Assembly (NCBI GenBank): GCA_964417925.1
Contig: CAYQJV010000002.1
Span: 20,952 to 84,951 of the forward strand
DNA length: 64,000 nucleotides
Direction of reading: 5' to 3'
From: an uncultured bacterium
GTDB lineage: Bacteria; Hydrothermota; Tepidihabitantia; B3-TA06; CAYQJV01
Shown: positions 1 through 64,000 of the stretch, piece after piece
Layout of the letters: the number at the start of each line of letters is the position of its first letter
Numbering within the stretch: position 1 is the first letter of the stretch
The notes under the pieces: model-generated
The model's database searches: none
Seen by the model: the letters and a program-made list of their open reading frames with translations, nothing else
What the model was told of the DNA's origin: nothing
Position numbers and translations under genes: made by a program

Positions 1-2
1 TT

Positions 3-278
3 TACAATAAGTACAGAGAAAAAGGAATAGAGATAATAGGGATAGGAATAGATAAAAAGGAGACGCTTAAAAAGTTTAAAAAAGAAATGAGCATAAACTA
101 TACAGTACTTGTGGATGAAAAGGGAACTGTGGCAAAAATGTATGGAGTTAGAGGTATTCCCACAACTTATATTCTTGACAGAAAAGGAAGGATAGTAGAA
201 AGACATGTAGGATTTATGCCAGGAATGGAAAGGAAGTTTGTAGAAACTGTTGAAAAACTTCTTTTAGAAAATTATTGA
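3..278 (+). CDS. TlpA-like thiol-disulfide oxidoreductase, 5'-truncated by window edge
   Basis: Frame is open from base 3 (YNKYREKGIEIIGIGID...); C-terminal YGVRGIPTTYILDRKGRIV is the TlpA/redoxin cis-Pro motif. CxxC lies outside the window. Confidence 0.8.
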   Translation, partial: YNKYREKGIEIIGIGIDKKETLKKFKKEMSINYTVLVDEKGTVAKMYGVRGIPTTYILDRKGRIVERHVGFMPGMERKFVETVEKLLLENY

Positions 279-302
279 AAGTAAGAAGAAGGAGGTGATA
301 TT

Positions 303-1802
303 ATGAAGAAACTTTCTTTAAAAACTACGGGAATAATTGTTGCCTCTGCTGCTATTTTTGCTTTCCTTGTGGGATTTTTACTCGCCACTTCTTTTAATTT
401 AGTAAGGTCATCTGGATATGCTGAAGAAACTCCGGTTGCAGATACCCTTATTCCCCATAGTCCTTTTGTTAAAGTCGCAGAAAAGATACTCCCTGCAGTT
501 GTGAACATCTCTACAACGAAGATAATAAAGGAAAGGATACCTGAGTTTTTTGAATTTCCTTTTGATGAGTTTTTCAAAAAATTTTTTGAAATTCCTGAAC
601 CTCTTTTTCCAAAAGAAGTAGAAAGGAAACTCTATAGTTTAGGATCAGGAGTGCTTATATCGGAAGATGGATACATAATTACCAATAATCATGTAATAGC
701 AGGGGCTGATGAAATTGTGGTTACACTGCACGATGGAACGAAATATCAAGGTAAAAAGGTAAAAGTAATAGGAAGGGATTCCAAAACAGATATAGCAGTG
801 TTAAAAATAGAGGACAAAAAGAGAAAATTCCCATATGCAAAACTTGGAGATTCTGATAAAATAAAGGTTGGGGATTGGGCTATTGCTATAGGAAATCCCT
901 TTGGGCTGGAAGGAACAGTTACCGTAGGAGTAATAAGTGCTACCGGAAGGTCAAGACTTCCTCTTCCGGAAGGGCCTGTATACCAAAATTTCATTCAAAC
1001 CGATGCTGCAATCAATCCTGGAAACTCTGGTGGGCCTTTATGTAACATTAATGGAGAAGTAATAGGAATTAATACTGCTATAAAAACAGCAGGGGTTATA
1101 GCAGGCAATATAGGGATAGGTTTTGCCATTCCTATAAACATGGCAAAACATGTAGCAGAGCAGTTAATAAAAAAAGGTAAAGTAGTAAGAGGGTATTTAG
1201 GGGTTTATATTCAACCTTTAACGCCTGAAATAAAGGAAGCAATTGGATTGAAAGAAAATTATGGAATTTTAATAGCAGATGTGATAAAGAATACCCCTGC
1301 AGAGAAAGCAGGAATTAAGCCTGGCGATGTGCTCTTGGAATACAATGGTAAAAAGGTGAAAGATGTTGAACATCTGAGAACTATGGTGGCCGATACTGAA
1401 CCTGGGAAAAAGGTAAAAGTTGTTGTATGGAGAGAAGGAAAAAGGATAACTTTGTATGTAAGAATAGGTGAAATGCCCGAAGAAGTTCCGGTAGTAGGAC
1501 AGAGATACGAACAAAAAGAAAAAAAATTACTTGGAATTGTAGTGCGTAACCTTACAGAAGAAGAAAAAAACAAAATAGGTGTAGATTATGGGGTATATGT
1601 AGTGTCTGTAGATTACCAATCTCCTGCAGCCGAAGCAGGTATTGCCAAAGGAGATATAATTCTAAAGGTAGACTATCAAAAAATATACAACACTGAAACA
1701 TTTGAGCGGATTGTAAAAAAAGGAATTAAAAGTAAAAAAACAATGCTCTTTTATATCTACAGAAATGGGCAAAAACGGTTCTTCCCCGTCAAACCAGAAT
1801 GA
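303..1802 (+). CDS. DegP/DegQ (HtrA) serine protease with two PDZ domains
   Basis: TNNHV, TDIAVLK, DAAINPGNSGGPL catalytic motifs; two PDZ-like repeats; AGGAGG SD upstream. Confidence 0.95.
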   Translation: MKKLSLKTTGIIVASAAIFAFLVGFLLATSFNLVRSSGYAEETPVADTLIPHSPFVKVAEKILPAVVNISTTKIIKERIPEFFEFPFDEFFKKFFEIPEPLFPKEVERKLYSLGSGVLISEDGYIITNNHVIAGADEIVVTLHDGTKYQGKKVKVIGRDSKTDIAVLKIEDKKRKFPYAKLGDSDKIKVGDWAIAIGNPFGLEGTVTVGVISATGRSRLPLPEGPVYQNFIQTDAAINPGNSGGPLCNINGEVIGINTAIKTAGVIAGNIGIGFAIPINMAKHVAEQLIKKGKVVRGYLGVYIQPLTPEIKEAIGLKENYGILIADVIKNTPAEKAGIKPGDVLLEYNGKKVKDVEHLRTMVADTEPGKKVKVVVWREGKRITLYVRIGEMPEEVPVVGQRYEQKEKKLLGIVVRNLTEEEKNKIGVDYGVYVVSVDYQSPAAEAGIAKGDIILKVDYQKIYNTETFERIVKKGIKSKKTMLFYIYRNGQKRFFPVKPE

Positions 1803-2904
1803 TGCTGTAAAGGAAGCTTCTGGTCTATCTGACAAGACGTTGTCACGTTACTTTAGGGAGATAATGAAATATCCTTTACTTTCTCCAGAGGAAGAAAAAG
1901 CGCTTGCAAAAAGAGCGAGAGAAGGAGATATTGAAGCCAGAAACAAGTTAATTCTTCATAATTTGCGATGGGTGGTTAACATTGCAAAGCAGTATCAAAA
2001 CAGAGGACTTTCTCTTGCAGAACTTATTAATGAAGGAAACGCAGGGTTAATACAAGCTGTAATGAAGTATGATGAAAGAAAAAAAACACGCCTTACCACG
2101 TATTCAAACTGGTGGATAAGATATTACATAGTTTCTGCATTGTTAAATAGGAACTTAATAAAACTTCCATCTAAATACCGAAGAATTGCTAAAAAAATAA
2201 AGGACAGTTATCCAAGAATAAGTCAAAAGATAGGTAGAGAACCTTCTATAGAAGAGCTGGCAGAAGAATTAGGAGTAACACCTGAGGATGTTAGTTATGC
2301 CTTTAATTGCGGTATTTCTGAACTTTCTTTACAAGATACATCTTTTGATAATGGCAAGATTACTTATGAAGAGCTTATAGAAAATACTATTACTCCATCT
2401 CCTGAAAGAGAGTTGGTAAGAAAATCTTTAAGTAATAGTATTGCAAAGGCTGTGAAAAGGTATTTGAATCCAAGAGAACGGTATGTTCTCTTCAGGCATT
2501 TTGGAATTTCTTTTCCTGAAGAAAGTTTTAGTATAAAAGAGATTGCAGAGATGACCGGTAGAAAAGAAGAGGAAATAAAAACGGCTATTAAAGCCATTTT
2601 TAAAAAGATCCTTACCCAACAAAAAAATATAGATCTAAGGAAAAAGGAACTTAAAAAAGAAATATATGAAAATTATGATAAAGTTAAAAAGGTTCTTAAA
2701 GAGGTCAACCTCTTTGAAAGAGAAGTCTTTTTGCTATATACAGGACTTGTATCAGGAGAGGAACCCATGAATTTACGAGAGATAGGGGATGTTTTAGGAA
2801 TTACCAGAGAGGCTTCAAGACAGATTAAAGAAAAAGCATTATCAAAACTTAAAAAGGTAATAAATCCTCAAGATTTTCATACTTACTTTAGGGAGGAAAT
2901 ATAA
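1765..2904 (+). CDS. Sigma70-family sigma factor (group 2/3-like) with duplicated region 4
   Basis: Region 1.2 (YFREIMKYPLLSPEEE), region 2 (NLRWVVNIAKQY, EGNAGL, TYSNWWIR), region 3 (GREPSIEELAEEL), two region-4-like HTH segments; no region 1.1. Confidence 0.9.
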   Translation: MGKNGSSPSNQNDAVKEASGLSDKTLSRYFREIMKYPLLSPEEEKALAKRAREGDIEARNKLILHNLRWVVNIAKQYQNRGLSLAELINEGNAGLIQAVMKYDERKKTRLTTYSNWWIRYYIVSALLNRNLIKLPSKYRRIAKKIKDSYPRISQKIGREPSIEELAEELGVTPEDVSYAFNCGISELSLQDTSFDNGKITYEELIENTITPSPERELVRKSLSNSIAKAVKRYLNPRERYVLFRHFGISFPEESFSIKEIAEMTGRKEEEIKTAIKAIFKKILTQQKNIDLRKKELKKEIYENYDKVKKVLKEVNLFEREVFLLYTGLVSGEEPMNLREIGDVLGITREASRQIKEKALSKLKKVINPQDFHTYFREEI

Positions 2905-3551
2905 TGATTCTTTTTCTCTTCTCTGAGCTACTTTTTTATAATCTCTCCTATGGATTCATTCATGCAGGAAAATTGATCATGGAGAAAAAAGATACTGTAA
3001 TGAACAATGATACACTTATTTGTTTAATGTCTGTACTAACTTCAAATCCTTCTCTATCTTTTCTCTTTAAGATAAACGACACTTTAATTTCCATTACAGA
3101 TAAGAATATAAGACCTCTTTATTTTGAAAGAATAATTCATGAAGGAAGGTTTAATCTCCATGAGAGGATAAAATTTGATAGAGAGAGGGGAAAAATAATT
3201 TATAATACCGGCGAAGAGTTTCCTCTACCCAAGGACAATGTTTTTGATATTCTCTCCGTGTATTACTACTTAAGAAGTTTGAGACTTTCTCCTTCCTGTA
3301 CTACAGATATTTTTGTCCACGTATCCAAAAAAACAGAAAAATACAGAATTTTTGTTTCAGAAGTTTCTGGGGTAAAAGTAAAGGACAAGTATTACGAATG
3401 TTACAAAATAACTCCTATATTAATAAATGGGAAAGACCATGGGAAATTAATGATCTCTTATACAACAAGAGATGATAGGAAACTTCCTGTTTTACTTATT
3501 GCAAAGTTAGGCATAGGAAGTATAAAGGGGGAATTGGAAAAATGGGAATAG
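2904..3551 (+). CDS. DUF3108-like exported protein
   Basis: ELLFYNLSYGFIHAG start, DILSVYYYLR, and C-terminal LPVLL..KLGIGSIKGEL pattern resemble DUF3108. Confidence 0.65.
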   Translation: MILFLFSELLFYNLSYGFIHAGKLIMEKKDTVMNNDTLICLMSVLTSNPSLSFLFKINDTLISITDKNIRPLYFERIIHEGRFNLHERIKFDRERGKIIYNTGEEFPLPKDNVFDILSVYYYLRSLRLSPSCTTDIFVHVSKKTEKYRIFVSEVSGVKVKDKYYECYKITPILINGKDHGKLMISYTTRDDRKLPVLLIAKLGIGSIKGELEKWE

Positions 3552-4570
3552 CCTATGCAGTTATTTTAGCAGGAGGAAAAGGAGAGAGATTTTGGCCCTA
3601 TAGTACTACTAATAGACCAAAGCAGTTTTTAAAACTTTTTTCTCATAATTCTTTAATAAGGAATACTAAAGAAAGACTTTCAAGAATTATTCCTTTGGAT
3701 AGACAGATATATGTACTACGCGAGGATTTAGTTGGACTTCTTAAAAAGGAAATTCCTGAACTTAAAGATAAAAACATACTTAAAGAACCCTTAAGTAAAA
3801 ATACAGCTCCTGCAATCGCACTTTCTGCTTGGTATCTTAGAGATTTTTTGGATGCAGTAATGGTGGTCCTACCTGCTGATCATTACATAAAAAAAGTTAC
3901 ATCTTACAGGAAAGATTTAAGAAAAGCAATAAAAATTGCATCCAAGTACAACTCACTTGTTACATTTGGAATTACTCCTTCTTATCCTGCAACTGGATAT
4001 GGATATATAGAAGTGGGCGAAGAGATCGAAAAAAAGATTTTTAGAGTAAAAAGATTTACCGAAAAGCCTTCTTTAAGGACTGCAAAACAATATTTAAAAA
4101 AAGGAAATTACTTTTGGAATAGTGGTATGTTCGTATGGAGAGTAAAAACAATTCTTTCTGCTTTTGAAAAATACATGCCGGATTTATACAAATATCTTAA
4201 AAAAGTTAATTTTAACCAGAGAAAAACCATAGAGATGTTTTATAAAAAAGCCCCCAGTATATCCATAGATTACGGAATAATGGAAAAGGCAGAAAATATT
4301 ACAATGATAAAGGCAGACTTTATATGGGATGATCTTGGAAGTTGGCTTGCTGTAGAAAGGCATGGTAAAAAGATAGGGAAAAATACAGGGATAGGGAACT
4401 TTTACAGTTTAGATTCAGAAGGATGTATTGTAGTAAACGAAGACGGAGTAGTTGCAATACTTGGTGTGAAGAACTTAATTGTTGTGAAGTACAAAAACAA
4501 AATTCTGGTTGCTGATAAAAAAAGAGCAGAGGATGTAAAAAAAATAGCCAAAATTATTGAAAAAAGATGA
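3542..4570 (+). CDS. manC: Mannose-1-phosphate guanylyltransferase
   Basis: VILAGGKGERFWP, PKQF, KNTAPAI, PADH, TGYGYIE, WNSGMF, SIDYGIMEK, WDDLGSW. Confidence 0.93.
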   Translation: MGIAYAVILAGGKGERFWPYSTTNRPKQFLKLFSHNSLIRNTKERLSRIIPLDRQIYVLREDLVGLLKKEIPELKDKNILKEPLSKNTAPAIALSAWYLRDFLDAVMVVLPADHYIKKVTSYRKDLRKAIKIASKYNSLVTFGITPSYPATGYGYIEVGEEIEKKIFRVKRFTEKPSLRTAKQYLKKGNYFWNSGMFVWRVKTILSAFEKYMPDLYKYLKKVNFNQRKTIEMFYKKAPSISIDYGIMEKAENITMIKADFIWDDLGSWLAVERHGKKIGKNTGIGNFYSLDSEGCIVVNEDGVVAILGVKNLIVVKYKNKILVADKKRAEDVKKIAKIIEKR

Positions 4571-4574
4571 TTTC

Positions 4575-4602
4575 TTGACCAAAGGAGAATTTGATGTATA
4601 AT
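4575..4602 (+). promoter_or_regulatory. Sigma70 promoter TTGACC-16-TATAAT
   Basis: Near-consensus hexamers upstream of the SPOR gene. Confidence 0.75.
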
Positions 4603-4647
4603 AGTTTGTGGAAAATTTTATTATAATTAAATATAAGGAGGTGAAGG

Positions 4648-5088
4648 ATGAGAAAATCTTTATTAATGCTTTTCATATTCCTGGGAACAGGAATTTTCTG
4701 TGTTCCCAGAAAGACTACCAAAGTGGTTGTCCCTGAAAAGGAATATACTCTTTATGAGATAGAAGAAGGAGAAAAGAAAGATACACTTGTCACCCGGGAA
4801 ATCACACCAGAAGAGACCATCAAAACACCTCCAAAAACTACACTTGGATACAGAGTTCAAATTTTCGCCTCTGCTACCCAAGAGGGAGCAGAAAGAGTTG
4901 CAGCAGAGGCAAGGTTTAAATTTACAGAACCTGTGTATGTTGAATATGAACCTCATCCCTTTGCTCCTTATAAGGTGAGAGTTGGGGATTTCCTTAACAA
5001 GTCAGATGCAGAGGTTTTAAGAAATCGTGCAAGGATGATGGGGTATTCAGATGCTTGGATAGTACAGACAGAAGTGAATGTACCGTGA
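4648..5088 (+). CDS. SPOR-domain lipoprotein
   Basis: Lipobox-like GIFC; GYRVQIFA and YKVRVGDF..GYSDAWIV SPOR pattern. Confidence 0.85.
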   Translation: MRKSLLMLFIFLGTGIFCVPRKTTKVVVPEKEYTLYEIEEGEKKDTLVTREITPEETIKTPPKTTLGYRVQIFASATQEGAERVAAEARFKFTEPVYVEYEPHPFAPYKVRVGDFLNKSDAEVLRNRARMMGYSDAWIVQTEVNVP

Positions 5089-5678
5089 ATAAAATAATTA
5101 TTGCTACAGGCAATCTTCATAAGCTTGACGAATACCGAAAATTACTTTATAATTATAAAGTAATAACTCCTTTGGAGGAGGGAATTATTTACAAAGGAGT
5201 TGAGGAAGGTGATGATTATAAAACGAATGCTGAGAAGAAAGTAGATGCTGTGCTTCAGCAAAAGAAGAATATATGGATATTGGGAGAAGATTCTGGATTA
5301 GAGGTGGATGCATTAAAGGGGAAACCTGGAACGAGATCTGCGAGGTTTGTAGGCAGTGATAAAGAGAACAGAGAAAAAATATTAGAGTTGATGACACAAA
5401 TTCCATGGTTTAAAAGGACTGCAAGATTCAGATGTGTGATAGTGTTATGGGATGGCAGAGAGAAACATATCTTTGAAGATACATGCGAGGGTTTAATTGG
5501 GGTGGAGGAAAAAGGAGAAAAAGGTTTTGGATATGATCCAATATTTATTCCTTGGGGATTTTCAAAGACTTTTGCAGAATTGGGAGAAAGGATAAAGAAC
5601 AAGATAAGTCACAGAGCTAAGGCTGTAAAAAAGTTAAAGGAATTTTTAGAAAGTCGGGGAGTAGCGCAGCCCGGATAG
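5085..5678 (+). CDS. rdgB: Non-canonical purine NTP pyrophosphatase (Ham1 family)
   Basis: ATGNLHKL, EDSGLEVDAL.G.PG, GFGYDPIF, KNKISHRAKA. GTG start at 5085 overlaps the upstream TGA. Stop lies inside tRNA-Pro. Confidence 0.93.
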   Translation: MNKIIIATGNLHKLDEYRKLLYNYKVITPLEEGIIYKGVEEGDDYKTNAEKKVDAVLQQKKNIWILGEDSGLEVDALKGKPGTRSARFVGSDKENREKILELMTQIPWFKRTARFRCVIVLWDGREKHIFEDTCEGLIGVEEKGEKGFGYDPIFIPWGFSKTFAELGERIKNKISHRAKAVKKLKEFLESRGVAQPG

Positions 5679-5729
5679 CGCACCTGCCTTGGGAGCAGGG
5701 GGTCGGTGGTTCAAATCCACTCTCCCCGA
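5655..5729 (+). tRNA. tRNA-Pro(TGG)
   Basis: Acceptor CGGGGAG/CTCCCCG, anticodon stem CCTGC-CTTGGGA-GCAGG, T-loop GGTTCAAATCC; no CCA encoded. Confidence 0.95.
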
Positions 5730-5750
5730 CGTTTAATTTTTTTTAAATAA

Positions 5751-9321
<3,571 letters not shown>

Positions 9322-9351
9322 TTTATACTCCTTTATTTTGTTTTCTTAAAA

Positions 9352-9380
9352 ATTATAGGCCTTTAATTGAACTTTGTCAA
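9352..9380 (-). promoter_or_regulatory. Sigma70 promoter TTGACA-17-TATAAT
   Basis: Perfect hexamers on the minus strand upstream of the radical SAM gene. Confidence 0.8.
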
Positions 9381-9474
9381 ATTAAATTTTACAACCTTAT
9401 TTTCTCTCTAAAAAGAGACGTAGGCATAAAAGTTCTTACGATATAAAAAAGATAAAATTAAATCAGTTAATAAC

Positions 9475-11244
9475 TCACATACTTGAGAGAATTTTAAATG
9501 TTTTTATTTTTTGCCTTTGTTTTATTTTTACAAAATATACTCCAGGAGATACAGAAATTTTCTTTTCTATAACATCTGATGTTACATATCCGTTAAATAT
9601 ATGAAGTACTTTTCTCCCACAGGGGTCATAAATTGCTATGTCTACCCGATGAGGAGAGTTAAAATTAAACTTGATTTTAAGCGTGTTCCCAAGATATGAT
9701 ATGCACATAATTTTAGAGTTTTGTTCTTTTTCTGTAATTCCAAGTACACCTTTTGGAATTGCAATTACCGGGATAAAAGCAGAAAGAGTAATCTCATCGC
9801 TTGTTTCTAATTTTTTTCCGTTTAATCCTTCAAAAAACTCATAGTTTCCTTCTGCTTTGGTCTCATAATAAAAATTTACTGTAGTATCTTTATTACTCTG
9901 CAATAGATATATCTTATAAGTTTGAAGGTCCTTTCCACTTATATCAGGTATGTCTTTGCAAAAACACTCAGCGGAAAGGGGGTCAGAAGTCTTTACCCAG
10001 TATCCATCCTCTTTATCTCCTCTTATGGTTGATGGACAGGCTGTAAGTTCAAACACTTTCAGATCTTCATATTTCAACACTGAATCAAGATGGGTGTTGT
10101 AAAGATACTTTACTAAACCTTTTAATGGATATGGATAGTTTTCTAAATCAAATTCATGCTCTCCTTTATATTCAAAGGATGATTCACCTGGATGAGCATT
10201 TTCCCATGCAATAAATTCCTCATAAATCTCATCAGGGGTTGACCATTTAACATCTTTTCCTATGAAGTATTTATTCATCCATTCAACAAATCTTTTAAAT
10301 TCGTCTCTCCTTTGGGAAAGTTCATGGTCATAGGGGTCAGGAGGATTCAAATTATAAAAATGCAGGGTTAAAGCAATGTCCCATACTTTTTCTATTCCTT
10401 TTGATTCAAGATACCATTTATTTAATAAAAGCATTATTAAATCCTTCTGTCTTGCAGGAACGGTTCCATCCTGAGGTGCTCCATAATGGGTTCCAGTACC
10501 CCCTATAACCTCAGCAGTAGGCGTTCTTACATAGATTCTTTGGTCTGGGTCTTCCCATAGCATACCTGTAGTATCTGGTCTAAAAGGATTCCATACACTG
10601 TGTTGAAAATACTCATAGAAGCACTCTTCGGTAAAGTTTGTTTCTATTTTAAATCCATGCATCATTGAGTTACCTTTGTCGTCTTTTAAGCTTCCCTCCA
10701 TAAATTTCATTCTCTGCACAGGTGCACATGCATAAGCTCCAGCATATTTCTTTACTATTTTCTCAACAGAATCTTTATCAATCCCCAAGGAAATCATTAT
10801 TAAACTATCAACATAACGTATATGGTCGTTTATCCCTTTTACAAGTTTTGCTGAATCTTGAATGTAGTTGTTGTATTCAAAATCCGAAAGACATAGTTCT
10901 GGAAGTATCACAACATCGGAAGGAGCCCATCGTCCATCCGGAAGTCTTGCCCATTGGTGAGCATGTATACCAAAGGTATGACCGCTTTGGGCTGCCTTTT
11001 TAATATAATATCTTACAGTTTCTGCTTCAGGAAAAGAAAGGAGTGCAGAATCTGCAAAATCTCCTTGGAACTCTATACATAGTTTTGGTCTTTTTTCATA
11101 AGGAAGGCTGTCAAGATAGCTTATAAGCCATTTAAAGTTCCTCACCCTTTCTTTAAATCCTCCCCAGTCTTTTGGAATACCTGATGGTTCATTGTGAACT
11201 ATTATATGAAAGTGAACGATTGATGAAAAAAGAAATAAAAGCAT
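9475..11244 (-). CDS. Secreted protein: putative NodB/CE4-like barrel plus T9SS-like C-terminal domain
   Basis: HNE and GIHAH motifs; C-terminal IAIYDPCGRKV...SPGVYFVKI...KI. Confidence 0.55.
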   Translation of the reverse strand: MLLFLFSSIVHFHIIVHNEPSGIPKDWGGFKERVRNFKWLISYLDSLPYEKRPKLCIEFQGDFADSALLSFPEAETVRYYIKKAAQSGHTFGIHAHQWARLPDGRWAPSDVVILPELCLSDFEYNNYIQDSAKLVKGINDHIRYVDSLIMISLGIDKDSVEKIVKKYAGAYACAPVQRMKFMEGSLKDDKGNSMMHGFKIETNFTEECFYEYFQHSVWNPFRPDTTGMLWEDPDQRIYVRTPTAEVIGGTGTHYGAPQDGTVPARQKDLIMLLLNKWYLESKGIEKVWDIALTLHFYNLNPPDPYDHELSQRRDEFKRFVEWMNKYFIGKDVKWSTPDEIYEEFIAWENAHPGESSFEYKGEHEFDLENYPYPLKGLVKYLYNTHLDSVLKYEDLKVFELTACPSTIRGDKEDGYWVKTSDPLSAECFCKDIPDISGKDLQTYKIYLLQSNKDTTVNFYYETKAEGNYEFFEGLNGKKLETSDEITLSAFIPVIAIPKGVLGITEKEQNSKIMCISYLGNTLKIKFNFNSPHRVDIAIYDPCGRKVLHIFNGYVTSDVIEKKISVSPGVYFVKIKQRQKIKTFKILSSM

Positions 11245-11253
11245 AAAACCTCC

Positions 11254-12096
11254 TTATATTTCAGTAACTTCGCTCAGTCCTACAAATATTATTTTCCCTT
11301 CATCAACAAGGGATTTTAATTTTTTTAACTCATTTTCAAAATCGCTTATGAACTTGTCATTTAAAGAAATTTGGAAAACGAATATTGTGTATGTGTATAT
11401 CTTTCCAGGAGGGGCTTTTCCTGTTTCTATATCATCAATCAATGTATACAATCCTTCAAAAAGATTTTTATTGTATCCTTTTCCCACGTATACGAGTTTT
11501 GCGTTATCATCATGTGTTGTGAAATTATACTTATCCTTTGGCTTCCATATACCTGATTCATAACTTTCTTCCCCTTGGTGTAAAAAGGATGCAGCTCCCC
11601 ATAGAATCTTTGGTTCCCAGGTATAGTCATACTTTCCACCGTGTATTGGTGAAAGGAAATGGTCAAATATACTTGAATCCACAGGGTACTGGATAAAACC
11701 TCCAACTACATTAGAAGGTCTTACTCTTAAGGAACCAATTAAATATGCCACATCTGCATAGTTATATTCTGTTTCATGGGCATGGGGATCTATCTCAAAA
11801 TTAAGATCTTCCTTAAGCCATCTGACAATGTTCTTACCATTTGTATCCAAAAGAACTGTTCCTGTGTCATACAAGAGGCATGCTTTAAGAAATGTCCAGT
11901 CTGATTGAAAGTTGTATTTTACGTTGTTTCTTTTAAGCATTAAGGCAAACTTTCTTAAATTTTCTCTGTGTGAATAATAATATCCAGGGTCTTCGGTATA
12001 ATTCTTATAGGCTGAATTCTTTGGTTCTTCATTGTGGGAAACAATACTTACATACACAGGAGTTCTTAGATAAAGGAAAGCAAAAAATACCTGCAT
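11254..12096 (-). CDS. Paralogue of the N-terminal domain of 9475..11244, no C-terminal sorting domain
   Basis: SIVSHNEE, FQSDW, DPHAHE line up with IIVHNEP, FQGDF, GIHAHQ of the neighbour. Confidence 0.55.
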   Translation of the reverse strand: MQVFFAFLYLRTPVYVSIVSHNEEPKNSAYKNYTEDPGYYYSHRENLRKFALMLKRNNVKYNFQSDWTFLKACLLYDTGTVLLDTNGKNIVRWLKEDLNFEIDPHAHETEYNYADVAYLIGSLRVRPSNVVGGFIQYPVDSSIFDHFLSPIHGGKYDYTWEPKILWGAASFLHQGEESYESGIWKPKDKYNFTTHDDNAKLVYVGKGYNKNLFEGLYTLIDDIETGKAPPGKIYTYTIFVFQISLNDKFISDFENELKKLKSLVDEGKIIFVGLSEVTEI

Positions 12097-12105
12097 ATTA
12101 ACTTC

Positions 12106-13626
12106 CTATTTTACTACTATTACTTTTTGCCTAATTACTTCTCTTTCTTTTTTAATATTTACAAAATATACTCCAGCATCAAGTTCTTTAAGAGAGAAAT
12201 TGCTTTTTCCATGAATTTTTGTTGAAAATAGTTTTATTTTCCTTCCTGTACAATCAAAAATTTCAATCTCTATTTTTTCGTTTTCAAATGAAGTGATGCT
12301 GAATGAATTTATGCCAGAGGTAAAGTCAAAAATTGATGGAGTAGATGTTTCTTCTACACCAGTAAGAGGTGCATCGAGATTTGGTTCCCATCTATTATAG
12401 TACACTCTATCACATAACTCAAGAATTGAGGCAGAGATGTTGTATTTATCGTGAATTGCTTCTGGTTGCAGAAACTCCTGTATATTATAGAGATTTATGT
12501 TTTCAAATGCATCGTTGTCTTTTGCAGGAATATTTTGATTGGCTAAATAAGCTATATAAGCACTATCGGGTAAAAGTCTTATCCATTGTATTCCTTTGTC
12601 AATCCATGCTTGATATGGAACAACTATATGTGGGTGATCAATGGTGCCTTGGACATGGTCAATTTGGGTCCCTATCATTATTATTTTCAACTCAGGTAAT
12701 TTTGCAACTACAGAGTCAAAAAATTTACTTAAGTCTCTTATCTTCCAAAATTCTTTTGCCTCATCAATGGAGGCAAAACTTGTTCCAAGAGGGTCGGGGA
12801 GTCCTTGTTCCTTTGCTTTTTCTAACACAGGTGTTGAATATACCCATTTTCCCTCTCCTTCAAAAATTCCTTCAATTGCTCCAAAAGGATAATCAATACT
12901 ATTATCAAATCTATCATTTGAGTTTAAGTCAAGATAGAGAACGCCCTTATAATGTTTTTTAGGATGGATTGCATCTGGGTCAAACTTTAAATCATCTTCA
13001 TAGCGAATATCACATACAATCCCATTTTCTGTTAATTTTGCTGAGTATGGAACATATCTTGGGTTCTCCTGTAAAGCACTTCCAAGATCTACTGTAACAA
13101 ACTGTTCTCCTGCTGGATTCTCCCAACCTACAAACCATGAAATATTCAATTCATCTCCATAAAGTCCAAGGGTAACAATTGCAATGTTTCCTCCATTTGA
13201 GCTTCCAACAATTCCAACATTGTTATACAAAGGATTTACTGAAATGATTTCATGAAGGTATTTTCCATTAACATCAGTTAATTTGCCTTTTGCAAACTTC
13301 ATTACATCCCTTAATGCCTTTATGCAGTTTTCTCCTCTATGGTCATAGGTTCCGTCACTTTTTATTCCAGTTGCTGTATCCACACCACCAGGAAAGAGGA
13401 AGCTTATTTTTATTACATCGTAAAGCATATCAAATGGATCCTCAAGGCTTCCTTTCTCATCGCCCCCTGGAATGTTAATTACAATTGGAGCTCCGTCCTT
13501 ATATCTTTGGTTTTCCTGGGATGGTGAATATACTGCTACTGCAATCTGTCCTCCCTCTGCTCCTTCTGATTGAATAAATGTTATATATTTTTCAGAAAAA
13601 ATAAAAATTGCAAGTAATATGTTCAA
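12106..13626 (-). CDS. Secreted alpha/beta-hydrolase-like protein with T9SS-like CTD
   Basis: GSSNGG nucleophile elbow; CTD IEIFDCTGRKI...AGVYFV...QKVIVVK. Confidence 0.6.
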   Translation of the reverse strand: MNILLAIFIFSEKYITFIQSEGAEGGQIAVAVYSPSQENQRYKDGAPIVINIPGGDEKGSLEDPFDMLYDVIKISFLFPGGVDTATGIKSDGTYDHRGENCIKALRDVMKFAKGKLTDVNGKYLHEIISVNPLYNNVGIVGSSNGGNIAIVTLGLYGDELNISWFVGWENPAGEQFVTVDLGSALQENPRYVPYSAKLTENGIVCDIRYEDDLKFDPDAIHPKKHYKGVLYLDLNSNDRFDNSIDYPFGAIEGIFEGEGKWVYSTPVLEKAKEQGLPDPLGTSFASIDEAKEFWKIRDLSKFFDSVVAKLPELKIIMIGTQIDHVQGTIDHPHIVVPYQAWIDKGIQWIRLLPDSAYIAYLANQNIPAKDNDAFENINLYNIQEFLQPEAIHDKYNISASILELCDRVYYNRWEPNLDAPLTGVEETSTPSIFDFTSGINSFSITSFENEKIEIEIFDCTGRKIKLFSTKIHGKSNFSLKELDAGVYFVNIKKEREVIRQKVIVVK

Positions 13627-13708
13627 GTTTCCTCCTTTTCTATCTTTACTTTCTTTCTCTGTATGTTTTGGTATTTATACTTCATACAAAAAGAAAAAAT
13701 TTCCATTT

Positions 13709-14746
13709 TTAACTTCCTTTCAAAATAATTATTTTCCCTTTATAAACATTTTTCTCTGTATTAAGGATGTAAAAGTATATTCCTGGGCAAAATCTATTCA
13801 GATCTATTACTTTTGGTTTATCAATTGATTGCTTTAATAACAGAGTTCCTGTGATGTCAAATATCTTAACCTCTGAAACATACGGAATGAAAAGTTTCTT
13901 TTGTTTAATTAAAGGTGTAAAATTGTAACAGCATAATGTATCATCTCGTATACCGGTATTCCACAGATTTTCAAGGAACTCTTCCATTTCCTTTGCAACT
14001 GTATCTTCCCCAGTAAATAGATTTACAGGATCGCCATGCTTGTATCCTTCAAGGAGGATAAATCTTGAAGAGTATCCATCTTTTATAAGAGCATTGTGAA
14101 AACTGTCTGCATTAGACCAGTGGATCAATTCATCCTCTGTTCCGTGAATTATTAGAAATTTTGTATTTCTGTTTCCTGTTTTTGTATGATTTATTGGCTG
14201 TGCTTCATCCCAATAAGAGGAGTTTCCAAGAAATGTCATCACTGCTTCTTTTCCATCCTCAGGTAGGAGATCAAAGTCGTACACTCCAGAAGTTGATATT
14301 ACACCATTTACAAAAATTGAAGTAATGGTATCTTCTGTCCATTTTTTTTCTGGAGTAAGTCCAACAAGGGAAACCAGGTGTCCCCCTGCAGAGTGTCCAT
14401 ACAGACATATCTTTTGAGGATCTGCCTTATATTTTTCTGCATTCTTTTTTATCCATTGAATTGCAAGAGCTACATCGTGTGGTTGGGCAGGATATGTATA
14501 CGTAGGTGCAAGTCTATAATTAATATTAACAACCACATGACCTTTTTCAGCAAAATGTTCTGCTATATGGGAAAACTTCCTTTTGTCTCCTGTGACCCAT
14601 GCACCTCCATGAACAATTATAAGCACCGGGAAAATACTATCTTCTAAAGGAACATACACATCGCAACTCTGCAGGGGGTGGGTACCGTAACTTACATTTT
14701 CGTATAATTCAAAGGACCGGAAAGTTAATAAAAATAGTAAAAACAT
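13709..14746 (-). CDS. Secreted esterase/lipase (HGG-type alpha/beta hydrolase) with T9SS-like CTD
   Basis: HGGAW, INYRLAP, GHSAGG, IHGTED; CTD IFDITG...PGIYFY. Confidence 0.85.
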   Translation of the reverse strand: MFLLFLLTFRSFELYENVSYGTHPLQSCDVYVPLEDSIFPVLIIVHGGAWVTGDKRKFSHIAEHFAEKGHVVVNINYRLAPTYTYPAQPHDVALAIQWIKKNAEKYKADPQKICLYGHSAGGHLVSLVGLTPEKKWTEDTITSIFVNGVISTSGVYDFDLLPEDGKEAVMTFLGNSSYWDEAQPINHTKTGNRNTKFLIIHGTEDELIHWSNADSFHNALIKDGYSSRFILLEGYKHGDPVNLFTGEDTVAKEMEEFLENLWNTGIRDDTLCCYNFTPLIKQKKLFIPYVSEVKIFDITGTLLLKQSIDKPKVIDLNRFCPGIYFYILNTEKNVYKGKIIILKGS

Positions 14747-15849
14747 CAGGGCCCTATATTTCCATTTGCATTGTTTTCAAACTGGTTGTTTTCAAGCGTT
14801 GGGTTTGCCTCTCCTTCAAGGTATATACCCCATGCCTTACTGTGCCTTATAATACAGTTTTTAATGGTTGGAGAACAGTCGTAGCACACAATATTTCCTT
14901 TATCATTACCTCCTCCATACTCCACCGTGCATCCATCAAGCCATGTCTGAGAGGAAAGAATATCCTTTTTGAACTCTATACCCTTCCAGTCTCCTGGTGC
15001 AGGAGGTTCAAGGGCTGATGTGAAGACCGTGTTTTCTGCTTGAAATGCTCCACTGTTCACATATAATGCTGTATTTGCTGAAAATTCAAATCTCGCATCC
15101 TTTACACTTACAATCTCAGGAGTTTGAATGTTGAGATTATCAAGAAACTTGTAATTATATGAAGGAAGTTCACCTCCCTCTTCTATGTTCATGGATGAGA
15201 TAACTACAATGCCATCATAACCGTTATTTGAAAAAGTATTGCCGTTGGTTATATTGTAGAGGTCATTGCCCACCCCTTCGGTGGCGATTGCTCCTTCCTC
15301 ACAGTATTCAATAATATTTTTATCAAATTTCTCAATTTCTCCCCCATCCATCAGCCCATAACTTGAACTATATCTTAAAGTGCAGTTTTCAATTTCAGCT
15401 TTTCCTCCATGGAAAAGGTTAATTATTCCGGTATTGTCGCCACCTCCGTACTCTATTGTGCAGTTTTTGAAATAAACCTCTCCATGGCCCCAGACAAAGA
15501 AGGAATTCCAAAACCCAGGGGATGGGTCATCGGAGTTTGCTGTTATAATTATTCCCTCATCCCCTCCATCAGCTATTATTCTTCCTGCTGGTCCAAATGC
15601 TATTCCCACATCTATACGAACTCCTTGGTTTATCTTAACGATTACTCCTGGTTCAAGAGTAAGAGTCGCTCCAATTTGCAATCCTCCGGTTATGATGTGA
15701 GGATTATCCTTTGCATACCATGTTTCGTCCTGGGTTATTTCTCCTGAGTGTTCTGTACCTTTTTCTTCTTGGACATTCTCTAATATATCACATCCTGATA
15801 AGGTAAGGAATAAAATGGCTAAGCTTAGAGCACACAGTTTTTTAACCAT
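14746..15849 (-). CDS. Lipoprotein with right-handed beta-helix repeats
   Basis: Lipobox LSGC; internally duplicated P.PG.W..(F/I).F...C.(I/V)EYGG motif; Asn-rich helix repeats. Confidence 0.75.
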   Translation of the reverse strand: MVKKLCALSLAILFLTLSGCDILENVQEEKGTEHSGEITQDETWYAKDNPHIITGGLQIGATLTLEPGVIVKINQGVRIDVGIAFGPAGRIIADGGDEGIIITANSDDPSPGFWNSFFVWGHGEVYFKNCTIEYGGGDNTGIINLFHGGKAEIENCTLRYSSSYGLMDGGEIEKFDKNIIEYCEEGAIATEGVGNDLYNITNGNTFSNNGYDGIVVISSMNIEEGGELPSYNYKFLDNLNIQTPEIVSVKDARFEFSANTALYVNSGAFQAENTVFTSALEPPAPGDWKGIEFKKDILSSQTWLDGCTVEYGGGNDKGNIVCYDCSPTIKNCIIRHSKAWGIYLEGEANPTLENNQFENNANGNIGP

Positions 15850-15915
15850 TAAACCTCCTTTTTTATTTTTTGACCAAAAGTTTTCCTAAAAGTTTAATCT
15901 CTTGTCTTGTTTTTT

Positions 15916-15944
15916 ATTATATTTAAATCTCATCATGTTGTCAA
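15916..15944 (-). promoter_or_regulatory. Sigma70 promoter TTGACA-17-TATAAT
   Basis: Perfect hexamers, divergent from the tRNA promoter. Confidence 0.8.
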
Positions 15945-15959
15945 CGTTTGTATAATAAT

Positions 15960-15987
15960 TTGACAAAAGGAAGGTTTTAAATAAAAT
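15960..15987 (+). promoter_or_regulatory. Sigma70 promoter TTGACA-16-TAAAAT
   Basis: Ends 8 nt upstream of the tRNA gene. Confidence 0.8.
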
Positions 15988-15995
15988 AATACATA

Positions 15996-16068
15996 GCCGG
16001 AGTAGCTCAGCGGTTAGAGCAGCGGAATCATAATCCGCGTGTCGGGGGTTCGAATCCCTCCTCCGGCA
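15996..16068 (+). tRNA. tRNA with CAT anticodon (elongator Met or Ile2)
   Basis: GCCGGAG/CTCCGGC acceptor, GCGGA-ATCATAA-TCCGC anticodon arm, GGTTCGAATCC. Paired 1-72, so not the initiator. No CCA encoded. Confidence 0.93.
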
Positions 16069-16098
16069 TTCTTAACCTAAAATCCGAAAGGAGGTAAT

Positions 16099-17022
16099 AT
16101 GTCCATTGAAAAGGCAAAGTATATTTGGATGGATGGGGAATTTGTTCCATGGGATGAAGCAAAAATCCATATACTTTCCCATGTAGTACATTATGGTACA
16201 GGTGTATTTGAAGGACTAAGATGTTATAAGACAAATAGGGGTTCTTTTATTTTTAGATTAAAAGACCACACAAAAAGACTTTTTAATTCTGCTAAAATAT
16301 ACAGAATGGAAATTCCTTTTACCCAAGAAGAGATAAATAATGCAATTATAGAGCTTATAAAGAAAAATGAACTTGAGGATTGTTATATAAGACCTCTTGT
16401 ATACAGGGGATACGGAGAATTAGGAGTGAATCCATTTAATTGTCCTGTGAGAGTTTCGATAGCTGTATGGAAGTGGGGAAAATACCTTGGACCAGAAGCA
16501 CTTGAAAAAGGTGTGGATGTAATGGTTTCTACCTGGACAAGAATGGCAGCGAATACCTTTCCTCCGATGGCTAAGGCATGCGCAAATTACATGAATTCTC
16601 AGCTTATAAAAATGGAAGCTGTTTTAAACGGTTATGTGGAAGGTATTGCTCTTGATCATTTGGGTTTTGTTAGTGAGGGTTCAGGTGAGAATCTTTTTGC
16701 TGTAAAAGATGGAGTAATATATACTCCTCCAATTCATGCATGTATTCTTCCAGGAATAACAAGGGATTCTGTTATAACACTTGCAAGGGATATGGGGTAT
16801 GAGGTTAAGGAGGAAATGTTTTTGAGAGAATTTCTTTATCTTGCAGATGAACTTTTCTTTACTGGAAGTGCAGCAGAGATAACGCCTATAAGATCCGTGG
16901 ATAAAATAAAAATAGGAACAGGAGAAAGAGGGCCAATTACCAAGAAACTGCAAGATGCATTTTTTGATGTAATTGAGGGGAGGAGAGAGGATAAATACGG
17001 ATGGCTCACCAAGGTAGAGTAA
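16099..17022 (+). CDS. ilvE: Branched-chain amino acid aminotransferase
   Basis: [49 protein letters not shown]. Confidence 0.96.
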
Positions 17023-17477
17023 GAAGGATAGCAATTGGGGCAGACCATAGAGGTTATGAGTTAAAGGAAAAGCTTAAAAGATATCTTGAAGAAAAAGGCT
17101 ATGAGGTAGAAGACTTGGGAACTTATTCAAAAGCTTCGTGTGACTATCCAGACTTTGCAATTCCTGTGGCAGAAATTGTAGCGAAGGGAGAAGTAGATAG
17201 AGGAATTCTTATATGCTATACAGGCATAGGGATGTCAATTGCTGCCAATAAAGTGAAAGGAGTTAGAGCTTCTTTATGCTTTATTCCTGAGCTTGCAGAG
17301 CTTACAAGAAAACATAATGATTCAAATGTTTTGGTTCTTGGGTCTATGTACATCACTTTTGAGTTAGCCAAAAAAATAGTTGATAAATGGTTTTCTACGG
17401 ATTTTGAAGGAGGTAGACACCAAAGAAGGATTGATAAGATTAAAGAGTATGAAAATTCTGCCTTTAGCAGCGGATAG
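17001..17477 (+). CDS. rpiB: Ribose-5-phosphate isomerase B
   Basis: [39 protein letters not shown]. Confidence 0.95.
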
Positions 17478-18285
17478 TTTAGGAGTAAGAAGTATGGCAA
17501 CCTTTGTGGAGACAGATGATATTACAATTATCGTAGATCCAGGCGTATCCTTGGGACCTATAAGATATGAACTTCCTCCTCATCCAGTGGAGATAGAAAG
17601 GATGCAATGTGCAAGAAAAGATATAATAAACTTTATCAAAAAAGCCAAGGTAGTAATAATTACCCATTATCACCTTGATCACTACATGCCTGAATATTCT
17701 TTCCTTTTTAAAGGCAAAGAAGTCTTTTTAAAAAATCCTTTTGAAGAGATGAACTACAATCAAAGGGAAAGGGGTAAGGAGGTTATAGAAATTTTAAAAA
17801 AGCACAGGATAAGGTATGAATTCGCAGATGGTATGAGAATAAGATATGCAGATACCTTAATAGAGTTTTCTCCTCCATTTCCTCATGGAACAAAAGCACA
17901 GGGAAGTGTATTGTCAATCTATATAAAAGAAAAAATAGAAAGTTTTTTGTACACTTCGGATGTTGTTGGACCTCAAGAAAGAGAAGTCTTAGAGTTTATT
18001 GGAGAAAGACGTCCCACATATCTTTATATTGATGGTCCCAATCTTCCTTTTTGCAATACCTACTCGCTTGAGATCGCTCTAAAAAATCTCTTTGAGGCAA
18101 GTATATATACACAACAGATGATTTTAGATCACCATCCTATTAGAGATAAAGAATATTATTCAAAGCTTAATCCAATTTTTGAGACCCAAAAAACACTCAC
18201 AGTTGCAGAGTTTCTCCATACATCTCCTATGCCCCTTGAAGCAAGAAGGAAGGAACTCTTTTTAAAATATGTGGATAAAAACTGA
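17449..18285 (+). CDS. Metallo-beta-lactamase-fold hydrolase (UPF0282-like)
   Basis: [18 protein letters not shown] start, ITHYHLDH, TSDV, DHH. ATG at 17449 preferred over the track's 17380. Confidence 0.85.
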   Translation: MKILPLAADSLGVRSMATFVETDDITIIVDPGVSLGPIRYELPPHPVEIERMQCARKDIINFIKKAKVVIITHYHLDHYMPEYSFLFKGKEVFLKNPFEEMNYNQRERGKEVIEILKKHRIRYEFADGMRIRYADTLIEFSPPFPHGTKAQGSVLSIYIKEKIESFLYTSDVVGPQEREVLEFIGERRPTYLYIDGPNLPFCNTYSLEIALKNLFEASIYTQQMILDHHPIRDKEYYSKLNPIFETQKTLTVAEFLHTSPMPLEARRKELFLKYVDKN

Positions 18286-18494
18286 AATCGCTTTCTTAAA
18301 GCTTTCTAAGAAGCAAAATATACAATACATAAATTTCCCCACTGTGTGGATAACTTTTTCAACGTTGTGGATAACTCTATAGGTTACGTAAATACGTGTC
18401 ATGAATGAAAGTTCAAAAGTTAGAAAAAGCGAGTTATCCACAGATATTAGAAAAGTGGATAACTTTCTTTCGGCAGTGGAAAGTTTGTGGAAAG
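18270..18494. promoter_or_regulatory. DnaA-box cluster, candidate replication origin
   Basis: Perfect TTATCCACA/TGTGGATAA at 18270, 18345, 18366 and 18434; near-matches at 18454, 18475 and 18486. Confidence 0.75.
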
Positions 18495-19411
18495 AGATAG
18501 GTAAGAGAATAGTAAATCAAAGAGATGTAATAGAGGGAATTCTGGTTTCTTTGTTTGCAGATGGGCATTCTCTTGTGATAGGTGTTCCAGGACTTGCGAA
18601 GACTTTGATTGTGAATACCATTGCAGAGGTTTTGGATCTTCGTTTTCAGAGGATTCAGTTCACTCCTGATCTTATGCCTTCAGACATTACCGGAACTGAG
18701 ATTCTTGAAGAGGATAAAGTTACTGGAAAGAGACGGATGCGTTTTGTAAAAGGTCCTATTTTTGCCAATATTGTACTTGCAGATGAGATTAACAGAGCTC
18801 CTCCAAAAACCCAGGCTGCGTTATTACAGGCAATGCAGGAGAGAAAGGTGACTGTAGGAGGAGTTACCTATGAACTTGATCCTCCCTTTATTGTACTTGC
18901 GACTCAGAATCCTATAGAACAGGAGGGAACGTATCCTCTTCCAGAGGCAGAACTTGATAGATTTATGTTTGCAATAAACATAGGTTATCCATCCTTTGAA
19001 GATGAAAAAAAAATTGTGGAAACCACCACATCAGGATATGAACCAAAATTAAAAAAAGTAATGAAAAAGGAAGAGGTAGTGGAATATCAGAGACTTATAA
19101 GAAGAGTTCCTGTATCAGAAGAAGTTATTTCTTATGCAGTCTCAATAGTTCATGCAACAAGACCTGAAAATAGTAATTTTAAATTTGTTAAAGAATGGGT
19201 AAAATGGGGAGCTGGTCCTCGGGCTTCTCAATATTTGATTCTTGGGGCAAAAGTTAGTGCATTGCTTGAAGGGAAAATAGTACCTGAAAAAAAGGATATA
19301 AAAAGAATTGCTCCCCAGGTTCTCAGACATAGAATAATTTTAAATTTTGTTGCAGAAGCTGAAGGAATAACCTCGGATGAGGTAATAAAAAATATTCTGG
19401 AAAAATTTTAA
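18401..19411 (+). CDS. MoxR-family AAA+ ATPase
   Basis: GVPGLAKT, RIQFTPDLMPSDITG, LADEINRAPPKTQAALL, ATQNPIEQEGTYPLPEAELDRF. Confidence 0.95.
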   Translation: MNESSKVRKSELSTDIRKVDNFLSAVESLWKEIGKRIVNQRDVIEGILVSLFADGHSLVIGVPGLAKTLIVNTIAEVLDLRFQRIQFTPDLMPSDITGTEILEEDKVTGKRRMRFVKGPIFANIVLADEINRAPPKTQAALLQAMQERKVTVGGVTYELDPPFIVLATQNPIEQEGTYPLPEAELDRFMFAINIGYPSFEDEKKIVETTTSGYEPKLKKVMKKEEVVEYQRLIRRVPVSEEVISYAVSIVHATRPENSNFKFVKEWVKWGAGPRASQYLILGAKVSALLEGKIVPEKKDIKRIAPQVLRHRIILNFVAEAEGITSDEVIKNILEKF

Positions 19412-19412
19412 G

Positions 19413-20267
19413 CTAATTTAAAATTTTTGAGATTATCTCTACTGTTTTTTCTATTTCTCTTTCTGTAATATAAAGAGAAGGAAAGATTCCAATTTTTTGG
19501 GGTGGTATTTTTTTTAAAATTACCCCTTCCCCCAGAGCTTTATGTATTATTTTATCAATATTTATTTCTTTGAATAGTTGTATAAAAGTTACAAGTCCTT
19601 TTCCGTTTATTGCTGCACATATCTTTTTCTTTAAGAGATTTCTTAGATAATTCCCTTTTTGTTCAGCTCTTTTAACTCCTTCATTTTTTAAAAAATTCAC
19701 TCTTTCAATAGCCTTTTTAAGAATATATTGGGGAACAGAAATATTTTTATGTGTTGTAAATACAGATCTTGAGGCAGAGATTGCAAATAGTTCTTCGGTG
19801 ATTTTAAATATGTATACATCTGCGATGAATCCGTAATGTTCTGTTATGAACATTTTTCCTGTATATCCGAGACAAAAATCTCTTTCATCCGATATTAGTA
19901 CTTCATTCTGTTGTCTTATTTTCTCAATTAATGGGGGAGGATAAATTCCTTCCTCCCCCATTAATTTGATAACGATGCTTTTTTTATTTTTCTTTATCTT
20001 TATCAGAATTTCTTCTATTTCAGCTTCAGATACTGAGAAGAAAACTTTTTTGTTTGTTCCCCCTGGAGTAAGAATTGCTATCTCCTCTGCCAAGTCTACT
20101 GCTTCTTTGAAAAAATATCTGCCTGATAGATTTATAAATCTATATCCGTCTACATCTATAATAAAAGAGTTCTCAGTTTTAACAATGATAGGAAGTTCCA
20201 TATCTATAATTTTCTTCTTTTTCAACAGTTTTCTTGCCTTGGGTCCTGGAAATTCTCTTATCTTCAA
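19413..20267 (-). CDS. Shortened, degenerate class III aminotransferase-like protein
   Basis: FPGPKARK start, IIDVDGYRFINLSG, DERDFCLGYTGKMF..EHYG..ADV...K, GKGL, PSLYITEREIE. Only 284 aa; TTG start abuts the ALDH stop. Confidence 0.7.
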   Translation of the reverse strand: MKIREFPGPKARKLLKKKKIIDMELPIIVKTENSFIIDVDGYRFINLSGRYFFKEAVDLAEEIAILTPGGTNKKVFFSVSEAEIEEILIKIKKNKKSIVIKLMGEEGIYPPPLIEKIRQQNEVLISDERDFCLGYTGKMFITEHYGFIADVYIFKITEELFAISASRSVFTTHKNISVPQYILKKAIERVNFLKNEGVKRAEQKGNYLRNLLKKKICAAINGKGLVTFIQLFKEINIDKIIHKALGEGVILKKIPPQKIGIFPSLYITEREIEKTVEIISKILN

Positions 20268-21761
20268 TTACTGTTCCCAGGTATCTATTTGAGCCTTTTG
20301 TAATTTACCTGAGTAATCTATGTAAACGGTTTTTACTTCGGTAAAGATTTCATAAACTGTCCATCCTCCTTCCCTATGGCCGTTCCCTGTATCTTTTACT
20401 CCACCAAAAGGAAGATGACACTCAGCCCCGATTGTTGGACCATTTATGTAGGTTATTCCTGCTTCAATGTCTGTAATAGCTTTCATGGCATTTTTTATGT
20501 CACTTGTATATATTGAAGATGAAAGCCCATATCTTGAGTTATTCAATATTTCAATTGCATTCTCAAGACTCTTTGCTTTTATTACAGCAACTACTGGACC
20601 AAAGATTTCTTCTTGAGCAATTCTCATATTAGGATCTACATCAATGAATATAGTAGGTTTGTAGAACCATCCTTTTACGCACTCTCCCTCTGTATAGGGT
20701 TCTCCACCAAGAACAAGCTTGGCTCCTTCCTTTTTGCCTATTTCTACATAGTTATGCACTGTTTCTCTCTGCCTTTCGTTTATTAGTGGACCCATTTCTA
20801 CAGATTCATCCAAACCATTTCCTATTTTTATTTTCTTTGCCCTTTCCACAAGCATTTCAATAAACTCGTCGTATATATCTTCATGCAGAATCAATCTCGA
20901 AGTTGCTGTGCATCTCTGCCCCGTAGTGCCAAAAGCACCCCATATTACTCCTTCAAGAGCAAGATTCATATCTGCATCAGGCATTACTATTTGAGCGTTT
21001 TTTCCTCCAAGTTCCAGAGAAACTCGTTTCAAAGTTTTCCCACATATTTCAGCAATTCTCCTTCCTACTTCTGATGAACCTGTAAAGGATACTCCTCTTA
21101 TATGAGGATTTGATAAAATTGCCTCTCCAACCTTTGCACCAGTTCCAGTGACAAGATTTACTACTCCAGGTGGAACTCCTGCTTCTTCAAGAATTTTAAC
21201 AAGTTCTACTGCACAAGCAGGTGTATCAGAGGCTGGTTTAAAAACCACTGTGTTTCCTGAAAGGATTGCTGGAAATATCTTCCAAGAAGGAATTGCTATC
21301 GGAAAGTTCCATGGGGTTATCAATCCCCATACCCCCACAGGTAATCTAAATACCAAACACATCTTATCGGGAAGCTCGGATGGAACTGTTTCTCCATGGA
21401 GTCTCCTTGATTCTCCAAAGGCATAAAATGCAGTGTCAATTCCTTCTTGGACATCACCTCTTGTTTCCTTCAGAATCTTTCCCATCTCTCTTGTCATTAA
21501 TTTTGCTATTTTTTCCTTCCTTTCCATCAATAGTTCGGCAGCTTTTCTTACTATTTCCCCTCTTTTAGGAACAGGAACTTTTTTCCATGATTCGTAGGCT
21601 TTTTTTGCAGCTTCAACTGCTTCTTCAACATCCTCTGGACCTGAACGTTGAAATATTCCTATTACTTCATCCCAGTTTGCAGGATTTCTATTCTCAAAGG
21701 TTTCACCTGTTTTTGATTCAACCCATTTACCATTTATATAATTTTTATATATCTCTGCCAT
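20268..21761 (-). CDS. NAD(P)-dependent aldehyde dehydrogenase
   Basis: TPWNFP, KPAS, FTGS, LELGGKN, GQRCTA, EEIFGPV, PFGGVK. Confidence 0.96.
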   Translation of the reverse strand: MAEIYKNYINGKWVESKTGETFENRNPANWDEVIGIFQRSGPEDVEEAVEAAKKAYESWKKVPVPKRGEIVRKAAELLMERKEKIAKLMTREMGKILKETRGDVQEGIDTAFYAFGESRRLHGETVPSELPDKMCLVFRLPVGVWGLITPWNFPIAIPSWKIFPAILSGNTVVFKPASDTPACAVELVKILEEAGVPPGVVNLVTGTGAKVGEAILSNPHIRGVSFTGSSEVGRRIAEICGKTLKRVSLELGGKNAQIVMPDADMNLALEGVIWGAFGTTGQRCTATSRLILHEDIYDEFIEMLVERAKKIKIGNGLDESVEMGPLINERQRETVHNYVEIGKKEGAKLVLGGEPYTEGECVKGWFYKPTIFIDVDPNMRIAQEEIFGPVVAVIKAKSLENAIEILNNSRYGLSSSIYTSDIKNAMKAITDIEAGITYINGPTIGAECHLPFGGVKDTGNGHREGGWTVYEIFTEVKTVYIDYSGKLQKAQIDTWEQ

Positions 21762-21791
21762 TTATCCTCCTTTTGTTTATTTTTTATTTAA

Positions 21792-21819
21792 ATTATATCT
21801 GTATATCAAAGAATAGCAA
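21792..21819 (-). promoter_or_regulatory. Sigma70 promoter TTGCTA-16-TATAAT
   Basis: Upstream of ALDH, followed by an AGGAGG SD. Confidence 0.6.
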
Positions 21820-21823
21820 ATAA

Positions 21824-24352
21824 TCAGCGTATTATTATGACCTTTTGGTGTTTTATTTTTCCTTTCTCTTTTGCAAAAATAAAGTAAACTCCAGGAGAGA
21901 GTGTTTTTATCCTTTCATTAGTATATTTTGCCACCAATCTTCCTGTAACATCATAAATTTTCATTTCTGTGTTTTTTGTGTTTTTAACTCTTGTTAGTCT
22001 TTCTTTTATTCCAAGATTCCGATATCCAAAAAACATTAAAATTCTTTTCATTATCTCTTTTCTTTGGATAAATCTTTTTGGATTACCTCCTATGCCTTCA
22101 AATGGAAAAGCAAAATACACGAGTTTATAAGTACCATCGTAGGTGAGCCCTGCAACACCTCCTGTTTTGTAGTAAAAACACGCCGAAGCATCAATTGGTT
22201 TTATTACATCCTTTGAAGAGGAATACTTTGGCGATATCGCTATTGTATCATTTTTACTTTTTCCCACAGGATCTCCATCCCGTCCTATAAGGAATATCTC
22301 TTTTAAACTATCCTTTATACATTGTGCATGAAGATATACCCTGTAAAAATCAGTATTCCCTATATCCTCTCCTATATTTTCCCCTGTAATGAAAAGTTTC
22401 CCTCCATTATCAAGAAAACTTTTAAGCAACTCAATTTCTTTAAAAGAAAGGGTTGAATGATTTTGTCCTGTTATCCATATGATACAGGAATCTCTGTTAT
22501 TCATTTTTTCTATAATGGAAATAGCTTTTTCAGAGTTATGTATTTCATAGGGAACATTGAGTTCATCAAGCACTTTTGTATAAAAACTTTCTATTTCTTC
22601 ATTATCTATATCTTTAACGATCATTAATCCAGGCCACCCTGAAATTATCTTTATAGTGTCTTTCTGCGTAAATCCTGTGGAGCTTTCTTTAAGTAAGAAT
22701 ATAAGTTTTGAGGTATTAAAACCTTGTTTTATACATTCTATTTTAAAACTTACGGTTAATTCTTCTTCCTCACCAAAAGTATTTATATCTTTTTCTCCTT
22801 CCTCTACTTTAATAGCATTATCGCTAAAAAGATATACCTTAACATTTTCTCCTTTTCCCCAACGATTTTTTATTTTTATAAAAACATTTCCTACTTCTCT
22901 GTATTCAATTCTTTGATTACCATCAGCATCTTGGATAGAATATTCAACAATTTCAAAATAAGGAAAAGTCCTTCCCACATCTATATCACATCTTATAATG
23001 CTGTCTTCATTGTTGATATTAAATATTCCTATCTTTGTATCTTTTTCATAATAATCCCTTGTGGTTGGATAAGGGGTATATCCGTATATATAGTTTCTTT
23101 TTCTTTCTCCTGGAAACGGATCATACTCATCGCCTGAGTTGATGTTTCTTTCCAGCTCAAATTCACCATCAGCCTGTTCAATAGCTACGAGGTAATGCAT
23201 TGTTCCAGGAGAATTTTCTTCAGGAATGTACTGATTATTATTGTTAGGCATTTCCTCATCTATATGGTATACCAGCAATCCTTCTCCTGGTAAATAAGAG
23301 TCAAATCCTTCTTTTTTTCTATATTCTACTAAAAAATACTCTGGATTTTCCTCTCCATTCGTCCATAATTTGTATACCACAGGATTCTCTTCTACAGGAG
23401 GTATTTTAACATCTATGGCATTTTCTTTTATTACCACCGGTTCAATCCATCCAAGCTTATATTTGCACCATGCATCAAAATGAGCAGGAGATGATCCAAG
23501 TTTTCCATTCCATGAGCCTGCTGCCATTAAACTCCATTTACCTACTCCCTGAGAATCATATCCGTAGTCGTATAAATCAGGAAGTCCTAAGATATGCCCA
23601 AATTCATGACAAAATACCCCGATGTCAATTAATTTTCCACTGCAGTGTTCCTCAGGCTGTATGGAATATGGACCTATTCTTATATACCCTCCATTTGCAG
23701 ATGGGTCGTTGGTAGTATGGTTTACCCATGACATGTGAGACCATATCTTACCACAACCTCCTTCCTCATATCCTGGACCTGCGTGTACAATATATACTGC
23801 ATCCACGATTCCATCATCATCTCCTGAATTTGGAATTCCGTCAGGACCATCATTATCAAACTCCCCAAAATCCACTTCATTATCTATTTTTGATATTGCA
23901 TCTATGACGAGCTCTGCAGAATGCAAAAATCCATAGTATTCTGAATAGTATTCATAACTTTTATCCATTCTTAACCATTTTCTTCCTGATTCAGGGGGTG
24001 GATAAACTTTTCCTGAAAATTTAAATATCCTGTAGGAATTTTCATTGTAAAAATCCTTCATACTTCCACCAGGATATATGCCTTCTGAAAATAAAAGTGA
24101 ATCATAAGATATAGGAGGATGATTTATTGTATCTGCTGGATTGTCATCAAAATCTACAAGAATTGCAATCCCTGATCCTGAGACCTTTCTTGTTAAGGTG
24201 GTTGTGAGTTGTGTTTGGGGTAGAACATCTATTCCATATTTTTCTTTTGCAAAAAGATAATCCTTTACTATTTTTTCTAATCTGCCTTCCTTTTTTAATT
24301 TCTCTACCCATTCAGGCTGAAGAGGCATACATATAATTAATAGGTACAGCAT
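21824..24352 (-). CDS. M6 (immune inhibitor A) family metalloprotease with short T9SS-like CTD
   Basis: IVHAGPG, FCHEFGHILGLPDLYD, WSLMAAGSW, GLLVYHID; CTD IYDVTGRLV...PGVYFI...QKVIIIR. Confidence 0.92.
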   Translation of the reverse strand: MLYLLIICMPLQPEWVEKLKKEGRLEKIVKDYLFAKEKYGIDVLPQTQLTTTLTRKVSGSGIAILVDFDDNPADTINHPPISYDSLLFSEGIYPGGSMKDFYNENSYRIFKFSGKVYPPPESGRKWLRMDKSYEYYSEYYGFLHSAELVIDAISKIDNEVDFGEFDNDGPDGIPNSGDDDGIVDAVYIVHAGPGYEEGGCGKIWSHMSWVNHTTNDPSANGGYIRIGPYSIQPEEHCSGKLIDIGVFCHEFGHILGLPDLYDYGYDSQGVGKWSLMAAGSWNGKLGSSPAHFDAWCKYKLGWIEPVVIKENAIDVKIPPVEENPVVYKLWTNGEENPEYFLVEYRKKEGFDSYLPGEGLLVYHIDEEMPNNNNQYIPEENSPGTMHYLVAIEQADGEFELERNINSGDEYDPFPGERKRNYIYGYTPYPTTRDYYEKDTKIGIFNINNEDSIIRCDIDVGRTFPYFEIVEYSIQDADGNQRIEYREVGNVFIKIKNRWGKGENVKVYLFSDNAIKVEEGEKDINTFGEEEELTVSFKIECIKQGFNTSKLIFLLKESSTGFTQKDTIKIISGWPGLMIVKDIDNEEIESFYTKVLDELNVPYEIHNSEKAISIIEKMNNRDSCIIWITGQNHSTLSFKEIELLKSFLDNGGKLFITGENIGEDIGNTDFYRVYLHAQCIKDSLKEIFLIGRDGDPVGKSKNDTIAISPKYSSSKDVIKPIDASACFYYKTGGVAGLTYDGTYKLVYFAFPFEGIGGNPKRFIQRKEIMKRILMFFGYRNLGIKERLTRVKNTKNTEMKIYDVTGRLVAKYTNERIKTLSPGVYFIFAKEKGKIKHQKVIIIR

Positions 24353-24357
24353 ATATA

Positions 24358-24385
24358 ACTTTACCCAGATTTAATTAATTGTCAA
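24358..24385 (-). promoter_or_regulatory. Sigma70 promoter TTGACA-16-TAAAGT, leaderless start
   Basis: ATG of the M6 protease 5 nt downstream of the -10; no SD. Confidence 0.7.
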
Positions 24386-24516
24386 ATACCTATTTTCACT
24401 AATCCCAAAATATGCAGATACTGAATTAGGTATTTTAATCTAAAGAATAGAAAAAAAATACTTCATCTTTAAATAGGGAAACTATCTTAGTAAGTATTCA
24501 AATAAAGAAAAACATA

Positions 24517-24870
24517 TGGAGGCGGCGGGATTCGAACCCGCGTCCGGAGTGGTCCGGCATCGAGGACTACATGGTTAGTCGCTGTTTTTATTTAACCCAG
24601 AAGGCGCCCAGCGACAGGCTCCTTCTGAGCGAGCCTCCTTAAGGATCCACCCTGGGATGGAGGCAGTCCCAGAGTTTCACCCAGGTGAATATTCCCCGGA
24701 TTACTTCCCCCTGGGCAAGGAAGCAACCGAGGTGCTGCCTTTCTAATTAGGCAGCAAGAGCGTAGTTGTAGTCGGCAGTTGTTTTTTCTACCGTGGGATT
24801 TACGAGGTCACGGTAGACCCTCGCCATGCCCTCTTAGCCTTCTACACTCCGTCGAATCCACATCGCCCCC
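24517..24870 (-). ncRNA. ssrA: tmRNA; tag peptide (A)ADYNYALAA at 24776..24747
   Basis: 5' GGGGGCGATGTGGATTCGAC, 3' GGGTTCGAATCCCGCCGCCTCCA with G3-U70 alanine determinant; internal ORF GCC GAC TAC AAC TAC GCT CTT GCT GCC TAA. Confidence 0.97.
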
Positions 24871-24875
24871 TTTTT

Positions 24876-24903
24876 ATTATAGTTAGTTTTTAGAAAAGGT
24901 CAA
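24876..24903 (-). promoter_or_regulatory. Sigma70 promoter TTGACC-16-TATAAT for ssrA
   Basis: -10 ends 5 nt before the tmRNA 5' end. Confidence 0.8.
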
Positions 24904-24983
24904 GTTTATTATTTTTTGCAGTCTTCTAATTTTAGGTTATGCCCTAATATTGGGTGGATAAGGTATGTATTAAACAGGGTAAT

Positions 24984-25011
24984 TTGACTTTACATGATGA
25001 ATTGCTATAAT
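24984..25011 (+). promoter_or_regulatory. Sigma70 promoter TTGACT-16-TATAAT, leaderless start
   Basis: ATG at 25017 is 5 nt after the -10; no SD. Confidence 0.8.
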
Positions 25012-25016
25012 ATTGC

Positions 25017-25769
25017 ATGAAACTTTCAAAAGGTGTTGTTCTATGTGGTGGATTGGGCACAAGACTCTATCCTCTGACAAAAGTTACAAATAAACACTTG
25101 CTTCCTATCTATGATAAGCCAATGGTGTTCTATCCTTTGATAAAACTTGTTGAAGCAGGAATAAAGGATATTTTACTTGTTACCGGTGGAAATCATGCTG
25201 GAGAATTTTTGAGACTTTTAGGTTCAGGAAAAGAACTTGGTATAAAAAGATTGAGATATACTTACCAGGAAGGAGAGAAGGGAATTGCAGATGCTTTATC
25301 CTTAGCTGAGGATTTTGCAGAGGGAGAGCCTTTAGTTGTTATTCTTGGAGATAATATTTTTCAAAGTTCACTTACACCTTATGTGGAAAAGTATAGAAAT
25401 CAGAAGAAAGGAGCAATGATTCTTTTAAAAGAAGTGCCTGATGCTTATAGATTTGGAGTAGCTGAGATAAGAAATGGAAAAGTGGTAAGAATAATTGAGA
25501 AGCCTAAAAATCCTCCATCAAATCTTGCAGTCACTGGAATATATTTCTATGACAATAAAGTTTTTTCCTTTATAAAAAAACTCACGCCTTCTGAAAGAGG
25601 AGAGTTGGAAATAACCGATGTTAACAATATGTATATAGAGCTTGGGGAATTGGAATACGATATCTTAAAAGGATGGTGGACAGATGCAGGAACCTTTGAA
25701 TCTTATTATAGGGCCATAACCCTTGTTAGAGAGGAAAGGTTGAGGAATGGAAAGGTTGTTACTAATTGA
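25017..25769 (+). CDS. Sugar-1-phosphate nucleotidyltransferase (RmlA/SpsI-like, short form)
   Basis: GGLGTRLYPLTKVTNKHLLPIYDKPM, YQE..GIADAL, LGDNIF, EKP, SERGELEITD, WTDAGT. Confidence 0.92.
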   Translation: MKLSKGVVLCGGLGTRLYPLTKVTNKHLLPIYDKPMVFYPLIKLVEAGIKDILLVTGGNHAGEFLRLLGSGKELGIKRLRYTYQEGEKGIADALSLAEDFAEGEPLVVILGDNIFQSSLTPYVEKYRNQKKGAMILLKEVPDAYRFGVAEIRNGKVVRIIEKPKNPPSNLAVTGIYFYDNKVFSFIKKLTPSERGELEITDVNNMYIELGELEYDILKGWWTDAGTFESYYRAITLVREERLRNGKVVTN

Positions 25770-28194
25770 TGGTCATTCTCTTATTTACAGGTCTTACTAT
25801 GCTTTTATAAGAAATCCTTTAAGAGATCTCAAAGGTAGAAATACATCTGCAATATTTGGATTTGTAAATACTTTAAGAAAAATAGAAAACGAGTTTAAAC
25901 CAAGATACATGGGAGTTGTTTTTGATACAGGTAAACCTACATTTAGACATAAGGAGTATATTGCATATAAGATTCAAAGACCACAAACCCCAGATGACCT
26001 CAAATGGCAGGTACCGGTGATAAAAGATATCGCAGAAGCATGGGGAATAAGAACCGTAGAGGTAGAAGGATACGAAGCAGATGATGTGCTCGCCACCATC
26101 GCCAAAAAACTTGCATCTTCTGATTTTCAAGTGATAGTGGTTTCGGGAGATAAGGATTTAATGCAAATTATAGATGATAATATTTTCGTTTACGATTCGT
26201 ATCGGGATGTTATGTATACAAAGGATAAAGTAAAGGAAAAATTTGGAGTACCCCCTGAGAAGGTGGCAGATATTCTTGCACTTGAAGGAGATACAATAGA
26301 TAATGTACCGGGAGTTCCTGGAGTAGGAGAAAAAAGGGCAAGGGAGATTATTGAAAAATACGGAAGTGTAGAGAATGCGTGTAAAAAAGATGAGTTGTGT
26401 AAAAGGTATAAAGATGTTGCATTACTTTCAAAAGAACTTGTTAAATTAAAAACTGAAGTTCCAGTCGAGGTGAAAAAAGAAGATTTTTTAATTAGGAAAA
26501 AGAATACAGAACGTCTTGTAGCAATTTACAAAGATTTGAATTTTTCCTCTTTATTGAAAGATCTTATTAAAGAGAGGAGAATAAAGGTCAGCATAATTAA
26601 AGATATAAGCTCTGTTATTACAAATGATTTTTCTTTGTTATTTTTGGATAAAGGTGTTTTTGTTTCGGATGGGGAAAATACAGGTTTTATAGAGAAAAAC
26701 AGTCCGATCTTCAGAGAAGTTATGGAGATAGATAAGATAAAGTATGTTTTTAACTATAAGGAGATTCTCTCAAAAAATGAAGAGGCTAAAAATATAAAAG
26801 GTAAAATATTTGATATTAAAATAGCTGAGTGGGTTCTTGAACCTGATAAAAAAATATATGAACTTGATGATATGATGATTTATTATACTGGGTCAATTTC
26901 TAAAGAACCGGAAACGAGATGTGCAGGTATATACAGAATAGGAAAGATACAACAAGAAAAGATAGATGAACTTTCTCTATCTCACATATTCTACGATATA
27001 GAAATACCTCTTTCTCCTGTACTTCTTGAAATAGAAAGAAGGGGAGTTAAAATAGATATCAGCCATTTTAGAAAATTATCAGTAAAATTTTCTGGATTTC
27101 TTATAGAACTTGAAAAAAAGATACATGAGCTTGCAGGAATAAGATTTAATGTCAATTCTCCCAAGCAATTGGCAGATGTGTTGTTCAATAGGTTAAAAAT
27201 TCCTCCTAAGAAGAGGACAAAAACAGGCTACTCCACAGATATTGAGGTACTGGAAGAACTTGCAGAGGAATATGAAATTGCAAAAAAGATACTTGAATAC
27301 AGACAATTTGCAAAGATAAAGAGTACCTATCTTGATCCTCTTGTAGAATATGCAGATAGTAATTCAAGGATACATACCACTTTTGACCAAACAGGAACAG
27401 CTACTGGCAGACTTTCAACAAAAAATCCAAATTTGCAAAACATTCCCATAAAAGGTGAATGGGGAAGGGATGTTAGAAGAGGTTTTATTGCAGAAGAAGG
27501 ATTTATGCTTATATCAGCGGATTATTCTCAGATAGAACTAAGAATTCTTGCTCACATTACAGATGATGATGCATTGAAAGAGATATTCTTTTTGGGAAGA
27601 GATATACATACTGAAACTGCTGCGAAAATTCTTGGTAAGAAACATGAAGATGTAACCAGGGAAGATAGAAGAGTTGCAAAAATGGTTAATTATGGAATTA
27701 TCTATGGACTCAGTGAACACGGACTTGCCACAGGCCTTAAAATTTCTCATCATGAGGCAAGGGAGTTTATAGAGAGATACCTTTCCTTTTTCCCGAAAGT
27801 AAAAGAATGGAGGGAAAAAGTGGTTGAGGAGGCCAAAGAGAGGGGATTTACCCAAACAATATTTGGTAGAATAAGAAAGATTCCTGGACTTTATTCAAGA
27901 AACAGAAGTATACAAGAAGCAGCAAAAAGAGCAGCAATAAATATGCCAGTTCAAGGCTCTGCTGCAGATATCATTAAAAAAGCCATGATTGAGATAGAAA
28001 GGATATTGAAAGAAAGAAAGTTTAAAGGGGGGCTTGTTTTGCAGATTCATGACGAACTTCTACTTGAAATAGAAGAAGAGAGAGTTGAAGAAGCAAAGCA
28101 GATAGTAAAGGATACAATGGAGAATGTGGTTAAATTGAGAGTTCCTCTTGAAGTAGATATTGCCTGTGGAAGAAATTGGATGGAGGCACACTGA
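25747..28194 (+). CDS. polA: DNA polymerase I (3'-5' exonuclease domain reduced)
   Basis: LIDGHSLIYRSY, EADDV, GDTIDNVPGVPGVG, TATGRLST.NPNLQNIP, ADYSQIELR, AKMVNYGIIYG, LQIHDEL. Confidence 0.97.
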   Translation: MERLLLIDGHSLIYRSYYAFIRNPLRDLKGRNTSAIFGFVNTLRKIENEFKPRYMGVVFDTGKPTFRHKEYIAYKIQRPQTPDDLKWQVPVIKDIAEAWGIRTVEVEGYEADDVLATIAKKLASSDFQVIVVSGDKDLMQIIDDNIFVYDSYRDVMYTKDKVKEKFGVPPEKVADILALEGDTIDNVPGVPGVGEKRAREIIEKYGSVENACKKDELCKRYKDVALLSKELVKLKTEVPVEVKKEDFLIRKKNTERLVAIYKDLNFSSLLKDLIKERRIKVSIIKDISSVITNDFSLLFLDKGVFVSDGENTGFIEKNSPIFREVMEIDKIKYVFNYKEILSKNEEAKNIKGKIFDIKIAEWVLEPDKKIYELDDMMIYYTGSISKEPETRCAGIYRIGKIQQEKIDELSLSHIFYDIEIPLSPVLLEIERRGVKIDISHFRKLSVKFSGFLIELEKKIHELAGIRFNVNSPKQLADVLFNRLKIPPKKRTKTGYSTDIEVLEELAEEYEIAKKILEYRQFAKIKSTYLDPLVEYADSNSRIHTTFDQTGTATGRLSTKNPNLQNIPIKGEWGRDVRRGFIAEEGFMLISADYSQIELRILAHITDDDALKEIFFLGRDIHTETAAKILGKKHEDVTREDRRVAKMVNYGIIYGLSEHGLATGLKISHHEAREFIERYLSFFPKVKEWREKVVEEAKERGFTQTIFGRIRKIPGLYSRNRSIQEAAKRAAINMPVQGSAADIIKKAMIEIERILKERKFKGGLVLQIHDELLLEIEEERVEEAKQIVKDTMENVVKLRVPLEVDIACGRNWMEAH

Positions 28195-28216
28195 AGGTAT
28201 GAAAAAGGAGGGTGAA

Positions 28217-28990
28217 ATGGATGAAAAAAGATATCCAAGATTAACTGTAGATGCAATAATAGAGTATAAAGGTGGAATTGTATTAGTAAGAAGGAAAAAC
28301 CCTCCCCATGGATGGGCGTTGCCAGGAGGATTTGTAGAGTACGGAGAGACGGTAGAACAAGCCGTGTTAAGGGAAGCAGAGGAAGAAACAGGATTAAAAA
28401 TTAAGGAGATAAAACAGTTCAGAGTATATTCTGATCCGAATAGGGATCCCAGGGGGCATACGGTGACAGTGGTGTTCGTTGGAAGTGGAGAGGGGGAGCT
28501 TAAAGCCAGTACCGATGCAGAAGATGTAAAAGTTTTTAAGAGAAATGAATTACCTCCTGATATTGTTTTTGACCACAGAAAGATTCTTGAAGATTATTTT
28601 GGAGAAGAGTATACTGAAGAACATGCAAAAAAAGGATTGGATGAGCCGTTACCTCTGATTAAGTGTTTTCCAAACCAGTTTAGAGAAATAGATTATAAAA
28701 TTACCATAGAGATACCTGAATATACTTCAGTATGTCCTAAAACAGGGTTTCCTGATTATGGTAAGATAACAATAGAGTATATTCCTGGTGAGTACTGTGT
28801 AGAACTCAAATCTATGAAGTTTTACATCTTGGGATACAGGAATCTTGGAATTTTTTACGAGAATGCAGTGAATAGGATTCTTGAAGATTTTGTGAAAGCA
28901 GTAAAACCTAAATGGGTGAAGATTAAAGGAGAGTTCAATCCAAGGGGAGGGATGTATACAAAGGTTGAACGTGAATACAGAAAAAAGTAA
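28217..28990 (+). CDS. queF: Nudix hydrolase-QueF (preQ0 reductase) fusion
   Basis: Complete Nudix box GGFVEYGETVEQAVLREAEEETGL, then QueF motifs PEYTSVCPKTGFPDYG, ELKSMK, IFYEN, RGG in one frame. AAGGAG SD before ATG 28217. Confidence 0.9.
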   Translation: MDEKRYPRLTVDAIIEYKGGIVLVRRKNPPHGWALPGGFVEYGETVEQAVLREAEEETGLKIKEIKQFRVYSDPNRDPRGHTVTVVFVGSGEGELKASTDAEDVKVFKRNELPPDIVFDHRKILEDYFGEEYTEEHAKKGLDEPLPLIKCFPNQFREIDYKITIEIPEYTSVCPKTGFPDYGKITIEYIPGEYCVELKSMKFYILGYRNLGIFYENAVNRILEDFVKAVKPKWVKIKGEFNPRGGMYTKVEREYRKK

Positions 28991-29663
28991 ACCGCTTACT
29001 CCACTGTTTTTTCTTTTTACATCTATCTTTATTTCTTGTCTTGTTGTTTCTAACATAATTGCTGTTAAACTGGTAAAGATATTTACTCTTGTGCTTCCCG
29101 CAGCAATAATTGTGTTTCCGATTACCTATATTTTTGGTGATGTTCTTACAGAAGTATATGGATATCGCAGAGCAAGGCTTGTAATATGGCTTGGATTTTT
29201 TTCTAATCTTTTGGTCGTAATTTTTATAAAACTTGGAGAGTGGCTTCCTTCTGCTCCTTTTTGGAAATTCCAAGACTCTTATACGAGAATTCTTGGATAC
29301 ACACCGAGGCTACTGGTTGCTTCCTTTTCTGCATATCTTATAGGAGAATTTTTGAATTCCTTTGTTCTTTCAAAAATAAAAATTTTAACAAAAGGGAGAT
29401 TCTTATGGATAAGAACCATAGGCTCCACTGTTGTGGGACAACTTGCAGATTCAACAGTGTTTATTACCATTGCGTTTGTGGGAGAAGTACAGTTACCAGT
29501 TCTTTTTAGAATAATCGTAACTCAGTGGATGTTCAAAGTGGTATATGAAGCTATTGCGACTCCCTTTACCTACACAGTGGTTGGTTTTCTGAAGAAAAAA
29601 GAAAAAATGGATGTATACGATTACAATACAAATTTCAATCCTCTAAGGATTTTTGAAATATGA
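28965..29663 (+). CDS. yhhQ: Queuosine precursor transporter (YhhQ/VUT family)
   Basis: SNIIAVK, FPITYIFGDVLTEVYGY, PRLLVASF.AYLIGEF, RTIGSTVVGQLADST. Confidence 0.92.
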   Translation: MNVNTEKSKPLTPLFFLFTSIFISCLVVSNIIAVKLVKIFTLVLPAAIIVFPITYIFGDVLTEVYGYRRARLVIWLGFFSNLLVVIFIKLGEWLPSAPFWKFQDSYTRILGYTPRLLVASFSAYLIGEFLNSFVLSKIKILTKGRFLWIRTIGSTVVGQLADSTVFITIAFVGEVQLPVLFRIIVTQWMFKVVYEAIATPFTYTVVGFLKKKEKMDVYDYNTNFNPLRIFEI

Positions 29664-29702
29664 GGATTAAACTTTTTAAAAAATGATGGGTCTAAATAAA
29701 AA

Positions 29703-30239
29703 ATGGATGAAGCAGAACTTATAAGGAGGATTAAAAATGGTGAAATTGAACTTTTCAATGGAATCGTTGAAAAATATAGACAAAAATTGTATTCAGTTGC
29801 GTGGAGAATTCTTAGAAGTAGAGAGGATGCAGAAGATGTATTACAGGAAGCCTTTATTAAAGCATTTAAAAGTATTAAAGATTTTAGAGAAGAATCTTCT
29901 CTTTCAACATGGTTATATAGGATTGTGGTGAACATGAGTATTGATTTTTCTACGCGCAAAAAAAGGTTTAAGATTGTAGAATTACACGAAAATATTGAAG
30001 CAATGGATAATCCTGAAAGGAGCTTTAAAATAAAAAATTTAAGAGAAGACATTAACAAAGCTATACTTTCACTTCCGGAGAGGCAAAGGGCAGTATTTAC
30101 CTTGAGATTTTATGAGCATATGAAATTTTCGGATATTTCTGAAATACTTGGAGTTTCAGAAGGAGCAGTTAAGGCGCAATATCATCATGCAATAAATAAA
30201 TTAAGAAGTGCTTTAAAGGGGTGGTTACATGAATTGTAA
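29703..30239 (+). CDS. ECF sigma factor
   Basis: DAEDVLQEAFIKA, STWLYRI, LPERQRAVF, EISEILGVSEGAVK. Confidence 0.93.
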   Translation: MDEAELIRRIKNGEIELFNGIVEKYRQKLYSVAWRILRSREDAEDVLQEAFIKAFKSIKDFREESSLSTWLYRIVVNMSIDFSTRKKRFKIVELHENIEAMDNPERSFKIKNLREDINKAILSLPERQRAVFTLRFYEHMKFSDISEILGVSEGAVKAQYHHAINKLRSALKGWLHEL

Positions 30240-30708
30240 GTATGTTAAAAAGAAATTAATAAATTTTATTGAAAATGAAATTTCTGCAGAGGAAAAGAAA
30301 GCAATAAGAGAACATCTTGACGAATGTAAAGAATGCAGAAAAGAATACTATGAAATTCTTGCTTTATTTGAACTGTTAGAAAAGGATGAAGTGGATATGC
30401 CTGAGAAAATTCTTGTTCCATTTGTAAAACAGAGAGAAAAGAAATGGTGGATTCCTGCTTTTGTTTCTGGGGTGATAGTAGCACTTGCAATTTTTTTCGT
30501 TATTATTACACAGTATTCAGGATATACTACTTCAAATTTTAAAAAAGATGAACTTTTAACGTATCTTGAGGAGATAGGGATTGGGGAAAAAGAAATAGAA
30601 GAAATGGAAAAATATACCGAAGGAGATGTATACGAGGAATTTTATGAAATTGTAAAGGATAAAGAGTTAATCGAGGAGTTTTTCAGCAAATTTAAAAAAG
30701 GAGGTTGA
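30229..30708 (+). CDS. Zinc-finger (HxxxCxxC) anti-sigma factor
   Basis: EHLDECKEC, single TM segment, directly after the ECF sigma. Confidence 0.85.
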   Translation: MNCKYVKKKLINFIENEISAEEKKAIREHLDECKECRKEYYEILALFELLEKDEVDMPEKILVPFVKQREKKWWIPAFVSGVIVALAIFFVIITQYSGYTTSNFKKDELLTYLEEIGIGEKEIEEMEKYTEGDVYEEFYEIVKDKELIEEFFSKFKKGG

Positions 30709-30711
30709 AAT

Positions 30712-31158
30712 ATGAGAATAACATTTATGTTTTTTGCATTTTTGAATTTAATATTAGCTTTACCTTCTGACAAAGCGCAACGATTGGTAGAAACAGTGAA
30801 ATTATGGAGGTTGCAAGAAGAACTTTCTCTTTCAGAGGAAAAAGCTCCTGTTGTGTTTCGTTTGGTTAAACAAAAGGATAGTTTAAGGTTTGAACTAATA
30901 AGAAAGAAAAAAGAAAAATATATTGAACTTAGAAAGTTGCTTGAAGAAAATGCCTCTGGAGATAAAATAAAGAAAAAAATAAAGGAGGTGAGAGAGGTAG
31001 AGAAAAAATACAAAAAAGAAATGGATGAGATAGAGGATAAAATAGAAAAGGTGTTAACCCCTGAACAATATGCCCGTTATCTCCTTTTCATAGAAAGATT
31101 TGAAAGGGAGATGCGGGAAATATTAAAAACCATAAAAGAAAAAAGGAGGAAAAAATGA
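30712..31158 (+). CDS. Spy/CpxP-like periplasmic helical protein
   Basis: Signal peptide, coiled-coil, LTPEQ motif. Confidence 0.7.
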   Translation: MRITFMFFAFLNLILALPSDKAQRLVETVKLWRLQEELSLSEEKAPVVFRLVKQKDSLRFELIRKKKEKYIELRKLLEENASGDKIKKKIKEVREVEKKYKKEMDEIEDKIEKVLTPEQYARYLLFIERFEREMREILKTIKEKRRKK

Positions 31159-32057
31159 AAAAATATATGGTGTTTGTTTTACTGCCTTTATTGTTTTTCG
31201 TTTTCTGCGGAAGAGGAGAGGATGATAGAGCAATCCTTGAAGATCTCCTTGAGAGTTCATTCTTTGCATCGGATCTTGTAATGGGAGGATTGGATGATGA
31301 AACTGTAAATCCATATAGAGTTATGTTTCTGCAGGATACCTTTCCTGAGATAAAATGGGCAAGAAAGATCGATAGTATTAAGAGACACTGGGAAATAGAT
31401 ATAATAGGAGACTCTGCCTATGCCGTGGTAGATGCTGAGTATATCATTGGGAATCTTTACGTAAAAGATCTTAATGATTCCCTTTGGGAAAAACCAATAA
31501 GCGATACTGCACATAGAGAAATTATATTTAAAAAGATAGATGGAAGATGGAGATTCTATGCAATAACTCCTATTGAGGTGTGGACAAAAGAAAAGAAAGA
31601 TTACATTAAAATAGAGAAGATAGAAATAACTGCAAAACCTTCGGGAAACCATTTTGAGATAAGTTCTCCTACACACTTCTATACAAGGGATTCTATTTTC
31701 TGGTTTGAACCAGGAGATACAGTACATGTAAAGGTTACAGTTGTAGTGTCAGAAGGTGATTCTTGTTGGGCATTTTTACACCATGGAAGAGGATACAGAA
31801 GAGGAGTGGGAAAACACCATAGAGAACCATTTTACAGGACTTCTGTTGAAGGTAATACTTATGTATTTGAAAGAGATTGGTATATCTCAGATGATGTGGA
31901 AACCTATGAAAGACCGGTTGTGAGGCACGGTGCTGTGGATATCCTTGCTGGTTCAACTCTATACGGAGATTCTACTTATTCTTATATTGCTCATGCCTAT
32001 GCAATGCCTTATATAATACGTAGAGCAGACGAAGAACTTACTGAAGATAAAGAATAA
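31155..32057 (+). CDS. Uncharacterised lipoprotein
   Basis: Lipobox FVFC after a hydrophobic stretch; 300-aa ORF overlapping the upstream stop. Confidence 0.65.
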   Translation: MKKYMVFVLLPLLFFVFCGRGEDDRAILEDLLESSFFASDLVMGGLDDETVNPYRVMFLQDTFPEIKWARKIDSIKRHWEIDIIGDSAYAVVDAEYIIGNLYVKDLNDSLWEKPISDTAHREIIFKKIDGRWRFYAITPIEVWTKEKKDYIKIEKIEITAKPSGNHFEISSPTHFYTRDSIFWFEPGDTVHVKVTVVVSEGDSCWAFLHHGRGYRRGVGKHHREPFYRTSVEGNTYVFERDWYISDDVETYERPVVRHGAVDILAGSTLYGDSTYSYIAHAYAMPYIIRRADEELTEDKE

Positions 32058-32066
32058 TATAAAGAT

Positions 32067-32091
32067 GAAGGGGGGATTTTATCCCCCCTTC
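32067..32091 (+). terminator. GC-rich hairpin after the ECF operon
   Basis: GAAGGGGGGAT-TTT-ATCCCCCCTTC perfect 11-bp stem; weak U tract. Confidence 0.65.
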
Positions 32092-32133
32092 TACCTTGTG
32101 TGAAATAAATTCTCCTGAATAACATATTTTAAT

Positions 32134-32161
32134 TTGACAAAAAGAGTTTTATAAGTAAAAT
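32134..32161 (+). promoter_or_regulatory. Sigma70 promoter TTGACA-16-TAAAAT (rpsT)
   Basis: Hexamers upstream of rpsT with AAGGAGGT SD. Confidence 0.75.
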
Positions 32162-32202
32162 AAAATTAAAAAATTTTAATCTCGAATTGAAAAAGGAGGT
32201 AT

Positions 32203-32469
32203 ATGGCAAAGAAATCATTAAGTGTTAAAAAAAACATAAGGCAATCAGAGAAAAGGAGAAGGATTAATAAAGCTAAAAAAAGTAGGCTTAAAACAATGAT
32301 AAAAAAGTTCATTGCTGCAGATGAAAAAACAAGAGAGAAAATGTATCCTGAAATTCAGAGTTTGATAGACAAGGCAGCAAAGGATAATTTAATACATAAA
32401 AATAAGGCTGCAAGATTGAAGTCAAAACTTTCAAAACTCCTTCAGGGGAATAAAGTAAAAGCAGCTTGA
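32203..32469 (+). CDS. rpsT: 30S ribosomal protein S20
   Basis: KSLSVKKNIRQSEKRR.INK..KS, IHKNKAARLKSKL. Confidence 0.96.
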   Translation: MAKKSLSVKKNIRQSEKRRRINKAKKSRLKTMIKKFIAADEKTREKMYPEIQSLIDKAAKDNLIHKNKAARLKSKLSKLLQGNKVKAA

Positions 32470-32493
32470 AATTTCAAAAATATTACATTTAAC

Positions 32494-32521
32494 TTGACAT
32501 AGAAATATTTATTTTTATACT
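32494..32521 (+). promoter_or_regulatory. Sigma70 promoter TTGACA-16-TATACT (cmk operon)
   Basis: Hexamers upstream of cmk. Confidence 0.75.
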
Positions 32522-32574
32522 TAACTTAATATGAAAATTTTTCTAAAAATAAAAAAGGAGGTAAATATTGATAG

Positions 32575-33252
32575 ATGAGATTTGTAATAGCTATTGATGG
32601 AACGTCTTCTTCAGGTAAGACTACTACAGCAAAACTTTTAGCAAAAAGATTAAAAATTAAATATATAGATACAGGGGCAATGTACCGGTGTGTTACTTTA
32701 GATTTGTTGAAAAATAATATACCCCTTGATAATGATGATGTAATAAAAGAAAGACTTAAAAATATAGATATTCACTTTGATTTTTCATCATCTTGCAATA
32801 CAAGGGTATTTTTGAATGGTGAAGATGTAACAGAGGAAATAAGAACCCCTCAAGTTGATAAATTTGTATCTGTGGTTTCTGAGAAGTCTTTTGTTAGAAA
32901 AGTGCTGGTAGAAATGCAGAGAAAAATGGCCGAAGATGAAGTAGTGGTATGTGAAGGTAGAGACATTGGTACTGTGGTTTTTCCTGACGCTGATCTTAAG
33001 ATATTTATGATTGCAGATATAGAGGAAAGAGCAAAAAGAAGATACAAAGAGTTGAAAGAAAAAGGTATAGAGGTTTCCTTAGAGGAAGTGAAAAAGAATT
33101 TACAGGAGAGAGATAGAATAGATAGTAGCAGAAAGTGTTCCCCTTTGAAAAAAGCCGAGGATGCCTTTCTTTTGGATACTACATACCTTACTATACAAGA
33201 GCAAGTTGAGATTATAGAAAATCTTATACGAAAGAAAATGCAGGAGAGATGA
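32575..33252 (+). CDS. cmk: Cytidylate kinase
   Basis: IAIDGTSSSGKTT, DTGAMYR, EGRDIGTVVFPDA, RDRID. Confidence 0.96.
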   Translation: MRFVIAIDGTSSSGKTTTAKLLAKRLKIKYIDTGAMYRCVTLDLLKNNIPLDNDDVIKERLKNIDIHFDFSSSCNTRVFLNGEDVTEEIRTPQVDKFVSVVSEKSFVRKVLVEMQRKMAEDEVVVCEGRDIGTVVFPDADLKIFMIADIEERAKRRYKELKEKGIEVSLEEVKKNLQERDRIDSSRKCSPLKKAEDAFLLDTTYLTIQEQVEIIENLIRKKMQER

Positions 33253-33851
33253 AGTGGAGATGGCTTATAAGTTGGCATCTTACATATCCTCTTGTAAAAT
33301 GTTTATTTCATCTCAAAGTAGAAGGGAGGGAAAATATTCCTGAAAAAGGTGCAATAATAATTGCTCCAAACCATCTTTCCAATCTTGATCCTCCGATGGT
33401 GGGTTATGCTGCAAAGAGAGAACTTTTCTATCTGGCAAAGGAAGGACTGTTTGTAGTTTCAAAGCCTTTTGAATGGCTTATAAGAACTTTTAATGCAATT
33501 CCTATAAAAAGAGAAGGATTTGATATAAAAGTTTTTAGAGAGGTTGACAGATTAATAAAAAGAGGGCAGGCAATAGTTATTTTTCCAGAAGGAACAAGGA
33601 GTAAGTCAGGTCAACTTTTACCTTTTAAACCTGGTGTAGGTATGATCGCTGCAAGGTATGGAATACCTGTAGTGCCATGTTATATTGAAAATACGAATAA
33701 ACCCATATGGAAGATCTTAACGGGTAAGAATCCTATTATAATAAAATTTGGCAAGCCCATAGAATGTGATAAAAAAAAGGATAAAAATTATTATGAATAT
33801 ATTACCAAATTAATAGAAAGTGAAGTAAAAAAACTAAAAGAAAGGAGGTAA
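33249..33851 (+). CDS. plsC: 1-acyl-sn-glycerol-3-phosphate acyltransferase
   Basis: NHLSNLD, FPEGTRS, PVVP. Confidence 0.9.
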   Translation: MKWRWLISWHLTYPLVKCLFHLKVEGRENIPEKGAIIIAPNHLSNLDPPMVGYAAKRELFYLAKEGLFVVSKPFEWLIRTFNAIPIKREGFDIKVFREVDRLIKRGQAIVIFPEGTRSKSGQLLPFKPGVGMIAARYGIPVVPCYIENTNKPIWKILTGKNPIIIKFGKPIECDKKKDKNYYEYITKLIESEVKKLKERR

Positions 33852-33857
33852 AAGGGA

Positions 33858-35528
33858 ATGGAAGAAAAAGTGGTAAATAAAGTGAGCGAAGACGATCTTG
33901 AAAAGTATATAGAGGAGACCTTCAAGACCTTTTCTCCAGGTGAAATAGTGAAAGGGAAGATAGTGCGAAGGGTTGGTAACAATGTGCTGGTAGATATAGG
34001 ATGGAAAGCAGAAGGAATAATACCTGTGGATGAATTTTCCGATGAATCTGAGATAGAAGAGGGAAAAGAAATAATGGTTTATTTAGAATCAGAGGAAAGT
34101 AAGGAAGGCGTACCGGTTATTTCAAAAAAGAAAGCAGATTTTCAACTTGCGTGGTCTACTATAAAAGAGAAACTGGAGACCGGTGAAGGGTGTAAAGCAA
34201 GAGTAAAAAAGAGGGTAAAAGGTGGATTGATGGTTGAAGTGTTTGGATTAGATGCTTTTCTTCCGGGTTCTCAAGTGGATATAAAACCGGTTACCAACTT
34301 TGATGAATATGTGGGTAAGGAGATAGAGGTTAAGATAATAAAAGTAAACTGGAGTAAACGTAATATTGTAGTCTCCAGAAGAATGCTTCTTGAAGAAGAA
34401 TTGGAGAAGAAAAAGAGAGAATTTTTTGCTAAGGCCAAGGAAGGAGACATTGTTGAAGGTACGGTAAAAAATATTGTGAACTTTGGGGCATTTATTGATC
34501 TTGGCGGTGTAGATGCTTTGCTTCATATAACTGACATATCTTGGAAGAAGATATATCATCCTGCTGAAGTTTTAAAGGTAGGTGACAGAATAAAGGTAAA
34601 GATTCTTTCAATAAACAAGGAGACCGGAAGAATTACAGTAGGATTAAAACAACTTGAAGCTCATCCATGGGAAGACATAGAAAAGAAGTATCCAATAGGT
34701 AGCAGGGTTAAAGGAAGAGTCACCGGATTCACAGACAATGGAGCTTTTGTTGAACTTGAAAAGGGTGTGGAGGGTATGATTCATATAAATGAAATGTCAT
34801 GGACAAAGAATATTACGCATCCTGCACAGGTTCTTAGAATAGGTGATGTAGTGGAAACCGTAGTTCTTAGTGTGGATAAAGATGAAAGGAAAATTTCTCT
34901 TGGATTGAAACAAACCATGCCAGATCCATGGGCAGTGGTGGATGAGAAGTACAAAGTTAATCAAATTGTAAAAGGAGTAGTCACAGAACTACGTAGTTTT
35001 GGTGCTTTTGTTGAGCTTGAGGATGGAATAGAGGGATTGATAAAGAATCAGGATCTTTCATGGACAAAGAAGATAAAACATCCGAGAGAGGTTCTAAGAA
35101 AAGGACAGACTGTAGAGGCTATGATACTTGCAATTGACAAAACAAATAGGAGAATATCGCTTTCCCTTAAACATACCCAAGAGGATCCTTTCTATAAATG
35201 GACTAAATCGCACAAACCAGGGGATGCGGTTAAAGGAAGGATAATAGATATGCCATCAAGCGGATTAGTAGTGGAATTGGAAAATGAACTTGAAGGATTT
35301 GTACCCGTAAGAGAATTAAAAATAAAAGGAAAGATAAAAGACCACTACAGACTCGGAGAGACGATTGATCTTGTGGTGAAAAAAATAGATGAACGAGTGA
35401 GAAGAATAATACTTTCTGAAAAGGGTTATGAGAAAATGAAGGAGGAGAGGGAAAGGGAAATCTTTATGGTTGAAAAAGCACCTGAAAAATTTACAGTGAA
35501 GGATATTCTGGAAAAGAAAAAAAAGTGA
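33858..35528 (+). CDS. rpsA: 30S ribosomal protein S1
   Basis: Six S1 repeats (AFLPGSQ, FGAFIDLGGVDALLH, GAFVELE); cmk-plsC-rpsA synteny. Confidence 0.96.
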   Translation: MEEKVVNKVSEDDLEKYIEETFKTFSPGEIVKGKIVRRVGNNVLVDIGWKAEGIIPVDEFSDESEIEEGKEIMVYLESEESKEGVPVISKKKADFQLAWSTIKEKLETGEGCKARVKKRVKGGLMVEVFGLDAFLPGSQVDIKPVTNFDEYVGKEIEVKIIKVNWSKRNIVVSRRMLLEEELEKKKREFFAKAKEGDIVEGTVKNIVNFGAFIDLGGVDALLHITDISWKKIYHPAEVLKVGDRIKVKILSINKETGRITVGLKQLEAHPWEDIEKKYPIGSRVKGRVTGFTDNGAFVELEKGVEGMIHINEMSWTKNITHPAQVLRIGDVVETVVLSVDKDERKISLGLKQTMPDPWAVVDEKYKVNQIVKGVVTELRSFGAFVELEDGIEGLIKNQDLSWTKKIKHPREVLRKGQTVEAMILAIDKTNRRISLSLKHTQEDPFYKWTKSHKPGDAVKGRIIDMPSSGLVVELENELEGFVPVRELKIKGKIKDHYRLGETIDLVVKKIDERVRRIILSEKGYEKMKEEREREIFMVEKAPEKFTVKDILEKKKK

Positions 35529-36703
35529 AGGCCTCGGTTATCACCATAGGATGTAAACTCAATCAGGCTGAATCAGAGTATATAAAGGGTTATCTTTATA
35601 AAAAGGGATATGAAATAGTTGATTTAAATGGGGATCCAGATCTCTGTATAATAAATACGTGCACTGTGACTCATAAAGCAGATAGGTCCTCTGTTGCAAT
35701 GATAAGAAAAGTAAAAAGGAAAATTCCGAATGCCAAGATTATTGTTACAGGTTGTATGGTAAAAACTAAGGCAGAGGTAATTTCCAGAATAGGTGGGGTT
35801 GAGATTTTGCCATTTGAAAAAAGGACATACATAATGGACGATTTCCCCTTTTCCTCAAGAAAAAGGATTTTCATAAAAGTTCAGGATGGATGTGATAGGA
35901 AATGTAGTTATTGTGTGGTTTCACGAATAAGAGATAGACTTTACTCTAAACCTATTGAGGAGATAAAAAAAGAGATTGATTATGCAAAGAATAAAGGATT
36001 TGCAGAAGTTGTTATTGTAGGGCTAAACATAGGATTATGGGGAAAAGAACATGGGGAAAGATTTACAACTCTTTTAAAAATGCTTGCAGAGATAGATTAT
36101 CCAAGGATAAGATTGACTTCTATTGAACCAGATATCCTTACAGATGATATGTTAAGAATCCTTGCTGATTCGCATATATGTAGGTATTTGCATATCCCTG
36201 TGCAACATGCCGATGATAAAATTTTAAAAGAAATGGGAAGAAAGTATTCTAAAAAGGAACTGTTTTTGCTGTTTGAAAAAATTACAAAATACCTTCCTTG
36301 TTGGAATATCGGAGCAGATGTTATCGTGGGTTTTCCTGGGGAGAACGAAAAACAGTTTGAAGATCTATGCCATGCTATTGAAGATTCTCCTATAACTCAT
36401 CTTCATGTTTTCAGTTATTCTGATAGACCCGGGGTTCCTTCCACTGATATTTATCCGAAGGTGTCTTTTCAAACTATAAAGGAAAGAAACCTTGTGTTAA
36501 GAGATATAGGAGAAAGAAAGTCTTTCCAGTACAGAAAAACATTTAAAGGCAAGATTCTTCAAGCTGTAGATGTAGGAACACAGAGGGCTCTTACGGATAA
36601 TTACATTCATGTTTTTATTCCTAAAACAGGAAAAGGAATATTCCCCGTAAGAATAACAGAGGTATCTTTAAAAAACACTAAAGGAGAGTTGGTTGATTCT
36701 TGA
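35525..36703 (+). CDS. mtaB: tRNA methylthiotransferase, MtaB-like
   Basis: GCKLNQAES, INTCTVT, VTGC, KVQDGCDRKCSYC, IVGFPGE. Confidence 0.85.
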   Translation: MKASVITIGCKLNQAESEYIKGYLYKKGYEIVDLNGDPDLCIINTCTVTHKADRSSVAMIRKVKRKIPNAKIIVTGCMVKTKAEVISRIGGVEILPFEKRTYIMDDFPFSSRKRIFIKVQDGCDRKCSYCVVSRIRDRLYSKPIEEIKKEIDYAKNKGFAEVVIVGLNIGLWGKEHGERFTTLLKMLAEIDYPRIRLTSIEPDILTDDMLRILADSHICRYLHIPVQHADDKILKEMGRKYSKKELFLLFEKITKYLPCWNIGADVIVGFPGENEKQFEDLCHAIEDSPITHLHVFSYSDRPGVPSTDIYPKVSFQTIKERNLVLRDIGERKSFQYRKTFKGKILQAVDVGTQRALTDNYIHVFIPKTGKGIFPVRITEVSLKNTKGELVDS

Positions 36704-37713
36704 AAAAGGATATAAAGACCCTTACATATCCTGAACTAAAAAAAGAAATTCTATCCATGGGATTGGAGCCATATCGAGCTTGGCAAGTGGCGAGATGGGT
36801 GTGGCATAAAGGAGTTGTTTCTTTTGAAGTGATGACGGATTTAAAAAAGGCACTGAGAGAGAAATTAAGGGAAAAATATGAAATTTCAACTCTTGAGCTG
36901 ACAAAGAAGGTGGAAACACGAGATGCAGTGAAGTTAAGATTCAGATTAAAGGATGGACATGAGATAGAAAGTGTTTACATGATAGAAGGTGAAAGAAGAA
37001 CGGTATGTGTATCCACTCAAGTAGGATGTGCCTTAGGCTGTAGATTTTGCAGAACGGGTTATTATGGATTTGTAAGGAATCTCAAGTTTTATGAAATTGT
37101 TTCTCAAGTGCTTGAGATATCAAAAATGTTCGGAAGACCTACAAATGTTGTTTATATGGGGATGGGAGAACCTTTTTTAAACTACGATGAAGTGGTTGAA
37201 TCTATAAAGCTTCTGAATGCTCCTTATGCTCTTAACATTGGGGCAAGAAAGATAACCGTTTCTACTGTAGGAATAATAGAAGGAATAGAGAGACTCATAG
37301 AGTTTCCATTGCAGATTAGACTTGCAGTTTCTCTAAATGCGTCTAATCAGAAGACCAGAAGTTTTTTAATGCCAATTGCAAAAAAATATCCTCTTGGAAA
37401 ATTATTAAACGCAGTTAAAAGATATACTGAGATAAAGAAAAAAAGAGTTACCTTTGAATATGTGTTAATAAAGGGAATAAACGATTCTTTAAAAGATGCA
37501 GAAAATCTTGTGAAACTTTTAAAGGACATTCCCTGTAAAATAAATTTAATTCCATACAATCCCTTTCCTGAATCTCCCTTTGAGGCCCCTTCACCCAAAA
37601 GGGTAGAGGCTTTTCAAAAAGTTTTATTGAAAAACTATTTTACTGCCATTGTTCGAAAAAGTAAGGGAGGAGATATTCTTGCAGGATGCGGACAACTGGC
37701 ATTGGAACATTGA
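36700..37713 (+). CDS. rlmN: 23S rRNA/tRNA m2A methyltransferase
   Basis: CVSTQVGCALGCRFC, GMGEP, FEYVLI, NLIPYN, AGCGQL. Confidence 0.95.
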   Translation: MKKDIKTLTYPELKKEILSMGLEPYRAWQVARWVWHKGVVSFEVMTDLKKALREKLREKYEISTLELTKKVETRDAVKLRFRLKDGHEIESVYMIEGERRTVCVSTQVGCALGCRFCRTGYYGFVRNLKFYEIVSQVLEISKMFGRPTNVVYMGMGEPFLNYDEVVESIKLLNAPYALNIGARKITVSTVGIIEGIERLIEFPLQIRLAVSLNASNQKTRSFLMPIAKKYPLGKLLNAVKRYTEIKKKRVTFEYVLIKGINDSLKDAENLVKLLKDIPCKINLIPYNPFPESPFEAPSPKRVEAFQKVLLKNYFTAIVRKSKGGDILAGCGQLALEH

Positions 37714-37715
37714 AA

Positions 37716-38237
37716 TTATATTTTTACTATCTTTGCCTTCCACTGCGTTGTGTCCAAGATCGCAACAGTAGGAGGATTATTATCTTTTGGTAAAGATGGG
37801 CTTCCTGGATTTATAAAAGTAACATTGTGTTTTTCTTCTATTAGAGGGATGTGAGAATGCCCACATATTACAACATCTGGTTTAATGCTTTTTACAATAC
37901 TTTCAAGTTCTTTTTCTTTATGACCGTGCATTGCAAGGATGCTTTTTCCATTGATATACAAAAACAATTTTTCACCGAGTAATGGAAAACTGAGTACCGT
38001 TTCATCTACTTCACTATCACAGTTTCCTTTTATCCACATGATTCTATAAGGTGAATTATTCAGAGATTCTACCAGTTTGGCAGGAGCATACCCTTGAGGA
38101 ATCGGATTTCTGGGACCATGATTTAAGATATCCCCTGCGTGAATGATAAAAGAAATTTTTTCATCTTTAAAGACCTTTAATGCTTTTTCCCATCCGGGGA
38201 ATGCTCCATGAGTATCGCTAATTATTCCTATTTTCAT
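37716..38237 (-). CDS. YfcE-like metallophosphodiesterase
   Basis: SDTHG, HAGD, GNCD, HGH, GHSH, NPGS. Confidence 0.92.
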   Translation of the reverse strand: MKIGIISDTHGAFPGWEKALKVFKDEKISFIIHAGDILNHGPRNPIPQGYAPAKLVESLNNSPYRIMWIKGNCDSEVDETVLSFPLLGEKLFLYINGKSILAMHGHKEKELESIVKSIKPDVVICGHSHIPLIEEKHNVTFINPGSPSLPKDNNPPTVAILDTTQWKAKIVKI

Positions 38238-38243
38238 AATGTT

Positions 38244-38272
38244 ATTTTATACATGATTCAAAAAGATGTCAA
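38244..38272 (-). promoter_or_regulatory. Sigma70 promoter TTGACA-17-TAAAAT, leaderless start
   Basis: ATG 6 nt downstream; MITE end 5 bp upstream of the -35. Confidence 0.8.
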
Positions 38273-38277
38273 CTTAT

Positions 38278-38541
38278 TGTAGAATTCCATAACATTTTGG
38301 CCACGAGGGGTTATTCTTTACCCATCCGTTCAAAAATCTATCAAACTCCTTCCCATTATCGGTCTGTCCCACTCCTTATCTTAAAAGGCACAACTTGCAT
38401 AAACTTCTCCATAAAATCTCTTGTACTTTATCTGCTCCTCTTTGTTTTTGGCGTCCGAGATAAAAAAACCAGCCCTTTGCCTTTGTCCATAAATTTACCT
38501 TTTTTCAAGATACCAATCCAATACCTTTTTGAAATTCTTCA
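38278..38541. mobile_element. IS481-like MITE copy 1 (264 bp)
   Basis: Near-identical to 41694..41956 and 50532..50978; imperfect TIRs TGTAGAATTCCA / TGAAGAATTTCA; minus strand encodes an rve-core remnant PFKIRS.QTDNGKEF. Confidence 0.85.
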
Positions 38542-38990
38542 GTAATTCCAAAACTCTTCGGTAAAGTGCTTAAAAAGGAGACAACAAGGGAAAAAGGATG
38601 GATATGGGATGAGGAGTCATTTTTCAGGGAAGTGGAGGAGAAAATCAAAGATGAGGAGATAAAGAATGTGATAAGAAGGTTGTATAAATTTGCCAAAAAA
38701 GGAAAGCTCTGATCCTCCCTTTCCTTTGCAACCATCGGTAGATGCAAGATTTACCTTCTATGTAAAAAGAGACTTCTGCCTTTTCAGAATAATGGTCTAT
38801 GGAAGCATTTATTTTTATGCACTGGGATTTCAGGCCGGAAAACTTAGAAAAATGCTTAATGAAATAGGTTTTGAAACTGAGGAAAAATGGAACGAAAAAG
38901 AAATCGGTCTTGACATATTTAAAGGGAAAAGTGTCTCTTGATGATTTCATAAATGTGGAGAAAAGATATAAGGAGGAGATGAGCATCTCT
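38542..38990 (+). pseudogene. 5'-truncated, frameshifted gene fragment
   Basis: Frame opens exactly at the MITE end (VIPKLFG...WDEESFFREVEEK...) and continues in another frame after the A-run near 38700; no start codon. Confidence 0.55.
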
Positions 38991-39040
38991 TGAAGGCATC
39001 CTATAGGGTTTCTTAAAGGCTTCGATGGATTTTAAAACTG

Positions 39041-39599
39041 AGACTGTTCGAAAAATCCTTTTATCCGATATTTTTCTCTCATAAAACCCAACTCACAACC
39101 CTCCAGCAACAGAAGATAGTAGAAACCACACAGAAGAAAAATAAAGAGAATATGCAAATTATACAATACAAAACCCCAATGCCATCTTCTCTGCTATCCC
39201 CTTATCTTCATAACCTCTATACTATCATAACACTTATCCGCCACCAAAACACCACCTATATTAACCTTCTTTATAAATTTTAAGGCATCCAATAACAACT
39301 TTACTTCACTTGCATACGGACCTCCAGAAGAAGCATCAACAATAACTCTTCTACCATCCGAAGTAAAAATTATAACAACACCCACCTTCCCCTGAGATTT
39401 TATGTTTCTTATCACCATGCTCCTGAAAAACTTTATTGGGTATATGTCATTATAATCTATATCATAATATATTGAGAGGAATGGGAGAGATGAAAATACT
39501 CATGAAGCTTTTCTAAAACTTCCCGATAGGACAATCCCCTTAAGACTTTATAAATATGCAAAAATTCCCCCAATGCAACTCTTATTTTTCGAACAGTCT
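39041..39599. mobile_element. IS5/IS4-superfamily non-autonomous remnant (559 bp)
   Basis: Perfect 16-bp TIR AGACTGTTCGAAAAAT; minus-strand transposase fragments including LVADKCYDS (DDE-type ADKGYDS motif); related to 53712..54035. Confidence 0.8.
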
Positions 39600-39611
39600 T
39601 CCTGCATTTTC

Positions 39612-39639
39612 TTGACACCACCGAGTTATAATGTATAAT
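39612..39639 (+). promoter_or_regulatory. Sigma70 promoter TTGACA-16-TATAAT
   Basis: Perfect hexamers upstream of V-ATPase subunit K. Confidence 0.8.
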
Positions 39640-39685
39640 AAAGAACTCCATGACTGATCAAAATAAATGTAAAAAGGAGGTGTAA

Positions 39686-40168
<483 letters not shown>

Positions 40169-40183
40169 ATCAAAGAGGAAAAA

Positions 40184-40714
40184 ATGGGAATAGAAAAAAT
40201 AATAGAAAAAATAAAAATAGATGCTGAAAATAAAATTAAAGAAATTGAGGAGTCCTATCGGAAAAAATATGAAGAAAATAAAAGAAAGTACGAAGAAATA
40301 ATTGCAGAGAAAAGAAAAAGTATTGAAAGAATGTGTAAAGAAAAAGAACAAGAAATCCTCAAGAATACAGAGATAAACGCAAAAATCAAGGCAAAACTTG
40401 ATATATTGAATGTAAAGCATAAAATAATCCAACAACTTATTGCCAATGTCATCAATCAATTCATAGCATCAGAAAGGTATAGAGAAATAATCATTGAAAT
40501 TGCCAAAAAATACGGTAATGAAGGAGAAATCATATCAGGACAAAGAGAGAAAGAATTTCTTAAATCTGCAGGAATTAATGCCTTTCAAAATGATGAAATT
40601 AAAGGAATAATTATTAAAAAGGGTAAATCATCCTATAATTTTACCATTGATTCTGCGTTAAGTACCTTAGAAGAAGATTTGAAATATGAGATAGGAAAAA
40701 TTCTTTTTGATTAA
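40184..40714 (+). CDS. V/A-type ATPase subunit E
   Basis: MGIEKIIEKI start, charged coiled coil, GIII..G...NFT and EIGKILF C-terminus; follows subunit K. Confidence 0.75.
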   Translation: MGIEKIIEKIKIDAENKIKEIEESYRKKYEENKRKYEEIIAEKRKSIERMCKEKEQEILKNTEINAKIKAKLDILNVKHKIIQQLIANVINQFIASERYREIIIEIAKKYGNEGEIISGQREKEFLKSAGINAFQNDEIKGIIIKKGKSSYNFTIDSALSTLEEDLKYEIGKILFD

Positions 40715-41652
40715 TCCTCTTCCTCTAACTCAGGGAAATCTTCCCGGGGCATTATTTTCACAGATTCTTTTTCTCTTATCTCTACTCCATTTTTTATTTC
40801 CTGAAGATTTATCAAGCCTTCTCTTAAATACTTTTTAAATTTTTTTTCATCAATTGTAACAATTCTATCCCATAACCCTATCTTTTTAAGAAAAGGAGCA
40901 AGGAGTTCAAGATTAAATTTATAAATTACATTTTTTAATATTCTTGCAACTCCTATTCTGGTAATTACTTTTTCTTCTCCTTTTTCTTTTAATTTTTCTA
41001 AAACAATTTTCTTAAGCTCTTCCATTCTTTTCTCAATCTTCTGTCTCTGGCTTCTTAAATCAAGGTATTCTTTTATAGTTTCTTCTAATCCTTTATCTAA
41101 GTATGGAAGAGATTCAAACTCAGGAGGTTCATATCCCTCCAATCTTATATACACAAAATTTCTACTTGCAATGAAATCTGCAATATGAAGTACCCATTGC
41201 TCCCTCGTCTTAGGCATTCTTACGGGTTCTATACCCCATCTTCCTTGATGGGTCTCAATTACATCCATAATTTCATCAAAATATGGGGTAAGATGGGATA
41301 TTTTTTTAAGATGTATTCTTGGATAAAAGGGATGTTCCTTATCTCCATGTCCTTCATCTTTTACTCCATGTTTATAGGAATCGTGAAGTATAGCAGCTGC
41401 TCTCACAATATCTAATCTTTCATTTTTTAAAAGAAAAACTTTTGCAAGTTCCTCTACAAGATAAAAAACCCTTAAAGTATGAAGTACCAATCCCCCTTCT
41501 CCAAGCGTATCCAAAGGATGGAACCTTCCAGAAGCAGAGGCAGGAATACGCCAAAAATAATCAGGTATGATTTTAAGCGCCTCTTCTACAAATCTTCTTA
41601 TAGTAGGCTCCTGTATTTTATTTATCTCTTTTGAAAAATCATATCTCTCCAT
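40711..41652 (-). CDS. HD-domain phosphohydrolase fused to a coiled-coil C-terminal domain
   Basis: YFWRIPASASGRFHP, LHT, ILHDSYK, THQGRW, LHIADFIASR, then about 140 extra residues. Confidence 0.8.
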   Translation of the reverse strand: MERYDFSKEINKIQEPTIRRFVEEALKIIPDYFWRIPASASGRFHPLDTLGEGGLVLHTLRVFYLVEELAKVFLLKNERLDIVRAAAILHDSYKHGVKDEGHGDKEHPFYPRIHLKKISHLTPYFDEIMDVIETHQGRWGIEPVRMPKTREQWVLHIADFIASRNFVYIRLEGYEPPEFESLPYLDKGLEETIKEYLDLRSQRQKIEKRMEELKKIVLEKLKEKGEEKVITRIGVARILKNVIYKFNLELLAPFLKKIGLWDRIVTIDEKKFKKYLREGLINLQEIKNGVEIREKESVKIMPREDFPELEEED

Positions 41653-41660
41653 ATTTTAAA

Positions 41661-41688
41661 AAGATAATTAAAATAAAAAAGAAGTCAA
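41661..41688 (-). promoter_or_regulatory. Sigma70 promoter TTGACT-16-TATCTT
   Basis: ATG 8 nt downstream; MITE end 5 bp upstream of the -35. Confidence 0.65.
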
Positions 41689-41693
41689 CCTAT

Positions 41694-41956
41694 TGAAGAA
41701 TTTCAAAAAGGTATTGGATTGGTATCTTGAAAAAAGGTAAATTTATAGGTAAAGGCAAGGGTTTTAGTCCCTTTATCCGGGCGCCAAAAACAAAGAGGAA
41801 GGATAAAGTGCGAGGAATCTTATGGAGAAGTTTATGCAGGTTGTGCCTTTTAAGATAAGGAGTGGGACAGACCGATAATGGGAAGGAGTTTGATAGATTT
41901 TTGAACGGATGGGTAAAGAATAACCCCTCGTGGCCAAAATGTTATGGAATTCTACA
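41694..41956. mobile_element. IS481-like MITE copy 2 (263 bp, inverted relative to copies 1 and 3)
   Basis: Reverse complement of copy 1 with substitutions; same termini. Confidence 0.85.
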
Positions 41957-41961
41957 AAAGA

Positions 41962-41990
41962 TTGACATTTTATGCATAAAAGAATATAAT
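41962..41990 (+). promoter_or_regulatory. Sigma70 promoter TTGACA-17-TATAAT, leaderless start
   Basis: Perfect consensus; ATG 7 nt downstream; MITE end 5 bp upstream. Confidence 0.85.
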
Positions 41991-41997
41991 TTTTGGA

Positions 41998-43617
41998 ATG
42001 CAGAATAAATTAGTTTTTTCTCTACTTTTGTTAGCGTTTGTATTTTCGGTACCTTCTTTGTTTATGTATTTTGTTTCAGAAGATTTGGTGTCTATTGTCC
42101 CTGAAGCTAATTTTGTAACACGATTAAAATCTATATGGAGTGGAGATATTCTCAAAAATGCAGGATTTTATAGACCTATTTCTCTTACTTCCTTATTAGT
42201 AGACTATAAACTATGGGGATTATCCTCTGTAGGATTTCATTTTACTAATTTATTATTTCACATTGCTTGTGTAGTAACTGTCTATTTTTTTATCTTTTAT
42301 TTGTTTAACGATTATAGAATCGCTTTATTATCCTCTTTAATATTTATTTTGCATCCTATTCATACCTATAACCTTTACTGGATAAGTGGAAGAGGCGATA
42401 TGATAGCTACTTTGTTTTATATTTTATCATTAATCTTTATGATGGAATTTTTAAAAAAACAGCAAGATAAGTTTATTGTTTTTACAATATTATTTGCAGT
42501 ATTAGGTATCTTAGGAAAAGAAACAGTGATAACCATTCCTTTAGCGTGGTTATGGATATACATTTTTTTGAAAAATAAAAACAATGTGCAGAAGATGAGA
42601 TTAAAGGTGTTGTTTTTAATAATTGTATTTATTTTTATTTTTTTGATTTTAAGATTCTTAATACTTAAAGGAAGTTTTAATATACCAGGCATTTATAAAT
42701 ACTTTAATGTTTCTTACTATTTTAAAAATATTTTAAAATTAACCGGTTTTTTAACTATTCCCTTTGGCTATGAGTTTTTTGAACTTTTATACAGCAAATA
42801 TCCTGCAATTTTTTTAAGTACTGCAATTGTTTGTGTTTTTGGAATGATAATTTTTTTCTATTTTGTGTGTAGGAAAGATAAAGCTTTCTTTTATATTTTA
42901 ATATTTTTTATAATTATTACTTTGCCTTTTTTTCAACTGGTGATGAGATGGTACCTTTACCTTCCTTCTGTGGGTTTTTCTCTTTTTATAGGATATTTAA
43001 TTTATAAAGTGAAGAGAGGTAAAAAAAGATATGGACGCATCATTTTAGGAATTTATCTTTTTTTATGTGTTATAGGATATATGTACTATACCTATGTATG
43101 GTACCTTAATAGTAATTTTAACAAAGAACTTATAAAAAAAATAATCATGTTGATGAAACAGCACAGAGATAAAAAGTATTTTTACATAGTAAATCTACCT
43201 GCTAAAATATACCGATGCCCTACTTTTGGATATGGTTTTGAACATACGGTAAGACTTTTTAATGAAGATACCTTTCAGTGTCTGGATCGTATTGTGAGGA
43301 CTTCTCATCAATACGGTTATCACTCATGCAATTACAAAGTTAAACCCGATGGTATTGAGTTGTGGTTTGATAATCCAAATTCCTATTTTTTACTTCCAGT
43401 AAGAAAATACATTTTAGGAGAAGCAGGCTTAAAAATAGGAAGGAAAGTTGACGTTCCACTGTTTTGGGATACTGTGACAGTTTCTGTGCTAAATAATCAT
43501 CCTAATAACAAGGTAAAGCATGTAAAGATTTTTTACACGCCAAGAATGCTTCAAAAAGATTGTATGGTAGTTATATTTTATAAAAAGAATTACAAAATAA
43601 TACATCCACAAAATTGA
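41998..43617 (+). CDS. GT-C superfamily membrane glycosyltransferase (TMTC/ArnT-like N-terminus)
   Basis: YRPISLTS, FHFTNLLFH, FILHPIH...WISGR, LGKE, RWYLYLP; many TM segments. Confidence 0.75.
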   Translation: MQNKLVFSLLLLAFVFSVPSLFMYFVSEDLVSIVPEANFVTRLKSIWSGDILKNAGFYRPISLTSLLVDYKLWGLSSVGFHFTNLLFHIACVVTVYFFIFYLFNDYRIALLSSLIFILHPIHTYNLYWISGRGDMIATLFYILSLIFMMEFLKKQQDKFIVFTILFAVLGILGKETVITIPLAWLWIYIFLKNKNNVQKMRLKVLFLIIVFIFIFLILRFLILKGSFNIPGIYKYFNVSYYFKNILKLTGFLTIPFGYEFFELLYSKYPAIFLSTAIVCVFGMIIFFYFVCRKDKAFFYILIFFIIITLPFFQLVMRWYLYLPSVGFSLFIGYLIYKVKRGKKRYGRIILGIYLFLCVIGYMYYTYVWYLNSNFNKELIKKIIMLMKQHRDKKYFYIVNLPAKIYRCPTFGYGFEHTVRLFNEDTFQCLDRIVRTSHQYGYHSCNYKVKPDGIELWFDNPNSYFLLPVRKYILGEAGLKIGRKVDVPLFWDTVTVSVLNNHPNNKVKHVKIFYTPRMLQKDCMVVIFYKKNYKIIHPQN

Positions 43618-43641
43618 CAAATTAAAATATTTAGTTATCTT
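43614..43641 (+). promoter_or_regulatory. Sigma70 promoter TTGACA-16-TATCTT (tRNA-Ser)
   Basis: Ends 9 nt before the tRNA. Confidence 0.7.
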
Positions 43642-43650
43642 TATAAATGA

Positions 43651-43740
43651 GGAGAGGTGCCCGAGCGGCCGAAGGGGCACGACTGGAAATCGTGTGTACG
43701 CCTAAAAGGCGTACCGTGGGTTCGAATCCCACCCTCTCCG
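43651..43740 (+). tRNA. tRNA-Ser(GGA)
   Basis: GGAGAGG/CCTCTCC acceptor, CACGA-CTGGAAA-TCGTG anticodon arm, long variable arm; no CCA encoded. Confidence 0.96.
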
Positions 43741-43780
43741 TTTAAATGTCGGTATTATTTTCCGTATAATTCTATAGCAT

Positions 43781-43856
<76 letters not shown>

Positions 43857-43857
43857 G

Positions 43858-44391
43858 ATGGAAAAGAAAGTAAAACTTTATAAATTAATCTCAGAGGAAG
43901 AGATAGAAAGAAAGGTGACAGAACTGGGTAGAAAAATATCTGAAGACTACAAAGGTAAGACTCCCCTTTTGGTTGGGGTATTAAAAGGCGCATGGGTTTT
44001 TCTTGCAGATCTTGTTAGAAAGATAAGTATTCCAATAACATGTGATTTTCTTCAGGTGTCAAGTTATGGTACAGGTACAGAAACAACAGGAGTGGTGAAG
44101 ATAGTATCTGATTTAACATCTCCTATAGAGGGGAAAGATGTAATAATAGTTGAAGATATTGTAGATACAGGGCTTACACTTCAGTATTTAATTGAAATGC
44201 TTGAACTGAGGAGGCCTAATTCTATAAAAATATGTGCTTTGCTTGATAAACCTGCCAGGCATAGGGTGGAGATAAAAATTGATTATCTTGGGTTTAAAAT
44301 TCCCAACAAGTTTGTTGTAGGGTATGGTATAGATTGGGCAGAAAAATACAGAAATCTTCCCTATATAGGATACATTGAATTTGAGGAATAA
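43858..44391 (+). CDS. hpt: Hypoxanthine phosphoribosyltransferase
   Basis: GVLKGA, SSYG, IIVEDIVDTGLT, LLDKP, FVVGYGID.AEKYRNLPYI. Confidence 0.96.
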   Translation: MEKKVKLYKLISEEEIERKVTELGRKISEDYKGKTPLLVGVLKGAWVFLADLVRKISIPITCDFLQVSSYGTGTETTGVVKIVSDLTSPIEGKDVIIVEDIVDTGLTLQYLIEMLELRRPNSIKICALLDKPARHRVEIKIDYLGFKIPNKFVVGYGIDWAEKYRNLPYIGYIEFEE

Positions 44392-44836
44392 ACTTGTAAT
44401 TGGAGTAATAGGAGCTTCCTCCTGTGATGAATTTCTTGGTAGTGTTGCAGAAAAAACAGGAAGATTGATAGCAGAGAATGGATGGATACTTATTACTGGT
44501 GGAATGGGTGGAGTAATGGAGTATGCTTCTAAAGGAGCAAAAAGTAAAAATGGTCTTGTTGTTGGGATAATTCCCTCTGATAAAAAGGATGATGGTAATC
44601 CATATATGGATATTAAAATAATTACAGGCATGAATGAAGCGAGAAACCAGATAATTGTTTTATCTGCAGATTTTTTAATAGCAATTGGAGGAGGTTATGG
44701 AACTCTTTCTGAAATTGCTTTCGGACTTAAAAGAGAAAAATATATTTTTGGAATCAATACATGGGAAATAGAAGGAGTAAAAAAAGTAAATACACCAGAA
44801 GAGGCAATAGAAAGGATAAAGGAGTTGATAAAATGA
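44375..44836 (+). CDS. TIGR00725-family (LOG/SLOG-like) protein
   Basis: IGVIG, TGGMGGVME, TGMNEARN, GGGYGTLSEI. Confidence 0.88.
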   Translation: MNLRNKLVIGVIGASSCDEFLGSVAEKTGRLIAENGWILITGGMGGVMEYASKGAKSKNGLVVGIIPSDKKDDGNPYMDIKIITGMNEARNQIIVLSADFLIAIGGGYGTLSEIAFGLKREKYIFGINTWEIEGVKKVNTPEEAIERIKELIK

Positions 44837-45120
44837 AGGAGAGAAGGGCAAAGATCATTGTTAAAGGATTTGTTCAAGGGGTGGGGTACAGATATTTTAC
44901 AGAAAGAACAGCAAAAGAGTATGGACTTACAGGATATGTAAAAAATCTCACAAATGGAAATGTGGAAGTGGTAGTGGAAGGAGATGAGGGGTTAATACTG
45001 TCATTTATAGAGAGGCTTAGAATAGGCCCAAGGCTTGCAAAGGTTACAGATATTCAGGTTGAATGGAGTGAACCTACTTATGAGTTTGATGATTTCAAAA
45101 TAAAGTTTGAATGGGATTGA
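44833..45120 (+). CDS. acyP: Acylphosphatase
   Basis: GFVQGVGYRY, GYVKNL.NG.VE, GPRLA.V; ATG at 44833 overlaps the upstream TGA. Confidence 0.94.
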   Translation: MKERRAKIIVKGFVQGVGYRYFTERTAKEYGLTGYVKNLTNGNVEVVVEGDEGLILSFIERLRIGPRLAKVTDIQVEWSEPTYEFDDFKIKFEWD

Positions 45121-45419
45121 TTATTTTTCTTGTTGTATCCGACAGCGTAAAAACTCCTATTTGTGATTCTTGGATTGGAGAAGATAAGTTATACCATTTT
45201 GTGGTGTCATCTTTTATGACAGGAGCATTTTACCATTTATTTTATTGTAAAATGAACTTAAAGCATTCTAAAGCAGTCTATTTTTCTGTAGGAACTGTAA
45301 TTTCAACAGGGATTTTTAAAGAACTATGGGATAAGAAAAAGGGAAGATTTTTTAGTTACAAAGATATGGTTTTTAATCTTGCAGGAATAACCGCAGGCTA
45401 CTTTATCTTTATGCGATGA
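45111..45419 (+). CDS. YfiM/VanZ-like small membrane protein
   Basis: DSWIGEDKLYHF, KELWD, FSYKD...N.AG. Confidence 0.7.
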   Translation: MGLIIFLVVSDSVKTPICDSWIGEDKLYHFVVSSFMTGAFYHLFYCKMNLKHSKAVYFSVGTVISTGIFKELWDKKKGRFFSYKDMVFNLAGITAGYFIFMR

Positions 45420-46312
45420 TGAACTTGATTTATGAAATTCAAAAGATAAAGAAAGAAAGAAATATAGCAATAGTTGCTCACAACTATCAAATACCTGAAA
45501 TTCAAGATATAGCAGATTTTGTAGGAGACTCTTTGGAACTTGCAAGGATAATAAAAAAGCTTTCCAATAAGATTGTTATTTTCTGTGGCGTAAAATTTAT
45601 GGCAGAAACAGCAAAGATTCTTTCCCCGGATAAAAAAATTCTTATTCCTTCCTTAGATGCAGGATGTCCTCTTGCAGATTCAATAAGTAGAAAACAGCTT
45701 TTGGAGTTTAAAAAGAAATTTAGGAATGCAACAGTTGTAACTTACGTGAATACCAATGCGGATGTAAAGGCAGAATCAGATGTTTGCTGTACTTCTGCCA
45801 ATGCAGTTGAAATTGTAAAAAAAACTTCAGCCAATAAGATTCTGTTTGTACCCGATAGAAATCTCGCTCATTTTGTTGCCAAAAATTCAGAAAAAGAGGT
45901 AATCCCATGGGATGGGTACTGTCCAGTACACGAAAAGATAAAAAAAGAGGATATTTTAAAGTTAAAAAACAAATATCCAGAGGCAGAGATAATGGTGCAT
46001 CCTGAATGTATACCTCAGGTGCAGGAAATTGCAGATAGAATATTAAGCACAGGGGATATGATAAAGTATGCAAAAGAATTAAACACAAATACTTTTATTG
46101 TAGGCACAGAAGAGGGAATAATTCATAGATTGAAAAAGGAAAATCCCTTTAAAAAATTTATTCCTGCAAGAGAAGACTTAATATGCGAAGATATGAAAAA
46201 AATAACTCTTGAAAATCTTTATTTTTCTTTAAAAAATGAAGTATATGAAATAAAAGTTGAAGAGGAAATGCGGAAGAAAGCTCTTTCTTCTATAGAAAGG
46301 ATGATTGAGTAA
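45416..46312 (+). CDS. nadA: Quinolinate synthase
   Basis: VAHNYQ, FCGVKFMAE, AGCPLA, YVNT, GYCPVH, HPEC, CEDMKK. Confidence 0.96.
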   Translation: MMNLIYEIQKIKKERNIAIVAHNYQIPEIQDIADFVGDSLELARIIKKLSNKIVIFCGVKFMAETAKILSPDKKILIPSLDAGCPLADSISRKQLLEFKKKFRNATVVTYVNTNADVKAESDVCCTSANAVEIVKKTSANKILFVPDRNLAHFVAKNSEKEVIPWDGYCPVHEKIKKEDILKLKNKYPEAEIMVHPECIPQVQEIADRILSTGDMIKYAKELNTNTFIVGTEEGIIHRLKKENPFKKFIPAREDLICEDMKKITLENLYFSLKNEVYEIKVEEEMRKKALSSIERMIE

Positions 46313-46316
46313 TTTT

Positions 46317-47681
46317 TTACTTCCATTTCTCTCTTTCAAGCAATTCTTTGAGAATCTCAAATCCCTCTTCTTTTGTTTTAATTTTACCTTCTTTTTGTAA
46401 CTCTTCAAGTTCTTCAAGCAAAATTTTATATACAGGGCCTGGAGGAATTCCAAACTCCATCAAATCATAGCCCGTTATCAATCTTTTAAAACTTTTTTCT
46501 TTTTCATCTTTTTCCTTAATTTCAAATATCTTTTTTATCGTATATTCAAGATGTTCGGTTTTGCCTGCTGTTGCAAATCCATCTGCCAAGTCTAAAATCA
46601 TTATTCCTACTGCATCTTCACCGGTTATTCTTAAAAATCTTCTTATCGCTCTTTCTGTCAATTCAGGAGCTGTGGCAATTAAATGAAGATGCATATGTCT
46701 TTCAACCATGTTTTTAACGCTTTTTACTTCTTTTACAGGGAGTCTTAATGCTTCTTTCAACATTTTTTCTGTAAGTTTTGCCCCTTTGACGTCGTGTCCA
46801 TAAAAATGGTAGGTCCCTTCCTCAGTTTCAATCCTTGTATCAGGTTTTGCAATATCGTGGAAAAGAGATGCAAGTTTTATAAGTGCTTTTCTTCTTTTTT
46901 CAATCCCAGAGAAGTATTTTTGAAAATTATTGTTGAAATGCCCATTTTTTAGTATTCTCTCTGCCCCAAGATATACAAGTAAACTATGAGATAAAACTTC
47001 TCTATCCTCAAAAAACCTTTTTGCCTTTTCAAATATTTCCTGTAGTAATCCTATTTCTATCATCTTTGATATGAATGGGTAGGAAAAATCTGTTTCAAGT
47101 ATACGCATAAATTCATAGCCTATTCGTTCTTTTGCGATTTTTTTAACAGATACCTGAATCATCTGATAATATACCCATTCTGGAATGTTAAATCCAAGTT
47201 CTGCAGAAAATCTAAATGCTCTGAGGACCCTTAGTGGATCATCCTTAAAACTTCTTTCTGAAACAGGGATTATAGATTTATGTTGAAGATGTTTTATTCC
47301 TCCAAAATAATCTAAAAATCTATACTCATTTTTTAAAAAAAGATTAAGTTTTATTGCAATTGCATTTATAGTAAAGTCTCTTTTTTTAAGATCTTCTTCT
47401 ATGTTTTCTTTAAACCCTTTAAAATCAAATACATAACTTTTTTTATACACTACCCTTGCTTCATCATCCTTTTCGCTTAATAATACAAATGCCCCTTTTA
47501 TTTTGCTCGCTATTTTTTTGGCTGTCTTTATCCCATTTCCTTTTACTGCAAAATCAAAATCAAGAGGAGAAATTCCCAGTAAAGTGTCCCTAATTGCTCC
47601 TCCTACAAGATAAATTTCTTTGTTTTCTTTTTCTATCTCTTTTAAAATTTCTATTACATCTTGGGGAATACTGGGCTTCAT
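46317..47681 (-). CDS. Class II tRNA nucleotidyltransferase with HD domain, probably CC-adding
   Basis: [38 protein letters not shown]; flexible loop region very short. Confidence 0.85.
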
Positions 47682-50494
47682 ACTTCCTCTAAAACTTTTT
47701 TCAAAAATTTGCCCGTATAAGAGTTTCGGTTTTTAACAATTTCTTCTGGAGGTCCCTCTGCAACGATATATCCTCCTTCATCTCCACCTTCTGGTCCTAA
47801 ATCTATTATCCAATCAGCACACTTTATAACTTCCATGTTATGTTCTATAACTATTACTGTGTTACCTTTATCAACGAGTCTTTGTAAAACATTTAATAAA
47901 AGCTTTATGTCTTCAAAATGTAATCCTGTTGTTGGTTCATCAAGAATGTATATTGTATTTCCCTTAGGTAATTTTGAAAGTTCTTTTGCAAGTTTCACTC
48001 TTTGAGCTTCACCTCCAGAAAGGGTAGGGGCTGGTTGACCAAGTTTTATGTATCCAAGTCCAACATCTTTTAATAACTTCAGTTTTCTTTCGATTTGAGG
48101 AATATCGGAAAAGAAGTCATATGCTTCATCAACAGTCATGTCAAGCACATCTGCGATATTTTTCCCTTTATATCTTACTTCAAGAGTTTCTCGGTTGTAT
48201 CTTTTTCCTTTACACACCTCACAGGGGATGTAAACAGGAGGTAAAAAATGCATTTCTATTTTAAGCATTCCCTCCCCACCACATCTTTCACATCTTCCAC
48301 CCCTTACATTGAAAGAAAATCTTCCTGGTTTATATCCTCTTATTCTTGCTTCTTTTGTCATTGCAAACAACTCTCTTATTGGAGTAAAGGCTCCTGTATA
48401 TGTTGCAGGATTGGACCTTGGAGTTCTTCCTATTGGAGATTGATCTATATTTATTACCCTATCAATTAATTCAATTCCTATTATTTCATCATGCTCACCT
48501 GGTTTTTCTGTAGTGCGGTAGAATCTTTCTGCAAGGGCCCTATAAAGTATATCGTTTATAAGCGATGATTTTCCTGAACCAGATACTCCGGTAACGCATA
48601 CAAATAGTCCAAGAGGAATTTTTACATCTATGTTTTTTAAATTATTATGCCTTGCCCCTTTTATAATAATGTATTTCCCTTTTGGTGTTCTTCTTTTTCT
48701 GGGGATAGGAATTTTTCTCTTTCCTGAGAGATATGCTCCTGTGAGAGATTTTCCATTCTTTGCAATTTCAGAAGGTGTTCCCTCCACAACTATCTTTCCT
48801 CCCTTCTCGCCTGCTCCTGGACCGAGGTCAATTACCCAGTCAGCAGAAAGTATTGTATCTCTGTCATGTTCAACCACTACCACCGTATTTCCAAGGTCTC
48901 TTAATTTTTTGAGGGTATTTAAAAGTCTTTTGTTATCCCTCATGTGAAGACCTATGGTAGGTTCATCTAAGATATATATAACCCCAACAAGTCCTGAACC
49001 TATTTGAGTTGCGAGCCTTACTCTCTGTTCTTCTCCTCCTGCAAGGGTCTCTGTAGTCCTGTCAAGGGTTAAATAGCCGACCCCAACCTCCTTTAAAAAA
49101 GATAGTCTTGCCTTTATTTCTTTTATTACTTCATATGCAATTTTCTGTTGAACTTCGGTTAATTTGAGATTTTCAAAAAATTTATAGGCATCCTCTACAG
49201 ACATTTTTGTAATATCATATATATTTTTCCCTTCTATTTTTACAGAAAGTGCTTCAGGTTTAAGCCTTGCTCCCTTGCAGGCAGGACATGGAAGTTTTCG
49301 CATAAACTGTTCTATATATTCTCTTCTTGCTTCGGATTCAGTCTCTTTATGGAGTCTTTCAAGATTTCTTACAACTCCTTCGTAATATTCATAACCCTCG
49401 TAGATGGATGTTCCTGTATATTTCACTTTAACCGGTTCATCTGCCCCATAGAGGATTATTTTTTTTGCATGTTCAGGAAGGTCCTTCCATGGAGTATCAA
49501 GAGAGAATTTATATTTTTTTGCTACTGCTTCAAGCATTGCAAGCAACCATCCTCTGGGTTCTCCCCAAGGTTCTATAACTCCATCAAGAATTGATAGCCT
49601 TGGATCAAGTATTATGAGTTCAGGGTCTATTTCCATTTTCGTTCCAAGCCCGTGGCATACCGGACATGCTCCATATGGAGAATTGAAGGAAAAAAGTCTT
49701 GGAGAAATCTCTTCATAAGAAAATCCACATTTTACACATGCCAAGGCTTCGCTGAATACTTTTTCTTCTTTATCATTAATTATAATGCTACATAAACCTT
49801 CTCCTTCCTTTAATGCAAGTTCTATTGAATCTGCAAGTCTCTTTCTTATTTTTTCTTTCAGGATTATTCTATCTATCACAACATCTATCTTGTGAATTTT
49901 GTATCTTTCAAGTTTTGGAGGGTTATCAAGTTCATACAGTTTTCCATCAACCCTTACCCTTACATATCCCTGTCTTTTTAATTTTTCAAAAAGTTCCCTA
50001 TATTCTCCTTTTCTTCCTTTTACTTTTGGAGCAAGGATAACAAGTTTGGTCCCTTCATCTAAAGACAATAAAGAATCAACGATTTGATCAACGGTTTGAG
50101 AGGAAAGCGGTATATTGCAGTTTGGGCAGAAAGGAGTTCCTATTCTTGCAAAAAGTACTCTCAGATAGTCGTATATCTCAGTTACAGTGGCAACAGTGGA
50201 TCTTGGATTCCTCGCAGATGTTCTTTGTTCTATTGCAATTGCAGGAGATAATCCCTCTATAAAGTCAACATCCGGCTTCTCAAGCATTCCCATAAATTGT
50301 CTTGCATATGTTGAAAGAGACTCTACATATCTTCTTTGACCTTCTGCATATAAAGTGTCAAAAGCAAGAGAAGACTTTCCTGAACCAGAAATTCCAGTAA
50401 TTACAACAAGTTTATTTCTTGGTATTTTAACCTCAATATTTTTTAAATTGTGTTCTCTTGCTCCTTTTATGAAAATGTAGTTCTTCATAAACAT
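47678..50494 (-). CDS. uvrA: Excinuclease ABC subunit A
   Basis: GAREHNLKN, two GxSGSGKS Walker A motifs, zinc fingers, [20 protein letters not shown]. Confidence 0.98.
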
Positions 50495-50496
50495 AT

Positions 50497-50526
50497 ATAT
50501 TAAAACAAAAATTTCAAAAAAGTCAA
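50497..50526 (-). promoter_or_regulatory. Sigma70 promoter TTGACT-18-TAATAT (uvrA)
   Basis: MITE end 5 bp upstream of the -35; start codons 2 and 8 nt after the -10. Confidence 0.6.
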
Positions 50527-50531
50527 TCTTT

Positions 50532-50978
50532 TGTAGAATTCCATAACATTTTGGCCGCGAAGTTTATTCTTTACCCATCCGTTCAAAAATCTATCAAACT
50601 CCTTCCCATTATCGGTCTGTCCCACTCCTTATCTTAAAAGGCACAACCTGCATAAACTTCTCCATAAGATTCCTCGCACTTTATCCTTCCTCTTTGTTTT
50701 TGGCGCCCGAGATAAAGGAACTAAAACCCTTGCCTCATAATTACCTTCTCTTAACCTCTTCATCCATAAGTAAACCGTGGAACGAGCAACCCCAAAAGCA
50801 TTCTCTGTAGCCTCCCTACCGTACTTCCTAAAGAAACTTATCACCTTTCTCCTCCATTCCACCACCTTCCTCTCCTTATCACTCAAACCCTCCATTCCTT
50901 TCACTCTCATAGCTTTATTTTACCCATAAATTTACCTTTTTTCAAGATATCAATCCAATATCTTTTTGAAATTCTTCA
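50532..50978. mobile_element. IS481-like MITE copy 3 (447 bp) retaining the transposase N-terminal HTH (50629..50910, minus)
   Basis: Same termini as copies 1 and 2 plus about 183 bp encoding WRRKVISFFRKYG...FGVARSTVYLWMKRLREG...LSRAPK. Confidence 0.88.
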
Positions 50979-51058
50979 GAAAATGTTAAGGAAGGTTTCT
51001 GAAAACAGTAAAAATTGGACACCGAAGAAAAGGTAGTTGAAATATGTATAGTATTATA

Positions 51059-51086
51059 TTGACATTTTGAAATTAGTGGTTATCAT
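51059..51086 (+). promoter_or_regulatory. Sigma70 promoter TTGACA-16-TATCAT, leaderless start (rpsR)
   Basis: ATG 5 nt downstream; no SD. Confidence 0.75.
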
Positions 51087-51091
51087 TTTCT

Positions 51092-51301
51092 ATGATGAAA
51101 AAAACAAAGGAATGTAGATTCTGTAAGGAAGGTATAAGAGACATAGATCCTTTTGCTCCTTTCTTAGGGAATTTCCTTACGGAGAAGGGCAAAATACTTC
51201 CACGTAAGTCTACGGGATTATGTGCGTACCATCAACGGAAACTGGCGATAGCTATAAAGAGAGCAAGAAACTTAGGAATATTACCTTATGTTATAAAATA
51301 A
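51092..51301 (+). CDS. rpsR: 30S ribosomal protein S18 (zinc-binding type)
   Basis: CRFC, GKILPR..TGLCAYHQR.LA.AIKRAR.LG.LPY. Confidence 0.96.
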   Translation: MMKKTKECRFCKEGIRDIDPFAPFLGNFLTEKGKILPRKSTGLCAYHQRKLAIAIKRARNLGILPYVIK

Positions 51302-51303
51302 TC

Positions 51304-51756
51304 ATGAAGATAATACTTCTAAAGGATTTTGAGTCTTTGGGGAAAAGGGGAAGTGTAATTGAGGTTAAGAACGGTTATGCACGTAATTATTTGATTCCTA
51401 AAGGAATAGCAGTGGAAGCAACGGAAAGTAATATACGGCATTTTCAAGAAATAGAGAAGCAGAAAAGTCTTAAAGAAGAAAGAGCTAAAATAAAAGCTGA
51501 AAAGATAAAAGAAAAAATAGATGGAGAGGGATTTAAATTGAAATTACACATAGGTGAGGAAGGAAAGGTATTTGGAGCAATTACTTCTTCTGATATTGCA
51601 GAGGTAATAAAGCAGAAAAAGAAAATTGATATAGATCATCACTGGATAGAGCTTGAAAAGCCTATAAAAGAGAAAGGGAAATATGAAATCACTATAAACT
51701 TACATCCCCAAGTAAAAGCAAAGATAAATGTTTGGGTAGTAGAGTATAAAAAATGA
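51304..51756 (+). CDS. rplI: 50S ribosomal protein L9
   Basis: MKIILL, VKNGYARNYLIPKG.A, KVFGAITS.DI, IK..G.Y.I.I.LH. Confidence 0.96.
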   Translation: MKIILLKDFESLGKRGSVIEVKNGYARNYLIPKGIAVEATESNIRHFQEIEKQKSLKEERAKIKAEKIKEKIDGEGFKLKLHIGEEGKVFGAITSSDIAEVIKQKKKIDIDHHWIELEKPIKEKGKYEITINLHPQVKAKINVWVVEYKK

Positions 51757-52232
51757 TTCCTGTAACGGTTAAAGGTATCACCTTAGATACGAATAATAAT
51801 CCAGTGCTACTTTTAGAAGAAATTAATGGAAGAAGAATACTTCCTATATGGATAGGTCCAGTAGAAGCTACAGCGATATCCTATGCCCTTCAAAAACAAA
51901 AGACACAGAGGCCTTTAACTTTGGACCTCATTAAAAGGATAATTGAAGGTCTTGGAGCAAAAGTAATAAAAGTAGTGATAACCCAGATAAAGGATAATAC
52001 ATATTATGCAAATATGATTCTTGAAATAGATAGTAAAATAGTGTTAATTGATGCAAGGCCTTCTGATTCAGTAGCAGTGGCAATACATACAAATGCACCG
52101 ATATATGTAAGTGAGGAAGTAATGAATTCTCAATCTCAAGTGCTTGATTTTCCAGAAAAAGATGAAACAGATGAATTGAAAAAGCGTATTCAAAACATAG
52201 ATCCTGAAAATTTTGGAGATTACGAGCTTTAA
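51753..52232 (+). CDS. Bifunctional nuclease family protein (DUF151)
   Basis: LPIWIG..EA.AI, RPLT.DL, IDARPSDSVA.A. Confidence 0.92.
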   Translation: MIPVTVKGITLDTNNNPVLLLEEINGRRILPIWIGPVEATAISYALQKQKTQRPLTLDLIKRIIEGLGAKVIKVVITQIKDNTYYANMILEIDSKIVLIDARPSDSVAVAIHTNAPIYVSEEVMNSQSQVLDFPEKDETDELKKRIQNIDPENFGDYEL

Positions 52233-53424
52233 ATCTCCAAAGGAACAACTTGAAATAATTTTACATAGGGTTGCAGAGTGTATAAGAGAAGAGGAGTTAT
52301 TGAAGAAACTTGAAATTTCTTATAAAGAAAAAAAACCTCTGAGAGTTAAACTTGGAATAGATGCTTCAGGACCTGATATTCATCTCGGATTTGCTGTTCC
52401 ATTGAGAAAATTAAGGCAGTTTCAGGAACTTGGGCATACTGCAGTACTTATAGTCGGAGATTTTACAGGAATGATAGGCGATCCTACAGGAAGGTCAAAA
52501 ACAAGACCTCAACTTACAGAGGAACAGATAAGAGAGAATATAAAGAGATATACCCGACAGCTTTACAAGATTTTATTACCAGAAAGAACAGAAATAAGAT
52601 ATAACAGTGAATGGCTTGGAAAACTTACTGCAAAAGATATTGTAATGATTGCCTCAAAATATACGGTTGCAAGGATGATAGAGAGGGATGACTTTTCTAA
52701 AAGGTTGAAAGAAGGTATACCCGTATATATCCATGAAATTCTTTATCCTCTTTTTCAGGGATATGACTCGGTAATGGTGGATGCAGATGTGGAGTTAGGT
52801 GGTACAGATCAAAAGTTTAACTTTATGGTGGCACGGGAGTTGATGAGAGAATTTGGTAAAGAGCCAGAGGTCATAATTACCATGCCCCTCCTTGAAGGAA
52901 CTGATGGAAAAATGAAGATGAGTAAATCTTATGGAAACTACATAGGAATAGAAGAATCGCCCAATGAGATGTTTGGGAAGATAATGTCTCTTCCAGATGA
53001 GTTAATTATGAAATATTTTTATTTATGTACTGAACTATCCGATGAAGAGATAAAAGATATAGAGAAAAAATTACAGCAGGGGGAGAATCCGAAAAATATA
53101 AAAATGTTGCTTGCACAAAAGATAGTGTCTATGTATCATTCGCAGGATGATGCAGAAAAGGCAAAAGAGGAGTTTGAAAGAGTTTTTTCAAAAAGAGAGG
53201 TTCCTACCCATATTCCTGAATTTAAAATAAAAGAAGAAAAAAGAGTAATAGATGTGATGGTTGAGGCAGGAATGGTTAGCTCAAGGAGTGAAGCAAAGAG
53301 ATTGATAGCTCAAGGGGGGGTAGATATTAATGGGGAAAAAATAAAAACTATTGATTTTAAACTTTTACCAGGAAAGGAGTATTTAATTAAAGTAGGTAAA
53401 AGAAGATTTTTAAGGGTTCTTTAA
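52213..53424 (+). CDS. tyrS: Tyrosine-tRNA ligase
   Basis: G.DASGPDIHLG, GDPTGR, YPLFQGYD, GGTDQ, KMSKS, C-terminal S4 domain. Confidence 0.97.
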   Translation: MEITSFKSPKEQLEIILHRVAECIREEELLKKLEISYKEKKPLRVKLGIDASGPDIHLGFAVPLRKLRQFQELGHTAVLIVGDFTGMIGDPTGRSKTRPQLTEEQIRENIKRYTRQLYKILLPERTEIRYNSEWLGKLTAKDIVMIASKYTVARMIERDDFSKRLKEGIPVYIHEILYPLFQGYDSVMVDADVELGGTDQKFNFMVARELMREFGKEPEVIITMPLLEGTDGKMKMSKSYGNYIGIEESPNEMFGKIMSLPDELIMKYFYLCTELSDEEIKDIEKKLQQGENPKNIKMLLAQKIVSMYHSQDDAEKAKEEFERVFSKREVPTHIPEFKIKEEKRVIDVMVEAGMVSSRSEAKRLIAQGGVDINGEKIKTIDFKLLPGKEYLIKVGKRRFLRVL

Positions 53425-53661
53425 TTCTTTATTCCATTTTCCGTTTATAAAAAACACTACAAGAAAAGCTACACTAAGGACAATAAGAGTTGTGGTTTTA
53501 GGAAAACAATAAGCGGTTATTAAACTTCCCCATACCAGTGACCATCCTGCAACAAATTTTTTAATAGTCAATTTTCTTTTTTTATCCTCTTTTATTTTTC
53601 TTATGGTTAAATAACTTCCTACAAAACATCCTACAATAATTACAATGTACACGTAAACCAT
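53410..53661 (-). CDS. Small membrane protein of unknown function
   Basis: 83 aa with three hydrophobic segments; own perfect promoter 7 nt upstream of the ATG. Confidence 0.65.
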   Translation of the reverse strand: MVYVYIVIIVGCFVGSYLTIRKIKEDKKRKLTIKKFVAGWSLVWGSLITAYCFPKTTTLIVLSVAFLVVFFINGKWNKELKNP

Positions 53662-53668
53662 GATATCA

Positions 53669-53696
53669 ATTATAGTTTATGTGCATTAAATGTCAA
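53669..53696 (-). promoter_or_regulatory. Sigma70 promoter TTGACA-16-TATAAT, leaderless start
   Basis: Perfect hexamers. Confidence 0.8.
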
Positions 53697-53711
53697 TATT
53701 ATTATAAAAAA

Positions 53712-54035
53712 GAGAGTGTTCGAAAAATTCTCATTGCCTATCGTAAAAAAATCACCAATGACTTTTATATTTCTCATTACCATGCCCTTGAAAAACTTTA
53801 TTGAATATATGTTATCATAACCTATATCCCTGGATCATCTGCTATCCAAACCCTTAAATTAAAAATAACTTTCTGCAATAGTTTCTTAGAAAGTCTTTTG
53901 ATTCGGGAAATGATATGTTGAGAGGAATGGGAGAGATGAAAAGACCCTGTGGGCTTTTCCAAAACTTCCAACTCTCAAAACTTTAAAAATATGCAAAAAT
54001 TCCCCCAATGTAGCTCTTATTTTTCGAACACTCTC
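53712..54035. mobile_element. IS5/IS4-superfamily MITE (324 bp)
   Basis: Perfect 17-bp TIR GAGAGTGTTCGAAAAAT; shares internal blocks (TTGAGAGGAATGGGAGAGATGAAAA; AATATGCAAAAATTCCCCCAATG) with 39041..39599. Confidence 0.8.
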
Positions 54036-54107
54036 ACCCATAAAATCTATCTTTAACCATCTTCACTAATAAGTGGATTTCTATATTTCTAAATTTTGGA
54101 AAAATGC

Positions 54108-54135
54108 TTGACATACTCCGAATACTGAGTAAATT
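54108..54135 (+). promoter_or_regulatory. Sigma70 promoter TTGACA-16-TAAATT
   Basis: Upstream of the substrate-binding protein gene with AAGGAGG SD. Confidence 0.65.
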
Positions 54136-54159
54136 TATTTTGTAAACCAAGGAGGAAAT

Positions 54160-55110
54160 ATGAAAAGAATTCTCTATCTTCTTTTATTAAGTATAGGAGT
54201 GTTTTTAAGATGTGGGGAGCGTATTCATAAAGTTGCCATTGTAACCTTTGTTTCTCATCCTGATATTCAGCAGTGTATAAAAGGTATAGAAGATGCTCTT
54301 AAAGAAGAGGGATTTGAAAGCGGTAAAAATATAAAGATAGAAAAATTTAATGCTGAAGCAGATACTGCTAAACTTGTAGAAATAGCAAAAAACTTGGAGG
54401 GGCACTACTCTTTAATAATAATACTTACAACTCCGGCATTAGAGGAAGTATCCAGAAGAGTGTTTAGAACTCCTTGCGTATTTGGTGCTGTATCTTATCC
54501 TCTTGGAGTAAGAGGAATAGGAGAAAGTTATGAAACTCACAGAGAGAATATCACAGGAGTGGGGACCCCACCGGTTGTTAAAAAAACCATAAAATACATG
54601 CTATCCTTTATCAATCCTAAAACTATAGGAATAATATGGACACCCAAGGAAGTAAATGCATGGCTGGAAAGAGAAGAAGTTAAAAGACTAAGCAAAAGTC
54701 TAAAATTTAAACTTATAACAAAAATGGTAACCTCTCCTCAGGAGGTTACAAAGATGACAGAGGAACTCTTCTCAGAAAATATTGGAGGAATTTACATGTT
54801 GCATGATAATACAGTAATGTCTAAACTTGATGAAATAATCAAAATGGCTGATAAAGAAAGGAAACCTGTAGTAGGTCCTACTGCTTTGTCTGTAGAGAAA
54901 GGTTCCATATTAGGAATCGGTGCAGATTATTATAAAGTTGGTAAAAAAGTAGGAGTAATGGCTGCAAAGGTGCTTAAAGGCACTCCTCCCAAAGATATCC
55001 CCATTATAGACTATGCTCCTGAAATGATGTGGGTAAATAAAACAAAAGCAGAAAAGTTCGGAATTAAACTTCCATCATCACTTTTAAAAAATGCTGTGAA
55101 GGTATTCTAA
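54160..55110 (+). CDS. ABC transporter substrate-binding lipoprotein (ABC_sub_bind type)
   Basis: Lipoprotein-like N-terminus, SHPDI, NAEAD, PCVFGAV.YP, NITGV, DNTV, G.DYY.VG, P.DIPI. Confidence 0.85.
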   Translation: MKRILYLLLLSIGVFLRCGERIHKVAIVTFVSHPDIQQCIKGIEDALKEEGFESGKNIKIEKFNAEADTAKLVEIAKNLEGHYSLIIILTTPALEEVSRRVFRTPCVFGAVSYPLGVRGIGESYETHRENITGVGTPPVVKKTIKYMLSFINPKTIGIIWTPKEVNAWLEREEVKRLSKSLKFKLITKMVTSPQEVTKMTEELFSENIGGIYMLHDNTVMSKLDEIIKMADKERKPVVGPTALSVEKGSILGIGADYYKVGKKVGVMAAKVLKGTPPKDIPIIDYAPEMMWVNKTKAEKFGIKLPSSLLKNAVKVF

Positions 55111-55118
55111 AAAATAGG

Positions 55119-55146
55119 TTGACATTTAGATGTTTTTGAATAACAT
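55119..55146 (+). promoter_or_regulatory. Sigma70 promoter TTGACA-16-TAACAT
   Basis: Upstream of the PASTA gene with AAGGAGG SD. Confidence 0.65.
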
Positions 55147-55164
55147 TGTAAAAAAGGAGGAAAA

Positions 55165-55845
55165 ATGAAAAAAGTGATTCCCCTTCTATTGATAACTGTG
55201 CTGGGTTTTATAGTATGCCAGCCCACTGTGGAGGTTCCTGACCTAAAGAATTCCACGGTGGAAAATGCAAAAATAGCCCTTAAAAGTAAAGGTCTACTAA
55301 TAGAAGTGGTGGGTGTTGTAGAATCTGCCGAAGTAGCGGAGGGATTAATTGCAGAACAATCTCCAATGGCAGGTTCTGTAGTAAAGAAAGGAGCAACAGT
55401 TAAAGTATGGCTTTCAAAAGGTGTACCCGAAAGAATAGTTCCCTACCTTGTTGGACTCTCTCTTTCTGATGCTACTCATAAGTTAGACGCTTTAAATCTT
55501 AAAGTAGGAAAAATAGAAAATCAGTACTCTGATGAAATTCCAGAAAACCATATAATAGCTACAGAACCTCCTTCAGGAACCAAAGTACCCAAGGGTACAG
55601 CGGTTAATTTAGTTGTAAGTCTTGGTCCAAAACCCGTAGAAACAGTAGTAGTTCCGAAAGTTACCGGATACAAACATTGGAAAGCAGAAGACATACTGAA
55701 ATCAAAGGGACTTAAAGTTAAGAAAATATACAGAGTAAGCACAGAGTATTATGAAGGTACTGTGTATGCTCAAAAACCAAAAGCAGGAGAAATAGTACCC
55801 AAGGGAACTGTGGTTACTTTATATGTAGCAACAGTATTAAGATAA
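55165..55845 (+). CDS. Exported protein with three PASTA domains
   Basis: Three VP.L/V.G...A...L...GL repeats with Q.P..G..V.KG..V. Confidence 0.9.
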   Translation: MKKVIPLLLITVLGFIVCQPTVEVPDLKNSTVENAKIALKSKGLLIEVVGVVESAEVAEGLIAEQSPMAGSVVKKGATVKVWLSKGVPERIVPYLVGLSLSDATHKLDALNLKVGKIENQYSDEIPENHIIATEPPSGTKVPKGTAVNLVVSLGPKPVETVVVPKVTGYKHWKAEDILKSKGLKVKKIYRVSTEYYEGTVYAQKPKAGEIVPKGTVVTLYVATVLR

Positions 55846-55863
55846 CAAAACGCAAATTGATTG

Positions 55864-55902
55864 GGCGGGTCTGGTAAATCACCGGATCCGCCTTTTTATT
55901 TT
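55864..55902 (+). terminator. Intrinsic terminator
   Basis: GGCGGGTCTGGT-AAATC-ACCGGATCCGCC stem followed by TTTTTATTTTT. Confidence 0.8.
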
Positions 55903-55903
55903 T

Positions 55904-57280
55904 ATGGAATGGCTAAATGTACTCTACAAGAAGATAGAAAAAGATAGAATAATCACAGATCGGTCTATTCTACTTTCCTATTTAAAAGATGAAACTTCTG
56001 AGTTAGAGGGGAAAGCTGAAGTCCTCATAAGACCTGAAAAAAAAGAAGAAATAATAGAAGTTATTAAGACTGCTAATGAATACAGAATTCCTGTAACTCC
56101 AAGAGGCGCAGGCACAGGGGTAAGTGGTGGAGCTGTCCCTCTTTATGGAGGGATAATCCTCTCCTTGGAGAAGATGAATAAAATAATTGAAATTGATAAA
56201 AAAAACAGAATAGCAGTGGTAGAACCCGGAGTAATTACAGGAATCTTTCAAAAAGAGGTAGAAAAAGAAGGACTTTTTTATCCTCCGGACCCAGCAAGTC
56301 TTGATTCCTGTACCATCGGAGGAAATGTAGCAGAAAATGCAGGGGGTCCGAGAGCAGTTAAATATGGGGTTACTAAGAATTATGTAACAGGTATTGAATT
56401 CATAACTGCCACAGGGGAATCAATAATAATAGGAGGAAAATTACATAAAAACGTCACAGGATATGACCTTATCGGACTTCTTGTGGGATCAGAAGGAACC
56501 TTAGGTATTTTTACAAAAATTTTTTTAAAACTTTTACCTTTACCTAAATACAGGGTAGACATACTGGTACCTTTCAGAACACTGGAGGATGCTATTAATT
56601 CCTTTGAGAAGATATTTCCAAAATTTTTACCTGTGAATATTGAGTTTGCCGAAAAGGAAAGTATAGATATTGCACGAGAATTTCTTGAAGATAGAATGAT
56701 TTTAAAAGATGCAGAAGCTTATCTTATAATAGGATTTGATGGAAATAATATGGACTCTATTGAAAAAGAGTATGCTATGGTGGGTGAATTATGCATAGAA
56801 AATAATGCAATTGATGTATTTGTTGCGGATAACGAAAAAACAAGAGAAAGATTATGGAAAGCAAGAAGAGCAATGCATGATGCTGTAAAGGTTAAAAGTC
56901 CTATAATGGAACGGGAGGATGTGGTGGTTCCTGTATCAGAGTTGAAAAAATTGATAAGAAAAATTAAACACCTTTCTGAAAAATATAAACTCAGTATAAT
57001 TGCTTTTGGCCATGCAGGGGACGGGAATATCCATGTAAATATCTTGAAAGGCAACACTCCTTTGGAAGAATGGAAGGAAAAAAGAAAAAATGTGGTAAAA
57101 GAACTCTTAGAAAATGTGATAATACTTGGTGGAACGCTTACCGGAGAGCATGGAATAGGAGTGGTAAAAAAAGATTATCTATGCATGGCAGTTGGAAAAC
57201 CTGCCTTAACGCTTTACAAAAAGATAAAAGAAACGTTTGATCCTTACAATATACTTAACCCAGGTAAAATAATACCATGA
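55904..57280 (+). CDS. FAD-linked oxidase (GlcD/D-lactate dehydrogenase family)
   Basis: PRGAGTG.SGG, YPPDPAS, TIGGNVAENAGG, GSEGTLG, GHAGDGNIH, GEHGIG. Confidence 0.93.
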   Translation: MEWLNVLYKKIEKDRIITDRSILLSYLKDETSELEGKAEVLIRPEKKEEIIEVIKTANEYRIPVTPRGAGTGVSGGAVPLYGGIILSLEKMNKIIEIDKKNRIAVVEPGVITGIFQKEVEKEGLFYPPDPASLDSCTIGGNVAENAGGPRAVKYGVTKNYVTGIEFITATGESIIIGGKLHKNVTGYDLIGLLVGSEGTLGIFTKIFLKLLPLPKYRVDILVPFRTLEDAINSFEKIFPKFLPVNIEFAEKESIDIAREFLEDRMILKDAEAYLIIGFDGNNMDSIEKEYAMVGELCIENNAIDVFVADNEKTRERLWKARRAMHDAVKVKSPIMEREDVVVPVSELKKLIRKIKHLSEKYKLSIIAFGHAGDGNIHVNILKGNTPLEEWKEKRKNVVKELLENVIILGGTLTGEHGIGVVKKDYLCMAVGKPALTLYKKIKETFDPYNILNPGKIIP

Positions 57281-58404
57281 AGATACTTCTTGTAACCGAT
57301 GCCTACTATCCCTACCCCTCAGGACTCTCAGAATATGTGGGAAATCTTGCTTTACATCTTGAAAGATCAGGGCACAGTGTGAATATAGTAGCCACCTCAT
57401 TTAGAACTCATGAAGAGAAAAAATATAAAGCAATTAGAGTAGGAAAAGTAGTATACATTCCTATGAATGGATCTTACGCCACCGCTCCATTTGGATTTGA
57501 AATCCCTGCGAAAATGAAATGGATAGTAGAAAGAGGTAAATACGATATTATACATCTTAATGGTCCTATGTTTCCGAATCTCTCCTTCTTTGCTTTAAAA
57601 TATTCTAATACCAGAACTATAGCAACATTCCATTCTGCATCTGAAAAAAACAAAGGAAGAGGAGCAAGAATATTCAAGTGGTTATTTGGGAAGTTGTATG
57701 AAAAAATAGATGTAAAGATAGCAGTTTCTGAAACTGCCTTAAAGAACCATGAACCTTACATTCCTGGCCCATATTATATAATTCCCAATGGAGTGGACGA
57801 TGAAAGGTTTACTCCCACAGGTAAAAAACTAAAAAAAATGGATGGAAATTCAATACTTTTTGTAGGAAGATTAGATCGTAGAAAAGGACTTCATAGATTA
57901 TTAAAAGCATTTGTACATGTTAAGAAAAAAGTAAAAGATGCTAAACTCTTTGTAGTAGGAAAAGGTCCTTTAAGAAATCTTTATAAAAAGATGGTTCAGG
58001 AACTTGGCATAGAAAAGGAAGTTGAATTTGAAGGATTTGTCTCCGAAGAAATGATTCCTGTATACTTCAGGTCGGCAAAGGTATATACCTCCCCTGCGGA
58101 AGGTGGGGAATCTTTTGGAATAGTCCTCATAGAGGCAATGGCCTCTGCAACTCCTGTGGTTGCTTCAAATATAGCTGGGTATAGAGATGTAATAAAAAAT
58201 GGAGTAAACGGTGTTCTCGTAGATACCAATGACTCTCAAAAATATGCAGAAATATTAGTAGAAATCTTAAAAAACTCTCGTTTCAGACACCAACTCATTA
58301 CTGCAGGATTAGAAGATGTGAAAAAAAAGTACTCGTGGAAGGTGGTATCCAAGAGGATAGAAAATCTTTACTATTCAAATAGCTTGGATAAATTGACATA
58401 TTGA
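57277..58404 (+). CDS. GT4 glycosyltransferase (PimA-like)
   Basis: FVGRLDRRKG, GGESFGIVLIEAMA, NGVNG.LV. Confidence 0.9.
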   Translation: MKILLVTDAYYPYPSGLSEYVGNLALHLERSGHSVNIVATSFRTHEEKKYKAIRVGKVVYIPMNGSYATAPFGFEIPAKMKWIVERGKYDIIHLNGPMFPNLSFFALKYSNTRTIATFHSASEKNKGRGARIFKWLFGKLYEKIDVKIAVSETALKNHEPYIPGPYYIIPNGVDDERFTPTGKKLKKMDGNSILFVGRLDRRKGLHRLLKAFVHVKKKVKDAKLFVVGKGPLRNLYKKMVQELGIEKEVEFEGFVSEEMIPVYFRSAKVYTSPAEGGESFGIVLIEAMASATPVVASNIAGYRDVIKNGVNGVLVDTNDSQKYAEILVEILKNSRFRHQLITAGLEDVKKKYSWKVVSKRIENLYYSNSLDKLTY

Positions 58405-58420
58405 AATATAAAGTTATAAT
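58393..58420 (+). promoter_or_regulatory. Sigma70 promoter TTGACA-16-TATAAT, leaderless GTG start
   Basis: Perfect hexamers; GTG 5 nt downstream. Confidence 0.8.
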
Positions 58421-58425
58421 TTGAT

Positions 58426-59553
58426 GTGGAACTCCTAAGCAGGAGAGAATTTTTAAAAAAATCTGGAGTATTCTTAGGAGTAATACTTCTTTCTCCTAAT
58501 AAACTGTTCAGCATAGGGGGACCGGGTTATGGATTTATAAAACGGAAAAAAGCCCGATTTTTTAAGCCCCTTAAAAATGGAAAGATCCAGTGTTTGCTAT
58601 GCCCGAGAGAGTGTATAGTTACTCCTGGACAAAGAGGTATGTGTAGAGTAAGAGAAAACCAAAAGGGAGTTTATTACACCCTTGTATATGGAAATCCCTG
58701 TGCTTTGCATATAGATCCTATAGAGAAAAAACCTTTCTTTCATTTTCTTCCTGGAACCCAGGCTCTATCAGTAGCCACAGCGGGGTGCAACCTTAGTTGT
58801 AAGTATTGCCAAAACTGGGAAATATCTCAATTTCCTCCAGAGAAAACCTTTAATTTCAATGTCTCTCCTTCTGAACTTGTAAATATGGCTTTAAAATATA
58901 AAACTCCATCAATTGCATATACCTATACCGAACCTTCTGTGTTTTATGAATACATGTATGATACTGCAAAAATAGCCTCTAAAAAAGGAATCTTCAATAT
59001 ATACCATTCCAATGGCTATTTAAACAAAAAACCCTTAGAAAAATTAATTCCCTATCTTTCTGCTGCGAACATAGATTTAAAAGGGTTTTCCAATTCTTTT
59101 TACAGAGAAATCTCTGGAGGGACGTTAAAACCTGTTTTAAATACAATAAAGACGCTTAAAAAAAATGGAGTATGGGTAGAAATTACAAACCTCGTGGTAC
59201 CCACTAAGAATGATTCTCCTTCTATGATAAGAGAAATGGTGAAATGGATAATTGATAATGTAGGACCAGAGGTCCCTTTACATTTTTCAAGGTTCTATCC
59301 TATGTATAAATTAAAAAATCTTCCACCAACTCCTGTTAAAACATTGGAACGTGCAAGAGAAATAGCTTTAGAAGAAGGAATGAAATTTGTGTACATAGGA
59401 AATGTATTTGGACATAAAGCAGAGAATACGTATTGTCCAAAGTGTGGTAGGGTCATCATAAAAAGAAAAGGATACACAATTTATGAAAACAATATTAAAA
59501 AGGGAAAATGCAAATTCTGTGGAGAAAGAATACCAGGGGTATGGTCAAAATAA
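58426..59553 (+). CDS. amrS: AmmeMemoRadiSam system radical SAM enzyme with twin-arginine leader
   Basis: SRREFLK leader; C.LCPREC, DPIEKKP, GCNLSCKYCQNW, AYTYTEP, LHFSRFYP, TYCPKCG. Confidence 0.9.
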   Translation: MELLSRREFLKKSGVFLGVILLSPNKLFSIGGPGYGFIKRKKARFFKPLKNGKIQCLLCPRECIVTPGQRGMCRVRENQKGVYYTLVYGNPCALHIDPIEKKPFFHFLPGTQALSVATAGCNLSCKYCQNWEISQFPPEKTFNFNVSPSELVNMALKYKTPSIAYTYTEPSVFYEYMYDTAKIASKKGIFNIYHSNGYLNKKPLEKLIPYLSAANIDLKGFSNSFYREISGGTLKPVLNTIKTLKKNGVWVEITNLVVPTKNDSPSMIREMVKWIIDNVGPEVPLHFSRFYPMYKLKNLPPTPVKTLERAREIALEEGMKFVYIGNVFGHKAENTYCPKCGRVIIKRKGYTIYENNIKKGKCKFCGERIPGVWSK

Positions 59554-59571
59554 TTAAAAAAAGGAGATAGA

Positions 59572-61392
59572 ATGTGTGGATTTTTCGCAATTGTTTTTAA
59601 ACAAGAGAGAAAAGACCTTGGAAAAATACTTTATGAAGCTGGAAAAAGATTATCTTATCGTGGATATGACTCAGCAGGTATTTTAACTATTGATGGCACA
59701 GGAGTTCATGATTTACGAAAAGATGCGGGCGAAATAGAGGAGTTGGCAAAGAAACTAAAATTTCATGAAATGAAAGGCAAAAGAGGAATAGTCCAACTGA
59801 GATGGGCCACTTTTGGCTTTCCCAATTCAAACAATTCACAACCTCATGCAGACTGTGAAGAGAAAATTTTTGGGGCCCATAACGGAAATATAATAAACAC
59901 TAAATTTTTAAGACAGGAATTAAAAAAGAATAATCATAATATTCGTGGGGAAAATGACGGAGAGGTAATTGTTCACCTATTTGAAGAAGAGTATAAAAAA
60001 AATGGTTGTATTTTAAAATCTGCTGTAAAAGTGCATAAAAGACTAAAAGGAGATTATGCTTATGTTATTACAGAAAAACATAACAATCACTTCCTTGCAG
60101 TAAAGCAAGGATCCTCACTTTTCTTGGGAATAGGAGAAGATTTCCACTGTGTATCAAGTGATCTTGTTGCAATTCTTGCTTTAACCAATAAAGTAAAATT
60201 AATAGAGGATGGGGAGATAGTGTATTTTACACACGACAAACACAGGATTTATAAAATAGATGACATAAAAGTTCCTGTAGAAAAAAAGATATTTATCCCT
60301 AATATACAACCTGAGGAAATCAACAAAGGAAGTTATAAGCATTTTATGGAAAAAGAGATTGAAGAAATACCAAAAAGAGCAGAAACTCTTATAAAGTATC
60401 TTCCAAAAGCAGAAAAGATAGAAAAAATAATAAAAATCTTAAGCGAAGCAGAAAAAGTATATTTTAGTGGAGCAGGAAGTTCGTACCATGCACTTTTGCT
60501 CGGAGCATATTATTTTAATCTCTTGGCGGGTATCCACGTTTACACTGCATATGCAAGTGAATTCTTATCAAGGTTCGGCAATGATTTCTCTAAGAAAGAT
60601 GTAGTGGTCCTTGTCTCCCAGAGTGGAGAAACTAAGGATGTGAAAAATGTTTTAGACGCGATAAAAGATAAAGCATATGTAGTATCTATTGTAAACAACA
60701 TAGGCTCTACCATTGCAGTAAAAAGTAAACTTGTTCTACCTATCGTATGTGAACTTGAAATGGCCGTTCCTGCAACGAAAACATTTGTCAATCAATGTCT
60801 TGCTTTTCTTTACCTTGCAATTAAAATTGGAGAAAGAAAAAAATATAATCCTGAAGATAAAATAACAAAAAGAGATTTACTTGCGATACCTCACTTATTA
60901 AGAGAAAACATTGAAAAAGCAAAGAAAGAAATGAAACATTTTGTGGAGTATTTAAAAAACCATAATGATGGGTATATACTTGGGTATGGTTTACAATATC
61001 CCATTTCTTTGGAAGCAGCGCTTAAAATGAAAGAGGTAGTATATGCCCATTATGAAGGGATGTATTCTGGTGAATTTAAGCACGGTCCTATTTCAAGGAT
61101 AGAAAATGGATATCCCGTAATTTTCTTTTCTTCTCCTTTAGAAAAATACTTTATACTTTCTCATATGAATGAAGCCCTCACAAGAAACGCAAAGATTCTA
61201 ACAATAGGTCCTGAAGATGAAGAAATAAAGGCTCATAGTGATTTTTATTTTACTTTAACCTCTCCAAATCCTTACATTTTTCCTTTGGTATCCATTGTAC
61301 CTTTCTATAGATTGGTGTATGAACTTGCTGTTCATCTGGGGTATAATCCGGATAGGCCAAGAAATATCTCCAAAACTATCACCGTAGATTAA
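59572..61392 (+). CDS. glmS: Glutamine-fructose-6-phosphate aminotransferase (divergent)
   Basis: MCG start, YRGYDSAG, RWAT, HNG, SQSGET, ATKTF, EAALKMKE, GEFKHGP, PRNISKTITVD. Confidence 0.85.
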   Translation: MCGFFAIVFKQERKDLGKILYEAGKRLSYRGYDSAGILTIDGTGVHDLRKDAGEIEELAKKLKFHEMKGKRGIVQLRWATFGFPNSNNSQPHADCEEKIFGAHNGNIINTKFLRQELKKNNHNIRGENDGEVIVHLFEEEYKKNGCILKSAVKVHKRLKGDYAYVITEKHNNHFLAVKQGSSLFLGIGEDFHCVSSDLVAILALTNKVKLIEDGEIVYFTHDKHRIYKIDDIKVPVEKKIFIPNIQPEEINKGSYKHFMEKEIEEIPKRAETLIKYLPKAEKIEKIIKILSEAEKVYFSGAGSSYHALLLGAYYFNLLAGIHVYTAYASEFLSRFGNDFSKKDVVVLVSQSGETKDVKNVLDAIKDKAYVVSIVNNIGSTIAVKSKLVLPIVCELEMAVPATKTFVNQCLAFLYLAIKIGERKKYNPEDKITKRDLLAIPHLLRENIEKAKKEMKHFVEYLKNHNDGYILGYGLQYPISLEAALKMKEVVYAHYEGMYSGEFKHGPISRIENGYPVIFFSSPLEKYFILSHMNEALTRNAKILTIGPEDEEIKAHSDFYFTLTSPNPYIFPLVSIVPFYRLVYELAVHLGYNPDRPRNISKTITVD

Positions 61393-61395
61393 ATT

Positions 61396-64000
61396 ATGCT
61401 TTATCTTTTACTCCTTACCCAGTTTTATTTTGGTAAAAACAAAGTCCAATACAAAGAGTTTTCATTCTTAACTTACGAAACCGAAAATTTTGATATATAT
61501 GTAGAAGAAGGGGCTGAAGTACTTGCCTATTTTGCAGAAAAAGTTTTAGAAGAAGCTTTAGAAGAGTATACTCAAGACTTTGGTATAGGAATAGAAGAGA
61601 AAATACCTGTAATAATTTACAGTTCCCCTTCTGATTTTTCACAGACCAACATAATTCTTGAACCAATAGAAGAATCCATAGGAGGCTTTACAGAACTTTT
61701 TAAAAATAGAGTGGTGGTACCTTTCACCGGTTCCTATAAAGAGTTCAAACATGTACTAAGACATGAACTTACTCATGTGTTCCAGTTTGAACTCTTTTTT
61801 TCACTCTCTCTATCCAATCTATTTTCACTTATTCCAGGATTCGTTCCTCCTCTATGGTTTCTTGAAGGAATGGCAGAGTATTGCTCAGAACATGGAGGAG
61901 AAGATGCAGAACTTTTTATGCGAGATTTAGTAATAAATGGTGAAATAGTTCCTCTTTCTGAATTAACTCCTGAATATGGTTTTATCCTTTATAAGGAAGG
62001 TGAGTCTTTTTTCTTGTATCTTGAGAATGAATACGGAAGAAGGAAGGTATTTGAATTTATAAATGCAGTAAAATTCAAAAAAAGTATTGAAGAAGCATCA
62101 AAATATGTGTTCAAGAAAAAATTTTCAGAGATTGAAAAAGATTGGATGGATTATCTTAAAGTAAAATACTTTCCATCTATAACCTTAAAGAAAAAATTTA
62201 AGGCAAACATACTAAAACTTACCAATCATAAAAAGACCGGATCAATTTTCAATAAATCGGTCTCCCTATCTCCCACAGGAACAAAAATAGCCTTTATCTC
62301 TGATAGAGAAGATTACACCGATATATTTGTAGCCTCTGCATTTGATGGAAAAATCTTAAAAAAACTCATTACTACAGGAAGATCTGCATCGTTTGAACAT
62401 CTTCCTGTATTGAAAAGAGAACTTGCTTGGTCAGAGGACGAAAGGTATTTATATGTAATTGCTTTTAGTCAGGGTAAGCCAGTACTATATGTGATAAACT
62501 ACGAAACAGCAAAAATAGAGCATAAATTGGTACTCCCCTTAGATGATGCATTTTCACCTTCAGTATATAAAGAAAAAATTGTCTTCATAGGGTTAAAAGA
62601 CGGATATGCAGATATTTATCAATATGACCTCTCAACCAAAACACTAAAAAGACTCACCTGGGATCCTTTTGAAGAAAAATCTCCTTTCATATCAGATAAA
62701 GGAATATTTTTTGTATCGGATAGACCTTTAAAAAATGAATGGTCACCTGGAATATATGGCCTTTTTTTGATGAAAAACAACGGAGAGGTAAAATGTTTAT
62801 TACATGGGCTATCAACTCTGGACAATCCTGTAATATTTAACGAAATGGTATATTTCATTGGTCCAGGTAAAAAACTTTACGGATTTTCCTTAAAGGATTC
62901 TTCAACCTACGAAATCTTTTCCTCTCTTGCAACCGTGGAGGAGATATCAATATCAAACCAAGGAAAAATGGCAATTACCTATTTCAGCGGATTGGGATGG
63001 GATATAGGAATCTTTAAAAGAAAAGTAGATAAACTTCAGGGCAAAAAAGTAGTTTTGCAAAAAGATACTGCACAGGTATTTACATTTAATACTGTAGACG
63101 AAAACGATTTTTCCCTATATACACCTAAGTTTTCTCCAGATTACGTATACGGTACAGGAAGTTACTCCACTGATTTTGGATTCTCTGGATGGCTCTATAT
63201 GGGAATAAGTGATATGCTCGGGAATCATAGATTTTACATAGACCTCTATCTTTCTCCTGACATCTCATTTTCAAATATAGTTGTGGAATACTGGTATCTT
63301 CCTCATAGATGGGATATAGGAATAGGAGCTTTTCAATTGGTGTATTTCTATTATCTTTTACCCAACTGGGATATAATCCTACAACGTTTGAGAGGTGGAG
63401 CACTATTTTTTTCCTATCCTTTTAGCAAGTTTGCAAGAGTTGAAGCAGAAATCGATGGAACCTATGTAGATGAATTTCTATACATCAATACAGAACATGG
63501 TTTTTACTACGCAGACCATAAAGAATATCCCTTATTTATCTCAGGAACAGCTGCTGTGTTTGATAATATTCTTTGGAAGTACTACACTCCTATGCGAGGC
63601 ACAAGATGGAGAATTGCAGTCTATAAAAGTTTTGCAAGTCCTATAGAATTTACCACATTTTATGTAGATTTTAGACATTATCTTAAATTAACTCCTCGCT
63701 CCTGCCTTGCAATAAGAGTATACGGAGGAGAAAGCATAGATAAAGATGCAGAATACTTTACCTTAGGAGGAACAGGTTCTGTACGAGGTTACAATGATTA
63801 TGAGGAAATCGGACATAAAATTGTAATGATGAATTGGGAGTTAAGGGTACCCTTTATAGATTATTTAAAAATGGCATTCCCTTTACCTTTAACTATAAAA
63901 AATCTCAGAGGCGTATTATTCATCGATGCAGGAATCTGTTGGAATGACACTATTTCATATTATGATCCTGCTACTCATACTCTGGGAGATATAAAAATAG
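61396..64000 (+). CDS. Peptidase-MA / PD40 propeller / Omp85-like barrel protein, 3'-truncated by window edge (absent from the ORF track)
   Basis: ATG 61396: MLYLLLLTQFYFGKNKVQY; RHELTH and WFLEGMAEY; TolB-like SLSPTG.KIAFISDR; C-terminal VRGY and LRGVLFIDAG. No in-frame stop in the stretches read. Confidence 0.85.
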   Translation, partial: MLYLLLLTQFYFGKNKVQYKEFSFLTYETENFDIYVEEGAEVLAYFAEKVLEEALEEYTQDFGIGIEEKIPVIIYSSPSDFSQTNIILEPIEESIGGFTELFKNRVVVPFTGSYKEFKHVLRHELTHVFQFELFFSLSLSNLFSLIPGFVPPLWFLEGMAEYCSEHGGEDAELFMRDLVINGEIVPLSELTPEYGFILYKEGESFFLYLENEYGRRKVFEFINAVKFKKSIEEASKYVFKKKFSEIEKDWMDYLKVKYFPSITLKKKFKANILKLTNHKKTGSIFNKSVSLSPTGTKIAFISDREDYTDIFVASAFDGKILKKLITTGRSASFEHLPVLKRELAWSEDERYLYVIAFSQGKPVLYVINYETAKIEHKLVLPLDDAFSPSVYKEKIVFIGLKDGYADIYQYDLSTKTLKRLTWDPFEEKSPFISDKGIFFVSDRPLKNEWSPGIYGLFLMKNNGEVKCLLHGLSTLDNPVIFNEMVYFIGPGKKLYGFSLKDSSTYEIFSSLATVEEISISNQGKMAITYFSGLGWDIGIFKRKVDKLQGKKVVLQKDTAQVFTFNTVDENDFSLYTPKFSPDYVYGTGSYSTDFGFSGWLYMGISDMLGNHRFYIDLYLSPDISFSNIVVEYWYLPHRWDIGIGAFQLVYFYYLLPNWDIILQRLRGGALFFSYPFSKFARVEAEIDGTYVDEFLYINTEHGFYYADHKEYPLFISGTAAVFDNILWKYYTPMRGTRWRIAVYKSFASPIEFTTFYVDFRHYLKLTPRSCLAIRVYGGESIDKDAEYFTLGGTGSVRGYNDYEEIGHKIVMMNWELRVPFIDYLKMAFPLPLTIKNLRGVLFIDAGICWNDTISYYDPATHTLGDIKI

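Follow-up and report, generated by a model that had tools for sequence, protein, structure and literature searches.

A conserved cluster of DnaA boxes at moxR in an uncultured bacterium: a candidate DnaA operator rather than a chromosomal origin

Does a dense cluster of perfect DnaA boxes, found in a region that lacks dnaA, mark an origin of replication? The question is raised by a 64-kb stretch of DNA (called the window here, at its full length), in which four such boxes lie at and between the adjoining ends of two genes, encoding an MBL-fold hydrolase and the ATPase MoxR. The initial annotation interpreted the cluster as a true oriC or as a datA- or DARS-like site for titrating DnaA. The features of the locus are listed below; boxes 2 to 4 are referred to together as the triad.

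17449..18285, plus strand: gene of the MBL-fold hydrolase (Pfam Lactamase_B), whose last codons, V-D-K-N-stop, hold box 1
18270..18278, minus strand: DnaA box 1, perfect TTATCCACA, overlapping the final MBL codons
18279..18344, no strand: spacer between boxes 1 and 2, with a moderately AT-rich tract, the motif ATACAAyACATAAA and a C-cluster
18345..18353, minus strand: DnaA box 2, perfect TTATCCACA, element 1 of the triad
18357..18362, plus strand: putative weak -35-like hexamer TTTCAA, in the 12 nt that separate boxes 2 and 3
18366..18374, minus strand: DnaA box 3, perfect TTATCCACA, 21 bp from box 2, element 2 of the triad
18380..18385, plus strand: putative -10-like hexamer TAGGTT, 5 nt past box 3 and 15 nt ahead of the moxR ATG
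18401..19411, plus strand: moxR, an AAA+ ATPase of the AAA_3 family (Pfam AAA_3, 2.6e-62)
18434..18442, plus strand: DnaA box 4, perfect TTATCCACA, inverted, 68 bp from box 3, element 3 of the triad
18454..18462, minus strand: one-mismatch box TTATCCACT, in moxR codons V-D-N

The four perfect boxes reported at 18270, 18345, 18366 and 18434 are each exact copies of TTATCCACA. Box 1 does lie in the last MBL codons (V-D-K), and box 4 and the 18454 site in the 5' end of moxR (L-S-T and V-D-N, respectively). The MBL start at 17449 matches the gene call on identical Logan contigs. The earlier claim that the cluster is not due to chance holds as well. Six perfect boxes are present in the window, where about 0.6-0.8 are expected (0.61 from dinucleotide shuffles, none of 100 of which reached six, and 0.81 from composition). 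Just two of the six, at 34871 on the minus and 38030 on the plus strand, are situated outside the cluster. The probability that three further boxes fall within 173 bp of a given box by chance is about 2e-9. The GC content of the window is 34.4%, in place of the ~32% assumed previously. An IS remnant guessed at 39.2-39.7 kb has no Pfam support and was discarded.

The finer details of the initial annotation survive in part. The near-match at 18454 has 1 mismatch, but those at 18486 and 18475 have 2 and 3, respectively, and the alignment with the sister species shows no conservation at any of these sites; the 18454 box is probably lineage-specific and incidental. The spacings of 21, 21 and 11 bp are real, yet the complete series across the cluster is 75, 21, 68, 20, 21 and 11 bp. 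The GGGG motif reads CCCC on the plus strand (18337-18340) and stands 4 nt ahead of box 2, which is preceded by a C-rich cluster in most lineages. The AT-rich tract at 18285-18335 exists (76% AT), but it is not exceptional for this genome: about 5-10% of windows of the same size in the 64 kb are equally AT-rich or more so. Within the spacer the AT content peaks at 80% over 40 bp, a value equalled or exceeded by 4.8% of the windows in the 64 kb. The gap between MBL and moxR is 67% AT, and several other intergenic gaps in the window are more AT-rich.

A sister species has all four perfect boxes at corresponding positions, although the flanking proteins are just 58-72% identical in amino acid sequence (58% for MBL and 72% for MoxR). 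In the alignment of the two loci the boxes form islands of perfect identity in otherwise diverged DNA, and boxes 1 and 4 lie 164 bp apart in each. The ATACAAyACATAAA motif of the spacer is conserved too. Box 1 is limited to the window species and its sister (L003-L006, L134), and no equivalent is present in L130, L132, L133, L135, L007 or L012. The C-terminal tail of the MBL protein that contains VDK is likewise common to these two species only, and is absent from L087. A scan of metagenome contigs with the MBL alignment yielded nothing beyond the known sister contig and distant, mostly archaeal-type homologues that lack the boxes.

Boxes 2 to 4 have a much wider distribution. The triad consists of a box, a second box of the same orientation 21 bp away, and an inverted box after a further 68-70 bp. 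With a tolerance of 2 mismatches in any one box and 4 over all three, it was found in eight lineages: the window, L003/L134, L130, L132, L133, L135, L007 and L012. L007 is a MAG of the Acidobacteriota and L012 one of the Zixibacteriota, whereas the others belong to a WOR-3-like clade. In the 1.78 Mb of fetched loci that were scanned, the triad is located only at moxR and in one orientation relative to it, and block shuffles predict 0.05 chance matches in that amount of sequence. Most relatives carry one perfect box; the GC-rich L132, L135 and L007 have one perfect and two degenerate boxes. The variation fits the known tolerance of DnaA boxes, TT(A/T/G)T(C/T/G)CAC(A/N). Box 4 has the extended form GTTATCCACAG in four of the seven aligned lineages (the window, L003, L007 and L012). 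A scan of IMG/VR with the triad pattern retrieved nothing but unrelated elements that carry 10-14 perfect boxes in dense arrays.

In the WOR-3-like clade the geometry is tied to the gene. The moxR start codon lies 26-27 nt past box 3, and box 4 coincides with MoxR codons 12-14. A comparison of homologue N-termini shows a variable lead-in of 11 residues followed by L-S-T, which occupies residues 12-14 in P0122, P0192, P0198, P0216 and P0221. As far as these alignments go, the fixed position of box 4 shows a constraint on the moxR coding sequence at the level of the DNA. L007 and L012 were retrieved by an unbiased scan of genome contigs for similarity to MoxR, whose listed matches were mostly from other phyla; among the matches listed they are the only two of 80 distant moxR loci with the triad. 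In these two the triad is located ~105-400 bp ahead of the moxR start codon; a promoter inside the triad would thus imply long 5' leaders.

Several closer relatives (L087, L089, L090 and L031) have no triad. Since these and most distant moxR loci do without it, control through the triad would be dispensable. In the MoxR tree a clade of seven is supported by 90 of 100 bootstraps and triad bearers occur in both of its subclades. On this phylogeny, the triad is thus ancestral to the WOR-3-like clade, which has the synteny rpiB-(MBL)-moxR, and has been lost in L087, where MBL and moxR overlap and the box module is missing. Two other histories were discarded. The presence of the triad in the L130/L132/L133/L135 subclade argues against insertion of a 180-bp box module between MBL and moxR, and the scatter of triad-bearing MoxRs in the tree against horizontal transfer of moxR together with its upstream boxes.

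Sequences resembling a promoter are interleaved with boxes 2 and 3. The 17-nt spacer between the -35-like and -10-like hexamers contains box 3, and the sequence of the gap between boxes 2 and 3, AACTTTTyCAA, is conserved throughout the WOR-3-like clade. Five of the seven lineages in the alignment, the Acidobacteriota one among them, have TAAG(TT) or TAGGTT at an equal offset past box 3; in L135 TAAACC occupies this place. A generic sigma-70 scan called neither hexamer at moxR. The putative moxR promoter would span boxes 2 and 3, with a presumed transcription start near 18390, ~10 nt ahead of the ATG.

The best explanation of the cluster, and one that we consider moderately probable, is that it is a high-affinity DnaA operator on the promoter and first codons of moxR that controls transcription of this gene and may also titrate DnaA. 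The reading is preferred because the triad is tied to the moxR start, in one orientation, in eight lineages from three phyla. We infer from the boxes themselves that DnaA is the protein that binds them. DnaA on boxes 2 and 3 would cover the weak -35 element and the promoter spacer, and DnaA on the inverted box 4, ~45-50 nt downstream of the presumed transcription start, would make a second contact or act as a roadblock. Transcription of moxR would then follow the cellular level or activity of DnaA, most likely by repression, a sign suggested by the box positions. In both the window species and its sister, the three boxes of the triad have evolved to the perfect consensus and the MBL tail has gained one more perfect box; such a four-box site should hold several DnaA molecules and may add to DnaA titration. 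Four perfect boxes exceed the needs of a simple operator, which counts against this reading, as does the 12-bp gap between boxes 2 and 3, wider than the 2-3 bp that E. coli DnaA prefers (PMC11317965), and we know of no biological reason for DnaA to control MoxR. There are precedents for conserved non-origin clusters of DnaA boxes that regulate neighboring genes, namely sda, ywlC and yydA of B. subtilis (PMC2533591), oriCII and gidAB-parAB of P. aeruginosa (PMC13438810), and the compact DnaA regulon of E. coli (PMC11317965).

The proposal that the cluster is an active chromosomal oriC remote from dnaA, at which DnaA on the boxes would open the AT-rich spacer between boxes 1 and 2 and load the helicase, now appears very unlikely. 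In its favor, some bacteria, E. coli and Caulobacter among them, have an origin remote from dnaA, and an oriC is expected to have at least three clustered DnaA boxes; here four perfect boxes in 173 bp, accompanied by one with a single mismatch, earn the top DnaA-box score under the Ori-Finder 2022 criteria. Conservation in the sister species counts in the same direction, as does the order of elements on the minus strand (box, box, G-cluster, AT-rich DNA), which is that of the B. subtilis unwinding module. In the Acidobacteriota MAG the triad even follows directly after gidA-gidB-parA-parB, classic origin-proximal genes. However, no other moxR locus of those compared is near gidAB, parAB or a DnaA signature, and the idea that moxR is generally origin-proximal was rejected. 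The GC skew across L007 and L135 is too weak or noisy to bear on the question. Strand polarity, analyzed in the 64-kb window and within 10 kb on either side of the site in relatives, does not switch at the cluster: both gene orientation and GC3 skew keep their sign in the window. The majority of genes on either side of the cluster are on the plus strand, with 11 of 17 on the left (14 of 20 with the L122 extension), and this strand carries 56% of the coding bases on the left and 72% on the right. The third-codon G excess of this strand has one sign throughout (+0.13 left, +0.09 right), and the GC3 skew of plus- versus minus-strand genes is 0.21 versus -0.05 on the left (p=0.015) and 0.32 versus 0.13 on the right (p=0.04). 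The plus-strand genes on the left, which include tRNA-Pro, tRNA-Met and a sigma-70 gene, would be head-on to a fork leaving the cluster. The more distant relative L130 clearly lacks a switch as well, with an absolute polarity opposite to that of the window. The sister species suggests the same, if less strongly, from the few genes available (moxR is the one plus-strand gene on the right). In both the window and the sister the adjacent genes on the left point into the site and those on the right against it. The statement that dnaA and dnaN are absent from the window proved correct: Pfam scans of all ORFs of at least 120 aa found no dnaA, dnaN, gidA, parAB, rpmH or hemE in the 64 kb, and a DnaA-signature regex had no match in the six-frame translations. 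The AT tract is ordinary for the genome and does not stand out as an unwinding element. L132 and L135 (52-53% GC) and L007 (70% GC) have the same module without an AT-rich stretch where box orientation predicts unwinding, and their boxes comprise just one perfect and two degenerate copies; the sister lineage L087 has no box module at all. By definition, an array of DnaA-trios comprises at least three trios (3'-NAN-5', preferably GAT) and begins no more than 16 bp from a box, with a short GC cluster in between (PMC8287927). Manual inspection of the flanks of all four boxes found no run of three or more within 16 nt. On the minus strand past box 2 (CAGTGGGG AAATTTATGTATTG...) the first run of at least three NTN triplets is 25 nt from the box and in a register that differs from the sister species, and none follows box 1 or box 4. 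What endures of the initial annotation is a conserved, non-random cluster of DnaA boxes, hence a predicted DnaA-binding site of some function.

That function might be the management of DnaA itself, the cluster serving as a titration sink or as a datA- or DARS-like site without a primary role at moxR. We regard this second suggestion of the initial annotation as possible but unlikely. The number of consensus high-affinity boxes, four where an operator needs fewer, would fit a sink, and their overlap with coding sequence hints that selection acts on the DNA site itself. It leaves unexplained the strict link of the triad to moxR, its one orientation and its fixed position at the start codon across the lineages, and most of the relatives, with only one perfect box, would have a poor sink. 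Both datA and DARS2 require sites for IHF (and Fis), and the spacing in the compact three-box DARS core differs from the 21 and 68-70 bp of the cluster. No IHF consensus lies in or near the cluster; the eight matches to WATCAANNNNTTR in the window are at chance level and none is between 13831 and 22906. Non-origin clusters of B. subtilis such as gcp-ydiF, with up to three perfect TTATCCACA boxes and no obvious regulatory target (PMC2533591), lend the sink some plausibility, and chromosomal titration of DnaA is reported to have experimental support in E. coli (PMC12371093). It is highly improbable that the cluster is a silent or auxiliary origin-like element, similar to the Pseudomonas oriCII, that binds DnaA and might replicate on a plasmid, is not used as the origin of the chromosome and acts mainly on the adjacent gene. 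The boxes overlapping gene ends, the conservation and the lack of a polarity switch agree with an oriCII-like layout, but there is neither a distinctive unwinding element nor a DnaA-trio array, and in practice this explanation overlaps with that of an operator. Just as remote is the prospect that a protein other than DnaA, for instance a lineage-specific regulator of moxR, binds these 9-mers and that their likeness to DnaA boxes is coincidental. The 21-bp spacing, which leaves boxes 2 and 3 of the window 12 bp apart, does differ from the preferred dimer spacing of E. coli DnaA, which favors pairs of boxes 2-3 bp apart (PMC11317965). Against this stand four exact copies of the universal high-affinity box, the occurrence of the extended, R1/R4-like GTTATCCACAG in all three phyla, and the confinement of degeneracy to positions that DnaA tolerates. 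Another factor with exactly this site across three phyla is unlikely.

If the operator reading is correct, few DnaA targets away from the origin region would be as widely conserved as the triad, which stays with one gene in three phyla, and replication status would be tied to a chaperone ATPase of the MoxR family. The cellular role of this family is still poorly understood. To our knowledge, DnaA regulons have been established in few model organisms only and differ between them. The literature searched contains no paper that mentions DnaA boxes together with MoxR. A bolder and doubtful extension is that the triad and moxR constitute an ancient functional unit common to WOR-3-like bacteria, Zixibacteriota and Acidobacteriota, in which MoxR, as a remodelling AAA+ ATPase, would belong to the DnaA regulon as a conserved member and to the replication-initiation cycle. 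MoxR might remodel or recycle DnaA or the origin-bound complex, the cis-linked boxes giving feedback. In a weaker variant, the window lineage might be turning its operator into a titration site or an auxiliary origin, with the upgrade to four perfect boxes as a step in that direction. For annotation, the lesson is one of caution: dense, conserved, perfect boxes with a top Ori-Finder-type score need not mark an origin, and such sites would be wrongly called oriC when draft genomes from uncultured phyla are annotated.

The moxR cluster can be compared with four kinds of known systems. With the basal unwinding system of oriC (PMC8287927, PMC6669920) it shares tandem consensus boxes, a G-cluster on the minus strand and AT-rich DNA. 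However, its boxes are 12 bp apart instead of at most 3 bp, no array of at least three trios occurs within 16 nt, and the exceptional AT tract, the polarity switch and the indicator genes of an origin with such a system are missing. Like datA, DARS1 and DARS2 of E. coli, which consist of 3-5 DnaA boxes that act on DnaA, it is a non-origin cluster; its box spacing and orientation are different, and datA and DARS are not tied to one neighboring gene across phyla. The resemblance to P. aeruginosa oriCII is that of a conserved cluster over the 5' end of a gene that is not the chromosomal origin. OriCII, a second cluster that extends over the 5' part of gidA, can replicate on a plasmid but is dispensable for replication of the chromosome, and DnaA uses it to control the adjacent operon (PMC13438810). 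It is located in the origin-proximal domain, whereas the moxR cluster has neither origin-proximal genes nor an evident unwinding element, and DnaA activates transcription at oriCII (PMC13438810), whereas the positions of the boxes at moxR suggest repression. The clusters at sda, ywlC, yydA and gcp-ydiF of B. subtilis (PMC2533591) are also multi-box, high-affinity sites away from the unwinding site, conserved among related species and situated beside or over promoters, as is the case for the putative promoter at moxR; at these clusters DnaA acts as a transcription factor and is titrated (PMC2533591). The moxR site differs from them in its target gene, in having one or two boxes inside coding sequence and in its fixed triad, with intervals of 21 and 68-70 bp and the last box inverted. 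Furthermore, the B. subtilis clusters are conserved within a genus, whereas the moxR triad is conserved across phyla.

The window is a chromosomal fragment of 34.4% GC from hydrothermal-vent metagenomes, and the best named relatives of its proteins belong to candidate division WOR-3. It contains housekeeping genes (polA, rpsA, uvrA, tyrS, rplI, a sigma-70 gene, tmRNA and four tRNAs), and several of the encoded proteins carry type IX secretion sorting domains. The DnaA boxes are clustered where the gene of an MBL-fold hydrolase (MBL) meets that of a MoxR-family AAA+ ATPase (moxR). RpiB and a class IV aminotransferase are encoded upstream of MBL.

Features of the box cluster (window positions)
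17449-18285, plus strand: MBL-fold hydrolase gene, with box 1 at its end
18270, minus strand: perfect DnaA box TTATCCACA (box 1), exact match
18345, minus strand: perfect DnaA box TTATCCACA (box 2), exact match
18357-18362: putative -35-like hexamer TTTCAA, between boxes 2 and 3
18366, minus strand: perfect DnaA box TTATCCACA (box 3), exact match
18380-18385: putative -10-like hexamer TAGGTT, 15 nt 5' of the ATG
18401-19411, plus strand: MoxR-family AAA+ ATPase gene, with box 4 near its start
18434, plus strand: perfect DnaA box TTATCCACA (box 4), exact match, inverted
18454, minus strand: DnaA box with one mismatch, within moxR

Exact matching places the four perfect boxes where the initial annotation had put them. 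Just two more are present in the 64 kb, making six against 0.61 expected from shuffles; none of 100 shuffles reached six, which bears out the claim that the cluster is not due to chance. Three near-matches had been listed as well, of which the one at 18454 stands, whereas the other two have 2 and 3 mismatches.

A solitary perfect box at 38030 lies just within the gene adjoining an ORF-poor stretch of about 1.4 kb (38238-39685), which extends from a metallophosphoesterase gene to an ATP-synthase c-subunit gene and contains only short ORFs without a Pfam match. No ORF of at least 100 aa occurs in some 2.6 kb at the window's right end (61400-64000), which is atypical of a genome so compact elsewhere. 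Its small, junk-like ORFs had no Pfam match, Rfam gave no match at E<=0.1 and no repeats were found; an ORF crossing the window's end is possible.

The aminotransferase-rpiB-MBL-moxR block is shared with a sister species (loci L003-L006 and L134, 99.7-99.8% identical in DNA to one another). Protein identity to the window is 58% for MBL and 72% for MoxR, and the DNA around the boxes has diverged. Conservation in relatives, on which the initial annotation had made its reading depend, is nevertheless found: all four perfect boxes are kept in identical positions and orientation, with 164 bp from box 1 to box 4 in both species. Of the three weaker sites inside moxR, none is kept in the sister species. 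Box 1, correctly placed earlier in the last MBL codons, encodes V-D-K in a C-terminal tail found in these two species only, and box 4 encodes L-S-T in the N-terminal lead-in of MoxR, which varies elsewhere. The protein residues at boxes 1 and 4 are constrained by the DNA sites and not vice versa.

Boxes 2, 3 and inverted 4 form a triad that recurs far beyond these two species. A MoxR-similarity scan of GTDB genomes yielded at least 80 loci from many phyla, most of which lack boxes near moxR. Two of them, however, have the window's geometry directly upstream of moxR in the same orientation: L007, from an Acidobacteriota MAG of 70% GC (TGTGGATAA, 21 bp, CGTGGACAA, 69 bp, TTATGCACA), and L012, from a Zixibacteriota MAG (boxes spaced by 20 and 70 bp). 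WOR-3-like loci of 41-53% GC (L130/L131, L132, L133 and L135/L136), chosen through MoxR homologs with L-S-T at residues 12-14, have the order rpiB, a gap of about 165-200 bp, and moxR. The triad spans this gap and the gene start (TGTGAATAA, 21 bp, xGTGGAAAA, 68 bp, TTATCCACA); the start codon is 26-27 nt past the second box and the last box constitutes codons 12-14. When all non-viral loci (1.78 Mb) were scanned, allowing at most two mismatches per box and four in total, triads were found exclusively at moxR, in eight independent lineages, compared to 0.05 expected from block shuffles. The aligned triad loci also share a C-rich cluster immediately 5' of box 2, AACTTTTyCAA between boxes 2 and 3, and TAAG(TT)/TAGGTT five nt past box 3.

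In the MoxR tree the window, L003, L087, L130, L132, L133 and L135 form one clade (90/100 bootstrap). The triad is ancestral there because its bearers occur in both subclades. L087, where MBL and moxR overlap without a gap, has lost it. The triad-bearing MoxRs of other phyla fall outside this clade, so that joint horizontal transfer of moxR and triad is unlikely.

A comparison covering L007, L012 and 30 fetched loci shows most distant moxR orthologs in the usual moxR-DUF58-vWA (Bat) operon. The window's moxR is solitary and followed by convergent genes; throughout the triad-bearing WOR-3-like clade the downstream partners were lost or never present at the locus. In one subclade, MBL seems to be an insertion between rpiB and moxR. 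Beyond the sister species its nearest homologs (40-45% identity) come overwhelmingly from Archaea (Archaeoglobi, Bathyarchaeia, Aenigmatarchaeota, Korarchaeia), with a few from thermophilic candidate bacterial phyla, a distribution that points to transfer between domains in hydrothermal habitats.

The initial annotation preferred to regard the cluster as a true oriC. Read on the minus strand, two boxes, a G-cluster and AT-rich DNA succeed one another in a way that resembles the unwinding module of B. subtilis, although the boxes are at most 3 bp apart there and 12 bp apart here. Several independent tests, covering contexts of 64 kb and +/-10 kb, speak strongly, if not finally, against an origin. 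As had been noted for dnaA and dnaN, gene searches detected none of dnaA, dnaN, rpmH, gidA and parAB anywhere in the 64-kb window. An origin at 18.3 kb would predict opposite bias left of the cluster, but gene orientation is plus-biased on both sides; tRNA-Pro, tRNA-Met and sigma-70 genes are among the plus-strand genes on the left, where extending the sequence by 2 kb brings in three more. Coding strands have a strong G and A excess across the window (purine loading), so raw GC skew merely tracks gene strand, and skew-based origin calls in this lineage need correction for gene orientation. Coding-strand GC3 skew is higher in plus than in minus genes both left (0.21 and -0.05, Mann-Whitney p=0.015) and right (0.32 and 0.13, p=0.04) of the cluster, and the plus-strand G excess has the same sign on both sides (+0.13 and +0.09). 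The more distant L130 has no polarity switch either: plus genes are negative and minus genes mostly positive on both sides, the block being on the replication strand opposite to the window's. The sister species suggests the same less firmly, with high skew in minus genes (0.19-0.48) on both sides and low skew in plus genes except moxR, the single plus gene of its right flank. In window and sister species alike, the left neighbors run into the cluster and the right neighbors run against it. The AT-rich tract noted earlier exists but is ordinary: among all 25- and 40-bp windows of the 64 kb, about 5% equal or exceed it in AT content, and the MBL-moxR gap (67% AT) is surpassed by several other intergenic gaps. 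Nowhere within 16 nt of a box in the cluster do three or more DnaA-trios follow in a row, nor is any trio register common with the sister species. Apart from box number the cluster shows none of the tested defining features of an origin, and an active oriC is very improbable.

With moderate confidence, the cluster is best explained as a conserved operator through which DnaA would control moxR. Five properties of the module argue for a cis-regulatory operator over a replication or purely DnaA-managing element: it is bound to a single gene, its orientation is fixed, its distance to the start codon is fixed, promoter-like hexamers are interleaved with the boxes, and it is kept in the GC-rich L132, L135 and L007 without an AT-rich unwinding region. 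The promoter position, the direction of regulation and the identity of the bound protein as DnaA are inferred; the box sequences and their degeneracy pattern fit DnaA well. Box 3 would occupy the 17-nt spacer of the proposed promoter and box 4 would lie some 45-50 nt downstream of the presumed transcription start. With the boxes so placed, DnaA occupancy would hinder RNA polymerase, and the moxR promoter would behave like other DnaA-repressed promoters. Several points weaken the operator: the hexamers are poor, the triads of L007 and L012 are 105-400 bp away from the start codon, most moxR loci have no triad, and E. coli DnaA dimers prefer a gap of 2-3 bp (PMC11317965), unlike the 21-bp spacing here. 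A pure titration site, the earlier fallback, is possible but rather unlikely; datA and DARS2 own an IHF site, which was not found at the cluster. In the window and the sister species, where every box matches the consensus and the triad has gained a fourth, saturation at low DnaA would be expected, and the operator may also serve there as a DnaA sink.

Seven IMG/VR contigs classed as viral (L123-L129) each contain 10-14 perfect TTATCCACA boxes within 150-500 bp, in two opposed blocks with 11- and 21-bp spacing; these arrays may serve mobile elements as DnaA-dependent origins or as sinks for DnaA. The L007 triad (9790-10003 of DATIQI010000271.1) follows parB, the last gene in a gidA-gidB-parA-parB row, and precedes a moxR-DUF58-batA operon; its sole AT-rich island is 29 bp between boxes 3 and 4. 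In view of this neighborhood, a role connected with an origin keeps a small probability for the L007 genome.

Among known systems, two come nearest. B. subtilis has conserved DnaA-box clusters outside its origin as well as DnaA-regulated promoters (PMC2533591), and in Pseudomonas a conserved box cluster, oriCII, overlaps the 5' end of gidA; oriCII does not serve as the chromosome's origin, and DnaA uses it to control gidAB-parAB (PMC13438810). No paper connecting DnaA boxes and MoxR was found in the literature searched. The window's cluster would belong to an already known kind, non-origin box clusters and DnaA-regulated promoters; it is of interest for the unusually deep conservation of its architecture and for its putative target gene, moxR, previously unreported as such.

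Follow-up and report, generated by a model that had tools for sequence, protein, structure and literature searches.

Import of the Q precursors preQ0 and preQ1 is the task of the YhhQ/COG1738 family, which was shown in E. coli to be required for the salvage of both (PMC5372724) and which is associated with Q genes (PMC5372724, PMC11130926). Among the proteins of Q salvage, domain fusions such as that of TGT with QPTR or with other transporters have served as Rosetta-stone clues to function (PMC11130926). On the Nudix side, the closest described systems are NadM-Nudix, a joined NMN adenylyltransferase and ADP-ribose pyrophosphatase (PDB 2qjo, 2qjt), and Macro-Nudix, both of which carry the same kind of Nudix domain as the protein considered here. 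The window, by which we mean the whole 64,000-nucleotide stretch of DNA from an uncultured bacterium that was analysed, holds a single reading frame in which a Nudix domain and a QueF are joined. The sequence-only reading of this DNA had the anatomy right, with an intact Nudix domain, an intact QueF, no internal start, yhhQ overlapping the end of the frame, polA ahead of it, and queA-tgt at another place in the same window. What it made of that anatomy, a new 7-deazaguanine nucleotide salvage or sanitising module, is the main question addressed below. The features that bear on it are as follows.

5055-5678: RdgB, non-canonical purine NTPase
5751..6749, + strand: queA, a later Q-pathway step on tRNA (NF001140, 366 bits against a cutoff of 324)
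6746..7846, + strand: tgt, tRNA-guanine(34) transglycosylase inserting preQ1 (TIGR00430, 492.5 bits against a cutoff of 306.75)
24514-24870, opposite strand: tmRNA gene, bounding the operon upstream
24984..25011, + strand: promoter-like site (TTGACT, 16 nt, TG-TATAAT), 11/12 matches in a consensus scan
25017..25769, + strand: rmlA-like sugar-1-phosphate nucleotidylyltransferase, 250 aa (Pfam NTP_transferase, 1.3e-58)
25747..28194, + strand: polA, DNA polymerase I, 815 aa (DNA_pol_A, 1.5e-151; 5_3_exonuc_N, 3.8e-57)
28217..28990, + strand: Nudix::QueF fusion ORF, 257 aa plus stop
28217..28600, + strand: Nudix domain, residues 1-128 (Pfam NUDIX, ADP-ribose-pyrophosphatase-like)
28328..28396, + strand: Nudix box G38-L60, GFVEYGETVEQAVLREAEEETGL, intact as read from the translation
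28601..28609, + strand: linker G129-E130-E131, without start or stop codon
28610..28990, + strand: unimodular (type I) QueF domain, residues 132-257 plus stop (TIGR03139)
28733..28756, + strand: QueF active-site motif CPKTGFPD, from the alignment to 4f8b
28802..28825, + strand: QueF NADPH-binding motif ELKSMKFY, residues 196-203, read from sequence
28965..29663, + strand: yhhQ (COG1738/QPTR), preQ0/preQ1 transporter (Vut_1, 3.6e-53; TIGR00697)

The first gene of the operon is the rmlA-like one, whose product falls below the RmlA equivalog cutoffs (243.5 vs 360.65) and which overlaps by 23 nt with polA, a gene for both 5'-3' exonuclease and polymerase domains. The promoter-like site just before it is a candidate, and the probable, start of the four-gene operon. 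At the other end, yhhQ starts at TTG 28965 or GTG 28971 and thus overlaps the fusion ORF by 20-26 nt. Its product scores 134.3 bits with TIGR00697, against a cutoff of 50.95, and it is linked to Q genes, so both family and context identify the transporter.

Two domains in one reading frame

The ORF call runs on the + strand from 28160 or 28217 to 28990. The ATG at 28217 has an AAGGAGG Shine-Dalgarno sequence 6 nt upstream and aligns with the start of the protein of a sister species, which gives a product of 257 aa. Its two domains are separated by a join of three residues (GEE), the junction reading F128-G-E-E-Y132 (TTT GGA GAA GAG TAT) with no start codon. The first alternative start in frame is TTG 28637, which has no good ribosome-binding site, and a consensus scan returned only 9/12 promoter-like matches, which is the level of chance; we reject on these two grounds that QueF could be expressed on its own from within the ORF. 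The AF2 model of the fusion, predicted from an alignment of 30 sequences, consists of two confident domains with a mean pLDDT of 89.8.

The C-terminal half scores 146.8 bits over residues 147-256 with the preQ1 synthase model TIGR03139, which has a cutoff of 86.9 and defines type I QueF, and it matches Pfam QueF over residues 179-256 (about 2e-30; 1.8e-30). B. subtilis QueF (4f8b) is matched at 1.8e-26 by sequence and at a Foldseek TM of 0.72, normalised to the target. The Cys and Asp of the catalytic motif (CPxTGxPD), Cys173 and Asp180, align with Cys55 and Asp62 of the B. subtilis enzyme, and are kept in the sister species and in all of the standalone relatives aligned; going by established QueF biochemistry, we take them to be the thioimide Cys and the Asp of the active site. 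ELKSMKFY aligns with VESKSLKLY of B. subtilis QueF and agrees with what we take to be the definition of the NADPH motif, E(S/L)K(S/A)hK(L/Y)(Y/F/W), save that position 7 is F where the definition has L or Y. In the His96-Glu97 pair of the B. subtilis enzyme the Glu is kept (E215) and the His is replaced by Tyr (Y214, in GIFYEN). Since the equivalent Tyr is present in every close standalone QueF relative aligned, Y214 is a trait of the clade and not a feature of the fusion. This half keeps 52 of 54 conserved QueF columns. It is a predicted NADPH-dependent preQ0 reductase, converting preQ0 to preQ1.

The N-terminal half is intact as well. Pfam NUDIX matches over residues 8-126 of the fusion (about 5e-26), the Nudix box GFVEYGETVEQAVLREAEEETGL fits GX5EX7REUXEEXGU exactly, and the domain ends in the C-terminal helix of its family (...FDHRKILEDYF); box, Pfam match and confident model together place it in the Nudix superfamily, and all 54 family-conserved Nudix columns are retained. 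Its best NCBIfam matches are to the Nudix part of the NadM-Nudix models, at 58 bits, a domain-level score that lies below the full-length cutoffs; NAD diphosphatase, NtrR and MutT models are also among the best. In the PDB the best match is 2yyh, a Nudix protein of Aquifex aeolicus, and NadM-Nudix and NrtR come next. At 127 bits, about 50% identity across the whole Nudix domain and a Foldseek TM of 0.80-0.84 (normalised to the target), 2yyh is the closest solved structure, but it is a standalone 139-aa structural-genomics protein that has, to our knowledge, no measured substrate, and it informs fold, not function.

Reality, spread and origin of the fusion

A single ORF of this kind could come from a sequencing or assembly error, or be a very recent pseudogene made by frameshift or stop loss, and the extreme rarity of the architecture speaks for such an artefact. 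The evidence refutes it. The junction as first read is identical in Logan contigs from three runs (two samples, two studies), which cover it independently and agree base for base. Moreover, a sister species, to which MAG GCA_964623485.1 belongs, has the same fusion, at 80% identity and with the Nudix box and the other catalytic motifs intact. It is seen there on at least eight contigs, drawn from ENA, NCBI, JGI and Logan, and the operon is again rmlA-like/polA/fusion/yhhQ. In this species the polA stop overlaps the fusion start by 1 nt, and the linker reads EKEE instead of GEE, an indel of 3 nt that stays in frame. Between the window and the sister species pS is 0.70-0.80, that is, saturated, and pN is 0.14 for the Nudix half and 0.10 for the QueF half. 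Given the three-run agreement, the in-frame indel, the saturated divergence and the sister contigs, the chance of an artefact is practically nil. The Nudix-QueF fusion exists and is old, and both of its halves are under strong purifying selection. Survival past the saturation of synonymous sites means that the fusion is at least tolerated and may even confer a benefit. Cooperation between the two activities would lead one equally to expect purifying selection on both halves.

The samples that bear the sequence are hydrothermal-vent metagenomes. A query with the full fusion found only two fusion clusters among 5.8 billion proteins. The top 150 of 1.84 billion cluster representatives held no further Nudix+QueF, the two-stretch matches scanned there being tandem Nudix or tandem QueF, and neither did the 80 best-scoring loci of a scan of GTDB species genomes, with the proviso that a QueF fused to a distant Nudix family could score below the matches listed. 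The fusion is thus very rare and limited to two sister species, both of them uncultured bacteria of hydrothermal vents. A literature search turned up no described Nudix-QueF fusion, as the sequence-only reading had stated.

The route by which the fusion arose can be approached from either of its neighbours. From the polA side no separate-gene precursor was found: the closest polA relatives, in JGI metagenomes at no more than 57% identity, have no nudix, queF or yhhQ downstream. The yhhQ side did provide one. In the YhhQ relatives that come next in similarity (70-72% identity), yhhQ is overlapped by a standalone queF of 129-136 aa, and these pairs sit behind lpxB or truB, without a Nudix gene. 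Assembly GCA_054007035.1 has a standalone queF. In one of the loci with such a pair, L122, the QueF is 80% identical to the QueF half in the window, has its own ATG, and starts M-GGEYTEEH where the fusion reads F-GEEYTEEH; hence only the initiator Met of QueF was lost in the fusion. A stop and a separate start at the junction in relatives is what the sequence-only reading had named as counting against its module, and these nearest relatives, with a standalone queF, an ATG of its own and no Nudix, largely present that picture. Because the closest non-fused relatives consist of standalone queF and yhhQ with no Nudix, the ancestral unit would be the queF-yhhQ pair already known as a module of preQ0 salvage, with its two genes coupled in translation. 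Before the window organism and its sister diverged, a small housekeeping Nudix gene would have followed polA, with this pair immediately after it, and loss of the Nudix stop codon and of the QueF ATG would have joined the two reading frames.

Readings of the Nudix half

What the Nudix half does is best approached from its relatives. Standalone homologues of about 140-142 aa, 60-67% identical to the fused domain, occur in many phyla. Relatives at 63-67% identity are fused to NadM or Macro, and fusions to the NrtR DNA-binding domain are found in more distant members; in a census of partners these three recur (NadM 8, Macro 5, NrtR 2), which marks the family as one of ADP-ribose type. From these relatives and fusion partners, the fused domain is assigned to the ADP-ribose-type clade (NadM-Nudix/NrtR-related, COG1051), and it most probably hydrolyses a housekeeping nucleoside-diphosphate-X substrate, of which ADP-ribose is the likeliest. 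The same census has a long tail of partners seen once (Hfq, nitroreductase, argininosuccinate lyase, inositol monophosphatase, PanE, P5C reductase, MazG and others), from which it follows that the family fuses readily with whatever adjoins it. Several of these one-off partners are, like QueF, NAD(P)H-dependent reductases. The genomic contexts of the standalone Nudix genes are equally mixed, being varied housekeeping loci unrelated to one another and to Q, and no single neighbour dominates a census in which a crude gene caller missed many of the small Nudix genes. In five Nitrospirota loci among the best 80 GTDB loci, a queF does lie 1.3-2.9 kb from the standalone Nudix gene. It is convergent, with SurA-like, trpF and GGDEF genes in between, and this linkage was set aside as lineage synteny.

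The best reading, to which we give a probability of about 0.65, is a lineage-specific end-to-start fusion of neighbouring genes, whose product is bifunctional with two independent activities. YhhQ would bring in preQ0 or preQ1; the QueF half would reduce preQ0 to preQ1 with NADPH via a thioimide at Cys173; and Tgt and QueA, encoded elsewhere in the window, would place preQ1 in tRNA and then extend it. This Q-precursor salvage route had been recognised from the sequence at the outset, and it is sound. Alongside it, the Nudix half would carry on its ordinary nucleoside-diphosphate-X hydrolysis, most probably of ADP-ribose, judging from family membership. The retention of 54/54 Nudix and 52/54 QueF conserved columns gives no sign of changed specificity in either half. 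We infer both the independence of the two activities and the identity of the Nudix substrate from the families to which the halves belong. The fusion has the look of a chance joining of adjacent genes and not of a new pathway for 7-deazaguanine nucleotides, and the Nudix domain seems to owe its place to chance gene order in a single, poorly sampled lineage.

The module proposed in the sequence-only reading would have the Nudix half hydrolyse (deoxy)nucleotides of preQ0, preQ1 or Q, such as might come from phage DNA modified with 7-deazaguanine, and channel the base to QueF. The physical joining to QueF, next to polA, is in its favour, as is a precedent from the pathway to the 7-deazapurine tubercidin, the Nudix enzyme TubG, although its assays used AMP alone, in place of the 7-deazapurine nucleotide (PMC6112128). 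But the product of a Nudix enzyme is a nucleoside monophosphate and not a free base, and the operon has no glycosidase to free the base, there being no gene in it for a nucleosidase, a phosphorylase, a Qng1/QueK-type enzyme or a phosphoribosyltransferase; what YhhQ carries, moreover, is bases (PMC5372724). The nearest queF-yhhQ modules function without a Nudix domain. Standalone Nudix proteins 60-67% identical to the fused one are found across phyla without Q-gene context, and this, together with the retention of every family-conserved position, makes a private 7-deazaguanine specificity unlikely. An ordinary Nudix family, and a standalone queF in relatives, leave the proposed module without support, and we consider base channelling very improbable. 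The sequence-only reading had itself set a plain ADP-ribose pyrophosphatase against its proposal, and that is largely what is found: NadM, Macro and NrtR as partners, no Q context elsewhere, and no change at any of the 54 positions.

H2NTP feeds both QueD and folate synthesis, and this logic of a shared precursor is all that favours the second option of that reading, a NudB-like dihydroneopterin triphosphate pyrophosphatase in control of the folate/Q branch point. Similarity lends it nothing: no NudB model is among the best 25 of 28 NCBIfam matches to the Nudix half (E up to 0.01), the three remaining matches being weaker than 1.4e-4. QueF comes into play only four steps beyond H2NTP, the company of yhhQ in the operon speaks for salvage and not for de novo synthesis, and neither folE nor queD lies near the fusion. 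Of a branch-point role it can be said only that it is extremely improbable.

The neighbourhood of polA deserves a closer look, since the Nudix half might be a MutT-like (d)NTP sanitiser tied functionally to polA, with the fusion to QueF still accidental. In the window polA is directly upstream, and the polA stop of the sister species overlaps the fusion start. Among the 80 best-scoring GTDB loci, eight, all annotated as Deltaproteobacteria, Thermodesulfobacteriota or Syntrophaceae, have a standalone Nudix gene immediately before polA, and in the clearest of these the Nudix stop overlaps the polA start (ATGA or TGATG). In two metagenome loci the Nudix gene is convergent with polA. The translational coupling of this Nudix family to polA in another phylum hints at a possible role tied to DNA synthesis, and the depositors of 2yyh named it an 8-oxo-dGTPase domain. 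Against this, the MutT equivalog models are far below their cutoffs (TIGR00586, 32.4 bits vs 97.9; NF008044, 31.3 vs 148), and the partners that recur in the family are enzymes of NAD and ADP-ribose and not of DNA. The closest standalone relatives of the Nudix domain are not adjacent to polA, the closest relatives of polA have no Nudix downstream, the eight polA-adjacent loci may reflect a single ancestral event, and the window already has a gene for an enzyme dedicated to non-canonical purine NTPs, RdgB (5055-5678). Nothing relevant to a connection between polA and Nudix came up in a search of the literature. A sanitising role beside polA is, on balance, improbable.

In line with the third option of the sequence-only reading, turnover of NADPH or ADP-ribose for QueF, the Nudix half may be coupled to QueF through the cofactor, removing ADP-ribose, 2'-phospho-ADP-ribose or damaged NADP(H) near the NADPH site or in competition for it. 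This would be especially useful in a hot vent habitat, where it would keep the slow, two-NADPH reaction of QueF running. The domain belongs, by its relatives, to the ADP-ribose-type clade, the sequence comes from hydrothermal-vent metagenomes, the fusion has long been maintained, and heat is described as splitting NAD into nicotinamide and ADP-ribose (PMC10663502). Nitroreductase, PanE/ApbA and P5C reductase, all NAD(P)H-dependent, are among the one-off partners of the family. These reductases, however, are singletons among many unrelated singletons, and NAD(P)H enzymes are so common in any proteome that a few such partners are expected by chance. The fusion is found in two sister species only, whose closest relatives run QueF without a Nudix domain; the 54 conserved Nudix positions are the same as in the standalone family; and we know of no documented inhibition of QueF by ADP-ribose. 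Coupling through the cofactor is unlikely. Put more broadly, as a built-in cofactor-hygiene module for a NADPH enzyme of a thermophile, or, in a less likely variant, as a domain acting on 7-deazaguanine nucleotides, the idea is still a doubtful one. If cofactor hygiene were true, the nitroreductase, PanE and P5C reductase fusions would be further cases of the same principle, and if the Nudix half affected the activity of QueF, it would be the first nucleotide-cleaning domain dedicated to the protection of one NADPH enzyme.

Comparison with described modules and fusions

As it stands, the finding matters little, in that its working part is the known route of preQ0 salvage through YhhQ, QueF, Tgt and QueA. 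The lesson is rather one of caution in Rosetta-stone reasoning: a Nudix family that fuses to many unrelated neighbours means that a single rare fusion carries little functional information. The family of about 140 aa, which is widespread, very conserved and recurs beside polA, is of interest in its own right.

Set beside the described queF-yhhQ modules for preQ0 salvage with tgt and queA, the locus in the window agrees in several respects: its QueF is unimodular, passes the TIGR03139 cutoff and has both catalytic residues, Cys and Asp, as well as the NADPH motif; yhhQ overlaps the QueF stop; and tgt and queA lie in the same window. It differs in that its QueF lacks a separate start codon and is preceded by a complete N-terminal Nudix domain of 128 residues, and in that the window has no preQ1 riboswitch at Rfam gathering thresholds. 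The fusions used as Rosetta stones in Q salvage resemble the present one as domain fusions that involve Q-pathway proteins, but they join proteins of the same pathway, whereas the Nudix partner belongs to a family without any other link to Q. TubG, as a Nudix enzyme encoded with 7-deazapurine enzymes, is the only such precedent that our literature search found (PMC6112128). It belongs to a secondary-metabolite cluster that includes a phosphoribosyltransferase, for which the operon in the window has no gene, and its reaction takes the phosphate off a nucleoside monophosphate, AMP in the assay. The most instructive comparison is that with NadM-Nudix and Macro-Nudix. There, the partners make or use NAD or ADP-ribose, the pairing has a metabolic logic, and the fusions recur in many lineages. 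The Nudix-QueF fusion, in contrast, is a single event in one lineage, and the sole link between its two halves in terms of Nudix chemistry is the use of NADPH by QueF.

The fused reading frame and its neighbors

Downstream of polA, a single open reading frame joins a Nudix domain to a unimodular QueF, as the sequence-only reading had proposed, and that reading's account of the fusion and its neighbors was correct at every point checked, including the operon order rmlA-like/polA/nudix-queF/yhhQ and the overlap of yhhQ. The features concerned are as follows.

5055-5678: RdgB/HAM1 non-canonical purine NTP pyrophosphatase gene (TIGR00042, 168.6 bits; cutoff 145)
5655-5729: tRNA gene
5751-7846: queA and tgt, both above curated cutoffs
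21824-24352, minus strand: 842-aa ORF
24514-24870, minus strand: tmRNA gene (Rfam RF00023, 208 bits)
25017-25769: rmlA-like gene, only 250 aa; overlaps polA by 23 nt
28160 or 28217 to 28990, plus strand: Nudix::QueF fusion, 257 aa from ATG 28217; 22-nt spacer after polA
3' of the fusion, overlapping its end by 20-26 nt: yhhQ (Vut_1, 3.6e-53; TIGR00697, 134 bits, cutoff 51)
29703-30239: ECF sigma factor gene, starting 40 nt past yhhQ
30229-30708: putative anti-sigma ORF, overlapping the sigma factor gene

The ATG at 28217 is taken as the likely start because an AAGGAGG Shine-Dalgarno sequence is ideally spaced from it and because it aligns with the start of the sister-species protein. Pfam places NUDIX at residues 8-126 (5e-26) and QueF at residues 179-256 (2e-30), and the fusion reaches 146.8 bits against the NCBIfam preQ1 synthase equivalog TIGR03139, for which the cutoff is 86.9. 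The motifs, read from the sequence, are intact: the Nudix box G38-L60, GFVEYGETVEQAVLREAEEETGL, fits GX5EX7REUXEEXGU exactly, and the QueF half has CPKTGFPD (Cys173 and Asp180), ELKSMKFY (residues 196-203) and GIFYEN. The join, F128-GEE-Y132, holds neither a start nor a stop codon, in agreement with the claim that the linker lacks an in-frame start. An AlphaFold model (mean pLDDT 89.8) predicts two confident domains, with the Aquifex Nudix protein 2yyh and B. subtilis QueF 4f8b as the top structural matches. The whole QueF clade of the fusion reads GIFYEN (Y214-E215 at window 28856-28861) and, in alignments A1 and A5, has Tyr at the position of B. subtilis QueF His96 and Ala at that of its protective Cys99, with C194, just before ELKS, conserved instead.

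Several neighbors deserve brief comment. The rmlA-like product does not reach any RmlA equivalog cutoff (243.5 bits versus 360.65), and thus its sugar specificity is uncertain; its pairing with polA is kept in the sister species (loci L118-L121). The tmRNA gene, lying between the 842-aa ORF and the rmlA-like gene, delimits the polA operon on its upstream side. At the other end, sister-species synteny stops at yhhQ; past it, the sister species has a gene for a PQQ-like beta-propeller on the opposite strand. The RdgB/HAM1 gene, the tRNA gene and queA-tgt follow one another in that order, and therefore the Q genes already adjoin a dedicated purine-NTP sanitizer.

Age, distribution and origin of the fusion

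The fusion is real. Its junction, which the sequence-only reading had wanted confirmed in reads, is identical in Logan contigs of three public runs (two samples, two studies) that cover 28247-29219 with no differences. The sister species shares the architecture (fusion protein 80% identical, YhhQ 76%), and its rmlA-like/polA/fusion/yhhQ operon is found on at least 8 contigs from an ENA assembly, the NCBI MAG GCA_964623485.1, a JGI metagenome and a Logan assembly. An in-frame 3-nt indel separates the two linkers, GEE here and EKEE in the sister species. Synonymous divergence has reached saturation (pS 0.70-0.80), with pN at 0.14 for the Nudix half and 0.10 for the QueF half; hence the fusion is old, and both halves have been maintained by purifying selection. 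Junction agreement, the in-frame indel, pN/pS and the sister-species operon together refute an assembly or sequencing artifact.

By the searches made, the fusion appears limited to the window organism and its sister species. In a set of 5.8 billion proteins, all matches outside this pair span just half of the query; among 1.84 billion cluster representatives searched exhaustively with HMMER, none of the best 150 joins Nudix to QueF, and the two-stretch matches scanned are tandem Nudix or tandem QueF; and all 80 best-scoring loci retained from the GTDB species genomes are standalone Nudix genes. These lists are ranked by score, and QueF fusions with distant Nudix families could lie beyond them.

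The closest relatives suggest how the fusion arose. The next-closest YhhQ proteins (70-72% identity) come from contigs on which the start of yhhQ is overlapped by a standalone queF (129-136 aa); the gene before queF is lpxB or truB, depending on the lineage, and a Nudix gene is absent. Since the nearest relatives are arranged in this way, the ancestral unit would be a translationally coupled queF-yhhQ pair. The standalone QueF of locus L122 (genome GCA_054007035.1), 80% identical to the QueF half, opens with M-GGEYTEEHAKKGL at the point where the fusion has ...EDYF-GEEYTEEHAKKGL; in standalone Nudix relatives the chain continues for a few residues past ...DYF. From the L122 comparison we infer that a Nudix C-terminal helix took the exact place of the QueF initiator Met. 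Adjacent Nudix and queF genes would have lost their intervening stop and start in a compact, AT-rich genome (34% GC) in which neighboring genes commonly overlap.

What the Nudix half may do

The Nudix half belongs to a tight, very widespread family of ~140-aa proteins, ~60-67% identical across many phyla (WOR-3, Nitrospirota, Desulfobacterota-type lineages, Myxococcota, Gemmatimonadota and Spirochaetota among them). Among annotated NCBIfam models, it most resembles the Nudix half of NadM-Nudix ADP-ribose pyrophosphatases, then NAD diphosphatase and the ADP-ribose-responsive repressor NtrR, and MutT models score far below cutoff. Proteins 63-67% identical to it carry NadM or Macro domains.

Fusion partners in 68 multidomain representatives of the Nudix family
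NadM-type adenylyltransferase: 8
Macro: 5
AMMECR1: 4
ROK: 2
NrtR DNA-binding domain: 2
Argininosuccinate lyase, inositol monophosphatase, PanE, P5C reductase, FAD oxidoreductase, LMW phosphatase, MazG, hexapeptide transferase, phosphoribosyltransferase: 1 each
Seen separately, outside the census: Hfq, nitroreductase

The recurrent partners point to ADP-ribose, and the domain is best placed in the COG1051 ADP-ribose-pyrophosphatase-like clade; the long tail of partners suggests a small gene that fuses readily with any neighbor. Recurrent and one-off partners alike were noted from proteins P0050, P0101, P0011 and P0112 and alignment A6. Standalone contexts are heterogeneous: gyrA, deaminase, nudix; clpB, nudix; murA, nudix, a SurA-like gene, trpF; and an AP-endonuclease-2-fold gene, nudix. 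In the fusion, none of the 54 positions conserved at 90% or more in the standalone Nudix family is changed, and 52 of the 54 such positions of the QueF family are retained (exceptions L178F and L200M); nothing in either half points to a new specificity.

Against this background, the proposal that the Nudix half salvages or sanitizes 7-deazaguanine nucleotides is not supported: tubercidin biosynthesis, with its TubG, offers the sole precedent found (PMC6112128), but the operon has no base-freeing enzyme, YhhQ carries bases, and the domain is indistinguishable from the ubiquitous standalone family. Relatives with a separate start at the junction and a Nudix domain of plain ADP-ribose-pyrophosphatase type had been named in advance as telling against such a module, and the results largely agree with both. 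Control of the H2NTP branch point by a NudB-like activity, also suggested earlier, is without similarity support, the NudB model being missing from the NCBIfam matches listed.

A further possibility is a MutT-like sanitizer tied to polA. In 8 of the 80 GTDB loci (L045, L048, L035, L008, L010, L073, L072 and L007; nudix at ~8001-8400, polA from ~8400), all annotated Deltaproteobacteria, Thermodesulfobacteriota or Syntrophaceae, polA is immediately preceded by a standalone Nudix gene, and in the clearest the Nudix stop overlaps the polA start (ATGA or TGATG). The genes are convergent in two metagenome loci (L106 and L109), and the window lineage has the opposite order, polA then nudix (28192-28219), with the polA stop overlapping the fusion start in the sister species. 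This recurrence in three arrangements is noteworthy in itself, but similarity and recurrent partners indicate ADP-ribose instead. Alternatively, the Nudix half could serve QueF by removing ADP-ribose-type products of NADP(H) breakdown. The hydrothermal-vent habitat fits, as does the degradation of NAD to ADP-ribose by heat (PMC10663502), and several one-off partners are, like QueF, NAD(P)H-dependent reductases; yet these are singletons among many unrelated singletons, and the nearest QueFs do without Nudix. A rare fusion with a promiscuously fusing partner is weak evidence of a functional link, and the Nudix half is most likely an independent housekeeping enzyme, its activity separate from that of QueF and its substrate probably ADP-ribose.

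Relation to known preQ0 salvage

Functionally, the module is the established preQ0 salvage route. YhhQ is needed for preQ0 and preQ1 salvage in E. coli (PMC5372724). Here, YhhQ would take up preQ0 or preQ1, the QueF half would reduce preQ0 to preQ1 with NADPH, and Tgt would put preQ1 into tRNA for extension by QueA, while the Nudix half would retain its housekeeping role. The closest structure to the Nudix domain, 2yyh, is itself an uncharacterized protein. The literature searched makes no mention of a Nudix-QueF fusion, in keeping with the sequence-only reading. Thus the module is of the queF-yhhQ preQ0 salvage kind, and its new element is a domain architecture that we found to be undescribed and limited to two sister species.

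Follow-up and report, generated by a model that had tools for sequence, protein, structure and literature searches.

Three short repeats in the DNA of a deep-branching vent bacterium very probably (we put the probability at about 0.8) derive from an IS481-like clade of insertion sequences whose members insert at sigma70-type promoters with both register and orientation fixed. On a fuller reading, which we hold at slightly better than even odds, this widespread clade would use the sigma70 promoter as its integration address: it would read the -35 hexamer, the 17-nt spacer and the -10 hexamer, probably via RNA polymerase/sigma70, cut with a 5-bp stagger flush with the -35 hexamer, always place its transposase gene towards the promoter and often take its stop codon from the TGA of TTGACA, a mode apparently undescribed for the family, with non-autonomous derivatives sitting at tens of promoters of the organism studied here. 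To our knowledge, few transposons pick harmless sites by reading a functional landmark. The classic cases are Tn7 at attTn7 and TnGBS upstream of promoters.

The repeats and their flanking promoters

A first-pass annotation of the window (the whole 64-kb stretch analysed here) had proposed three copies of a miniature element, and both ends are indeed found exactly three times each in the window: the 21-nt IRR end against an expectation of 0.04 and the 29-nt IRL end against 0.00. Copy 1 (38278..38541, minus strand, 264 bp; IRR tip 38278, IRL tip 38541) and copy 2 (41694..41956, plus strand, 263 bp) are 92% identical, and copy 3 (50532..50978, minus strand, 447 bp) is a longer deletion derivative in which the transposase N-terminus is kept. 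In copy 2 the IRL reads TGAAGAATTTCAAAAAGGTATTGG (41694-41717) and the IRR reads CCAAAATGTTATGGAATTCTACA, with its last base at 41956. Read outward, the IRR tip of the window copies is ...GGAATTCTACA (ending ...TCTACA); its final 25 nt are identical in all three copies and conservation ends sharply at ...ACA. The termini (TGTAG... at IRR, TGAAG... at IRL) are identical at 17 of 24 positions and constitute terminal inverted repeats. The frame-broken transposase pieces within the copies include ..MEKFMQVVPFKIR..QTDNGKEF.. and a C-terminal ..AKMLWNST, and in copy 3 only an N-terminal HTH piece with a weak match to Pfam HTH_28/HTH_32; the open reading frame of copy 3 (50629-50910, minus strand), of which the first ~80 aa are the HTH, gave 260 HMMER hits, the best at 62% identity. 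Being 263-447 bp long and multicopy, with IS-type terminal inverted repeats and no intact open reading frame, the repeats are by their sequence non-autonomous miniature elements (MITEs) that arose by internal deletion from an IS481-like insertion sequence of the DDE (rve) type, in keeping with the IS481/rve identity originally read from the QTDNG.EF motif and the HTH.

Beyond each IRR tip lies a predicted promoter. At copy 1 (promoter region 38244..38277, minus strand) the 5-mer ataag (38273-38277) is followed by a -35 TTGACA (38267-38272), a 17-nt spacer and a -10 TAAAAT (38244-38249), which together match the consensus at 11 of 12 positions; 6 nt separate the -10 from the ATG at 38237 of a gene for a YfcE-like metallophosphoesterase (37716..38237, minus strand; Pfam Metallophos_2, E = 1.4e-30). 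At copy 2 (41957..41990, plus strand) aaaga (41957-41961) precedes TTGACA (41962-41967), a 17-nt spacer and TATAAT (41985-41990), a 12/12 match that ends 7 nt before the ATG at 41998 of a gene for a PMT_2 (GT-C type) membrane glycosyltransferase (41998..43617, plus strand; Pfam). At copy 3 (50497..50531, minus strand) aaaga (50527-50531) precedes TTGACT (50521-50526), an 18-nt spacer and TAATAT (50497-50502), and the -10 lies 2 nt from the first ATG (50494) or 8 nt from the second (50488) of uvrA (47678..50494, minus strand; identified by reading the translation). The annotation had described four ends at a fixed 5-bp offset from TTGAC. All four were found again, but the rule holds for IRR only (3/3 IRR ends, 1/3 IRL ends): the fourth case, at the IRL of copy 2, reflects a predicted divergent promoter placed back to back with it (41661..41693, minus strand; atagg 41689-41693, -35 TTGACT 41683-41688, a 16-nt spacer, -10 TATCTT 41661-41666), whose -10 lies 8 nt from the ATG at 41652 of a gene for an HD-domain protein (Pfam), and no TTGAC lies close to the IRL tip of copy 1 or copy 3. 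With 70 occurrences of TTGAC over the two strands of the 64 kb (5.5e-4 per position), the chance probability of meeting it at one fixed offset from four of six ends is ~1e-12. The distance of 6-8 nt from -10 to ATG suggests that the target genes in the window may be leaderless, as had been proposed; the rule is not limited to such genes, because Shine-Dalgarno leaders occur among the targets described below. The remnant transposase frame of copy 2 terminates on the TGA within TTGACA.

Other copies in the host genome and in a related MAG

In four sequencing runs that hold the window genome, the read depth of the MITE was ~15-80x that of single-copy sequence, which corresponds to tens of copies. 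Further copies in these runs had the IRR junctions ctcac-TTGACT, ttttc-TTGAC, atttt-TTGACT and, several times, aaaga-TTGACA, and all other resolved IRR junctions there likewise read N5-TTGAC. At the other end, depth falls to the single-copy level exactly at the IRL tip and the IRL flanks have nothing in common. A scan of genome contigs with a degenerate IRL/IRR pattern returned one related MAG (CAZUTC01 / Ga0190286) besides chance matches, and a metagenome scan returned the same MAG population, again with chance matches; the three IRR ends of this MAG read aaacc-, gtttc- and gtttc-TTGACA, which brings the 5-mers seen after IRR across all copies to at least seven distinct ones. One of them, aaaga, stands next to IRR in ~30-55% of the window-genome copies, was not seen among ~12 IRL flanks and does not occur at ~20 promoters of the window that lack a MITE. 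So many shared flanks are not what independent insertions should produce.

The absence of a visible target-site duplication, already remarked on in the annotation, holds for all three window copies (attac/ataag, cctat/aaaga and ttttc/aaaga) and extends to the related MAG, so that no 5-bp duplication was found in any of the six complete MITE copies, the nearest to a match being ttttc/gtttc. Recombination among copies, as the cause of the missing duplications, fits poorly, since it would just shuffle the 5-mers, whereas aaaga is common at IRR and absent from the IRL flanks. We rejected a 5-nt spacer retained from a transposition circle, which predicts the -35 hexamer at 10 nt and not at the 5 nt observed. 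Synteny around nadA yielded no empty allele of the three window sites, the nearest relative having 72% NadA identity and a neighbourhood that is not conserved.

Full-length relatives and their insertion sites

No intact close parent was present in the protein collections searched, which contained only longer broken remnants (P0001/L027 and P0002); a composite of the MITE-encoded peptides retrieved two short remnants only and exact-sequence look-up of the spurious MITE open reading frames gave no match. Full-length relatives were found in Dehalogenimonas, on a Nitrosophilus plasmid and as ISKpn28 and a related 1096-bp E. coli element. The domains rve, rve_3 and HTH_32 were recognised in two of the relatives, P0026 and P0043. 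The best NCBIfam match of the full-length relatives is IS481 at 158-190 bits (IS3, at most 97 bits), below the curated cut-off of 224 bits of the IS481 model NF033577; in PGAP annotation the transposases of both ISKpn28 and the E. coli element carry the name 'IS481 family transposase', and public records label ISKpn28 itself as IS481-like. Judged by these matches, the relatives are a divergent clade of the IS481 family. Members of this family have 5'-TGT/TG...CA terminal inverted repeats, and IS481 itself duplicates a 6-bp NCTAGN target; the tips of the relatives are TGT or TGC, in register with the MITE ends when aligned. The hosts of the clade are the vent thermophile, Chloroflexota, Campylobacterota and, for ISKpn28 and the element related to it, Klebsiella and E. 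coli, where a clade element is present in about one quarter of complete E. coli genomes (1420/5426, with a maximum of 38 copies) and in ~2000 enterobacterial plasmids.

The relatives show what the MITEs do not. A perfect 5-bp target-site duplication flanks 17 of 21 full-length copies, for example gtcgg|IS|gtcgg-TTGCCA, atgat|IS|atgat-TTGACA, cccca|IS|cccca-TTGACA, aataa|IS|aataa-TTGACT and tctgc|IS|tctgc-TTGATG. The 5 nt between IRR tip and hexamer are therefore one copy of the duplication, and the -35 hexamer lies outside the element. Three reconstructed empty sites occur in other plasmids or genomes with 100% identity across 400 nt, and they already carry the hexamer; the empty plasmid hok site is present in at least 722 records at >=99%, and the other two are those of an Ig-like domain gene (empty in, e.g., Nissle 1917) and of sthA. 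These comparisons, proposed with the original annotation, support its idea of promoter-guided insertion and, for the relatives, contradict its alternative that TTGAC belongs to the element. The sites of ISKpn28 and the 1096-bp element comprise hokA, hokB, hokD and plasmid hok loci, dinQ, sthA, a phage genome and two insertions inside E. coli genes. Some relatives depart from the rule: L043 has AAGCGA, L042 has TGTCAA, L070 has TTGCA within the duplication, and L078 and L045-L047 are rearranged. The called transposase gene of five relatives (L033, L035, L039, L066, L067) ends 9 nt beyond the IRR tip; as read from these sequences, the full-length transposase frame has no stop codon of its own, reads across the IRR tip and ends on an in-frame TGA where the hexamer is TTGA...

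The target and how it may be recognised

Pooling 29 junctions, we found TTG at +6 to +8 in 24 (T at +6 in 27, T at +7 in 26, G at +8 in 25) and, in the -10 region, T at +29 in 23, A at +30 in 21 and T at +34 in 21. TAnnnT lay exactly 17 nt beyond the hexamer in 20 of the 29, against ~1.6% expected in unrelated sequence of even composition, although the sequences of the junctions are not fully independent, as sok-type promoters paralogous to one another make up many of the E. coli and Klebsiella sites. Among the targets are antisense sok promoters, a promoter immediately preceding a tRNA-like sequence, and genes whose leaders contain a Shine-Dalgarno sequence. The two intragenic E. coli insertions, in a Rha-family gene and the Ig-like domain gene, lie at TTGATT-17-TACACT and TTGACT-17-TAACAT with perfect duplications. 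As a negative control, a DNA-pattern scan of viral contigs gave 15 chance IRR-pattern matches, none with TTG at +6. As -35, 17-nt spacing and -10 all appear in the target consensus, including at the two intragenic sites, the target appears to be the whole sigma70-type promoter.

Two explanations would dispense with target choice of this kind. If the -35 hexamer were borne by the element, the end of the mobile unit would read ...TACA-N5-TTGAC, and hybrid promoters would form wherever this unit landed ~17 nt upstream of a -10-like sequence. Consistent with this, aaagaTTGAC(A) is common to copies 2 and 3 and to about one third to one half of the other window-genome copies, -10-like hexamers are frequent at 34% GC (in the window, TAnnnT follows 25 of the 70 TTGAC sites at a distance of 16-18 nt) and the MITEs have no duplications that mark their ends. 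Yet the duplications and empty sites of the relatives place the hexamer in the target, the MITE ends align base for base with the relatives' TG...CA tips, conservation stops at ...ACA before variable 5-mers, IRL has no such extension, and exact register with a -10 would still be required on insertion; we consider an element-borne hexamer very improbable. We give equally little credence to random or merely AT-biased insertion, in which the pattern would reflect the survival of copies that spare genes and core promoters. A compact genome would purge intragenic insertions, and its intergenic DNA is promoter-dense (~20 strong promoter-like sites in 64 kb), but selection cannot yield the single-base register and one orientation that 24 of 29 junctions share across at least five host groups, the IRL flanks are patternless, and the two gene-disrupting E. 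coli insertions are still at promoter-like TTG-17-TA sites.

A more serious contender, though we regard it as the less probable one, is that the transposase reads the -35 hexamer (TTGac) alone, without RNA polymerase, and that the -10 signal is a by-product of most surviving TTGACA sites being real promoters. In favour of this, HTH domains are present at the N-terminus of the transposase, the hexamer is nearly invariant (TTGAC) in the MITE lineage, and the insertion point (-41/-36) is contacted by sigma region 4 and the alpha C-terminal domain when a promoter is bound, so that a polymerase-occupied site may be hard to access. Against this stand the excess of TAnnnT at exactly 17 nt, its presence at both intragenic sites, where promoter function is not under selection, and the tolerated hexamers (TTGCCT, TTGAAA, TTGATT, TTGGCT, TTGATG), which vary as sigma70 -35 boxes do, with mainly TTG kept. 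Because the -10 at 17-nt spacing is also conserved in the targets, we narrowly favour promoter-bound RNA polymerase/sigma70 as the landmark over direct DNA readout by the transposase. Contact with RNA polymerase or sigma, suggested in the first-pass annotation, gains indirect support from the combination of -35 and exactly spaced -10, short of proof.

Under the promoter-addressed integration that we favour, a 5-bp staggered cut would span the base pairs immediately preceding the -35 hexamer (about -40 to -36) and the element would enter with IRR, the 3' end of the transposase gene, towards the -35, giving the product IRR tip - 5 nt - TTGnnn - ~17 nt - TAnnnT. The core promoter and gene would be left intact and only DNA upstream of the -35 displaced, which would make the site a safe harbour. 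The window MITEs would have been moved by the same reaction, with transposase supplied in trans from a parent element.

Comparison with known systems and significance

The relatives, ISKpn28 included, resemble other IS481 family members in having a single open reading frame for an rve-type DDE transposase of ~360 aa with an N-terminal HTH, an element of ~1.1 kb, TG...CA ends (TGT at the window IRR) and a short (5-bp) duplication. Our literature search found no report of promoter or -35 targeting, fixed orientation or a target-supplied stop codon for any IS481 member. TnGBS and ISLre2, likewise DDE elements, have a specific target, the DNA upstream of sigmaA/sigma70 promoters, and leave the promoters undamaged; however, their transposase is Mutator-like (p-MULT) and not of the rve/IS481 type, and TnGBS transposes 15-17 bp upstream of sigmaA promoters (PMC3942029), whereas here the distance is 5 bp, equal to a duplication directly abutting the -35. 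Insertion sequences that form hybrid promoters through an outward -35 in their end also place a -35 next to the IS end, at the right spacing to a -10, and drive the neighbouring gene, but in the present case the -35 belongs to the target: it lies beyond the duplication, and empty sites already contain it. Correia elements, RUP and MITEAba12 share with the window MITEs their short, non-coding form, inverted repeats, tens of copies, intergenic location and origin from insertion sequences by internal deletion; the window MITEs differ in their fixed position and orientation relative to promoters and in lacking matching duplications.

If our reading is correct, the clade would be a second, unrelated family of promoter-finding transposases, with single-base precision, and a tractable system for the recognition of promoters or RNA polymerase by a transpososome. 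It would also account for the build-up of elements at hok toxin loci, where they occupy the antisense (sok-type) promoters, and would draw attention to a group of insertions by which sequences upstream of promoters are rewired. The findings further suggest that such elements could aid promoter mapping in organisms that lack transcript data, the deep-branching vent bacterium studied here among them.

The MITE copies and their flanks in the window

All three IS481-like MITE copies of the first-pass annotation are present in the window. Copy 1 (38278-38541, minus strand, 264 bp) and copy 2 (41694-41956, plus strand, 263 bp) are 92% identical to each other, and copy 3 (50532-50978, minus strand, 447 bp) retains an extra ~180 bp from the 5' portion of the gene. 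With orientation set from the transposase remnant that the copies carry, the left terminal inverted repeat (IRL) reads TGAAGAATTTCAAAAAGGTATTGG and the right one (IRR) CCAAAATGTTATGGAATTCTACA; the two share 17 of 24 positions, and their tips are TG...CA. Since the translated frames contain pieces of one broken protein, namely an HTH piece (MRVKGMEGLSDKERKVVEWRRKVISFFRKYGREATENAFGVARSTVYLWMKRL...), ..MEKFMQVVPFKIR.., ..QTDNGKEF.. and a C-terminal ..AKMLWNST, the copies are internal-deletion derivatives of an insertion sequence, i.e. MITEs. A second repeat family (39398-39599 and 53763-54034, 83-90% identity over ~200 bp) occurs within a stretch of broken ORFs (38.6-39.65 kb) adjoining the IRL of copy 1, where a 74-aa ORF has an ..ADKCYDS.. 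motif reminiscent of IS4/IS5-type transposases and no Pfam match.

Outward from each IRR tip in the window we found 5 nt, TTGAC(A/T), 17-18 nt, TAnnnT and, 6-8 nt further on, a start codon, the genes being those for a metallophosphoesterase (copy 1), a PMT_2/GT-C protein (copy 2) and uvrA (copy 3). At the IRL tip of copy 2 the same arrangement, mirrored, leads into a divergent HD-domain gene; the most plausible reading is two divergent promoters placed back to back. The fixed 5-nt offset to TTGAC noticed in the first pass was confirmed at four of the six MITE ends (~1e-12 by chance, given 70 occurrences of TTGAC on both strands of the window), as was the apparent lack of target-site duplications (TSDs), the flanking 5-mers being mismatched in all three copies. 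Two of the top three promoter matches in 38150-42100 adjoin MITE ends.

The first in-frame ATG of uvrA (50494) is just 2 nt past the -10 hexamer, and translation probably begins at the second ATG (50488), 8 nt past it (window 50486-50494). Several window genes start 5-8 nt past a consensus -10 without a Shine-Dalgarno sequence, and by these two features starts at 38237, 41652, 41998, 50488, 51092 and ~53660 (the last on the minus strand) look leaderless. Other genes of the window have long leaders with AAGGAGG, and the organism seems to use both modes. The tmRNA gene (24517-24870, minus strand, tag peptide ADYNYALAA) has a consensus promoter, TTGACC-16-TATAAT, at 24903, and two of the four tRNA genes, Ser and Pro (43651-43855), are directly 3' of the PMT_2 gene. 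The organism is phylogenetically isolated: among 5.8 billion proteins the closest match to its NadA (nadA, 45416-46312) is 72% identical and the next are at most 61% identical, the named ones including Aerophobetes, Omnitrophica and Dictyoglomus.

The fixed offset is a property of the IRR end

The window genome is present in four public runs, a hydrothermal-vent metagenome and three runs of a coded 'organism A', in which depth was 8-36 over single-copy sequence and 150-3600 over the MITE ends, indicating that the genome contains tens of MITE copies. Where contigs part from the copy-2 reference, at the IRR tip or beyond it, the sequence is ctcac-TTGACT, ttttc-TTGAC or atttt-TTGACT, or else one of several aaaga-TTGACA-t... 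continuations that differ from each other, one of which is followed by TATAAT-6-ATG. At the IRL tip, depth dropped to single copy exactly there and the flanks had nothing in common. Diverged copies with an IRR ending in ...GGAATTCTGCA occur in the related MAG CAZUTC01 (same population as Ga0190286), whose three complete copies have the IRR flanks aaacc-TTGACA, gtttc-TTGACA-16-TATAAT and gtttc-TTGACA-17-TATAAT. The offset claimed for MITE ends therefore extends to other genomic copies in both the window genome and CAZUTC01, and in all copies seen it belongs to the IRR end. In one contig of run X1 (window 50522-50977), at single-copy depth, the MITE IRL is joined directly to GTCAATCTTT and an IRR, so that two copies stand head to tail with only aaagaTTGA(C) between them, either as a tandem dimer or through a second insertion into an occupied promoter.

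Full-length relatives and their transposase

An exhaustive HMMER search with the N-terminus of copy 3 returned 260 relatives (best identity 62%), and a profile search found 784 members. Full-length relatives have rve, rve_3 and HTH_32 domains and match the NCBIfam IS481 model best by far (158-190 bits, which is under its 224-bit cut-off, against at most 97 bits for IS3). An intact parent of the window MITE lineage was searched for and not found. We examined element ends in Dehalogenimonas alkenigignens, Dehalogenimonas sp. WBC-2, two metagenomes, one MAG, a Nitrosophilus labii plasmid, ISKpn28 (Klebsiella plasmids and one Klebsiella phage) and a 1096-bp ISKpn28-related E. coli element, the last being found in 1420 of 5426 complete genomes at up to 38 copies per genome. 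In all, the ISKpn28-type element has some 1900 locations in E. coli and 2100 in plasmids. The IRL and IRR of the relatives align in the same register as the MITE ends.

Within the element, the transposase ORF of the relatives lacks a stop codon. Reading ...W-T-x-T across the IRR tip, with ACA as a codon, it continues for two codons (formed by the 5-mer and the hexamer's first T) and stops at the TGA of TTGAnn; the called genes of five relatives (L033, L035, L039, L066 and L067) end exactly there. At a TTGCnn hexamer the ORF reads on past it, and such run-on is probably the reason why certain E. coli copies are listed in RefSeq as pseudogenes with a 'missing C-terminus'. The window MITE preserves the transposase frame into the TTGACA of its target (41936-41965).

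The target is promoter-shaped and pre-dates the insertion

Unlike the MITEs, the relatives have a clean 5-bp TSD, the right-hand copy of which is the 5 nt between the IRR tip and a -35-like hexamer. Junctions (left 5-mer/IS/repeated 5-mer, -35, spacer length, -10) include gtcgg/IS/gtcgg-TTGCCA-18-TATACT, atgat/IS/atgat-TTGACA-17-TAATCT, cccca/IS/cccca-TTGACA-17-TAACAT, aataa/IS/aataa-TTGACT-18-TAAAAT and tctgc/IS/tctgc-TTGATG-17-TAGAAT-6-ATG, together with those at a plasmid hok (cctcc/IS/cctcc-TTGCAA), sthA (atcaa/IS/atcaa-TTGGCT-17-TACCAT), hokA (ctgtg/IS/ctgtg-TTGATT-17-TAACCT), the dinQ region (gctgt/IS/gctgt-TTGAAT-17-TATAAT) and ISKpn28 in Klebsiella phage KpF5 (OR327748.1, L068/L069; gagta/IS/gagta-TTGAAA-17-TAAATT). 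As the hexamer is outside the TSD, it is target DNA. Moreover, three empty sites were rebuilt by joining the left flank, including a single 5-mer, to the right flank (400 nt in total), and each has a 100% identical match along its whole length in other records. The sites are those of plasmid hok (at least 722 records at ≥99%), of sthA, and one inside an Ig-like-domain gene that is intact in Nissle 1917. The -35 hexamer was thus in place before insertion. Empty sites lacking the -35 box had been named in the first pass as a refutation of promoter-guided insertion, which has withstood this check, and the alternative raised in the first pass, that TTGAC belongs to the element and forms hybrid promoters, does not hold for the relatives.

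Across 29 pooled distinct IRR junctions (23 full-length or truncated relatives and 6 MITEs), counting outward from the IRR tip, we found T at +6 (27/29), T at +7 (26/29), G at +8 (25/29), A at +9 (18/29), C at +10 (17/29), T at +29 (23/29), A at +30 (21/29) and T at +34 (21/29). Judged by sequence, this pooled target is a sigma70 promoter (-35 TTGaca, 17-nt spacer, -10 TAnnnT), and most other junctions fit with a 16- or 18-nt spacer. Among viral contigs used as a control, none of 15 chance IRR-pattern matches had an inverted partner or TTG at +6. Rule-breakers were L043 and L078 (no hexamer), L042 (TGTCAA) and L070 (TTGCA within the duplication), and several ISKpn28 copies have deletions or rearrangements beside the IRR. 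Survival of harmless insertions as the sole cause of the pattern was ruled out by two E. coli insertions that interrupt genes, have perfect TSDs and obey it all the same, in a Rha-family prophage gene (TTGATT-17-TACACT) and in the Ig-like gene (TTGACT-17-TAACAT).

The ISKpn28-type element recurs beside hok-family type I toxin genes (hokA, hokB, hokD, hok by cas3/cysH and plasmid hok) and beside dinQ (E. coli L071, L073, L075, L076, L077 and L081; plasmid L038 and L041), where the antisense (sok-type) promoter would be expected. At some hok sites the TSD, (C/T)CTCC, matches the complement of the Shine-Dalgarno sequence that precedes the hok/mok reading frame. Three plasmid copies (L045, L046 and L047) keep the hok-side flank at the IRL and have lost DNA by the IRR (~185 bp in L047), which looks like IS-adjacent deletion removing the targeted promoter. 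In the KpF5 record the last 141 nt of ISKpn28 are repeated across the record ends, probably an assembly or permutation artefact.

Mismatched MITE flanks

None of six complete MITE copies has a matching 5-bp TSD, the nearest being ttttc/gtttc, and within a genome the IRR-side 5-mer varies surprisingly little: aaaga accounts for ~30-55% of window-genome copies and gtttc for two of the three MAG copies, and aaaga was found at none of ~20 MITE-free promoters of the window. Our best guess is gene conversion among copies. With homology on both sides, from the IRR and from TTGACA with a T-rich spacer, the IRR-side 5-mer could be co-converted; at the IRL, where flanking homology is lacking, the original duplication would stay. 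In keeping with this guess, ttttc is present at three IRL flanks and is also found ahead of a native TTGACA (39607-39617). Alternatively, intramolecular transposition may have re-joined the IRR to a new promoter with deletion of the intervening DNA.

Promoter recognition and comparison with known elements

Promoter-targeted transposition is already known, as in TnGBS/ISLre2 elements, whose insertion sites are 15-17 bp upstream of sigmaA promoters (PMC3942029). The present element is alike in inserting upstream of promoters, but is not a member of that group, having an rve/IS481-type transposase and a different register; it also differs from hybrid-promoter insertion sequences in that its -35 is not element-borne. 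The first-pass proposal of promoter-guided insertion in a different transposase family is supported by this transposase type and by the pre-existing promoter target in relatives. We rate the family and the register as what is new, although an earlier description is possible: in the full-text literature, with ISfinder and TnPedia outside its scope, neither promoter/-35 targeting nor stop-codon borrowing was found for ISKpn28 or IS481-like elements.

Insertion has a fixed register and orientation, with a 5-bp stagger abutting the -35 of a promoter-shaped target that pre-dates it. How the promoter is recognised is a closer call. The transposase might read TTG directly, without RNA polymerase, and the cut positions (-41/-36), which sigma region 4 and the alpha C-terminal domain contact in a bound promoter, speak for this. 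However, targets include a correctly spaced -10 even where they lie within genes, and the variation among tolerated hexamers resembles that of natural -35 boxes, so our slight preference is for recognition by way of promoter-bound RNA polymerase/sigma70. The transpososome would recognise the promoter and join the IRR end beside the -35, so that the gene and its core promoter would be spared and only upstream DNA, a UP-element or activator region, would be displaced.
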